Origin: Macrostomum lignano
Lineage: Eukaryota
Direction of reading: 5' to 3'
Assembly (NCBI GenBank): GCA_002269645.1
Contig: NIVC01004208.1
Span: forward strand, 1 to 55,150
Length of the DNA stretch: 55,150 nt
The position numbers were made by a program, and so were the translations under genes. A model generated the notes under the pieces. It had not been told where the DNA came from. It saw only the letters and a program-made list of their open reading frames with translations, and did no database searches. How positions within the stretch are numbered: position 1 is the first letter of the stretch; each line of letters starts with the position of its first letter. Shown one piece after another: positions 1 to 55,150 of this stretch.

Positions 1-72
1 TAGTAAAAAGAGACAGTGAACTACCTAAATAGTAAACCGGACACAATCCATCCCTAAATATATCGTCGGCAG

Positions 73-357
73 GAAAATTTCTGGGACGAAAATCCTCACG
101 ATTCAATGTCAATGTCGATGCGACGACACGTCGTTGGAGGTGGCGGCGGCAACAGCGATGGCGAAGGCGTCAGAGGCGGTCCATTTCAAGCGCGTACAGC
201 CGTCGACAAGCGCACATTCCGACGCGAGGAGATGCGTCAACGAGCCAGAGTGATTGACAAGCTGGCCAGGAAGCTGTTCCCTCTGGCATTCGTTCTGTTC
301 AATGTTGTGTACTGGAATCGGCTACAATTTGTGGTGACGAATTTGCTTTTCCTTTAG
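73..357 (+). CDS. Last coding exon of a Cys-loop ligand-gated ion channel subunit (GABA/Gly/GluCl-like), TM4 region
   Basis: RARVIDKLARKLFPLAFVLFNVVYW is the typical IDxxxRxxFPxxFxxFNxxYW TM4 signature. Candidate acceptor CAG at 70-72 is in frame with ORF 106..357. Confidence 0.7.
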   Translation, partial: ENFWDENPHDSMSMSMRRHVVGGGGGNSDGEGVRGGPFQARTAVDKRTFRREEMRQRARVIDKLARKLFPLAFVLFNVVYWNRLQFVVTNLLFL

Positions 358-1623
358 TTAATTCGTATTTATTTTCAAATTAATATAACAAAAAATCCAC
401 AGATTTTGAATTCGATCAAATCAAAGAACGTTCAGTAATGACATTTTTAAAACCGTGATATTAAAGCGTTATAAAACGGAATATTGGTATCGGTTAACTT
501 TTCATATTGTTTTGATAGTTGACCTTCTAGCGAAGCTTGACCGGTTGATAAACATCATGCATGTTAAAAAGCCTGGCAATACTCAGGAAATTTACCCAAT
601 GAGAAATAAAGCGTTACGTGAACCACTTTTGCTTTTATAAGAATACTGGCTAACCCAGCTGAGGAAATGAAGCGGCTATCGTATTGAATGCCTCAAATTA
701 CTAACTTGATTTGATTTAATGAAAACGCTTTTAACGTCTTGTTTTTACTACCTGCAACTAACTTTCTATTTATCTGTTTTTGATGGTCATTATTCGCAGA
801 AAACACAACAGTGCAATTTGGAATCCGAGTTTCACTACACCATGACTGTTTATTAATGCTTCAGCTATTCCTCACAGGCACTAATTGATTCGCTTGAAAT
901 GGCATTATCTGTTGATCACAAATATACCGAAAATTCACAGATTTATACGCAACAGTAACGTATAATTGCATTCAACCGAGAATGGTTCAATAAAACAAAA
1001 AAGTTTCAAAAAGTTTCCATTTGGTAATGATTTTATGTAAATACGCTCTTATAAATTCTTAGCACTAAGGGTTATTTGGAACTTATATTTGCACATACTA
1101 TAACTACGAGCTACCATTGTTACAATTAGACTCAAAATACAGGATGGTTGCAGTTTTACTATGTATCGCATGTCTTTCTTTTTGTAGCTTTATTGTCCTC
1201 CAGCAATGCTTCTCTTTCAAGAGGTGAAAAATCTGCTTATTTTCATTGTTCGTTAACTAACTAATTATCAAAAAACTTCTATGCATTTGATACACTTTTC
1301 TGTCACATTGAAACGATCAAGAACATACATGTGAAATTCACTTCGGATAAAACAATCTCAGAGCGAGACAGGCATCTACAGATTCTGTAAAATTTCTGAT
1401 CTATTAGTGCAATTATCAATTTCAATCTAAAAATCGATAGAGTTGTACCGAAATAGAGAGAATTGCTTCATTTATTGGGATTATATGGAGTTTTTGTTGT
1501 CATTCCAGCATTTAGAGTTGAATTCAGGCTTTCAAAAAGTTCTTGATTTTGAGATTAGTGTTGAATCGTTTTTTGATTATTGATGCAATTAACTAGTGCG
1601 GGTTCAATCACGGATCGATCAGA

Positions 1624-2225
1624 TCAGTTCCAGCCGAAGGGTCCGTGCCTCTTCTGCACAACGGTGAAGCTGTCAATCACTTGGCCCTGCTTATCGTCGC
1701 TCACCTGCTCCAACAAGGCGTGGCTGGCATTGAAGAATGTCACCCTCGTATAGCCATAGTCGGTGCTGCGAAACACGGAAAACTTCGGAGCCTTGTCAAC
1801 AAAGTAGGCGTGCTTCTCCTTGTTGCCAGCCGACCCAGTAATCACGTGAACTGTTGCCCGCGGATTCGTGTAGGTCTTTGTGTCGCTTGTCTTGCCAACA
1901 ACAGATCCGTTGTGCACTGGCCATGTGCGCTCGTACGAGTGCTCGTGGCCCCAGAAGGCCAAGTCCACTCCGTACTTGTGAATCAGCGGCTCCAGACCCC
2001 AGCGGTGCCCGTTGAATCCGAGCGCAGAGTTCGGGCACCCCAGTCGCAGTCTCGACTGTCATTGTTTGAGCAGTACAGCGGCCGGTGGCCGATGAGCACG
2101 ATCCAAGGAGCCGCCGTGCGGTTGAGGTTCGCCTCGCGCAGATCGGCGTCCAACCAGCGGTATTGGCGGCCGAGCTGGGCGGTGCCGTAGTTGGTGAAGA
2201 AGTAAAACTCGTTGCTGATGCTCAC
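1624..2225 (-). CDS. ACP7: Purple acid phosphatase exon 2 (one -1 frameshift near 2020-2040)
   Basis: CAG acceptor at 2226-2228; the splice gives HL|VSISNEFYFF. Motifs GHRPLYCS and VDLAFWGHEHSYER lie in different frames; adding 1 nt restores LRLGFNGHRWGLEPLIHKYGVD. Confidence 0.85.
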
Positions 2226-2230
2226 CTGTA

Positions 2231-2745
2231 GGATTTTGTTTACAGTTTGGATATTGTTTACAGTTTGGATATTGTTTACAGTTTGGATATTGTTTACAGT
2301 TTGGATATTGTTAACAGTTTGGATATTGTTTACAGTTTGGATATTGTTTACAGTTTGGATATTGTTTACAGGTTGGATATTGTTTACAGTTTGGATATTG
2401 TTTACAGTTTGGATATTGTTTACAGCTTTGAATATTGTTTACAGTTTGGATATTGTTTACAGGTTGGATATTGTTTACAGTTTGGATATTGTTTACAGTT
2501 TGGATATTGTTTACAGCTTTGAATATTGTTTACAGTTTGGATATTACACAGTTTGGATATTGTTTACAGTTTGGATATCACACAGTTTTGATATTGTTTA
2601 CAGTTTGGATATTACACAGTTTGGATATTGTTTACAGTTTGGATATCACACCGTTTTGATATTGTTTACAGTTTGGATATTACACAGTTTGGATATTGTT
2701 TACAGTTTGGATATCACACAGTTTTGATATTGTTTACAGTTTGGA
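2231..2745. repeat. 18-bp minisatellite (GGATATTGTTTACAGTTT)n inside the ACP7 intron
   Basis: Tandem copies directly visible; they fill most of intron 2226..2841. Confidence 0.95.
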
Positions 2746-2841
2746 TTAGATTCAGTTGAAATAGCTTGTGTTGCTTGCATTTCGTTCTATTTGGATTATA
2801 TAAATCTTGGATTACCTATACGAGTATAAGAAGTGGCTCAC

Positions 2842-3654
2842 CAGATGCACGGGTCCTATGTTGACGGAGTAGAAGAAATTCTCGCTGCTCCCGGGCATGC
2901 TGAACCGGTTCCGGTAGTGGGAGAAATTGTACTTCTCCTCGTGGTTGCCAACGCAGGTCATGTACGGCACCCGGCTGGCTATGGGCTGCAGCATCTGCAT
3001 GAACCGGTCTCCAACAGCCCCGTTCTCGTCCGGCATGTCGTAGGCAAAGTCGCCGACGTGAACAATTGCGTCGTACATCCGCTGCCTGGTGACGTCATCG
3101 AGTAGTCGCGGCAGAGACTGCGCATTGGCCAGGCCGAAATCGCCAAACACGGCGAAACTGCGTTGAGCTTGGCTGACATTCGGCACTCGGAATTCCATCG
3201 CTGGATACCAGACTGAGCCGTCACTGCTCACGCTGTAGTTGTACCTCTCGCCTGACGACAGGTTCAGCAGCTTGGCTCGGTGAATCCATTGCGCCGATTT
3301 TAGAGGCCCGCCGTCGACGAACTTCGTAGATCGAGCAGTGGCCAGCTGCCACGGCTGATGAGGCGGAGCTGAACAGGCACGGAATCGCGCTAGGGGCAAG
3401 GAGACTTTCGACACCGTGCTCCAGGTGACCACAATGTCGCGCTCTGTGTCGCCAAATGACAGGTGAATGTTGCGAGGCTCGGATGGTTCTTTGACACTTG
3501 GCAACCTGGGCACCGGGTACAGGGGCAGCCATCGGCTGGTTGACTGGATGTAGGCCCGACCTCCGATGGTTAAATCTCGGCCCAGAGCACCGCTGATGCA
3601 GCACAGCAGCAGTAGAGCCAGCCTAGACCTGTGCAACTCTGTTAGCAAAGCCAT
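2842..3654 (-). CDS. ACP7: Purple acid phosphatase (acid phosphatase type 7-like), exon 1
   Basis: Signal peptide, FN3-like N-domain, motifs GDFG, GDFAY, GNHE. GT donor after ...CATCTG at 2841. Confidence 0.9.
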
Positions 3655-4684
3655 AATTATTAAATAACTAACTGATTCCGCACAAGCCTGATTCTGCTCC
3701 AGGTGTAAAGAAAGTCTTGCTATATATCAATCAAAACACGAAAGATCAAAGTTGAAGATTGTAAGTTTGCCAAGTGTTCATATCTTGATCACCTACAGGT
3801 TATATACTGTAACTTCATCTAGGTATGCTGTTGGACAATTTGTTACACGCGATGGATCCGTGTAACAAGTCTAAAAATCTCTAACTTAAATTCAATGTCT
3901 TCATAGGGAAATTCAGACAGAGTCAGAAAGACAAAATTCTTTTAACTTTCTACTGAGATTTTCAGTCAAAAGTAGTGCTAATAGCCTTTTTCGTTACAAA
4001 ACATTGCATTTTGAGATATCACTACTTGCAGACTAACCTATTATAGAAAGCACTGAATTAGCCAACTCAACTATAAACTCTATTTATAGCTTAAAAATGG
4101 GACTAAAAGAGGGAAGATAGGGCTAAGAACACTAGACTTTATTACTAATGTGCATCGGTTACGCAGAGATAGTACAGAGTGGAGTTGTATGTGTACTTCC
4201 GAGGACAACCAATTCGAAATTTGCTTTGCTGAGCAGTTCGTGCCGAATTCACTCAAGGAAAAAACGGCAGAGCAGAGAGTGGGAGAGCACAGTTGAGCAA
4301 GTTCAACTTACTCATTTTCTTCGCATCTTGCCGGAGGGAAATAATTGAAGCAAGAAACCGATGTCAGTGCTGTGTGCGCGGTCAAGACATAGGAAAGAGA
4401 GAAGGCAGCTCAGCTTCATGCTCTCTCATTAGTCAGAAGAAGCTTTCACTTTCCTAAAAGACACTCGGGTTTCCTGAGGGGCTTCGGATTCCCTAAGCCG
4501 AAACAGTGGAAAGCTTACTGGCTGGTGCAGAGAGCTTCGTCTGTCGAACTAAAAGGGCTAAAAGTCGTCCAGTAGATCTGTTAGTGGAAGTCTGAGGGTG
4601 GCGAAACGCTAAATCTGATCATGGTTTCAGATCCGCTGCCATTACTGTGTACAAGTAACGCTGAGGCTAGCAATGTCACTCTGT

Positions 4685-6260
4685 CTTAGTGTCAGTATGC
4701 CTTAGTGTCAGTCTAAGGCACACTGACAGTGCCTTAGACAGTGCCCTAGACAGATGCACACTGACAGTGCCTTAGTGTCAGTGTGCATCGTAGTGTCAGT
4801 GTGTCTTAGTGTCAGTTTGTTTAGTGTCAGTGTGTCTTAGTGTCAGTCTGTCTTAGTGTCAGTCCATCATAGTGTCAGTGTTCTTAGTGTCAGTTTGTTT
4901 AGTGTCAGTGTGTCTTAGTGTCAGTCTGTCTTAGTGTCAGTCCATCATAGTGTCAGTGTTCTTAGTGTCAGTTTGTTTAGTGTCAGTGTGTCTTAGTGTC
5001 AGTCTGTCTTAGTGTCAGTCCATCATAGTGTTAGTGTTCTTAGTGTCAGTTTGTTTAGTGTCAGTATGTGTTAGTGTCATGTCAGTGTGTCTTAATGCCA
5101 GTCCATCGTAGTGTCAGTGCTCTTCTTGTCAGTTTGTTTAGTGTCAGTTTGTCTTAGTGGCAGTCTGTCTTAGTGTCAGTCCATCATAGTGTTAGTTTGT
5201 CTTAGTGTCAGTTTGTTTAGTGCCAGTTTGTCTTAGTGTCATTGTGTCCTTATGCCAGTCCATCGTAGTGTCAGTGCTCTTAGTGTCAGTTTGTTTAGTG
5301 TCAGTGTGTCTTAGTGTCAGTCTGTCCTATTGTCAGTCTGTCTTATTGTCAGTCTGTTTTATTGTTAGTCTGTCTTAGTGTCAGTTTGTTTAGTGTCAGT
5401 ATGTCTTGTGTCAGTTTGTTTAGTGTCAGTGTGTCTTAGTGTCAGTCTGTTTTATTGTTAGTCTGTCTTAGTGCCAGTGTGTCATAGTGTCAGTGTGTCT
5501 TAGTGTCAGTGTGTCTTAGTGTCAGTGTGTCTTAGTGCCAGTGCGTCATAGTGTCAGTGTGTCTTAGTGTCTTAGTGTCAGCATGTCTTAGTGTCAGTGT
5601 GTCTTCGTGTCAGTGTGTCTTCGTGTCAGTGTGTCTTTTTTTATTAGAGGCAGGGGGTTGTGTGCACCCTGGCGCACTTTAAGCGACATAGGCACACAAC
5701 CGTCGAGAGGCATTACTGCCCATTCCGCCGACTCCCCTGAGCAGGCATACAAGCGCGCGGATACGTACGCAGGCACACACACTCACACAGGAGTGTACAG
5801 CGGCCCTAACTTTATATTATCGTTAGGCATGTACACTTCACTGCGCCTTAGGGGGTTGGCTCTCAAGGCCGTTAATTGCACGAGCAGAGCCAAGCCGAGA
5901 TTCCAATTCAGCCCCAAATTAATGTAACTGCACTTGGAATCGAGCCTGGGTCGCTGGCACACCAGAGCAGCTGCGCTTCCGCTGGGCTACGGCCCCCTGT
6001 CAGTGTGTCTTAGTGACAGTGTGTCTTAGTGACAGTGTGTCTTAGTGGCAGAGTGCCTTAGTGTCAGTTCGTCTTAGTGGCAGTTTGTCTTAGTTTCAGT
6101 TCATCTTAGTGTATTTAGTGTCTTAGTGTCAGTTTGTCTTAGTGGCAGTCTGTCTTAGTGTCAGTCCATCGTAGTGTCAGTCCATCGTAGTGTCAGTGTG
6201 TCTTAGCGTCAGTCTGTCTTAGTTTCAGTCTGTTTTAGTGTCAGTCTTAGTGTATTTGAG
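4685..6260. repeat. ~16-bp minisatellite (TAGTGTCAGTGTGTCT-like), interrupted by a SINE
   Basis: Degenerate tandem copies on both sides of 5636..5997. Confidence 0.9.
5636..5997 (-). mobile_element. tRNA-derived SINE
   Basis: The minus strand starts GGGGGCCGTAGCCCAGCGG (A box) ... GGCTCGATTCC (B box) and ends CTCTAAT-A7. The ~360 bp of unique sequence is embedded in a satellite. Confidence 0.75.
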
Positions 6261-7454
6261 ATCCTAGATGATTTGCAGAAAAGTCATGATGGTTGCTTGT
6301 GAGTTTCAGGTTTCAGGGTTAAGTCAGCTCGATGCCAAAGCAAATGAGAACTCAAGGCTTCGATTTTCGAAGGCGAAATTCAAGACATTCCGTTGTTTCT
6401 CGTTTACAGTCGTTTGTCAGTAGTAGCTACCATGATAATAATTCACTTTTTCTCAATGTCTCGATAGATCAGGACAGGTGAAATGTTCTCTCGACCTGTG
6501 CTCGTTGGGTCACAGGTGAGCGCAAGTTGTTGAGAGGAAGGAGGGAGGGAGGAACGGAGAGAAGGGGAGAGTGGCTGGTCAGGCAAACCTATCGCAGGCC
6601 TCCGCCCAAATTCTTATCTCCTGTTTTAAGAGTATTTGGCTAGAAGGGCTCGGAGCTTCGGTCGTGTATCTTGCTCTCAAATGAGCACCCTTATAGCTAG
6701 TATTTATAGTGACTCGAAAGCTTGGCAATATTTTTCTTTCAATTGAGCCAAACAGCAAGTGAAAAGAAACGCGAAGCTTCATTCACTGAAGCAATACAAG
6801 TCAACAGTCCGTTCGAACTCCGAGTGCAGTGGCAATGTTTAGCCGGTAAGTAATCGCTGCACTAATCAGCCTCATTGATGCTTTATTTTGAATGAGCTGT
6901 CATGCCCGTTCCACTGAACCCTGAGAACTTTTAAAGGTTTTGACTTTTAAATCGCCAGGGATGTAAACTCCGTGTCTTGGGAGTTGGCCATTGTACGGGT
7001 TTTTGTGACTACGATTCTGGATGCCAAAATGAAACCAACTTATTTCTGTTAAATTTAAATTCCTTAGTTCTGTAGATCAACCAATCAGTAATGTCGGAGG
7101 CTCAGTAGAGTAGGGTAGGGTAGAAATGCTTTGAGCACAACAACGTGTAGTTATTTGGCAACGAAGTGCTTTTCAATGCAACTCTTACAGAATATTTTTA
7201 GGCATGAATACTCTGAAATAGCGAAGGTTTCTTTGAGCAACTACGGCAGCTGTCATTTCGATAAGGAATAATTACAGCATCAGAATGAGCCATCGCTTTG
7301 TGCTATGCATAAATCAGTCATGATCGGTCGGGAAATTAGCGTGTTAGCTGCTCACTTATTCTTCAGAGAGGGCCTCAATACTTGCTCTTGTGTTTCAGTG
7401 AGTGCTCTCTTTATACAGAGCGTGTTATTTCCTCAGTAAGTGTTTCTCCCTCAT

Positions 7455-8620
7455 TGAGTGCGCAACTTCCTCAGTGAGTGTGCTACTTCCTCAGTGGGTG
7501 TTGCTACTACCTCAGTGAGTGTGCTACTTCCTCAGTGAGTGTGCTACTTCCTCAGTGAGTGTTGCTACTTCCTCAGTGAGTGTGCTACTTCCTCAGTGGG
7601 TGTGCTACTTCCTCAGTGAGTGTGCTACTTCCTCAGTGAGTGTGTTACTTATTCAGTGAGAGTGCTACTTTCTCAGTGAGTGTGCTACTACCTCAGTGAG
7701 TGTGCTACTTCCTCAGTGTGTGTGTGCTACTTCCTCAGTGAGTGTGCCACTTCCTCAGTGAGTGTGCTACTTCCTCAGTGAGTGTGCTACTTCCTCAGTG
7801 AGTGTGCTACTTCCTCAGTGGGTGTGCTACTTCCTCAGTGAGTGTGCTACTTCCTCAGTGAGTGTGTTACTTCTTCAGTGAGAGTGCTACTTTCTCAGTG
7901 AGTGTGCTACTACCTCAGTGAGTGTGCTACTTCCTCAGTGAGTGTGCTACTACCTCAGTGTGTGTGTGCTACTTCCTCAGTGAGTGTGCCACTATCTCAG
8001 TGTGTGTGCTACTTCCTCAGTGAGTGTGCCACTACCTCAGTGTGTGTGCTACTACCTCAGTGAGTGTGCTACTACCTCAGTGAGTGTGCCACTTCCTCAG
8101 TGAGTGTGCTACTTCCTCAGTGAGTGTGCTACTTCCTCAGTGAGTGTGCTACTTCCTCAGTGAGTGTGCTACTACCTCAGTGAGTGTGCTACTTCCTCAG
8201 TGAGTGTGCTACTTCCTCAGTGAGTGTGTTACTTCTTCAGTGAGAGTGCTACTTTCTCAGTGAGTGTGCTACTACCTCAGTGAGTGTGCTACTTCCTCAG
8301 TGAGTATGCTACTACCTCAGTGTGTGTGTGCTACTTCCTCAGTGAGTGTGCCACTATCTCAGTGTGTGTGCTACTTCCTCAGTGAGTGTGCCACTACCTC
8401 AGTGTGTGTGCTACTACCTCAGTGAGTGTGCTACTACCTCAGTGAGTGTGCTACTTCCTCAGTGAGTGTGCCACTTCCTCAGTGAGTGTGCTACTTCCTC
8501 AGTGAGTGTGCTACTTCCTCAGTGAGTGTGCTACTTCCTCAGTGAGTGTGCTACTACCTCAGTGAGTGTGCTACTTCCTCAGTGAGTGTGCCACTATCTC
8601 AGTGAGTGTGCTAATTCCTC
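7455..8620. repeat. 20-bp minisatellite (CCTCAGTGAGTGTGCTACTT)n
   Basis: Long run of tandem near-identical copies with no spacers. Confidence 0.95.
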
Positions 8621-9165
8621 GGCATAAATTCATGCTTTACTGAAGCCTCTGCTAACATCATCTGCAGGTGTTACCCAGCCTCGCTATTCTCGTTCGCGTG
8701 CCAAACGAAAGACGCACTAAGCAAAAAAATATTAACTGTCCCGAATCCTGCCCAAAGCTCTCATTTATCTCACTTTCTCAAAACCATCAGGCATGAATTT
8801 AAGACTTTGAGTAGCAAAATAAGATAAAATATTACTAGCGAAAAACTGAGTTCCATCCTAGAAATTTTTCTCGTCCAGAATTTCGATCAGCTGATCCTAA
8901 CCCCGTTTTCAACCATTGCCTCAAATTTACTGAGGGTTACAGCTAGTTCTAAAACTCTATCGAGAGAAAGTATATAATGGACGATTAGTTAACATCTTAC
9001 AGACCAAAGATAGGTTGGGCCAGAGACAACACGCAAAATTCTGACATACGAATAGAAACAAAGTCGCATTCTTGAACTACTTGCATGCTAGCTCTCAGTC
9101 TTTAACAAAACCCTGTGACCAAAAAATGGCAAGTTTAACCTGTCCAACCATCAGCTGGTCTCTAG

Positions 9166-9443
9166 CAGGGGCGTCGCTACCGGGGGGGGGCACGCGACGC
9201 CTCTGGCGCTAAAATGAGTGCCAGTGGCGCTAAAATGATTGCCTGCGGCGGCGCTAAAATGAGTGCCGGCGGCGCTAAAATGAGTGCCGGCGGCGCTAAA
9301 ATGAGTGCCTGCGGCGCTAAAATGAGTGCTTGTGGCGCTAAAATAGCACCATTCTGAAACTAATGTACATGTAGGAATTTAGGCATGTACATTTACAATA
9401 TGCAGAATTCTTGGCTTTGTCCCCCATAAAATCGACGCCTCTG
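9166..9443. mobile_element. MITE-like element with CAGGGGCGTCG termini and internal GGCGCTAAAATGAGTGCC tandem repeats
   Basis: CAGGGGCGTCG at 9166 and CGACGCCTCTG ending 9443. Flanks GTCTCTAG / CTCTCTGG are a degenerate 8-bp TSD. Confidence 0.55.
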
Positions 9444-10187
9444 CTCTCTGGCCCAATCTACATGTCTTTGTTCTGTAGGATTGCAGCTTGAATGTCCGTT
9501 TTCGTAACTTTGAATGTCAAAAGCCATGCTAATCAAATATAAATAAAGCAGTGGGACACAGGTACTACAATATCACCTGTGCTTCCTCGCAAGCAATCCA
9601 AACAGGCTGGGAAACGCGGATTGAATTTCCAGCTTTGTGGAAGCATCAAACAGCAAAAAGAATATCTCAAATCCGTTCAAAACAGCCATGAAATAACACG
9701 TATCAGGTGTCCGTAGAAATAAATGCACGAATAAAGTAAGTACCACTATAAGTAGTATCACAGGACGAATTGTCTTTATAAAAGGATTCGAAGTTCTAAT
9801 TTTACAGCGCTTTGCGTGCTTCAGTCGTGTGATTTGAAGACTCATCTAGTTTGAACGAGCCCTTAGACTTCTGAGACATGCAGACGTAACAGAGGGTTTA
9901 ATCTGCATCATTTTGTAGTCGACTTGCTAACGAATGATTTCATCTACTGAATTTGACCTTAAATTAGAGACCAAACCTGCTGAATAATAATGTAGAAATT
10001 AGGATACTAGTTATGCCTTTCTCTTGATGACAGCTGGCAGGAATCTGCATTATTAGATTTTTAACCCTCATTAGGCCTCATTATCACACCTAGAAGCATC
10101 ATGTACATAAATTAATTGATGGTATCTGTTTGCTTTTGCAGTATAGAGTGTCGGAAGTTGCCGTGTGTCGGAAAACAGAGACACGGG

Positions 10188-10790
<603 letters not shown>

Positions 10791-12154
10791 ATACAGCAGC
10801 AGATGAACGGGAAAACCAACCTAACTATGACTAAGAATCTAAAAATATAAAAATTAAAATTAAAACTATTTAAAATCGAAACTACTCATAATCTGCAGAT
10901 CTACGTAGGACTCCCCAGTTGTACTTTGCAAATCATGAGTAATTGCCTTTAGTCTTTAAATTCAATAATGGAAGATTGTTAGTTTTCGTACCACGTTAAT
11001 AAGAATTAGTTTCCAGTGAAAACAAATTCAGGAATAATGATTTAGGCTCCCTGTTAGTCACAAAGACACCCAATCTTGTTTACTTGATTAACTGTCAGAT
11101 ATAATCGATTGAAAAAACTCCAGTTCGATGGCTGAAGATAGTTTACAGTTCAACGGATTCTTTCATTAAGAGAAATAACTTTGAGCTCTGAGCAGGAGGT
11201 TAGGGTACGAACTGAGCAACGGAGGGAGGGTCAAAGGGAAAAAGTAATGAAAGTCTGTAGAGCAATCCTAAGTGCCTGTAGTCAAATTCTGACTCAGGAC
11301 GTTCGAATCTATCAATATTCATTTTGTCGAACTTACGGGCACGGAGAAGTTGCAGCCTTTTACCCAGCGATGTGGTTGACAGCTCTAAGTGGGTACAGTA
11401 TTAAGTCCCTATTTCCACGAAATTCGCTCTCGTGGGGAAAGCCTGCGACGATAGACGAAATCCCCAGAGTAGACGGCTGTCTCAACCGTTTATAAAACTA
11501 CTCAGGGATTGAAAGCTGGGAGTCTATCTCTGCCCTACGATAGAGTCTCGGCCACTCTGCAGTAGAAATATACAAGAGCACAAAAAATCGAGTCTTTAAA
11601 GAAGGTCGTGGAGCTCCCGGATTTACGTGCAAGGGGGAAGCCCTGAGAGGCGTTTTCACCCGCCAGTCTCATTCAACAGCTTAGCAAATGCCGGCTCACT
11701 GAGACTGCTTGTTTTCCCTATAGCCGGTTGAGCACAGCAAGGAAAATGCGCTGTTGAGAGAGACAAACGAAAGAATTGATGGCTGAGGGATAGATAGAAA
11801 TGACAGAGACGGAGCTGAGAAGCCACGGAAGCAGAAAAGTTGAGCGGGTCACGCGATCTGTCAATTTTAGCAGCCAATCGAGGCGAGGCAGGACTGCTCT
11901 CGCCCCTTTAAATTCGCGATAGCAGGAAAGAAAAGTAGAGTTCTCAACCCATGTTTCCTAAATCATCTCAAATTCGGACTACCTGGCTGAAGCAGCTGCT
12001 GAAGCGCCTATAAAATGCTCGTAAACTGATACTTTGTGATTTGAAACAACACTTCACCTCGCTCAGGTTTCGCAAGTCCAAGTCGTCCAGCGACAAGGCG
12101 GGTGGCAGCAAAGGCGCCGGCGGCAAAAGAGACGACGGAGGCGACCCGAGCAAG

Positions 12155-14236
12155 ATGGGCTGCGGGCCGAGCTCCAGCGCCGATGACGACTCGGAGCAGC
12201 AACAGCAACCGCTGCAGAAGCAGCAAAAAGACGACGGCAAGAAACATGGCAAGCAAAAACGATCGAAGTCGCCGCAGACTGGCGGCAAAGACGTCACCGA
12301 TGCCTCTGTGGAGGCTCTGAGCATCAAATCCGCTCTGCTCATCCAGAAGTGGTACCGCAGGTACAAGGCCCGCCTCGAGGCCAGACGCCGCACCACCTGG
12401 ATGATTTACCAGAGCATCGAGTACTCAAGCGAGGCCAGCCAGCTGCACCTGTACAATTTCTTCAGCGACATGATGCAGCTTGCAGACGGAAAGCAGCCCC
12501 AGCAGCCCCAGCAGCAGCACCTGAGTCCCGCCGGCTCCGGCGACCCTGCCAACAACCGCTTCGCCGAACGGCTTCGCCAGAAGAGCCTCGAAGAGGAGGA
12601 CCAGGAGCTCCTGGAACTGACCAGCTACGAAGGCATCCAAGTTGAAAAGAGCTATCGCGGTCCCCATCTAAGCTTCCCGCTAAGCGCCAGCCACGTGCAG
12701 GTACTGATTGACAGCTTCCGTCAGGGCACGCAACTGCACTCGCGCTACTTGCTGCAGTTGCTGCACGAGGCTCGCCTGTTGCTGAAGACCAAGCCGAACG
12801 TGTACCAGGCCAGCACCAGCATCTCGCGACAGGTCACCGTTGTTGGCGACTTGCATGGCAAGCTAGACGACCTACTGGTGATATTTTACAAGAACGGACT
12901 GCCGGACGTCACCAACCCATACGTATTCAACGGTGACTTCGTGGACCGAGGCGCAAACTCGGTGGAGACGGCGGCCCTGCTGTTCGCCTGCCTGCTGGTC
13001 TGGCCGAGCGCCGTGTTCATCAACCGGGGAAACCACGAGGACCACCTCATGAACTGCCGCTACGGCTTCATCAAGGAGGTGCAAGCCAAGTATAAGACGC
13101 CTGCTAATAAGATTGTACGTCTCTTTGGCGACACCTTCTCCTGGCTGCCTCTGGCGACAAATATCGACGACAAAATCCTAGTGACTCATGGCGGCATCTC
13201 CGACAAGGTGGACATGGAGCGTGTTCAGAAGCTAGACAGGCATCAGTACCTGTCGGCGTTGAAACCGCCCGTTAGCGACAACGAGAACGCAAAGGTCGAC
13301 TACAAAGAGTGGCGTCAGGTGTTGGACCTGCTCTGGAGCGACCCAAAGCCCCAGGCCGGCTGCGCACCGAACACTTTCCGCGGTGGCGGCTGCTACTTCG
13401 GGCCGAATATCACCGAGGCGTTTCTTCGAAAGCACAAGTTCTCGCTGCTTGTCCGTTCGCACGAGTGCAAACCAGACGGCTGGGAGTTCTGTCACGGCGG
13501 CGCCGTGCTGACTCTGTTCTCCGCCTCCAACTACTACGAGGACGGTAGCAACAAGGGCGCCTATGCAAAGTTTGACGCGGAGGGCAAGCCGCACATCGTC
13601 CAGTACATGGCCAGCAAGGCGCGGAAGCTGCCAGTAGGCCGGCGACTGTCCACCGTTGAAGAGGGTGCGCTGAAGGACCTTCGGGCCAAGGTGATCGCCA
13701 GCAAGACAGAACTGACCGCCGCTTTTCAACGCTTCGATCCGGATAAAACCGGTTCCATCCGGTTGGCCGACTGGTGCGAAGCGATGGAGCAGACGCTGAG
13801 GCTGGGCCTGCCGTGGCGGACGCTGCGACCGCACCTGGCCCAGCTGGCTAAGGATGGCCGACTGCTGTACATGACCAGTTTCGATTGCGTCAGCATCCAG
13901 ACCAAGCTGGGAGCCAGCGCTGGCAAAGAGGTCGCTGGCTCGCTCACTGAGGCAGTGTACAAAAACAAAGAGGAGCTGGAGACCATCTTTAGAATCATGG
14001 ACAAGGACAACAGCGGCCAGATTAGTCTGGACGAGTTCCAGGAGTCCTGCCGCGTGCTGACGCAGGCCACGGGCCGTCAGATGACCGAGGCGGAGGTCGG
14101 CGACATGGCCCGCTCGATGGACCTCAACAGCGATGGGTACATCGATTTCAACGAGTTCCTGGAAGCCTTTCGTATCATCGACACGAGGAAGCGACAGGAG
14201 GACGCGGCCGGAGCTCAAGGTGGCAGCAGCGGCTGA
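12155..14236 (+). CDS. PPEF: Ser/Thr protein phosphatase with EF-hands (PPEF/rdgC), intronless
   Basis: MGCGPS N-acylation-type start, IQ motif ALLIQKWYRRY, PPP motifs GDLHG, GDFVDRG, RGNHE, RSHE, and C-terminal EF-hands DKDNSGQISLDEF and DLNSDGYIDFNEF. The frame is open from 12041, with a possible acceptor at 12067. Confidence 0.95.
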   Translation: MGCGPSSSADDDSEQQQQPLQKQQKDDGKKHGKQKRSKSPQTGGKDVTDASVEALSIKSALLIQKWYRRYKARLEARRRTTWMIYQSIEYSSEASQLHLYNFFSDMMQLADGKQPQQPQQQHLSPAGSGDPANNRFAERLRQKSLEEEDQELLELTSYEGIQVEKSYRGPHLSFPLSASHVQVLIDSFRQGTQLHSRYLLQLLHEARLLLKTKPNVYQASTSISRQVTVVGDLHGKLDDLLVIFYKNGLPDVTNPYVFNGDFVDRGANSVETAALLFACLLVWPSAVFINRGNHEDHLMNCRYGFIKEVQAKYKTPANKIVRLFGDTFSWLPLATNIDDKILVTHGGISDKVDMERVQKLDRHQYLSALKPPVSDNENAKVDYKEWRQVLDLLWSDPKPQAGCAPNTFRGGGCYFGPNITEAFLRKHKFSLLVRSHECKPDGWEFCHGGAVLTLFSASNYYEDGSNKGAYAKFDAEGKPHIVQYMASKARKLPVGRRLSTVEEGALKDLRAKVIASKTELTAAFQRFDPDKTGSIRLADWCEAMEQTLRLGLPWRTLRPHLAQLAKDGRLLYMTSFDCVSIQTKLGASAGKEVAGSLTEAVYKNKEELETIFRIMDKDNSGQISLDEFQESCRVLTQATGRQMTEAEVGDMARSMDLNSDGYIDFNEFLEAFRIIDTRKRQEDAAGAQGGSSG

Positions 14237-15159
14237 AAACGTCAGTTACCAAAATACAAAGGAACCCATGTACTTACTTGATTTTAATACGCTGTGCAGT
14301 AAAGTTTACGCACTAACTTTATCATAAATATGTCGAAGCTATGTGCAGCCATCACGACTAGAAACACTGTCCTTGGCATACTGTTTAGACCAGGTAGTTG
14401 GTACAAATAACTAAAAGTTCGCCAAGATGCACCTCGTTATACCATCATCTCTATTGTTATTTTTGATCCAGTGCACCCAAATTCCTCTAAGCTTGATTGA
14501 TTGTCAATAAATACATGTGTACGGTTCGTTTATGTGAGCACAGAATAAATTTTGATCTAATTTAGCTCCGTAGGATCTATACTGTTAGAAAAGGCCCTTA
14601 CAGATACCTCATGTTTGAGTGAGCGCATGATTAACACAAAACAAGAAAAATGACTTCCAAGACCTTCGGGGCCCCCGGGCGCGCCTTGCGAGGCTATTCC
14701 AATTTACGATCGAATATATATATATAGAAATAATAACCCACTGGTTCCAATTTTATCAATTCATAAATATATATATTCATTTGGAAATGCAATTTGCTTG
14801 TCGGGAGTGAACGAGAGCTCCTCTGCAGCAAAACCGAGTCGAGCACAAGCCCCCTCTCCAGAGACCTCAAGTATTAGCTCAGGCATTCATCTGCACTGCG
14901 AGGCTTTCGGCTCTACAAAATTAATCCCTTCGCTTTAATCCTCGGGTAGAAAATGAAATTGCTAGATCAATTTCAGGCATGCACCGCCGGGCCCTGGCCG
15001 CAGGATTCGGAGTGAGTCTAGGCTGTAAATCCTGACAAAGAATTTAAATAGATAGTAGGGTCAAATGGGAAGCAGAAATGTTTCGTCCCAGAAAGGGCCA
15101 AACTGAGTACATATTTGACGTCATTCTATACCGGGAATCAAGGCACCAAAACATGGTGC

Positions 15160-15365
15160 TAAATAGCGCAAAAACCGTGTGCAAAATAGCGCAAAAACCG
15201 TGTGCAAAATAGCGCAAAAACAGGGTGCAAAATAGCGCAAAAACCGTGTGCAAAATAGCGCAAAAACCGTGTGCCAAATAGCGCAAAAACAGGGTGCTAC
15301 GTGGCGCCAAAACAGGGTGCTAAATTATACTCGTAGCGCCAAAACAAGTTACTAAATGGCGCAAA
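15160..15365. repeat. 23-bp minisatellite (AAATAGCGCAAAAACCGTGTGCA-like)
   Basis: Tandem copies visible. Confidence 0.85.
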
Positions 15366-15947
15366 AACAATGCACTACGTTCTACCCCTGTTGACCCCGC
15401 CCACCCCCTCGGGTATGCCTCTGCATAATGGCAATTACATGTCCTCACTTATGTCAATATCGCAGCTTTCTATCTTAGTTAAAGGCCTGACAGAAAGGGA
15501 CACGGAAGCGTGAAGAGATTTTCTCAATCATTCCCGCACCAATTCTGTCATATTTCTTTATTGGATTTTTCAAAGTTGAGCTTTGCTGTGTTGTGAGGAC
15601 CGGCTTCTCTGATCAGCTGGAACTGGCATTGAGGATCAGATGAGGAGTCACTTCTCGTCTCGGTTGAGCAGAATGTACTAGCTATTTATTTGCAAGAAAG
15701 GACATCGGCTGCGGATATATATCAACAGTAAAAGCAAAGCTTATTTTGAATTTTATAACTTGCCCGTATTTGCTCTCCACTACTCAGGTGTACTTTAAAA
15801 GCGTATAGGTCGATTGTTAACAAGGTTGAAACCTTTTTGACCTTAACTTTTTTTAACTGCATATAATTACACTCCTACATGGGCTTATAAAAAGTTATTT
15901 CTTTCTTTGTTGTCTCCTCGACGGGGGAGTCAAAAATAGCTAACTAG

Positions 15948-16434
15948 TCCACTATACTAAAAATGAGTCATCGAGTAATAAACGAGTGAGCGTGTATACT
16001 AAAAATGTGTTCTGAGTGACTGCAATGTAAAAAATAAATAAAACATCCTGTAAAAAATAAAAAAGAATCTCGTCAAACATAAAAGAGGCACCATGTGAAA
16101 CATAAAAGAAGCGTATTGCAAGATATGAAAAGGCACCATGAAACATAAAAGAAGCGTAATGCAAGATATGAAAAGGCACCATGTGAAACATAAAAGAAGC
16201 GTAATGCAAGATATGAAAAGGCACCATGTGAAAAATAAAAGAAGCGTAATGCAAAGATATGAAAAGGCACCATGTAAAACATAAAATAAGCGGCATTTAA
16301 ACATCAAAGAAGAATCATGTAATAGGCTTGGGGGAATTGCTGAGATGTGAAGGCAAATAAATACATGTAGGATACACAAATAATTTTCGTCCTTTGCTTA
16401 TAGGCAGCCCCGAAGGGGGGCACAAGATTGCTAG
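15948..16434 (+). mobile_element. Putative non-autonomous Helitron unit in a head-to-tail array, with an internal ~45-bp minisatellite (16085-16280)
   Basis: Starts TCCACTATAC right after hairpin+CTAG (15944-15947) and ends with a GC hairpin + CTAG (16431-16434), followed again by TCCACTATAC. Confidence 0.45.
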
Positions 16435-17144
16435 TCCACTATACTAAAAACTAACTGTAGAGTAATAAATAAGTGTGTATACTAAAAATGTGCTCTGACT
16501 GACAATGAATCAAATAAAATGTAGTCATTTTTTGACACACCCACGCAGGAGCTTGCCACTGGTAAATCCTGCTCAACGAGTGTACTTTTATATGGAATGC
16601 AATAGGAACAGAAGTATAATATATTGATATAAGCGCGTGTGTCAATACTGCGCGTCAGTCAGTCAGTCAGGCACCACCCTCAACGACTTACCATGCATCC
16701 TCTTGGTCTCACCCCAAAGCCCAATAATAATCAGCAGAAGCAGCAGCAGTAGCGCCCCTTGATGCTTAGCCTCATCCCCTTTCCCAATTCGTCCCAGCGA
16801 TTCACGCATGACAGAGGCCATCGAGCGAATCAATATTCCCCGTTAGAGACACAAAGCGTATAGCTTACCTTTGCCTTATTGACTGATGCCCAGCGACTTG
16901 GGCAATGGGGTGGCTTAGGGTGGAGCATCGAGTTTTATTGTATTTGCACAGGAAAGGAATATGGCTAGGTATACTGGCTGCTGCTGCTGCACTCAACGGG
17001 AAATGCTTTAAAGACTCGATTATTGCTTGGCTGCTGGCAGATGCGTATAAAATGCGTTAATATTGATAATTTATATCCTTGCCATTAAAACGCTGTTCTA
17101 CTTTGCATGCTAGCGGAGCTGGTTGTGCTATTTTGGACCCTTTT

Positions 17145-17515
17145 TTGACGCCACTTAGCAAGCACCCTGTTACGGCACTACTTAGCCCCCAGTTTTCGCG
17201 CCACTTAATTAGCACCAGTTTTGCGCGCCACTTAGCACAGTTTCGGCGCCACTTAGCACCCTGTCTCAGCGCCACTTAGCACCAAGTTTTCGTGTCACTT
17301 AGCACCCGCTGTTTTGGCGTCACTTAGCACCCAGTTTTGGCGCCACTTAGCAACAGTTTTGGGGCCACTTAGCACCCAGCTTTCGGCGCTACTTGGCTCT
17401 AGTTTTGGCGCCACTTAGCACCCAGCTTTCGGCGCTACTTAGCTCTAGTTTTGGCGCCACTCAGCACCCAGCTTTCAGCGCTACTTAGCTCTAGTTTTGG
17501 CGCCACTTAGCACCT
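17145..17515. repeat. Degenerate ~22-35-bp tandem repeat (GGCGCCACTTAGCACC core)
   Basis: Tandem copies visible; reverse-complement similarity to 15298-15325. Confidence 0.8.
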
Positions 17516-18215
17516 TGTTTCGCTCATTCTAAATGATTATGCCACTCTGATAGTTCTCTCTTCAAATAATGAGAGCTGACTGTACATGGCTCAGGCTGCA
17601 GAATTGAATGCAGGCTGCAGAGAAAGTTCCTAGGTGGACAACAAAAGACGAGCAGAAGGCGCATCTGTAAAAAAGTACATTTGGCCCTTTCAGACACTGA
17701 GAAAAAACTGCCAGTATACGTTTTTCCTACACTGTATATTTAAGCATTTTAAAACTCTTTTCTACCCTATATTTTACCATATTTGCTTATTATCAAAAAA
17801 ATACATGTACAGCAGATTCTGCCATCCATCTCTACTATTGTTGAGCGCGCCATTAGTTACTTTATGATAATTCAAAAAAGCAAAAATATAAACACTACGG
17901 AAAAAACTGGAAGCGATTTGCTAATTTTCCTACTGACAGTAGGAACACAAGTTTCTGTCCATTTTGTTTGAATAAAATTCTAAGCTAGCTTTTTACAAAC
18001 GAATATATTTATTATATATTTGCTGGGTTCCCAAACTTCTTTTTTGACAGCAATGAGCAGAGTGAGTGCAAGTTAGCAGAGTTGGTTTAAAGATTATTTT
18101 GACAAACTTGACATCTAACTGTTATTAATATTTATTTAAATTTATTAGGCTAGTAACTACTATAAAGAATTCCAGTTCAACACCAGTCTAGTTACTGTCA
18201 GTAGTCCAAAGCAGT

Positions 18216-18506
18216 TCAGTCTATCGCGTACACGGGCTCCACAGTGCGGCTGTAATAGCCGAATGACCGATACATGGCCATCTCTTTCAGCGTGTCCTCG
18301 TCATAGCGGTAGGTCCTGCGCAGCGGGTTGTGCCGAACCCGGCCGAGCAGCACGTCCAAGGTGGAGCCGCCGTCCCAGGGGTTCAGCACCGACCACTTGT
18401 GCATTCTGGGATCCCGCTTCAGCAGAGTTACCACTCGCTTGGCCTCCGCCATGGTCAGGCCGCCTTCTGGCATGTCGTCTGGGACCTGCGGGTCAGGGGG
18501 TGTCAG
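18216..18506 (-). CDS. NDUFA10: NDUFA10 exon 4
   Basis: TAG acceptor in frame with MPEGG. The four exons total 1323 nt (440 aa + stop). Confidence 0.8.
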   Translation of the reverse strand: MTPPDPQVPDDMPEGGLTMAEAKRVVTLLKRDPRMHKWSVLNPWDGGSTLDVLLGRVRHNPLRRTYRYDEDTLKEMAMYRSFGYYSRTVEPVYAID

Positions 18507-18529
18507 CTAGGGGTCAGGTTGGGTCATGC

Positions 18530-18857
18530 TGGGAAATGGGCCAGGTCATGGGAAATGGGCCAGGTCATGGGAAATGGGTCAGGTCATGGGAAATGGGTCA
18601 GGTCATGGGAAATGGGTCAGGTCATAGGAAATTGGTCAGAATCATAGGATATGGGTCAGGTCATGGGAAATGGGTCAGGCCATAGGAAATGGGTTAGGTC
18701 ATAAGAAATGGGTCAGGGTCATGGGAAATGGGTCAGTTCATGGGAAATGGGTCAGGTCATGGGAAAAGGGTCAGAGTCATGGAAAATGGGTCAGGGTCCA
18801 TGGGAAATGGGTCAGGTCATTGGAAGTGGATTAGGTCATAGGAAATGGGTCAGGTCA
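18530..18857. repeat. 19-bp minisatellite (GGTCATGGGAAATGGGTCA)n filling NDUFA10 intron 3
   Basis: Tandem copies visible. Confidence 0.9.
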
Positions 18858-18875
18858 TAAACAAAAAATACAAAC

Positions 18876-19113
18876 CTGGATTCCAAACAGCCGATCAATG
18901 CAAACCCTGGTGTTGGAAAAGCGCATTCTGCTGAAGTATTTGGAGTCAGTATTGAACATGGCCTGACGCCAGTGGATCAGCTTAGTGTCAATATCGGTTG
19001 ACAGGTGCTTCTGGTCCAGATCGATTTTGCACAGCTGCTCGGCAATGTATGTGACGTCATTTTCGTCATTGAAATCGTAATCTTCAACATCGATGGTGGT
19101 GACCTCGGAGAAC
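18876..19113 (-). CDS. NDUFA10: NDUFA10 exon 3
   Basis: TAG acceptor and phase-0 donor; the frame is continuous. Confidence 0.85.
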
Positions 19114-19666
19114 CTAGGGGATGTAAGTTGGATTAGTAGACCACAGATGCTAGAATAACTAGATGGGCTACTCAGCATATTTGCGTGTAAGCTACTTTCA
19201 GTTCAGTAGTAAGTTTAACATGAAGTATTTTAATTTATTTTCAAATCCAAGGCTTATTTATTCGCTCTTAGTATCCCCTAGCTTAAATCCTCCAACCGCG
19301 CCTTTCCTCACTACCCTAATTTTGATTGCCTTACTCGGAATTCCAGCCCAAAGCTGCCATGTACATTTCCGTGGACTGGCTAATGTACATTATTGCTGAA
19401 CCAATTAGCAAGCTGTTTACGCCTGCAAGCCTTGGGCTTCTAAGTTTATCAAAGTGATTTCAGCTGACTTTATTTTTATAAAATAGCTTATGTATTCTTC
19501 TTTGCTACTGAACTAAAAGTAGAAAGCTGTTTTGCTAAGTATATATGCCTGAGTGGTCCACCTAAATATTCTAGTATATTTGGGTTAGACTAAGACAAGG
19601 TGCTCAAGACAGACGAATCAGATTATTAAGTAGAATTATGGCCATAGACATCGCAAAGCAAAATAC

Positions 19667-19958
19667 CTGGTAGCCTTATCCAGATACTCGCTCTCATAGA
19701 CCTGTTTGATCACCTCCAAGAACTTGTCAGTGATGCCAGACTCCCAGGGCACGGCACGCTTATCCAGATTGCGCCTACTGAGTGAAACTGGGGAGCGCAG
19801 GTAGACAATCAGGTGCGGCCGGAACAGTACAGAGCTTACGTGCTTGTCATAGTACTGCAGCCAGTCTCGGGCATCGCTGGACAGAAGGCCGCACTCGGCC
19901 ATGGCTCGGGCAAAAACGTACGTGGCGAATGGACTGCGGTTCATCACAAAGCCTTGGC
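19667..19958 (-). CDS. NDUFA10: NDUFA10 exon 2
   Basis: CAG acceptor; the splice gives NTG|QGFVMNRSPF; PHLIVYL motif; phase-2 donor. Confidence 0.9.
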
Positions 19959-21205
19959 CTGATGGGGGGGGACAAAAATGATCAGCATTGAAGTCAGATG
20001 GGTTTGTGTCATACCATGTGTCATGATATATCAATTTTGATTCACGCTTTACACTCAATTTTTTAATTTAAGTAATCCGTAAACATTGAATCTGCAGACA
20101 TCTACATCTGTGGATCAGAAAGGCTTAGCAGTTTAAAGGATGTTGGTATATTTGATGTAATCACTAAAACATAGTTGACTTTAAAAATCAAAGAGCCTTG
20201 AAAAAAAGTGGTACAGATTGAAAACTTACAAGCATAGACTAAAAAAAACAATCTAAAAAGACAGTCTAATATCAGAAAACATGAAGAATGAGTTCTAGAT
20301 ATACCTAAACCTAAATAGGCCCCTTTTAAAAGATAAAAAATTTTAAATTGTTTACTAGCCCAAAACTTCACTAGCATTGATATGTGGCTTATAATCTAAT
20401 TGCTCTTTTTTCTTTGGTATATTGATTAAGGTAGTGCTATTCAACTATTGTATTAAAAAACAAAATTATTTGTACTAAATTGAACTTATGCAAGAGGCTA
20501 AATATTTTTTGTTTAAAAACAATCAAAACTTGTTTTAAAATGCAAAAAAAACACAAAATATTTTTGGGAATTACTTTTTTGTTATAAACATTTGGGAGAA
20601 AACAACTATACATAGGAGGATTTTTTTTAAACAAAACCATCAAACTAACTTGTTTTGTGAACTAAATCTCAAGCAGTTCAAACAAAATGTATCAATAAAA
20701 ACCAAAATACATGAAAATGCTACTAGACTACATTAGAACCACTGGTACAAATTTGGGTAAAAGTTTTTTAAGGGTAGAAGCAAAAAACCCTAGTACAACT
20801 TGATGATAGATTTTTGGGATTCTTTTTCAAGATAGAACATTTACCCCTAGAACATAACTTCAACAATGGTTTAAAGCCTATGTATTTAATTTTATTTTTT
20901 GTGCATTGGGGATATCATGTATTATCTTGACTTTCCAGATTGCATTCTTAAATTGGGCCTTGGATACAATTTTGCATTTTAATGCCAGCAAAAAACCTAA
21001 TATACTTTGGTTATATCAATTTGTAGTATAATTGCTACCTTTTTGCATATCATAAATATATAAATTTGTACCTTACTCAAACTAAGCATATATACAGCCT
21101 TGTTTCTACTCACTGGATGCAATTTGAAAATCTATATTAGAATAATTTAACAAATAGCAGATGGCTAGCTATCTGTCACATTTTCAAAATTTAAAATGTC
21201 ACATT

Positions 21206-21781
21206 CAGGGGCGTAGCCAGGATTTTTTTGGGGGGTATCGGTTAGCTGTTATCAGAAAGCAAGGGCTTGAGATCCACATATCCCCTTAATGTATTTCTAG
21301 TGCATAATACATATAATTACTCTATTTGTTTGTTAATTGTTATTCTTTCGATTTGGATACCTTTCTCTTCCTTTCTCTTTGGTCACAATTGCAACTGAAA
21401 AAAGGAAAAAAATGTTGCTTTGGAAATTTGGGGGTATCAGCCGATATACCGATACCCCCCTCGCTACGCCCCTGGTCATACATGCGCAACCTTCAAAATT
21501 CGGTCGGCCATGCGACTTAGTTTTAACAAAAATGCGACGTAGTTTTTGGCCAAAAATGCGACTTACATGTAAAAAAAACCCAAACGCAAAATTAACGCAA
21601 CTTTGGGTAAACGGCAGGAGTAACTATGACTGTTTTATTAAGGCAAAATGCCTCGTCAGCTACTTAGTACTACTACTTTAGTATTTTTTTGGGTGGGCAT
21701 TTTTGCGACTTTCTTGGTTGGCCGCCAAATCAGTCGGCCGGATTGGCCGACTCGGCCGACTGTTGCGCATGTATGCCCCTG
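21206..21781. mobile_element. Composite hAT-like MITE with 8-bp TSD GTCACATT
   Basis: CAGGGGCGTAGC...GCTACGCCCCTG (21206-21474) abuts a second unit ending GTTGCGCATGTATGCCCCTG (21781). GTCACATT flanks both outer ends. Confidence 0.65.
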
Positions 21782-22527
21782 GTCACATTATGTAATAAAG
21801 TTGAAGAGCAGGGCAGTACTACATGTTATATTGCCATTGAAAGGTGGCAGTGCCAAAAGCATGACAAGTATATAACATTGCATAAAGAATGTTAGTCAAG
21901 AGTTGTCATTCAAGACTTTGAGTATACAGATGATATGATTATAGAATCATATTAGCTACTAATTATTATCTTGACCAAAGTTTAAAAATATGTATTTGCT
22001 TCAAATTATAGAATTTTCAAAATGTTACACTGCAATCTTTAATTCATAGTTTGACCTTAAATGTTCAGTTATAGGGGCCTACTAGTATATAAACAATTTA
22101 ACTAATAATAGTTATAGAAATCTAAGTGGAAGGTTGCCACTATGAGTTGAAGATCCTTGCATAACCAACAAAACACAATATGACAATTTAGTAAAATTGT
22201 CCAGCAAACTATTTGTTTTCTTTATAACCCATAGATAATTCAATAAAGAATATGACAACTTTGGTTAGAGCCATTAGAGAACACTTAATATTGGCTTAAG
22301 AGTTAAAAAGAGACTTCATTGTTAAATATTAAAAATTATTAAATACGACAAATCTAAAACAAAATCTATATAACATAGGGCATAGGCTTAGTCTACAAAA
22401 TGTTCATACTACTAGCATAAGTCATACAGGCTATTAGGTTAAATACTTTAGGGCCTAATCTATGCTTTATTCTACAAAGGATCAAAATTATAATTTATGA
22501 GCAAAAATCGTTGCACTTAAATAATAC

Positions 22528-23029
22528 CTGTGTTAAACAGATGTCCACAACCTTTCCAATAGTCTAGACATCGGTACATATAGTAGTTTTGCTGGAGGTA
22601 CAATGGCTTTCCATCTTTAATAGGATCTTTATCTGTGTAGAGCATCTCAGTTGTGTAAAACTGAAGTCGTTTAGGCAACACTTTGTTGTAGTCCCTGTAG
22701 TCAAGCCCAGGTTCAAAATTTCTGTCAATAAAGAAGTTGTCATCATTTACGCCTGGGATGTACTTCAGGTACAAAACGTCGGCGAGATGGCGCGCAAAAG
22801 TTCCCTTGCCAACAGCGATATTGCCCTCGACAGTAATTGATTTACTGTTTTCATTCAAGTGGTACTGTGGGCGATCGTAGAAACTTGGTTTTGCGTGAAG
22901 CTTTTCATAGGGGTGATCCAACCAGTAGTATTGAATACCCTTGGATTTCAGTTGAAGAGCACATCGAGGCTGCGTAAAGCCCAGAGAACAAGAACGAAGG
23001 ATTCCTGGGCGAAGCAAAGCGAAAGACAT
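22528..23029 (-). CDS. NDUFA10: NADH dehydrogenase 1 alpha subcomplex subunit 10, exon 1
   Basis: Mitochondrial-type presequence and dNK-family P-loop ITVEGNIAVGKG. Phase-1 GT donor at 22527. Confidence 0.9.
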
Positions 23030-24131
23030 CGCGAATTCCTTACTTCCAGCTCCCGTTCGGTAAAGTCTTTCCTAATTGGTTAGTAGGAAATATTAATAAT
23101 AAATAATTTGAGCACTTAAAAAGCTGTAAACGCCTGGAAATATAAACATCAAAGCTCACCTGCTGGAAAACAATTTCTGAGATTCATAGAATATATACAA
23201 AGTTTGAATAGTAGACAAAAAATTAATCTGCATAACAAAAGCAAGCACGTTTACTGGGTAAAAACAAAAAAAAGAAAATAATATTACATACGTCCATAAT
23301 AAAAACAAGAAATAAATTATTAAAAAGTACTTAATTTTTATTAGTCCATCTGAAGACATCGTGAACAAGGGCAGTCAATTCCGCTAGTCATTTGGGCAAG
23401 TATTTTTGCAGTGCTGCGACCTGCGTTAGTAATCCGGCAGCTCCCTATTTAGGGCTATAGGGAGCGCCATAGATCTTATGGTGGGACAACTGCTAAGTTA
23501 AGAATTCGACCACATTTTATGTGTATTATGCATACATAACAAATATATATAATGACAAAATAATTCCTATATCATATTTTATTGAGAATCAGCATTGACA
23601 GTTCTCATTTTGGCGCGCAGGCACTCATTTTGGCGCCGTAGTCTCTAATATACGTGTATACATGTATTTCTCGGACACTAAGGAAAAAATTATTGATTTT
23701 CACAACGGGTAACAATATAATCATAATATGGTGGGGGGATAGGGAGGACAAAGCATGGCATGTCCCCATACTTGGGGGGACATGTCTCCCTGCCCCCCCC
23801 CCCTTGTTGGCGACGCGGCTACATATGTGCAATCAATGATCAATCTGTACATCGAGGCGCTCTTGGAAAAGTAAAAAATGAAAACCGGACAGTAAATGCA
23901 TGGCATGATATGACATGATTTGATACTGTATCAATTCCTTTTACGTAAGATCTATAGAAGTCCTTAATGTCCAGAATTTCAAGAGAGTATATACCGAAGG
24001 GAAATTTAGCTGCGCATTGCTCGCGCTGTAGTGCTCGGGCGCGTACGTGCATGTACGTAGAAGTACATGTACATGTGCAGCCGTATAGTATTAAAGATCT
24101 CTGCTATTAAATGGCCTAATGTACATGTAAT

Positions 24132-24380
24132 CAGGGCCGGCATCGAGTCGCCATGGATTTTATTGTGGGGGGACGAAGCCTACATTCTACATGTACAGTG
24201 CACATACAAAGCACACGACTAATTAATTCGTTTGTACATTATTTTCAGAATCTGTGTTGGAAGCGCTCATTTCGGCGCCGCAGGCACTTACATGTATTTG
24301 GCGCCACAGGCACTCTCATTTCGGCGCCGCAGATATATAAATATTCACTCTGTATCCCAGGCCGTTGGCGACGGCCCCTG
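24132..24380. mobile_element. hAT-like MITE with 8-bp TSD CATGTAAT
   Basis: CAGGGCCG... / ...CGGCCCCTG termini; identical CATGTAAT on both flanks. Confidence 0.7.
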
Positions 24381-24746
24381 CATGTAATTGCTTTGAGGCG
24401 TACTCACTTAAGATATTAAAACAAAGGATCGAAATGCAAATATTTCTTATGATGGCCAGCGCTGTGTGTACAAGTATATTTTAAACTTGAAATTATAAGT
24501 TTGTTGATTTAAAGTTTAAAAAAATTAAATCTAATTCCAAAAGCCGTGCGAATTATCGCATATCAGTCAGAGCAGGTCCCGAATAACCCGAGAAACCATC
24601 TGCGACACACCTGACTGCAGCAATGGTGCTCAGAATTGCCGCACAATTCACCATTCGCTAAACAGTAGTCGAGATAAAATTTCTGACTGAGCACTAAAAT
24701 TGCCAATTGCAAGTCAAAGAAGTGCATGGTTCAAGTTTTAAAGGTA

Positions 24747-25053
24747 AGTAGTATAGAAAAAGACGCTTCTAGACCCAGAGCACTTTTTTAATGACCGTTT
24801 TAAGGGTCTAGAGGGGGGACACGGGGGGTAAATAAAAAAACACATCTAAACACCCTTAACACATCTAATCACCCATAATCACCCCTAACAATAAAAATCA
24901 TTCCCAACACTTCCAAACACTCCCCAACACCCCCCTCGCGTCCCCCCTCTTAAGACCTTAAAAACGGCCATTAAAATAAGGTCTGATCTGTAAGCGTCTT
25001 TTTCTATACTACTACTCTATAACCCCTTGCCCGCGCCGCAGGCGCGAAGGGTC
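24747..25053. repeat. Left TIR of the Polinton (self-complementary hairpin 24747-25016)
   Basis: AGTAGTATAGAAAAGACGCTT ... AAGCGTCTTTTTCTATACTACT, followed by CGCGCCGCAGGCGCG. Confidence 0.85.
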
Positions 25054-25070
25054 TTTTTCTGTTACTAAAA

Positions 25071-25385
25071 ATGACCCGAGTTTACACCTTTTCTGTTAGT
25101 GATACTTTTGAGACTGTTGCTAAAAATGCAGAGATAATAAAACAACATATTTTGAATGGAATAATTGATGAAGTTTATTTAAAATATGACGACAAGCATG
25201 ACCTAAAGCTTTATCCATTAGAGCTAGATGAGATGTATGATTTAGAACAAGAGGGTGAGTTAATATTTCAACTTGGAGATTATTTAAATTCGGATGATTG
25301 GGAGGTTAGATCAACAGATTCCGAATCAACAAATAGTTCATATGAAACCAGTGATTCAGAGAATGAAAGTGAAATTTTTATGTGA
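25071..25385 (+). CDS. Polinton acidic protein of unknown function (104 aa)
   Basis: TAAAAATG start context and an AT-rich open frame. Confidence 0.6.
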   Translation: MTRVYTFSVSDTFETVAKNAEIIKQHILNGIIDEVYLKYDDKHDLKLYPLELDEMYDLEQEGELIFQLGDYLNSDDWEVRSTDSESTNSSYETSDSENESEIFM

Positions 25386-25401
25386 AAAAAATATTTAAAA
25401 A

Positions 25402-25656
25402 ATGAACTATTATTCTATAACAGAAACGACGTTTATTATGAAAAATATATATAAAAAAATGAAGGTAAATCGAACCCATGGTTCGCGTGCTTTGCACGAT
25501 TACTCCTACATCGGAAATGTTCCAATTAATGAACTTAATGAAAATTTAAGTTTGATAACAGTTGAACAAATGTCAATAATAATATTAGTAACAATTATAG
25601 TAATAATATTGTTTTTGTTTGTTATAAAAAATTTACTACCATGTTGTCTTAAGTAA
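25402..25656 (+). CDS. Polinton small membrane protein (84 aa) containing an in-frame double-hairpin insert
   Basis: C-terminal hydrophobic helix IIILVTIIVIILFLFVI. Confidence 0.6.
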   Translation: MNYYSITETTFIMKNIYKKMKVNRTHGSRALHDYSYIGNVPINELNENLSLITVEQMSIIILVTIIVIILFLFVIKNLLPCCLK

Positions 25657-25666
25657 CTGTTCGAAC

Positions 25667-26821
25667 TTAGTTCGCTGATATTAGTTGGTTCTCATAAAAC
25701 GAACCCAATATTTCTTCACCGTCCTTATCAGCAATTATATAGGTTGTAGGATTGGTATTTAAAACTTTACTGATAGTAAATTTCTCACTTATCTTCCAAT
25801 ATCCTTTTCTTCCTTTTTCAAACTTATCTTTCCATTTATAGATATAAACAGAATCACCAACCTTAAAAGATTTCTTTTTATTTTTTTCAAATTTTCCAAA
25901 AGTAACTTTAACGTTTTCAGGATTGTTATAAGCTTGTTGAGGAGTCATCTTTATCGCCGAATGATATGAATTGTTATAATCTTTCACTACGTCTGGTAAT
26001 ATTTTTACCCATTTTTGGTTACCATTAAGACTAAACTGAAACCACAATTTCTTACCTAAAGTTCGATTAAATCTTTCTATTAATGCGTTTTTGCTTTCTC
26101 CATAAATAGAATAAATTTTATTAATATACTCCCCATTCGCGTCTTTTTTCCTTTCTTGTCCTTTTTCAAAATGATATAATTTATACATATGAGGATTGTA
26201 AAATTCTTTTCCTTCGTCAACACACAAACGTTCGCTTTTTTCTCCAAGACTTCTAAAAGCAGCAGCAACATCCTCTCCTTTTTTGGATTTCAAAGGAACA
26301 GCCCACGCGTATCGAGTAAAACCATCTAATATGGTTAAGATATATTTATATCCTCTTTCGTTCGGCATCGACATTAAATCAGCATACCAAATTTCATTCT
26401 TTTTGAAGTTCATGATTTTTCTATAAAATTTCGGTTTTCGATATTCTTTATGAAGAATCTTTGCCTCATCAGAACTTAACCCACCACCACTTAACAACAA
26501 ACACTCAACACAATTATTTCCATGTTGATTATAATTAATTCCCAAACCAAATTTAACTTTAGACTGCAAGATCTTTTTAACCATCCACCTAGTTAATTTT
26601 TGACCTACCGATAATCCCTGCAAGTTATCTAATCCTTGAATCATTTTTTGATCGGCTTCATGTTTTAATCTTAATGCTTCCTCGGGTGTGTTCTTATCAG
26701 CATCTCTGTATGCTAAGTCATGATAGTATGCTAACCAATCAATTCCATTTATGGGAATTGAATCGGCTTTTGGGGTGTCATCAGGATTTAATCTCAAATC
26801 TAAGCGAGTGCCGGGTAGTTT
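25667..26821 (-). CDS. PLA2 C-part fused to a retroviral-type (rve) integrase
   Basis: PGTRL...PINGIDWLAYYHDLAY (parvovirus-like PLA2), then WYADL / LDGFTRYAW / VDEGKEF / IERFNRTL (DDE) and a C-terminal FKVGD...GSFYENQL motif. Confidence 0.9.
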   Translation of the reverse strand, partial: KLPGTRLDLRLNPDDTPKADSIPINGIDWLAYYHDLAYRDADKNTPEEALRLKHEADQKMIQGLDNLQGLSVGQKLTRWMVKKILQSKVKFGLGINYNQHGNNCVECLLLSGGGLSSDEAKILHKEYRKPKFYRKIMNFKKNEIWYADLMSMPNERGYKYILTILDGFTRYAWAVPLKSKKGEDVAAAFRSLGEKSERLCVDEGKEFYNPHMYKLYHFEKGQERKKDANGEYINKIYSIYGESKNALIERFNRTLGKKLWFQFSLNGNQKWVKILPDVVKDYNNSYHSAIKMTPQQAYNNPENVKVTFGKFEKNKKKSFKVGDSVYIYKWKDKFEKGRKGYWKISEKFTISKVLNTNPTTYIIADKDGEEILGSFYENQLISAN

Positions 26822-26822
26822 A

Positions 26823-27145
26823 CCCTCAATCTTTCGAAAGAGGCTGGAGCACACCTTAAGCGGCGATAATTACCGCCCATCTCCGTCTGCTCTCTGAACC
26901 TTCTCCTTATATTTAAAATACTTAGGAGCTTGGCTGCGCATTGCCACCGTGTCTTCAAGCTTGTTACCATCGAACCATAGGTTCGCGTGCAAAGCACGAT
27001 TGGGAAGAGGAGTTACCTCTGTTCCTTCAAAAGATTTCTCAATTGAAGTGGTACTTGAAGCTGTATGATGGGTTTCACGCAATTTGGAGATGTCGCCACA
27101 AATAGTGACTAGCAAGGACATTGCCTTCCTCACTCAGGCCACGGG
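26823..27145. mobile_element. Foreign insertion in PLA2, possibly a non-autonomous piggyBac-like element
   Basis: Minus-strand boundaries TTAA|CCC...GGG|TAAA and higher GC than its neighbours. The TIR does not extend beyond CCC. Confidence 0.35.
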
Positions 27146-27148
27146 TTA

Positions 27149-27274
27149 ACCTGTGAAGTTCATTGATGGTAGGTGTAGTTCCCCTGTATATTTACCAGTA
27201 GTAAAGATTGGTGGTAAGCTTGTTAATCCTTTTTGAACATCTAACAATCCTCCTTCAAACACTATTTGGTTCAT
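27149..27274 (-). pseudogene. N-terminal part of the PLA2-integrase gene, cut off by a ~330-bp insertion
   Basis: MNQIVFEGGLLDVQKG...ELHLPSMNFTG joins PGTRL at 26815; TAAAAATG start. Confidence 0.75.
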
Positions 27275-27824
27275 TTTTAATAGCCTTAAAAATACATGAA
27301 AGCACCAATTGTTTTGCAAACTCTTCAATGGTTGGTTGTTTAACTTTTTTATAGTTATTATCTACGCTAGTTAAGTATCTTTTATTTGTCCAATGTTCAG
27401 ACTTTTTCATCTGATCTTCATCTTTGTAACTAAACGAAGAAGCGGGAATGAAATGATCAATATCTAAATTTCCAGTATAATCTTTTGAAACATAATATTT
27501 TCTTGTGAAATTTAACCAATCAAAAAAGAATTCTTTTGTGCAATCAAGATATGAGATATAGTCCTTGTCATTAAAATTTTTCAACGCCCAATTTATTCTA
27601 TTTCTAATTAAAACAATATGTTTGTAATTATCATCATTGTGATACTTGTTTTTTCTATATTCATTAAATTTATCTTTATTGTTTTTCATCCAAATAGTAG
27701 ATGAGGTATTATGACAAGATCGACAATCATTTCTAAATTTTTTTGAATCATTTCTCCAAAAATAAAATTCTTTCGTCATTGGTTTTTCTTGTTTACACTT
27801 AATACAAATCTTTTTAGGTTCCAT
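27255..27824 (-). CDS. Zn-finger + HNH endonuclease-like protein
   Basis: CxxC...CxxC N-terminus and DIDHFIP...EHWTNKRYL...DN, which resembles the HIDHIxP...HYTNLQPL...DN motif of viral HNH proteins. Confidence 0.75.
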   Translation of the reverse strand: MEPKKICIKCKQEKPMTKEFYFWRNDSKKFRNDCRSCHNTSSTIWMKNNKDKFNEYRKNKYHNDDNYKHIVLIRNRINWALKNFNDKDYISYLDCTKEFFFDWLNFTRKYYVSKDYTGNLDIDHFIPASSFSYKDEDQMKKSEHWTNKRYLTSVDNNYKKVKQPTIEEFAKQLVLSCIFKAIKNEPNSV

Positions 27825-27852
27825 TTTATAAAAAAATAAATTTAACAATTAA

Positions 27853-28524
27853 TTAAACTCCAGTATGTCCAGCAGCTTTCGCAGCAGCTAAAACAAGTTT
27901 TCGCGGTGTTTTAAATCCTTCTTTAACAGCTGGTTTGTTATTTATAGAATTAACAATCCTTTTATACAAGCTGGTATTTTTAGCAGCTCTTACTCCCAAC
28001 TCATCATAAAAAATTTTTGCACTTACTAATTCATCCCTAGTATATAATTAAGGGTTAAATTTTACCCTAGGGTTCATAACAATATTATATGCTCCGCCCA
28101 ATTCTCTATATAGTTCATTTCGATTTTTATCAACTCCACCAATTCGATAATTATTATTACCTAAATCTGTCACAGCAATACTAGCTGGTGCAGGTCTCGG
28201 ATATTCATCAACTCCACCCCTTTCTGCAGCCCTAATCTCTGCAACTCTCAATTGAGCTTGATCAACATCATAAGCTGGCGGCTCATCCAAAATTTCATCC
28301 TCTTTTGGCTCCGTATTTTTAGCAATTTTTTCCAGAAGATCTTTATCTGTTTTTTCTAGTTCACTAATTTTCCCAGTAATAGGATTAACAAAAAGAGCAG
28401 CAAATCTTTCACCCGCTAATTGTATTCCTAACTTTCTTTTTTGTAAATTTCTAACAAAATCAGAATATCTTTGCTTCTCTTTATAAATCGCTAACTCTCC
28501 ATCAACGTCCATAAATTGACTCAT
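27853..28524 (-). pseudogene. Polinton hypothetical protein with one in-frame TAA (28048-28050)
   Basis: The frame stays open for a further 64 codons after the TAA (LYTRDELV...GHTGV). Confidence 0.55.
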
Positions 28525-28558
28525 TTTTTAACATAAAAAACTTTTTTAACTTAAAAAA

Positions 28559-29088
28559 ATGGCTGAAACAAAAACTATGTGGAGTGATAAATTTCATTTC
28601 AAAAAGCACCGACAGTATATTAATGAGATCAGAGCAAGAGATTTAAATTATACCCTACCAACAAGTGATAATTCAAATAACTTTACTACTGGAACGGTAA
28701 CTTTTGACATCGGCGCAACCAACACTATATTGGATATGAAAAATGCGTTTTTCCGCGTTAGATGGTTGTATACTAGAAATGATGGAACTGCTCTTGCAGC
28801 CGGAGATATCGCAGATCGATCCGGAATAATAATAGAAAATGATTGGTTTTATAAATGTTTTTCCCAAGCTCAACTAACTGTTAATGGTGCTGAGGTTGAG
28901 ACATCATCAAACCCCGCAGAGATTAATGGAGTTTTGAAACATTTAAATTATACTTATTTATCAAAACAAGTTGGTGATAATGTTGGGTGGATGCCGGATA
29001 AAGGTAACGGTCAAGCAGTAGTTTTCCCTAATGTACAAAACGCAGCCGGTGCAGATACTGCAGCGCTAATTGTTTACCTTAATACAAA
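28559..29088 (+). pseudogene. Major capsid protein (double jelly-roll), 5' part
   Basis: Polinton MCP-like N-terminus (TFDI...LDMKNAFF...VNGAEVE), interrupted by an LTR at 29089. Confidence 0.8.
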
Positions 29089-30163
29089 TGTAGTGAGTCG
29101 CTAGTTTAGTTAGGCGCCGCACTAGTCAGCTGTTGCCCTCGCCTTCTCCCCAGGTTTCTGTCTGCCGCTGGGCAGTTGCCTGTCCCTCCCGCCTGTCCCT
29201 GGCCTGTCCTCTGCCCGTTTGTCTGTCTGTCTGTTTGTCCTCGTTTGCCCCTTTTGTCTCGCTTTCCCTTTTTGCAGTGCCCAGACAGCTTGGTCTGGCC
29301 TGCCTCTGTTTCGTTCTCTGTCAGGCATCTCCAAATTTGGAGTGCCTTCCTGTTTTCCGGTCCCACGGTCACGAGTGCCTTCACTTGTGGGCCTTTTCCC
29401 CTTGTCATGTGAGTCAGTCACATGACAAGGCCCTCTTCCTTCTTTAGTCCAAAGTGCAATGATTTCATCATTGTACGCTGGGCTCGTGTTTATGGGGAGA
29501 TCACGTGCGCCCGGACCCCCCTTGCCTCCTCTGAGGCAGGGCCCGCTTGTTTGTTGCTAAAAATAGCAACAGAGTCACTTATGACTCTCAGCGGGGGCCT
29601 TTCGTGCTATGGTGCAATCGATCCTCCCTATAAATGCAGCCCCTCTCCTGGCTTGGCTCAGACAAGCCTTTCTTTCCTTCCGTTAACCGTGCCTTCCGTT
29701 TCAGCCTTTCGTTTCTGCGTTTTCCGCGTTCCGTTTTCGTTTCTAGCGGACACTAAGTTGTGTGCCAAGTTTGCGCTTAAGTTGAACTCCAAGACTCCCG
29801 ACTTTGCGCGTGACTGCCTCTGATTGTTCCTGCTATCAATTAGCAGGCCAGCTCGGATCGCCCGAAGCTAGCACTTTCGCTCTCACCCCGCACCAGCCCG
29901 GCAGGGACTGCTGACGGTGGGCACCTCTGCGCGAGAACTGCTAAATCTGCACGAAGTGCGAGTCTCTTTCTCTCGTCTTAGTTATTTGCTTCTACGAGCT
30001 CAGCACCTCACCGAAGGCTGCGACTCTGCGAAGCTGGTGGCAGCACTACCAACGCTAGATCAACCCGGAGACTTCCCAGAGGAGCTCAAGCAACTGTACT
30101 TCACCGGGGCAGCGTTCCTATTGAAGGCCTCTAGACAACCACAGGCAAGACACCTATACTTCA
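29089..30163 (+). repeat. 5' LTR (1075 bp)
   Basis: Matches 38148..39223; by eye the only difference is C6 vs C7. TATAAA lies near 29628. Confidence 0.95.
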
Positions 30164-30164
30164 T

Positions 30165-30186
30165 TGGTGGCAGCGGTGGGATTCGA
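30165..30186 (+). promoter_or_regulatory. Primer-binding site complementary to the tRNA-Leu 3' end
   Basis: TGGTGGCAGCGGTGGGATTCGA is the reverse complement of the tRNA-Leu end ...TCGAATCCCACCGCTGCCA-CCA. Confidence 0.9.
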
Positions 30187-30300
30187 CGAGTCAACGACAC
30201 GACTATCTGGGATTCGACGAGTCAACGACACGACTATCTGGGATTCGACGAGTCAACGACACGACTATCTGGGATCCGACAAGTCAAGATTCGACTACTA
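30178..30300 (+). repeat. 31-bp tandem repeat in the Gypsy leader (3 perfect + 1 diverged copy)
   Basis: GGGATTCGACGAGTCAACGACACGACTATCT at 30178, 30209 and 30240; diverged copy at 30271. Confidence 0.9.
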
Positions 30301-30357
30301 CTACACCCAAGACAACCGCTCTTTCGAGTAAGAATTCGGCTATTCTACTAATTTGAA

Positions 30358-31527
30358 ATGTTTAACGAGAGAGAAGAGAGCCGGTGCAGCAGCCGGCTGG
30401 ATCAGCACATCAGCAGTTCGAGACCTGCAGCAGCATCGGCTGCCGCAGCAGCAGCGGTCAACGACCTTGGTCAGCAGATGCCGCGGCGAAGTGCGAGAAG
30501 CGAAGTGTCCGAAGACCCGCCAGACGAGCTTCTGCCAGGTTTGGACGACCTCGGCCAGAACATCAGGCCCCAGGATGTGAGAACGATGATGGCAGCTCTG
30601 CAGCAGCAGATGGAGCGGCCGGTAAGCAAATCTGTTAAGATTGTAAAGTACACGCCCAGCCAGGACATCCACGTCTGGCTCGCCGCGTTCGAGCAGCGCT
30701 GCGAGATGGAGCGTATCGAAGACCCGATCGAGATGAAGCAGCACCTCGTTGCGAGTCTAGATCTGGCAACCGCTTACCCGGCTCTGCTCAGTATGCACCT
30801 CCCACGCTATGCTGGCTACGAGGAGGTCAGGCAGCGACTGATCGAGAGATTCGCCCGCCACGGTGGCGCGGATGAATATCGAGAGCTGCTGAGGCGCCGT
30901 CAGCAAGGCAAGAATGAGTCAGCAGAAGAGTACGCTGATGCCCTGCGCACCTTGGGAGAGCGAGCGTACCCTCGAATGCACCCTGAGGATCGAGAGCGGG
31001 AGCTGGCTGATCAGTTCCTAGCTGGCATCAGGACGACACCAGATCTGCGCGAGCGGCTCTATTGGGTCCGCCCGAACAATCTGCTGGCCGCTATTCGAGA
31101 ACTCCATCGTCTGGAAGGCGCCAAGGAACTGGCGCAGCGCTCTGCTCAACCCCCGGTTCGCATGCTGAACGGGGAGCGCGACGGTGACCCGACGCCCGAC
31201 GCCACCGCTCAAGCTCTCCTAGCTCTGACTGATCTGCTAGAGAAACAGCAGCGACTGCTAGACAACCTGGTGCAGCGTGACCAGCAGCAGAAGACGAGTC
31301 CGCCTTCGAAAGCCATGATCTGCTATGGCTGTGGTCAGCCTGGTCACCGCAATGCACAGTGCCCGTTACGCCAGAACCAGGGAAACGGCGAGACGGAGAG
31401 CGCCCACGGCAACGCCCTCCGCAGAGCCCAAGCCCCGGCTACTTGGCAGACTCCGAACGCTCACCAGAAGAAGAGGATGTCGGCTGCGCAGGCGCCAATG
31501 CCCAGTCCGACAGTCGCTCATCAGTAA
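30358..31527 (+). CDS. gag: Gypsy Gag
   Basis: Capsid-like region (WLAAFE..., FLAGI) and zinc knuckle CYGCGQPGHRNAQC. Confidence 0.9.
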   Translation: MFNEREESRCSSRLDQHISSSRPAAASAAAAAAVNDLGQQMPRRSARSEVSEDPPDELLPGLDDLGQNIRPQDVRTMMAALQQQMERPVSKSVKIVKYTPSQDIHVWLAAFEQRCEMERIEDPIEMKQHLVASLDLATAYPALLSMHLPRYAGYEEVRQRLIERFARHGGADEYRELLRRRQQGKNESAEEYADALRTLGERAYPRMHPEDRERELADQFLAGIRTTPDLRERLYWVRPNNLLAAIRELHRLEGAKELAQRSAQPPVRMLNGERDGDPTPDATAQALLALTDLLEKQQRLLDNLVQRDQQQKTSPPSKAMICYGCGQPGHRNAQCPLRQNQGNGETESAHGNALRRAQAPATWQTPNAHQKKRMSAAQAPMPSPTVAHQ

Positions 31528-34500
31528 GTGAGGCTGAGCGGAGGTTTCGTGGACACCTCCGATGATCAAAAAATCCATGCGCGTGAGGCTGATCCGTACG
31601 TCACCGGCCGATTGGCGGGCCGAGAAGTCCCTTTCCTACTAGACAGCGGCAGTCGGAAAAACTTTCTTGGAGCGTCGACCTGGGCCAATGTTAGACGTCG
31701 GATGCCTCGTTGTATCATATCGCATGCTATCCCGGATTGCGTGACCATGTACGACGGTACGCAGCTACCCCTTGCGTGTAAGGTGATCATCCCGGTGGAG
31801 TTCGGTGATGTCGTCGCGGACACCGAATTCCTGGTCACGGTCACCGATTGTGAAAATTTGCTTGGTATTAATTTCATGCGTGAACACTGCCAGAACTTGG
31901 ACTTTGCTCAAGGAATGTTAAAGTTCAACAATGGCGCGTGCATTCCCGTTCGCTATTCGCGCCGTGAGCTTCAATCATGCCGGGTGTACACCTCCGAGAA
32001 GTGCACTCTGCCGCCGAGAAGTTCAGCGCTGTTGGCCGTCCAGTTGGATGTCGGCCACCCCGAGAACCGAGGATCGCCATCAATCGTCGAGCTGGTGAAG
32101 TCGAGACTGCACCCCAGCTGCAACACTCTGGAAGCAGCTCCAGCTCTGATGACTATGCCTGAAGGTCGAGGCTACATCGAGGTCGTCAACACTGCTGACT
32201 GTGAGGTGTTCCTGCAGTCGGGCATCCGCGTTGGGTTGCGACACCACTTAGAACTGCCGACCTGATGTACCTGGAAGAGACGCCGGAACCTGAAGTGCGA
32301 CATTTGCCAAGGAGCCCTGAAGAGTCCAGCACAGCTTGGCTAGAGGAAGTCGAGATCAACAGCGAGCTGTCCGAAGATCAACGACAGAGAGTGCGAGATC
32401 TACTAGTTGAGTGTCAAGCAGCCTTCTCGAAGCATCTGCTAGACGCTGGCCTGACACACTTGGTGACCCACGAGATCATCCTGAAGGATCGGACACCAGT
32501 TGCGCTACCACCGCGCAGGATCCCGCCTCATCTGAAGGACAAGCTAGACGCCCTGCTAGACGAGATGCTGGCGAAGCACATCATTCGCCCGGCTTATTCT
32601 AGCTACAACTCGCCAATGCTGATAGTGCCCAAGAAGGACGGAACATCAGGCTGGTGCATGACTTCAGAGCTCTCAACGACAAGTGTGTGTACCACCCGTA
32701 CCCGCTGCCGCACATTCAGGAGACCTTCGCGAAGCTGCGTGGTGCCCAGTGGTACTCTAGCTTGGATCTCGCTCAAGGATTCTGGCAGATCCCGCTGCGC
32801 GACTGCGATCAGCACCTGACGGCGTTCTCTGTGATTGACCGCGGACAATTCTGTTTCAATGTTCTACCGATGGGTCTCCACGATAGTCCAGGCAGCTTTC
32901 AGCGTTGCATCAATAAGCTCCTGGACGGCCTGACGCCAAAGACTGCGCTTGGCTACATGGATGACATCGTGGTGCACTCTGTGACCTTCGAGGAGCAGCT
33001 GGACAACCTGCGGACTGTACTCCAGCGGATTATCGCAGCCAACCTCAAGGTCAAGCCGAAGAAGTGCCATTTGTTCCTCAAGGAGCTGCATTATCTAGGC
33101 CACGTCGTGACTCCCGACGGCCTGAAGACCTGTGAGGACAAGATTGCGCAGATCCGTGATTGGCCCGTGCCACAGTCCGTTACTCAACTGAGACAATTCC
33201 TAGGCCTCGCCAATTACTACCACAAGTTTGTCAACGGCTACGCTGGATTTGCTGCGCCGCTACATGCCCTGACTCGAAAGGACATCGGCAGCCTGCGGCA
33301 GCATTGGACTGATGAGCACCAGGTAGCGTTCGACACGTTGAAGAAGAAGTTGTGTTCGACTGAAGTTCTCGCTCTGCCTGAGTTTAACTCAGATCCTAAT
33401 GTGAAGTTTGTCCTAGACACGGATGCCTCAGACATTCGCATAGGCGCTTGTCTTGGACAACGGCAATCCGACGGCGTCGAGCGCCCAATTGCATTCTTTA
33501 GCCGGAAGCTTCGTGATCCTGAGAAGCGCTACACGGTCACGAAGAAAGAGCTGCTTGCAATCGTGGACGCGATGCGACATTTCCGTCATTATTTAATCGG
33601 CAAGAAGTTTGAAGTTCGTTCTGACCATCGGGCCTTGCTGTGGCTGCTGAACCAGACGCAGGTCACAGGCATCTTGGGCCGTTGGATTGAGCGATTAAGC
33701 GAGTTCCGCTTCCAGCTTCACCATCGCAAAGGCAAGGACCACGCCAACGCTGACGCCCTGTCAAGACGCCCGGAGACACCACCGGTTGACTTCGAACATG
33801 GCCGACTGCTGGAGCACCCCGGTTCTGCAGCCCGACCCGGTGATGACACCAGCCTGGAGCCGGAATTGGACACCACACGTGAGGCCACTGCGAGAGCAGC
33901 CCGCACGAAGAAGGTCCACACTCGCAACAAGGAGGCCGAAACTGCCCTGGCCGAAGACCTGGAGGCCACTGCGCCAGCAGTCCTTCAGCACGACGACCAT
34001 CGCTGCAGTCAACGCCTGGAGACCGGTTTGGACACCAACCCGGAGGCCACTGACACCTCAGCCCTCCGCAGCGACGCCCACGCCGACTGCCGTTACTTGG
34101 AGATTCGCCCGGACAAAACCCTCGGAGGCCACTGCTGACGTAGACCTCCTTGATGATGTCCAAGACTGCGGGTCTCGGAATCTGGAGACGCCCATGGACC
34201 ACGACTCAGAGGCCACTGAACAAGCAGCCCTTCTGATGACAGCCCACAACGCGAATCCAGACCAGCAATGTAAGTTCAACTCCCCGGAGTTTTGCGCTGA
34301 GAGTTCTCGCCGTGTTGACAGAGGCCAGACTCTCGCGACGGCTGCAAGGTCAACGCTCTGTCCCCCGAGCCGACAGACAGCTGCTCATCGCCTGTGCGGA
34401 AAGTCGAGTCCCCCTTTGCGACACCGCCCAGTGCTGGAGAAGACTCACCCAATGACGACGATGATCGAGCCGACGGCTACGGCTGCCTGCGACGAGGCGT

Positions 34501-46102: not shown

Positions 46103-46435
46103 ATGGAGAGCTGGTTCAAAACCGATTCTAATGTGATTAATTATCTCACACCCAATATGTTGGAGAATAAAGAATATAATATTATATGTTTGAGACAGGT
46201 TAAATTTATTGGGCTTCAATCAATATTTTTACAATTAGATGGGCAAAAAATTTTATGTCTAAGCGGAGATGATGTTAAAAATTTTCCTGTTTTAGTTATT
46301 AATAAACCTAAAGCGTTTGTTATGAAATACTGCAACGAGGGTGGATTGCAATTTAAACTAAAACAAACAAATAATAAAAAGAGTGATAGGACTGTAAAAT
46401 TGGCGGCTGTTTGGGAGGATGACGACGAAGACTAA
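46103..46435 (+). CDS. Polinton hypothetical protein (110 aa)
   Basis: TAAAAATG start and an acidic C-terminus. Confidence 0.5.
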   Translation: MESWFKTDSNVINYLTPNMLENKEYNIICLRQVKFIGLQSIFLQLDGQKILCLSGDDVKNFPVLVINKPKAFVMKYCNEGGLQFKLKQTNNKKSDRTVKLAAVWEDDDED

Positions 46436-46813
46436 ATTTTTTATAAGAAAATGGATACGATAAAAATCCTTATCACTAAAGAGCGTGAACTTAATGATAT
46501 TAATAAAAAAATAAATATAATTATATCTCAGAAATATCATGAGTATGGGGACGATATGTTTCCCATCCGATATGAATAGATAAAAGAAAACGTTTTTTAA
46601 ACAAGATATTGTTTATGCTGAAATAGTAATTGAAATTGAAATAGATAGATTGGTTAGAAAAATAAAAAAACTTAGGAAAAAAATAAAGGATTGTTTAAGT
46701 TACCCTGACGACTGCGAGGAAAATTGGCCTTCAATATTATATGAAATCGAAATGGATATTATGCTTAAACAATTACATGCTTTAGTTTTTTTCCGCCCGA
46801 AGGGTCGCGGATT

Positions 46814-49800
46814 TTATCCGATAAGTAATTTTTCTGTTAATCTCTTCCAGTTATTCAAGACTTTTTCCTTATTTAATTTTTTAAGTTCTTTTGGAAATGT
46901 TGAATAATAATTATCTATATCTTTTTCATATTCTAGAAATGTATTATATTCACAATCACATTCGGATTCACAATCACAATCGTAATAATAATTATTTATT
47001 GCCGCTTTGTATTCATTATATTTACTTATTATATCTTCTTTTTGTTTTTTATCTTTTATCATATTTTTTATCTCTTCTTTTAAACCATATGGATATGTTT
47101 TAATTTTATCATCTAAATATCTTTTATCATCAAATGGACTTAATGTTTTTTTATCTGTCTCGATGACAAACATCTGATGCTTATCTGAATTTAATCGATA
47201 TTGTGGAGCATGATAATTTTCAATTGTATTAAGGTAATCTAAAAGTACGTTTTTATAATCATCAAATGTTATCTTTTTTACTGCTGCTCTTGATACCCCT
47301 TTTATTTTTTTTACCTCTCCCTCCTGTCCTAAAACCTTAAATGCATAGCATTTTGATCTTATTGCTATAAACTCGGTTATGATTTTGCTATTTAATTCAT
47401 CTTTCATTTTAAGTACAACTTTTTTATTTTGATCTGATTTTAAAGGATGGTTATCCGGATAGTCGGAGGTATCCAATGTATCCTTAATTTTTTCCATATC
47501 TTTATAGACATCGAACCTTTGGTTCGCGGACTCCGTCCGATCTGTTTCAACCTTAAATACCAAACTGTCGGTGTCTGCATATATTGGATAGTTATCTGGC
47601 CATGTTTTATTTATAACATCATAATAGTATTCATACATTACCAGCTTTGCATAATCTAAAACAACCATTCCAATAAATATTGGTTTAAGAAATTTTGTTG
47701 TTTTATTTCTCATATGAATACCCATAAAGTTATCATCAAATTTTATAAAGTCTTTAAAGTTAGGTTTTGAGAAATATTTCTTTGCTTTATCAATATCCTT
47801 TTCTAAATGGAATTGGGTTCTATCTCTAATATTTTCAACCGTTTTTCCATAAAAAGCATTATTCATTAATTTCCAATAATCTTTCTCAAAATTTGTTTTT
47901 GACATCTGTCTCTGATTTGAATTAAAGTCAATATATTTAGCTAACCAATCTTCCTCAATAAACGATATTGTTCGATGTACTTTAGACACTTTTAATCCCT
48001 GTTTTTCATAAAATTGTAGAAGCTTATAATGCACTACATAGTTTTTCTTATCATGTAAATTTAATATTAATTTTTTTGTTGCTAGATGTTTTGCATTATC
48101 TGCTTTAAGATAATCTTTTTGTGTTTGTGATAAATCATCTTCATTAACTGAACAATGCTCTGGAGCTAAAGGATATTTATATGTTTTTGCTTTTGCTTCC
48201 CGAGTATATTGCAAATCCACTTCTACGATACAGCCCCTTCCTTCGGGAATATTTTTGTAATAATCGGGGTCATCTTCCCATTGGAAATCAGCTATTGGTA
48301 ATTTTTGTTTCATACAACCACCGTATAAATTGTTTGCATCTAGATATAATACATATGATGATTTTTCTTTTTTATTATAATTTGGAAGATACTTATTATT
48401 TACTTTAGTATATCTATCTCCTAGTACACCCGAGAATCCGCCGCGAATTCCTCTCTCAATCATTAACAACATATCATGATCAGTTAGTAAATCAATCTTA
48501 ACATCTGTATGTTTCAAACCACAAGCCCATGTTAATCCCGGTGCACTGAAACAATATGCGGGATCAATTTTAAAATTCTCATATGTATGATTCCTAAAGT
48601 TTTCAAATGCATCAGCTAATAGGAGAACATCTGCTTTAAGATATAGATTATGATAATCTTTAAATGTTTTACAATTAAAGTATTTCCATACTTTTTGAGC
48701 GTGTTCATAATCCGATTCACTTATGTTTGTTTGTGATAATGTTGAATAAAACTTTTCAATTGGGGGTAATTCGGTATGAAAAATACCTCTTCAGATGTTA
48801 CATATTCATATGGGTAGATGCCCTTACGAGTTAATAGCATTAGTTCTTCCTCGGATAGTTTTTCTTTTTGAAACGATTCAATAAGATTGGAAAGTTTTTC
48901 TTTACTATTTCTAAATCCCATGGTTTTGGAACTAATGATGAAACAACATTTGCTAAAGATGTTGATAAGAATCTCAAGGAATCTAGAAAAACTAGATGGG
49001 AGTATTTCTTACCATATGTTATTGATATGTAATTTTCTGATGTTTTAGGTAATATATTTATTTCATATTCATCCTTTCCTAAATGAAGCAATTCTCGAAC
49101 TAAGAAATGAAAATCATATCCGGAACCATTATGAAAAAATACTGGTATTTCCTTACATCCTTTTCCTTCTTTTGCATTACATGATCTACATGCTGCCCCT
49201 CGATAATTTCCTGTTAGATGACAATGTTCTCGTATCTTATTATTCTTACTTAAATGTCTTTTGCACATAAAACAATTTGTTGCATTTTTATAATTGTCTC
49301 TATCCTTATTTGTCATATTAATATTTTTTGATAATTTATCATATTGATTTTGAATATATTCAAATACATTTACTAATGATTCTGCCATGTGCTTAGCTGC
49401 ATCATTACCGTGGTAAGTAATCATCCTTGATTTAAATATATGATCAGCTACAGAGTGTACATATATACAATAACTATTCGGAAACTGTTGTGCCAATTTT
49501 TTTGTGCATTCGTCGCGTGCTCAGATATCATCAGATGCCGTCTGTGATTCTTTTAAGGGAACATTTGTTGCTTCAAAATCAGCATATATTACTATTGGTT
49601 TTTTAACTGCCATATAATGTTGTTGGAACTTTAGGGTTGCATCTTCAGATGCTGGCATTATAGCATTAGTAAATTTGTGATCTAAACAAAATCGTTGGTG
49701 GTTTTTAAGAGCTGTTTCATCCTTTTTAAATGTAAAACAATTTCTACATAGTGGATATCTATTTCTATTTTCTCTTAAAAAAGAACTAATATCTTTTATG

Positions 49801-50774
49801 TATATATAATGTGTTTCATTTTCGCGCTGCATGTACAAAAGATCGATTTGATCTGGTGCTGTTATATCAGTTGCTGGCTTAACAAGATAACACCTTTTCT
49901 TATACCATTCTGGATCGGTTAAAATTTCTTCTAGATCTTTTGGTTCTTCAATTGTAAACACATTAATATTTAAACCATTCATTTTTTCAATCTTATATAT
50001 ATCATCTATTGCTACTGGGTATGATATGTTTTTCATTATTATTTCATCCTCATATTGTCTATAATTATATATTTTATTAATGTGTGATTCTACTTGATTG
50101 TGATATTTATGAATTAATAAACACCATAATAAACATTTATTATCTTTATTGTCTGGATTTATAATCATAGGTGATTTAAATTTGAGCTTCATATGTGATC
50201 GTCCTTTAAGAATTTCTATAGGTGCAATCTTTACTATTGCTGAATTACAGGATACAAATATAAACCCAGATCCGTTTTCTGTCATCTTATCTATCCATTC
50301 ATCAAACTCAGCTTCTATTTGATCGAATTGATTGTTGTAATTTCCCATTGATAATAATGTTTTATATGATTCTTGTGAAAAGTTATTTATTACTTCAATT
50401 TCTGAATTTGCATTAAGAATATTTGGTTTTTTAAATTCTGTTTCAACTTCTATTTTATACTTAATTGGCTGTCGTTTGTTATTTGGCCTTATAGTATAAT
50501 TGTTTAATATGGTCTTTAATTTATCTTTCATTTGTTTAAAATATTCTTTATAATTTGTATTTATATCTATATCTATATATATTACTTCAGCTCCATTTTG
50601 TCCTTGTGGTTGGGGGTTATTAATATCATTTAATTGTCTTTCTAAACGTATCTCATTTTCTGCCCTAATTCTTGCTTCTATTTCAGCCCTATCGGCAATT
50701 CGTTGTGCTTCGATTTGAGCTATTAATTGCGCTCTAAGTTCAGGGTTGTCGATTTGAGCTAAAATTGCTTCCAT
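46814..50774 (-). CDS. polB: Protein-primed family B DNA polymerase with terminal-protein region and EndoVII-like Zn insert; one in-frame TGA and two frameshifts
   Basis: IYADFE, CFMC...REHCHLTGNYRGAACRSCN, FFHNGSGYDFH, RKGIYPYEY, LYLDANNLYG, KLMNNAFYGK, YADTDS. TGA at 49521-49523; shifts near 48885 and 48778. Confidence 0.93.
47512..47539. other. 28-bp double-hairpin element (representative copy; others at 25471, 26971, 40561, 41014, 41849, 41901, 46793, 52417)
   Basis: AT|CGAACC-TTT-GGTTCG CGGAC-TCC-GTCCG|AT. Confidence 0.85.
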
Positions 50775-50856
50775 TTTATAGAATAAAATTTATATAATGT
50801 TTGAATTATTGATTTTTTAATTTTGTGTTTTTGGTGTCCAGACCCCCCCCAGGAGC

Positions 50857-51846
50857 CTATTCGAGATCTGCTTTTGGTAATAGCAATCCATTGCCCATAA
50901 CGTTTGAATTTAAGAAAATTCCTGAACCTGCTTTTGGTCGCATTTCGAGATATAATCCGCTTCCGTCGTGTTTTTCAATGATATTAAAATCTTTTCCTAA
51001 TTTATTAAAAATTTTCTGAACAGCTGGTCTAAAATTGGATCCAATATTGTCAAAAAATCCTTTAGCTTTCTCACCCGTTTTTTCTAAAGTTTGACCAAAT
51101 TCATGTAGTTTATCTGCTACAACTCCACTTCCTTGGGTTGTTCCTTTTAGTACCAAACCATTCCCGTGATTTGTTCCTTGCAAGAGTAAACCTTTTCCGG
51201 CTGCTAACCTAGCTTCTGCATTTCTTTTTTGCTCTGCTGTTGCTGAACTACTATTAATGTATCAATAAGTTTCTGTTTGAATTGTGCGTCCTGTGTTATT
51301 TGCTGTCTTTGAAATTCGGCCTCTCTTTTAGCTTTTTCGTCCGCAGCTTTTTTGTCATTTACTGCTTTTGCAATTCCAGCTGCTCCGCCAGCAACTCCTC
51401 CAGCTGCTCCAATTCCTGCAAAAATTATTGGGAGCAAAGCTGCAAGGGGTAAGATTCCCCCCTGTTTCGCTCTTAACTCTCCTAGCTGTTTTACATTATC
51501 ATGAATTCTTTTTCCGGCTAAACCGACTGCTCCAGCTGCCCAAGTCCTAAAAGAAGCGGTAGAATGGGTAGTAATCCGCCGTCCTTTTTAGTGTGAGTCT
51601 CCATTAAAAATTTCACATCGGAGTCTGTCAACCTATAATTTCTGCCGCGATTCTTAAAGGATATTGGCCTTCCTTCTTGTGCATATTTTGCTGCGAGTTT
51701 AAATGTATCGATGTCGTAGTCAAACTTTTTACCTAATCGATCCAATCTTTTTAACATTGTGTGGCTATGTTTATTATCATCAAGATTTAAGTATCTACAA
51801 TTTCTCCTATAAAATATAACCGGTTTTCATCATTAACTGAGTCCAT
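50857..51846 (-). CDS. Core protein with two adenovirus pX-like motifs and GxG repeats (about three frameshifts)
   Basis: KDGGLLPILPLLLGLG and KQGGILPLAALLPIIFAGIGAAGGVAGGAAGIAKAVNDKK; ORF pieces 51518..51757, 51204..51437 and 50857..51183 join by 1-nt shifts. Confidence 0.65.
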
Positions 51847-51856
51847 TTTTATATTG

Positions 51857-52255
51857 TTAAAATTTCTTTAATCCTTTTCCACCTTTAATAGTATTTAACA
51901 TTTTATTAAAATCCTGAATATCTTTATTACTTATTGGTGCGCTTTTCGTGGGGGTTTCTGTTGGTTGTGCGGCTTGTGCCAGCTTTAAATCTTTTATTGC
52001 ATTTATTTGTGAGAGGGTGTCGTTAAAATCTCTCAATTTCTTTAGTTCTTCTGCCGCTCTAGCTGCTTCAATTCCTCCTTTTACAGCATTTGTTATAGAG
52101 CCTGCTGCAGAGCCAGCTTGCCCTATAAGCCCCATATTGTCTTTAACAAAATTTGCTGCTGTTCCAACCAAATCAAAAAGTCCCTCACCTCGGTATTCAA
52201 TTGGATCTCCTACCTGATACTCATTTATATTTTGCACATGTGTAACGTGTGTCAT
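51857..52255 (-). CDS. Amphipathic-helix core/membrane-active protein (adintovirus cupiennin/pVI-like)
   Basis: RGEGLFDLVGTAANFVK amphipathic helix after a GxG motif; C-terminal KGGKGLKKF. Confidence 0.6.
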   Translation of the reverse strand: MTHVTHVQNINEYQVGDPIEYRGEGLFDLVGTAANFVKDNMGLIGQAGSAAGSITNAVKGGIEAARAAEELKKLRDFNDTLSQINAIKDLKLAQAAQPTETPTKSAPISNKDIQDFNKMLNTIKGGKGLKKF

Positions 52256-52544
52256 TTTTTGTTCTATTTTTAGTAACAGAAAAATTAAGTTGCAGACACT
52301 AAAGAAAAGGGTAGTGTGCAAGCATCTCGAGCGGTTTTATTTTATAGCTCTTTTTTTACTCTTTTTTGTATAGAAAATAAAGAAGACGCAAACACAAAAG
52401 ATTCTCTATCCAAAAATGAACCTATGGTTCGCGGGCTGTGCCCAGTGGCACCATGGCCTGCTCCGTTGGAGCAAAAAGAAGCTTTTATTTCAATGTGTTT
52501 TTTGGAAATCCAGAATTTTTTCTGGACATTTGTCAACAATTCAT

Positions 52545-53019
52545 TCATTCATTGATGCTGGACGCCCCCATTTCACTTGTGGCAGCGGAAATTGTGTCTT
52601 CATCGAAAAGCATTGTGTCATCATCCTCTCCTTCGAAATCGTAGGTGATTTGGCGCTCAATGAGGCAACGGAAATTCTCATCTTCAGTCGCCAGCTTCTC
52701 GATTGGCTTTTTGAACGTCAACAGGGTTTCAAAAGAATACCCAGAAATTACCAGTGCGGGGTATGCGCTAATAAGCGCCGAAAAAGTAAATAGGCGCTGA
52801 GTGAACTTGACGTCAATCGCCAGTTTTTGCGAAATGGCATCGATTCTCAGACCTAGCTTTTCACGCATGGTGACAACAACCTCCGCTTGTTTCTTGCGGG
52901 CAAAACACCCCAAGACATCCAGGTTCGAGATGAAGCTTTCCAGGTGATTAAATTGATTAATCAATTGTGCTTCAATGGCGCCAACTTCGGTGGTACACAC
53001 TTCCTTAGCGTTGTCGAAC
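52545..53019 (-). CDS. Spliced Polinton accessory gene, exon 2
   Basis: Acceptor TTTCATTTTAG|G; removing the 72-nt intron gives a 254-aa ORF. Confidence 0.75.
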
Positions 53020-53091
53020 CTAAAATGAAATTAACTAAGTTGTTGAAATTGTTTTTCATTGGGAGATAATATTCGAAAAAATTTAACTTAC

Positions 53092-53381
53092 CGAGTTTTG
53101 ATGGTATATCTCTCGTTTTCAACTTGTCTCATTTTTTCAATGAGACGACCAATAAACCGACTTTCTCGCTGGCTTTTGTCCGTGGCCTCTTTCTTCTTCT
53201 CCTTCTTCTCTCGCTCTTCGGTCTCAGATTCAATCTTCACTAGCTGCTTTAGCAGCAAGTCCTGCTCCGCTGGAGGCATGCGGCTAATTGCAACTGCTGA
53301 GCTAGCTTGATCTTTGGCGCTAATACTTTTAATGGAGGCTACAATCTTACTTGGGCGCTTTCTATCGCTGGAAGATGCCAT
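53092..53381 (-). CDS. Spliced Polinton accessory gene, exon 1
   Basis: TAAAAATG start; donor CG|GTAAGT at 53091. Confidence 0.75.
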
Positions 53382-53754
53382 TTTTAGCTAATGTTTAATG
53401 GATGCTAAATATTTTTTTATTTTCTAAGAGGTGAGCAAGAGCGGGGTTGATGGTTGTGGTTTTTATAGAGTTGAAGTAGAGTGGGCGTTCAATTCCTGCT
53501 GCAGCAAGATTTTGCAAGATGGCAGAAACAGCAAATTACTTCTTATACTGTAGATGGCTGTGAGACAGTCTGCTTTTATTGAAAAACACGTCTCAACAAG
53601 TAGCATTTTCTGCACCTCCCTGCGCGTGAGTCAGTTTGTGCCAGTTGTGTTGCTGCCTTTCGCTGTGATAAAATGAACAATAGTGGCTATGAGAGTAATT
53701 TTTTTGTTGAGTGCTTCTATACCATGACTCAGTTTAAACTCTTGTGCCCAAGCC

Positions 53755-54103
53755 CCTGACCCTACGCGCCTGCGGCGCGGCCTGGGGTTATAAAGTAGTA
53801 GTAGGTAAAAAGACGCTTCTAGATCAGACCTATTGAAAATGATGATTTGAAGGGCTATTAATGGGGGGACGCGAGGGGATTGTTTGGTTGTGATAGGGTG
53901 TGTTATTGGGAATATGGGTGAATATTGTGTGATTTGTGTGAGTTGGTGGTGTTAATGGGAGGTAGTGGGAGGTAGTGTGTTTAAGGGGGGTAAAGGGTAT
54001 TTAGATGTGTTTTTTTAGTACCCCTCGTGTCCCCCCACTAGCCCTTCAAATCAGCATGTTAAATAGGGGTTCTGGGTCTAGAAGCGTCTTTTTACCTACT
54101 ACT
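53755..54103. repeat. Right TIR of the Polinton (self-complementary hairpin 53794-54103)
   Basis: Its reverse complement aligns with the left TIR, including CGCGCCGCAGGCGCG, but is diverged. Confidence 0.85.
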
Positions 54104-54490
54104 CAGGACTGCTTTCAGACATGGTGCACACGGATGCGACGGTGCATAGATAGTGGTGGAAAGTACTTTTAGGGAATGTGACACTGATTAGACGCCTCGG
54201 GTGCTGTAGCACAGAGTTGTGAGGTCACTTGCAGAACTTTTTGATCACCCCTCGTAGATAGTAGTGTCGCGACTTTCCTAGTCATTTCTTAGTTCACCTT
54301 CACTTGTCTCTGTTTACTCTGTTTTCTCTCTCTCTCTCTGTGTCTAGCTCAATCTTGTTATTCTTATCTCTCTCTCCCTTGCTGCGTTCTGATTGGCTCT
54401 CCGTTCTCGCCTCTTTCCTCAGTCGCGCACTCCACCCCCCTTGTCTTATCCAAGGACGACTTAAGTAGAAGGACGGGAAACCTCGTTTCT

Positions 54491-55150
54491 TAGAAAATTT
54501 TAGAAGGCAGGTTTTCCCGAAAAAATACACTACGGAGATAGGAAGTTTTCATTTTTTCAGCACAAAAATTGTTTTTGCTTTTGATAGGAGGCAGTTCCAG
54601 TGTTCATCTTTTGATATGTTGTGCCTTTCTTATTGCTTTATCGATATTAATGAAGCTATTCGTACAGAAAATTAGGATTCTATGTTAATTTTTTATTCTG
54701 CGTACATTACCTGAACAAAATAATAATAATGCATTGCACAGCTCCAAATCATTGGTTTTATCTCGTATAGCTTCGCCACTCGTGAAAAATTTATCATTGT
54801 CTACCTCCAAAACCATATACACAAACACATTGTCTCATGAATGTATTTTTAGAAGCCTAAAATAATGATTCCTAAGCGTGGAATAATGAGCGTACAGCAT
54901 GACACAATGGTATTTAGGCACAAGACATCGGAAATGTACGTAGAATAAGAAATTAACATAGAATCCTAATTTTCTGAACGAAAAGCTCTATGAATATCGA
55001 TAGAGCAATGAAAAAGGCACAACATATCAAAAGATGAACACTGGAACTGCCTCCTATCAAAAGCAATAACAATTTTTGTGCTGAAAAAATGAAAACTTCC
55101 TATCTCCGTAGTATATTTTTTCGGGAAAACCTGCCTTCTAAAATTTTCTA
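54491..55150. repeat. Long inverted repeat (arms ~54491-54660 and ~54980-55150), probably TIRs of a foldback/MITE element
   Basis: TAGAAAATTTTAGAAGGCAGG... is mirrored at the window end and may extend beyond it. Confidence 0.8.

Follow-up and report, generated by a model that had tools for sequence, protein, structure and literature searches.

The ends of a Polinton family in Macrostomum lignano carry a nested inverted copy of themselves around a G-free loop

Polintons/Mavericks (Polintoviricetes, adintoviruses) are about 19 kb long and have a protein-primed PolB (pPolB), an rve integrase, an ATPase and a double-jelly-roll (DJR) capsid protein. They are flanked by target site duplications (TSDs) of 6 bp, and their terminal inverted repeats (TIRs) of a few hundred bp carry a short terminal tandem repeat. 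The accessible text of PMC4196379 and PMC8502044 describes a racket model with a single-stranded DNA (ssDNA) intermediate, and that of PMC8502044 contains neither "hairpin" nor "palindrom". The element described here shares these features with Polintons. A difference is that each of its TIRs nests an inverted copy of the end, about 83 bp long, around a G-free loop. The hairpin inverted terminal repeats of parvoviruses and AAV are also terminal fold-backs, with conserved mismatches. In contrast to them, no Rep was found here, no flip/flop inversion was seen (0/131 termini), and the large loop is unpaired.

Terminal palindromes have been reported for several other elements. Halocafeteria virophages and PLVs, which use rve integrases, have palindromes in their TIRs beside the TSD, for which a hairpin role was proposed; these palindromes are short (52 nt in subtype 5; gap limit of 10 in the screen) and belong mostly to non-pPolB elements (10.64898/2026.07.28.741278, accessible part). 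The window element is not a short, small-gap palindrome in a non-pPolB element; it differs in its 83-bp arms, loops of about 99-142 nt, pPolB, covariation, fixed mismatch block and copy products. Casposons are self-synthesizing pPolB elements with internal palindromes in some TIRs, but they are prokaryotic, use a Cas1 integrase and have short TIRs (median 56 nt) (PMC4046053, accessible part). In the linear replicons of Streptomyces, the ends are protein-primed and carry GCA-loop hairpins, the palindrome at the terminus pairs with a copy further in, and fold-back extension of the 3' end was observed in vitro (PMC4513846, accessible part). An end complementary to an internal copy and a GCA-loop hairpin are common to both systems. 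Here, however, a single GCA hairpin sits inside the inner arm and not between the arms, whereas the Streptomyces system is bacterial, initiates internally, patches its ends with Tap/Tpg, and has short packed palindromes with neither a long G-free loop nor an integrase. We regard it as the nearest functional analogy, and as an analogy only. A literature search, to which the 2006 Polinton paper, Repbase and subscription papers did not belong, returned no account of nested long-loop arms in a pPolB Polinton.

The window is a 55,150-nt stretch of contig NIVC01004208.1 (GCA_002269645.1) of M. lignano, and all unprefixed positions refer to it. Positions 24747-54103 are a Polinton with an rve integrase, a pPolB, an ATPase and a capsid gene (Table 1). 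It has the pPolB, rve integrase, capsid gene and packaging ATPase expected of a Polinton, and TIRs with a 6-bp TSD were found in its family (21/26 same-contig pairs). The structure model of P0001, a 49% identical homolog of the capsid protein, matched the DJR domain PF21738 (TM 0.77-0.84), so the capsid gene is predicted through this homolog to be of the DJR type. The pPolB has 14,581 relatives and carries an Endonuclease VII-like domain. The ORF at 42115..42546, which we take from its motifs to be a probable maturation (adenain-like) protease, had no match in Pfam or PDB. No Rep-type or HUH Rep match to Pfam was found in the 20 element ORFs.

Table 1. Features of the Polinton and its ends in the window
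Feature	Position	Strand	Remarks
Left outer arm, subfamily A	24747..24829	+	Integrated end; starts with (AGT)2; outer-specific segment at positions 27-38
Left loop	24830..24928 (approx.)	+	A/C-rich; no G on the 5'-terminal strand; neither strand is structured
Left inner arm	24929..25013	-	Outward-facing copy of the end; inner-specific segment at 27-38
Conserved AC directly inside left inner arm	25014..25015	+	
Left GC mini-hairpin, GCA loop	25032..25046	+	
rve integrase	25667..26644	-	Pfam PF00665, E 6.7e-8
Major capsid gene, 5' piece	28559..29088	+	Interrupted by retrotransposon; intact in other copies
LTR retrotransposon in capsid gene	29089..39223	+	gag zinc knuckle, RT, RNase H, integrase; 4-bp duplication
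Major capsid gene, 3' piece	39250..40170	+	49% identity to P0001
A32-type packaging ATPase	40222..41022	+	Pfam PF04665 (Pox_A32), E 9.2e-7
Maturation protease candidate	42115..42546	+	Motifs judged by eye
Protein-primed PolB	46814..50774	-	Three ORFs in the window copy; PF03175 (E 1.5e-6), PF02945
Crossover zone, subfamily A left / subfamily B right	52238..52284	.	
Right GC mini-hairpin, GCA loop	53765..53779	-	
Right inner arm, subfamily B	53797..53878	+	
Right loop	53879..54020 (approx.)	-	G-free on the 5'-terminal strand
Right outer arm, subfamily B	54021..54103	-	Flank CAGGAC matches A-type left end at G000:C164:244113

Several other features of the window were recorded. The LTRs of the retrotransposon in the capsid gene are about 1.07 kb long and near-identical where compared, and the copy on C164 lacks the retrotransposon. 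The ORF at 27255-27824 has zinc-finger and HNH-like motifs by eye, has no Pfam match and is swapped out in some copies. A double-palindrome motif of about 32 nt recurs between element genes (25469, 26969, 40559, 41899, 47510 and 52415 on the plus strand, and about 41046 on the minus strand) and is possibly a transcript-end or processing signal. Outside the element, long uninterrupted host ORFs at 12155-14236 and 2812-3654 lie amid many tandem arrays; they are a PPEF/rdgC-like phosphatase with EF hands and a piece of a purple acid phosphatase. The contig closes with a 221-bp inverted repeat (94%) at 54491-55150, which is likely to be either a small foldback element or an artefact of the contig end.

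Both ends of the Polinton have the same layout. From the terminus inward, the order is outer arm, G-free loop, inner arm, conserved AC and GCA-loop mini-hairpin. The arms are about 83 bp long, and the loops are 99 nt (left) and 142 nt (right). Folded as ssDNA, the left end gave -57.3 kcal/mol (z = -12.25) and the right end -67.5 kcal/mol (z = -16.02); none of 200 and none of 100 shuffles, respectively, folded as well. On the 5'-terminal (AGTAGT) strand, the loop cores contained no G in 83 nt (left) and 123 nt (right). The preliminary description, made from the window alone, had proposed inverted arms of about 85 bp at both ends, a strand-asymmetric C/A-rich loop and four occurrences of an AGTAGT...GACGCTT motif, and all three were borne out. 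The TIR (24747-25053 and 53758-54103) reaches about 40 bp further inward than the hairpin and takes in the mini-hairpin, which that description had left unmentioned. ORF1 starts 58 bp inside the left inner arm. Just ahead of this start, at 25051-25068, the terminal motif occurs for a third time, in degenerate form and facing outward; on another contig (C349, L125), a deletion fused this third copy to the inner arm via microhomology.

The arm motif had 330 exact matches in the 764-Mb assembly, compared with 2 for the reversed control. Of these matches, a subset was analyzed that had been picked for its resemblance to the window and for its variant patterns, with both arms required: 119 termini in a first analysis and 131 with distinct flanks in a second. 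Termini with one arm missing, masked or mismatched were left out of both sets (both ends of C1500, L074, L121, L125, L199 and L202). Clustering on the loop sequence alone gave 25 clusters, or 24 without a solo hairpin described below. A canonical outer/inner pair was present in 122 of the 131 distinct-flank termini. The terminal hairpins are real and family-wide. Among the 119 termini, the loop composition was A.445, C.363, T.186 and G.006, with a core of 70-151 nt, and the loop MFE was -0.1 on either strand. The loop is G-free and variable in length, and it was never inverted (0/131 termini). Just inside the inner arm, A was found in 117/118 and C in 116/118 termini, whereas the following base was variable. 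A G-free spacer of 17-86 nt separates this AC from the mini-hairpin, which was one identical 15-mer in 108 of the 115 termini having it. On another contig (G000:C87, about 100.8-155.7 kb), three termini (L191-L193) within 40 kb have an identical 25-nt flank, which suggests a tandem segmental duplication of the insertion or an assembly repeat.

Such termini were sought beyond this genome. In IMG/VR, the arm motif was found in 24 stretches, none with an arm-sized hairpin or resemblance to the window, and the search with the capsid homolog P0001 gave no viral contig. Among 112 related pPolB loci, most of which stop short of an end, one comparable hairpin was found. This locus (L339:1-255, Ga0209865_1000018) begins with a terminal hairpin of about 250 nt, with imperfect arms of about 78 bp; the loop is made of repeats and is poor in G (4 in 92 nt). 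Its contig is Polinton-like, with a pPolB of 1342 aa (35% identical) and other genes recognized by eye, and its end sequence is unrelated to that of the window. A search with the L339 arm motif gave 0 matches. Three loci with both TIR copies (L254, L264 and L327) had no comparable hairpin.

Arm identities in the window were compared in all combinations over 85 nt. Identity within one end was 71/89 (80%) at the left and 74/90 (82%) at the right. Between the ends, it was 69/87 (79%) for the outer arms, 65/86 (76%) for the inner arms, and 61/89 (69%) and 63/88 (72%) for the two cross comparisons of outer with inner arms. Therefore, the arms carry both end-specific variants and position-specific (outer versus inner) variants. 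The end-specific variants shared by two arms of one end, as claimed earlier, are present, but over 85 nt the identity within an end barely exceeds that between outer arms. The left 12-mer quoted for them is exact in the outer arm, but one G shorter in the inner arm.

Across the family, the covariation is concentrated at the very end. For nine variable sites in positions 8-23, agreement within a terminus was 0.94, compared with 0.59 when arms were shuffled between clusters. In 200 draws, each with a single terminus per loop cluster (24 clusters), the observed agreement was never reached by any of 500 shuffles, a result that is not a formal probability because the clusters are related. Identity over positions 1-26 was 0.97 inside a terminus and 0.83-0.85 between termini. 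At positions 27-38, it was 0.44 between outer and inner arms, 0.78 between outer arms and 0.79 between inner arms, and the inner-specific block persisted in nearly all clusters. Beyond position 38, the within-terminus excess was small (0.64 versus 0.56; 0.65 versus 0.62), and over the whole arm the within-terminus identity of 0.78 equaled that of outer arms with each other (0.78). The perfect outer/inner run had a mode of 27 nt (49/119) and exceeded 28 nt in just 2/119 termini. The inner arm is thus a complementary copy of the end, near-perfect for about 27 bp and followed by a fixed mismatch block at 27-38. The inferred maintenance of matching within a terminus holds across the family, with canonical pairs in 122/131 termini and covariation of positions 1-26 over 24 loop clusters; the covariation is strong there but weak past 38, and the arms differ at 27-38. 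Multi-base blocks changed jointly in both arms. Discordant termini were common in the young subfamily A, so arm matching lags behind mutation. On the 5' strand, 19 G.T and 32 A.C mismatches were counted (counts not independent), with MFEs of -62.6 versus -63.0.

Copying between the arms of one end was seen directly. In the termini on C1307 and C3750, identity between the inner arm and the outer arm of the same end extends over 55 and 54 nt, respectively, and the 27-38 difference is erased. The partner ends, assigned by TSD, show no conversion; since both pairs lie in tandem repeats, this assignment is likely rather than certain. The C3750 tract removes a mismatch that its partner end retains. 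These are one-ended outer-to-inner conversions, and they substantiate the earlier proposal of conversion within an end: the arms of one end exchange sequence by copying. Converted inner arms were found in 3/131 termini and had not spread. On C2245, the outer end has 19 extra nt, which are the sequence inside its inner arm and end at the mini-hairpin; this extension is what a folded-back 3' end would make. An outer end with three AGT on C528 was dropped as an event, since its tandem-repeat flank explains it.

A solo hairpin of 335 bp was found at C12:947145-947479. It has its own TSD (GAAATT) and outer-type segments in both arms, and is the product expected if a nascent end changes template and continues on the inner arm. 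No second copy was found among the best 40 candidates scored. The search for solo copies with their own TSD, as proposed earlier, therefore yielded one hairpin but no multi-copy family, and the many solos of a MITE-like family were not seen (1/131). No inner-type arm adjoining host DNA was found genome-wide, with a pattern that sees only flanks not ending in T. The single inner-type match, on C22, was an ordinary internal arm with a point mutation. With one solo per 131 termini and no inner-type arm at host DNA among flanks not ending in T, dual integrase ends and an independently mobile cassette, both raised by the preliminary description, are not supported as the normal state and are best seen as rare accidents. 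The outer arm is the integrated end.

The C1500 element, at about 203.85-219.35 kb (L189, L190), is about 15.5 kb long and almost one palindrome. Its arms of about 7.4 kb are 99.7% identical over 6.8 kb aligned, it contains 19-bp tandem arrays, and it is single copy. Both ends are capped by the subfamily-A outer 125 nt only, and a 6-bp TSD was read from the flanks, indicating that the inner arm is dispensable for integration. Its ORFs (219, 977 and 133 aa) had no clear matches in Pfam or the Atlas, and the 977-aa protein had none. This element looks like a satellite borrowing Polinton ends. A motif similar to the double palindrome of the window was seen in it by eye.

The two ends of the window element differ (identity 0.68), and no TSD surrounds it (AAGGTA versus CAGGAC). 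Its left end belongs to subfamily A (the best 40 matches were at 97-100%), whereas its right end belongs to subfamily B, which was seen at both ends of two complete TSD-flanked elements. The element body is A-like through 52237 and B-like from 52285, with the same junction in contig C4623. The two ends are thus unlike because of recombination between subfamilies A and B, which the preliminary description missed. In the family, 21/26 same-contig pairs had a 6-bp TSD and ends 0.90-1.00 alike, fast-evolving loops included; the other 5/26 lacked a TSD, and the count leaves out C77 and C1500 (28 pairs with them).

The flanks of the window element were also traced. For the left flank, the match is an A-type end on the polymerase side at C85:1099386, and the right flank matches the C164 end, which is the sole exact A-type left end with the CAGGAC hexamer. 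Therefore, two insertions are joined in the window contig, whether in the assembly process or through ectopic recombination. The read evidence consists of contigs from four sequencing runs, which cannot bridge the A/B crossover. In these contigs, empty copies of the host repeat show up as loose ends at 54107 whose sequence equals that upstream on C164, and a 401-nt contig of run X11 spans the right terminus (53758-54103). There is probably a real A-left/B-right insertion, with a perfect TSD and only 69% identity between its ends; the TSD and the empty site supply this link, not a read across the insertion. Among 44 TSD-matched pairs (about 1 chance pair expected), 40 had an identity of at least 0.90, and two at 0.69 and 0.83 look real. 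The low-identity pairs L039-L211 and L008-L102 were taken as chance matches: each includes a terminus with a better partner elsewhere, and chance should yield about one pair. L100/L110 and L097 (C1912, C5134 and C1691) share a 6-bp flank in the same repeat and have identical inner arms and hairpins 83% alike; they are a probable second mixed-end insertion.

From these sequence patterns, we suggest, with a probability of roughly 0.45, that in single-stranded intermediates the inner arm base-pairs with the terminus and serves as a local duplex origin/att site or as a repair template. The fold-back origin raised in the preliminary description is plausible. The single-stranded intermediates would be the strand displaced by pPolB or the lagging-strand template in host replication. 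On them, the outer arm would pair with the inner arm to give a local duplex origin/att site, whose base lies exactly at the virus-host boundary. One end could then be recognized, nicked or primed without awaiting a 19-kb end-to-end racket. Template switching between the arms would generate the covariation, and selection would hold positions 27-38 unlike, so that the inner arm is not taken as an integration end. Once the inner arm is converted, the terminus might leave as a solo.

Retroviral-type integrases trim 2 nt from ends, as established for retroviruses; such a trim would fit the AC, which is invariant while the third base varies. For a freed 3' end, the inner arm could serve as the template, and the AC there would be what has to be restored after a 2-nt trim. 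The fuller version, in which the nested arm is a rescue and end-restoration device with an integrase nick at the stem base and the AC templating the dinucleotide lost at integration, seems rather unlikely to us as it stands.

Several observations speak against the pairing model. The ends are near-identical in most elements (21/26 pairs at 0.90-1.00); correction from end to end therefore still takes place in the ordinary way and is not replaced by the local hairpin. The G.T and A.C mismatches do not single out either strand as the folding one. The covariation is weak past position 38, and C1500 integrated without an inner arm. Finally, only 1 of the 112 related pPolB loci has such a terminal hairpin.

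An alternative is that the inner arm is a second protein-binding site, either an auxiliary origin or a promoter element of the adjacent gene, and that the pairing has no function, the covariation being a by-product of conversion between inverted repeats lying close together. The conversion tracts fit this explanation, as do wobble pairs in which no strand bias was detected, the start of ORF1 close inside the inner arm, and the joint multi-base changes, which are easier by copying than by stepwise compensation. However, it predicts neither the G-free unstructured spacer in every subfamily, nor the fixed polarity of the loop (0/131 inverted), nor complementarity extending to about 83 bp past the mismatch block. 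We consider it doubtful, and less likely than the pairing model.

Parvovirus-like self-priming, in which the 3' outer arm folds on the inner arm and primes synthesis and a nuclease such as the EndoVII-like domain resolves the ends, is improbable. Parvoviral hairpin transfer inverts the terminal sequence, whereas no loop was inverted in 131 termini. The 19-nt fold-back extension on C2245 is of the expected kind, but it is the sole one and it halted after 19 nt. The pPolB with its (AGT)n ends is typical of protein priming, and the Pfam search of the 20 ORFs gave no Rep-type match. A similar model was proposed for palindromic TIRs (10.64898/2026.07.28.741278, accessible part), and the pPolB here does contain an EndoVII domain; the accessible part of PMC11071308, however, takes such nuclease insertions as homing endonucleases.

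It is very unlikely that the terminus encodes a structured RNA, similar to VA-RNA or a miRNA precursor. The long stem and conserved internal loop would suit one, but Rfam matches were 0 and the stem base is exactly the integration boundary. Moreover, the left end has runs of 5-7 T within the unit, on either strand, and runs of this kind stop Pol III.

The unlike ends of the element in the window and the one solo with a 6-bp TSD would be accounted for if integrase used both arms as ends and elements exchanged the hairpin as a cassette mobile on its own. This explanation is already largely refuted, and we give it very little credence. The solo is one in 131 with no second copy, its inner arm is converted, and no inner-type arm was seen at host DNA (again for flanks not ending in T). 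At the right end, B-type sequence runs about 1.5 kb past the hairpin up to the crossover, so recombination and not a cassette swap made the ends unlike. An assembly artefact is extremely improbable: the window contig does join two insertions and 5/26 same-contig pairs lack a TSD, but the hairpin occurs in 131 distinct flanks and 24 clusters, its mismatches are imperfect and conserved, and independent short-read contigs, including that of X11, hold the right terminus.

How a Polinton exits the chromosome and regains exact ends rests on a hypothetical racket model. The present family offers many recent copies, about two dozen subfamilies and a precisely bounded terminal structure. It has also left natural by-products: converted inner arms, one end lengthened by fold-back, a solo hairpin, a probable insertion with mixed ends and a satellite with the outer arm alone. 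Together these separate the part used for integration, namely the outer arm with positions 27-38, from the part that is copied. The end-restoration reading makes sharp predictions: free ends would be 2 nt longer, and cleavage would occur at the stem base. The second, unrelated Polinton with a similar end (L339) hints at a recurring design. If true, an end-restoration device would account for integration with ends only 69% alike, for copy-back solos and for a satellite that borrows the outer arm, and it would answer how an integrated Polinton regains exact free ends.

What the first reader, a model, noticed from the sequence alone, without database searches (positions are those of the whole stretch)
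47510..47541. Double hairpins insert in-frame (28 bp + AT duplication = 10 codons) into PolB, the ATPase and other ORFs
Seen: in PolB the copy reads KVETD[RTESANQRFD]VYKDM just after the YADTDS motif. Deleting 30 nt gives KVETDVYKDM, the compact spacing I expect in this family. The same pattern occurs in the ATPase, NITD[RPVGSRTPSD]RAP (40561); in ORF25402, KVN[RTHGSRALHD]YS; in ORF41892, MGN[RTTCSRAKHD]NN; and in ORF26870, LPN[RALHANLWFD]GN. In all of these, and at the ATPase stop, the AT occupies codon positions 2-3, so the insert is R-x8-D. Inference: the 2-bp AT duplication plus a length that preserves frame points to real transposition of a tiny element that core viral genes tolerate, analogous to Rickettsia palindromic elements. 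Part of the phase bias may simply reflect abundant NAT codons.
Basis: partly seen in the sequence, partly recalled or inferred. Interest (0 to 1): 0.85.

Follow-up and report, generated by a model that had tools for sequence, protein, structure and literature searches.

The report
Tiny hairpin insert parasitising a Polinton
A 30-base piece of DNA that folds into two small hairpins has inserted itself again and again into one family of virus-like elements (Polintons) in this animal genome, including inside their polymerase and packaging genes, where it adds ten amino acids to surface loops; it behaves like the hairpin repeats of fungal mitochondria but inside an animal DNA virus.

Summary
Real and mobile. 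The window holds a decayed Polinton (24747-54103) with nine or more 28-nt double hairpins (6-bp arm + 5-bp arm, 3-nt loops), mostly between two ATs. Sister copies in the same genome give exact 30-nt filled/empty pairs, including at the PolB site. Arms vary but stay paired (249 of 275 free cells, shuffle maximum 149). A skeleton pattern has 288 genome hits against 0 in the control; 83 of 85 fetched hit loci are Polinton DNA. Inserts sit in loops of PolB and the ATPase. Corrections: this PolB copy is 9, not 10, residues longer than empty alleles; the 'codon position 2-3' rule fails (all three phases occur); flanks are not always AT. Units pile up in mixed tandems and swap arms. Most likely mechanism (inferred, 0.5): folded single-stranded units are copied into AT sites by microhomology during strand-displacement replication of the virus, with no transposase of their own. 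Closest known: yeast GC clusters and fungal mitochondrial double-hairpin elements, closer than Rickettsia RPEs. Nine literature searches showed no such element in Polintons.

The parts
47510..47541 (.). Double-hairpin unit in PolB (unit 47512-47539 between two ATs); the finding
   Evidence: filled/empty alleles; loop position
40559..40590 (.). Unit in the packaging ATPase (one stem mismatch), residues about 114-123
   Evidence: (30 of 30 sisters filled)
25469..25500 (.). Unit in small ORF 25402-25656
   Evidence: 14 filled, 17 empty of 31
26969..27000 (.). Unit in ORF 26870-27133 upstream of the integrase; two different second arms among sisters
   Evidence: 20 filled, 11 empty of 31
41012..41043 (.). 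Unit at the ATPase 3' end, reversed orientation; supplies the stop codon; arrays of 1-3 units in sisters
41849..41876 (.). Unit at the minor-capsid stop, flanks not AT in this copy
41899..41930 (.). Unit in ORF 41892-42107, inside an AAT run
46793..46822 (.). Unit overlapping the PolB stop; absent or decayed in most sisters
52417..52444 (.). Decayed unit in the variable right-hand region
   Evidence: (D19)
25659..25690 (.). Old, decayed unit at the integrase 3' end, present in all 31 sisters
49511..49525 (.). Remnant of a unit in PolB, at one of this copy's breaks; full units and empty alleles in sisters
24747..54103 (.). Host Polinton (Maverick/adintovirus-type) with terminal inverted repeats
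   Evidence: (I9)
46814..50789 (-). Protein-primed PolB, in three pieces in this copy; carries an endonuclease VII domain (48840-49520)
   Evidence: phi29 polymerase is the best fold match, E 1e-13
40222..41022 (+). A32-type packaging ATPase
27255..27824 (-). Free-standing HNH / endonuclease VII-like nuclease; candidate trans factor
   Evidence: PHROG endonuclease VII E 1e-6; Atlas neighbours HNH, lead only
46103..46435 (+). Small ORF with acidic tail; possible phi29-type single-strand binding protein (lead only)
   Evidence: score 0.90, family on 44% of that cluster; no Pfam hit
25667..26869 (-). Retroviral-type integrase; three unit sites in one linker region in sisters

Best explanation
The unit is a selfish 30-nt insertion (28-nt double hairpin plus a repeated dinucleotide) confined to one Polinton lineage. 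SHOWN: it is gained at many sites with a 2-nt repeat, piles up in tandems of unlike units, is lost precisely or imprecisely, is conserved as a structure rather than a sequence, and survives in spacers, gene ends and protein loops because 30 nt keeps the frame in any phase. INFERRED: it moves while the element replicates outside the chromosome. Strand-displacement synthesis by the phi29-like polymerase exposes single strands on which the unit folds; a nascent end at an AT (better GAT/ATC) site anneals to the identical junction of a folded unit, copies it and returns, repeating the dinucleotide. Slippage across the hairpins gives loss, and slippage between the central CGCG junctions of a tandem gives arm-swapped units. 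No dedicated transposase is needed. Confidence that it is a selfish mobile insertion: about 0.9; in this particular copying mechanism: about 0.5.
For: Exact 30-nt filled/empty pairs in 95-99% identical copies. Confinement: 83 of 85 fetched hit loci match the Polinton, the two misses lack a second hairpin, in a 764-Mb genome. Structure over sequence: 249 of 275 free cells paired in 55 distinct units, shuffle mean 124, maximum 149; 98 of 110 loops are GNA/ANA on one strand, the loop type I recall as unusually stable in DNA. Targets resemble the unit's own junction: G before the dinucleotide at 12 of 30 sites, C after at 14, both at 7, against 18%, 18%, 2.7% (0 of 20000 draws). One-sided AT at 6 of 31 sites, with empties showing the other dinucleotide at 46703 and 49510, fits copying of the donor's flank. 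16 distinct tandem pairs, none of identical units; 3 have their collapse product as a solo unit at the same site. PolB folds like phi29 polymerase; possible SSB next to it. No Y1 transposase in the genome search.
Against: No gain was observed directly; integrated copies are a selection-filtered record. The GAT/ATC bias could come from Asp codons in loops, from remnants of older units, or from a nuclease preferring GATC. AC repeated on both sides where the empty allele has AC (44980, 49510) fits a 2-nt staggered cut as well. Empties at 26971 have TT or GT in 11 of 11 while filled copies have AT twice, which neither model explains simply. A second Polinton family in the same genome, also with a PolB, showed no unit in 16.5 kb or at the PolB site, so the polymerase type alone is not sufficient. 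The related units share ancestry, so the pairing shuffle overstates significance.
Confidence: 0.5

Rival explanations
1. Nuclease-assisted spread: the element's HNH/endonuclease VII activity (free ORF 27255-27824 or the domain in PolB) nicks or cuts AT/GATC sites or hairpin junctions, and repair copies a unit in, as proposed for yeast GC clusters and intron endonucleases; filled alleles also spread at the same site by gene conversion.
For: Two candidate nucleases; AC-AC repeats; diversity within 5 nt of sites 0.068 against 0.018 background, 4 of 20000 random AT sets as high, like the co-conversion tracts described for GC42 (PMC4478555, passages); empties often lack AT.
Against: No target consensus beyond about 4 nt; the endonuclease VII domain is common in PolB homologues that lack inserts; the nuclease slot is swapped for an Eco47II-like gene in some unit-bearing loci; flank diversity may come from imprecise loss and alignment noise; the same flank haplotype occurs both filled and empty (L636 and L293).
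Confidence: 0.27
2. True transposition of an excised 30-nt single-stranded circle by an HUH enzyme (REP/RAYT or IS200-like), or capture by the Polinton integrase.
For: Fixed unit length, hairpins as recognition marks and mixed tandems resemble REP arrays (PMC3733652, passages); HUH enzymes read hairpins (PMC10288648, passages).
Against: No Y1 transposase match in the genome and no HUH family among the element's ORFs; no conserved tag sequence; odd flanks occur on either side of the unit, not on one fixed side; a 2-nt repeat is shorter than the 6-bp duplication I recall for Polinton integrases. Helitron-type enzymes were not searched.
Confidence: 0.1
3. The hairpins are functional cis signals of the virus (transcript 3' ends, recombination or packaging marks) kept by selection.
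For: 14 of 31 sites lie near an ORF end; the ATPase unit is in 30 of 30 copies; stems are compensated.
Against: Most sites are polymorphic or rare; many are mid-gene in either orientation; the second family and 40 outside relatives have none; the apparent link to module breakpoints vanished under control (3 of 8, p 0.12).
Confidence: 0.08
4. RNA-mediated copying by a host or Gypsy reverse transcriptase, as suggested for some mitochondrial hairpins.
For: Suggested for GC42 and Allomyces elements (passages); a Gypsy element sits in this copy.
Against: Would not confine units to Polinton DNA; no poly(A) tails or variable-length duplications; DNA-type triloops; no Rfam match.
Confidence: 0.05

Closest known systems
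Yeast mitochondrial GC clusters (GC42; PMC4478555, passages read)
   Same: Short GC-rich palindromic unit in AT-rich DNA, 2-nt target repeat, presence/absence among close relatives, stems conserved more than loops, merger and shuffling of subunits, variable bases right beside the unit, no transposase of its own.
   Different: 30 not 42 nt; AT rather than AG; in a linear virus-like element of an animal nucleus, not mtDNA; often in frame inside core genes (GC42 is mostly intergenic); arms change by paired substitutions.
Fungal mitochondrial double-hairpin elements (Allomyces, Schizosaccharomyces; seen through PMC10085805 and PMC2800124 passages; Paquin 2000 not read)
   Same: Two adjacent GC-rich hairpins, scattered, potentially mobile, mechanism unknown.
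   Different: Allomyces elements are reported to lack flanking duplications and the fission-yeast ones lie in spacers and rRNA genes; these have a 2-nt repeat, a fixed 3n length and coding insertions. Sequence kinship not tested.
Rickettsia palindromic elements (PMC10969869, passages)
   Same: Palindromic DNA inserted in frame in unrelated genes, adding peptides to proteins.
   Different: About 150 bp with a conserved peptide; here 30 bp read in any phase and either orientation, giving unrelated peptides; viral rather than bacterial.
REP / REPIN with RAYT (PMC3733652, passages)
   Same: 20-40 bp hairpins, dimers and arrays, some intragenic.
   Different: No GTAG/CGTC tag and no Y1 transposase found.
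T-shaped parvovirus terminal 'ears' (recalled, not from a call)
   Same: Two short GC-rich arms capped by 3-nt loops.
   Different: Internal, dispersed and mobile here; no parvoviral NS1 match, though that search had no positive control. A resemblance only.

Membership tests
Mitochondrial GC clusters / DHEs | Short GC-rich unit folding into adjacent hairpins | tested here: met
Mitochondrial GC clusters / DHEs | Presence/absence at homologous sites in close relatives | tested here: met
Mitochondrial GC clusters (GC42) | 2-nt target duplication | tested here: met
   AT or AC repeated where the empty allele has it once; 6 of 31 sites one-sided
Mitochondrial GC clusters (GC42) | Merger and shuffling of subunits | tested here: met
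   16 mixed tandem pairs, 3 collapse products at the same site
Mitochondrial GC clusters / DHEs | Located in mitochondrial DNA | tested here: not met
   All checked units are in Polinton DNA on nuclear contigs
Mitochondrial GC clusters / DHEs | Sequence homology to described elements | not tested
   No collection of mitochondrial elements in the tools; primary papers not read
Rickettsia palindromic elements | In-frame insertion in unrelated genes at tolerant sites | tested here: met
Rickettsia palindromic elements | About 150 bp with a conserved encoded peptide | tested here: not met
   30 nt; three phases and two orientations give different peptides
REP/REPIN-RAYT | GTAG or CGTC tag next to the stem | tested here: not met
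   Flanks and arms of 55 distinct units
REP/REPIN-RAYT | Associated Y1 (HUH) transposase | tested here: not met
   No PF01797 match in the genome, control rang in 6 of 14; assembly may be incomplete
MITE of a cut-and-paste DDE transposon | Terminal inverted repeats shared with an autonomous element, genome-wide insertion | tested here: not met
   Ends share only 2-4 nt of symmetry; 83 of 85 hit loci are Polinton DNA
Polinton/Maverick (host element) | pPolB, retroviral-type integrase, packaging ATPase, terminal inverted repeats | tested here: met
   capsid and protease labels are my reading and come from no family hit
Any of the above | Enzyme or process that makes new insertions | not testable with these tools
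   Needs biochemistry or reads from replicating element

The most novel reading that the evidence does not exclude
A 30-nt, structure-only parasite of a eukaryotic DNA virus that encodes nothing and needs no transposase: it is copied by the virus's own strand-displacing polymerase through 2-4 nt microhomology, recombines its two arms, and is kept at a multiple of three by the gene-dense genome it lives in. If so it is among the smallest mobile elements, and may expose the general mechanism behind GC clusters, DHEs and RPE-like inserts.
Probability: 0.4. Interest if true: 0.87.

Novelty: new variant of a known kind. Interest (0 to 1): 0.72.

Why it matters
How enzyme-less hairpin repeats (mitochondrial GC clusters and DHEs, Rickettsia elements) move is still open; the GC42 paper itself leaves it undecided. 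Here the same behaviour is confined to a roughly 19-kb element with only a few candidate enzymes, and one genome holds dozens of near-identical copies with filled, empty, tandem, chimeric and decayed alleles, so the rival mechanisms can be told apart. It also shows repeated ten-residue additions to loops of a viral polymerase, ATPase, integrase and protease (four different inserts in one ATPase loop), a natural map of tolerant loops and a source of new stop codons at gene ends.

Tried and rejected
Phase rule: rejected (268 of 300 unit x orientation x phase readings are stop-free, so no phase is forced). Long-read artefact: rejected; short-read contigs of three other studies bridge the PolB site with the 3-nt-longer allele, one with the alternative second arm (the fourth run did not bridge). 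Units as module-exchange hot spots: 13 of 23 breakpoints near units, but in loci not fetched through the hairpin only 3 of 8 (p 0.12), while 6 of 8 lie at ORF ends: rejected. 'Immune' empty alleles at PolB (Pro/Leu codon before the site): weakened by a filled copy on the same haplotype. Longer target consensus: none convincing beyond G-AT-C. The closest homologues (55-65%) had no DNA available, so the host range is open. Rfam: none. Parvoviral NS1: no match, no working control. Expression: no RNA holder listed. Allele frequencies cannot be taken, which rank by likeness to a filled or an empty query. The last block (diversity inside units) crashed and gave nothing. No earlier notes on this genome or sequence.

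Full report
SETTING. The window is one 55-kb contig of a 764-Mb animal assembly. From 24747 to 54103 it holds a Polinton with terminal inverted repeats, an rve integrase, an A32 ATPase, a PolB with an endonuclease VII domain and an adenovirus mu-like protein. This copy is decayed: a Gypsy retroelement with its two LTRs (about 29089-38875) interrupts what I read as the major capsid gene, and PolB lies in three pieces. At least 40 sister copies of 90-100% identity exist (each search scored only 40 candidates).

THE OBSERVATION. 47510-47541 is AT, a 6-bp hairpin, an abutting 5-bp hairpin (both with 3-nt loops) and AT, in frame in PolB after DTDS. Five perfect CG-ended units and several imperfect ones lie in the element; three composition-matched controls gave none. 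Either strand folds into the two hairpins. A skeleton that fixes only the CG ends, the loop-closing C-G pairs and the ATs has 288 matches in the genome and 0 for its reversed control; a one-arm pattern has 205 against 2.

IT IS AN INSERTION. Of 120 PolB homologues, 67 could be measured by motif and 62 have 21 residues where the window has 30 (one homologue, P0011, has its own longer loop there). Sixteen PolB sites were fetched from copies ranked by likeness to a homologue: 9 were same-family and empty (6 with one AT, 3 with AC), 2 carried another unit, 1 was unreadable, 4 were a 64%-identical family without an insert. One filled copy differs from an empty one by exactly the unit plus a repeated AT. 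The window copy lacks the codon before the site, so it is +9 residues; 14 of 24 filled sisters are +10 and 2 carry a 60-nt tandem. Short-read contigs from three other studies show the longer allele, and one shows the alternative second arm. In the ATPase all 30 sisters are filled, but the closest homologue has a 10-column gap there, and more divergent copies carry three other inserts at other positions of the same loop. At 25471, 17 of 31 copies are empty; at 26971, 11 of 31. Sites empty in the window are filled in some sisters: 25955 (1 of 32), 27268 (7 of 30), 27856 (2 of 31), 44980 (3 of 33), 46703 (3 of 42), 49912 (2 full units of 38) and two protease sites. About 30 independent sites were collected.

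TOLERANCE. In the PolB model (mean pLDDT 88.5) the insert is coil between strand 409-415 and helix 428-438, pLDDT 70-80 against about 95 on both sides. In the ATPase model it is coil with pLDDT under 50 at 120-122. Several sisters carry the PolB unit within a long uninterrupted frame (read together). This shows compatibility with the fold, not activity; complementation between copies is possible.

Phase: among 14 coding sites 6 start at codon position 1, 6 at 2 and 2 at 3; background AT phases are 26/51/24%; 268 of 300 unit readings are stop-free. What matters is the length of 30; off-length variants gather at gene ends and spacers, though some 1-2 nt shortfalls in PolB may be assembly errors. 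Flanks: AT-AT at 23 of 31 site clusters, AC-AC at 2, one-sided AT at 6. AC is repeated where the empty allele has AC (44980, 49510), a true duplication; at 46703 and a second 49510 allele the target dinucleotide stays on one side and AT appears on the other.

STRUCTURE, NOT SEQUENCE. Chosen by skeleton alone, 179 hits gave 55 distinct units, with 30 long arms and 26 short arms; 249 of 275 free stem cells pair (shuffle mean 124, maximum 149 of 2000), and 98 of 110 loops read GNA or ANA on one strand. The units are related, so these are not independent events. That such loops closed by C-G are especially stable in DNA is recalled, not tested; the folding program does not separate DNA from RNA here (31 and 32 of 55 exact folds). 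A C-T/A-G mismatch at one long-arm pair is common and unexplained.

LIFE CYCLE. Sixteen distinct adjacent pairs were seen, none of identical units, so tandems arise by new arrivals at the regenerated AT, not by duplication; for 3 of 16 the first long arm joined to the second short arm occurs as a solo unit at the same site, as collapse through the central CGCG predicts. Half-units and scars show imprecise loss. Diversity within 5 nt of sites is 0.068 against 0.018, partly alignment noise. Targets match the unit's own junction: G before at 12 of 30, C after at 14, both at 7, against 18%, 18% and 2.7%; Asp codons and old remnants may contribute.

CONFINEMENT. Of 85 loci fetched around pattern hits (from the first 100 listed of 205 and of 288; some places twice), 83 match the Polinton; four of these match only over 110 nt beside a different nuclease gene; the two misses came from the one-arm pattern and have no second hairpin. 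The remaining hits were not examined. The divergent Polinton family showed no unit in 16.5 kb, nor did 40 outside relatives. IMG/VR and GTDB scans found no fully paired unit (two scans were capped).

MECHANISM. Confinement to a small share of the genome argues against an enzyme acting on host chromatin and for movement during replication of the element. PolB matches phi29 polymerase best, and a neighbouring ORF is a lead for a phi29-type SSB, so long single strands are expected (established for this polymerase class; recalled). Structure-only conservation, junction-like targets and one-sided ATs favour microhomology-guided template switching (0.5). An HNH/endonuclease VII-assisted route stays open (0.27), fitting AC-AC repeats and variable flanks. 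An HUH route lacks an enzyme. None of these steps was observed.

COMPARISON. It works most like yeast GC42: 2-nt duplication, stems over loops, merger and shuffling, variable adjacent bases, mechanism undecided (PMC4478555, passages). Fungal DHEs share the shape but are reported without duplications and outside protein genes (PMC2800124 and PMC10085805, passages; the original Allomyces paper was not read). RPEs share in-frame insertion but are about 150 bp with a conserved peptide (PMC10969869, passages). REPs need a tag and, for GTAG families, a RAYT (PMC3733652, passages). It is a member of none. Nine full-text searches (listings only, apart from the six papers read in passages, PMC10288648 included) showed no report of such units in Polintons or adintoviruses; subscription papers, Repbase entries and supplements were not seen and could hold one. 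Unchecked notes of this scan describe 30-42-nt double hairpins in bacteria and archaea and a longer one in giant viruses; my capped GTDB scan found no shared skeleton, so these look like parallel cases and are not support.

VERDICT. A real, recently active, structure-defined 30-nt selfish element of one animal Polinton lineage; a new variant of a known kind; mechanism inferred. Interest 0.72.

Noticed in passing
window 27255-27824; L347-L350 (G000 C954, C255, C1205): The slot beside the integrase holds an HNH/endonuclease VII-like gene here but an Eco47II-like restriction nuclease fragment (Pfam E 6e-4, below cut-off) in other loci, where it sits with a hairpin unit in a repeat of about 1.6 kb.
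   Followed up: partly
window 29089-38875: A Gypsy-type LTR retroelement (RT, RNase H, integrase, identical LTRs) is nested in the presumed major capsid gene.
   Followed up: no
window 40150-40215: A different family of hairpins at the capsid 3' end, with 33-nt modules in changing order among sisters; not the 6+5 layout.
   Followed up: no
window 26590-26760 (integrase ORF, N-terminal part): Weak match to the parvovirus-type phospholipase A2 domain (PF08398, E 0.013, below cut-off).
   Followed up: no
window 46103-46435: Small ORF next to PolB resembles phi29-type single-strand binding proteins (lead).
   Followed up: partly
window 52285-53750; L263-L290: Variable right-hand slot: most sisters diverge from the window at about 52285 and carry other short ORFs.
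   Followed up: partly
window 42617-43072: 57-nt tandem repeats in the fibre-like gene vary in number among sisters.
   Followed up: no
P0024, P0036, P0061: PolB homologues of 1500-1700 aa with intein and LAGLIDADG Pfam marks: other parasites of the same polymerase.
   Followed up: no
L088, L110, L356: Copies whose integrase is only about 57-66% identical to the window's still share the 26971 unit and its flanks: mosaic elements.
   Followed up: partly
L362, L363 (G000 C2071, C176): A second Polinton family (PolB region 64% identical, different gene order) without units.
   Followed up: partly
window 54491-55150: 221-nt inverted repeats, 94% complementary, 218 nt apart at the contig end: MITE-like.
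   Followed up: no
window 19636-19944 and 22517-23029: Host exon-like ORFs, the second with a deoxynucleoside-kinase-fold match; NDUFA10-like by my recall.
   Followed up: no
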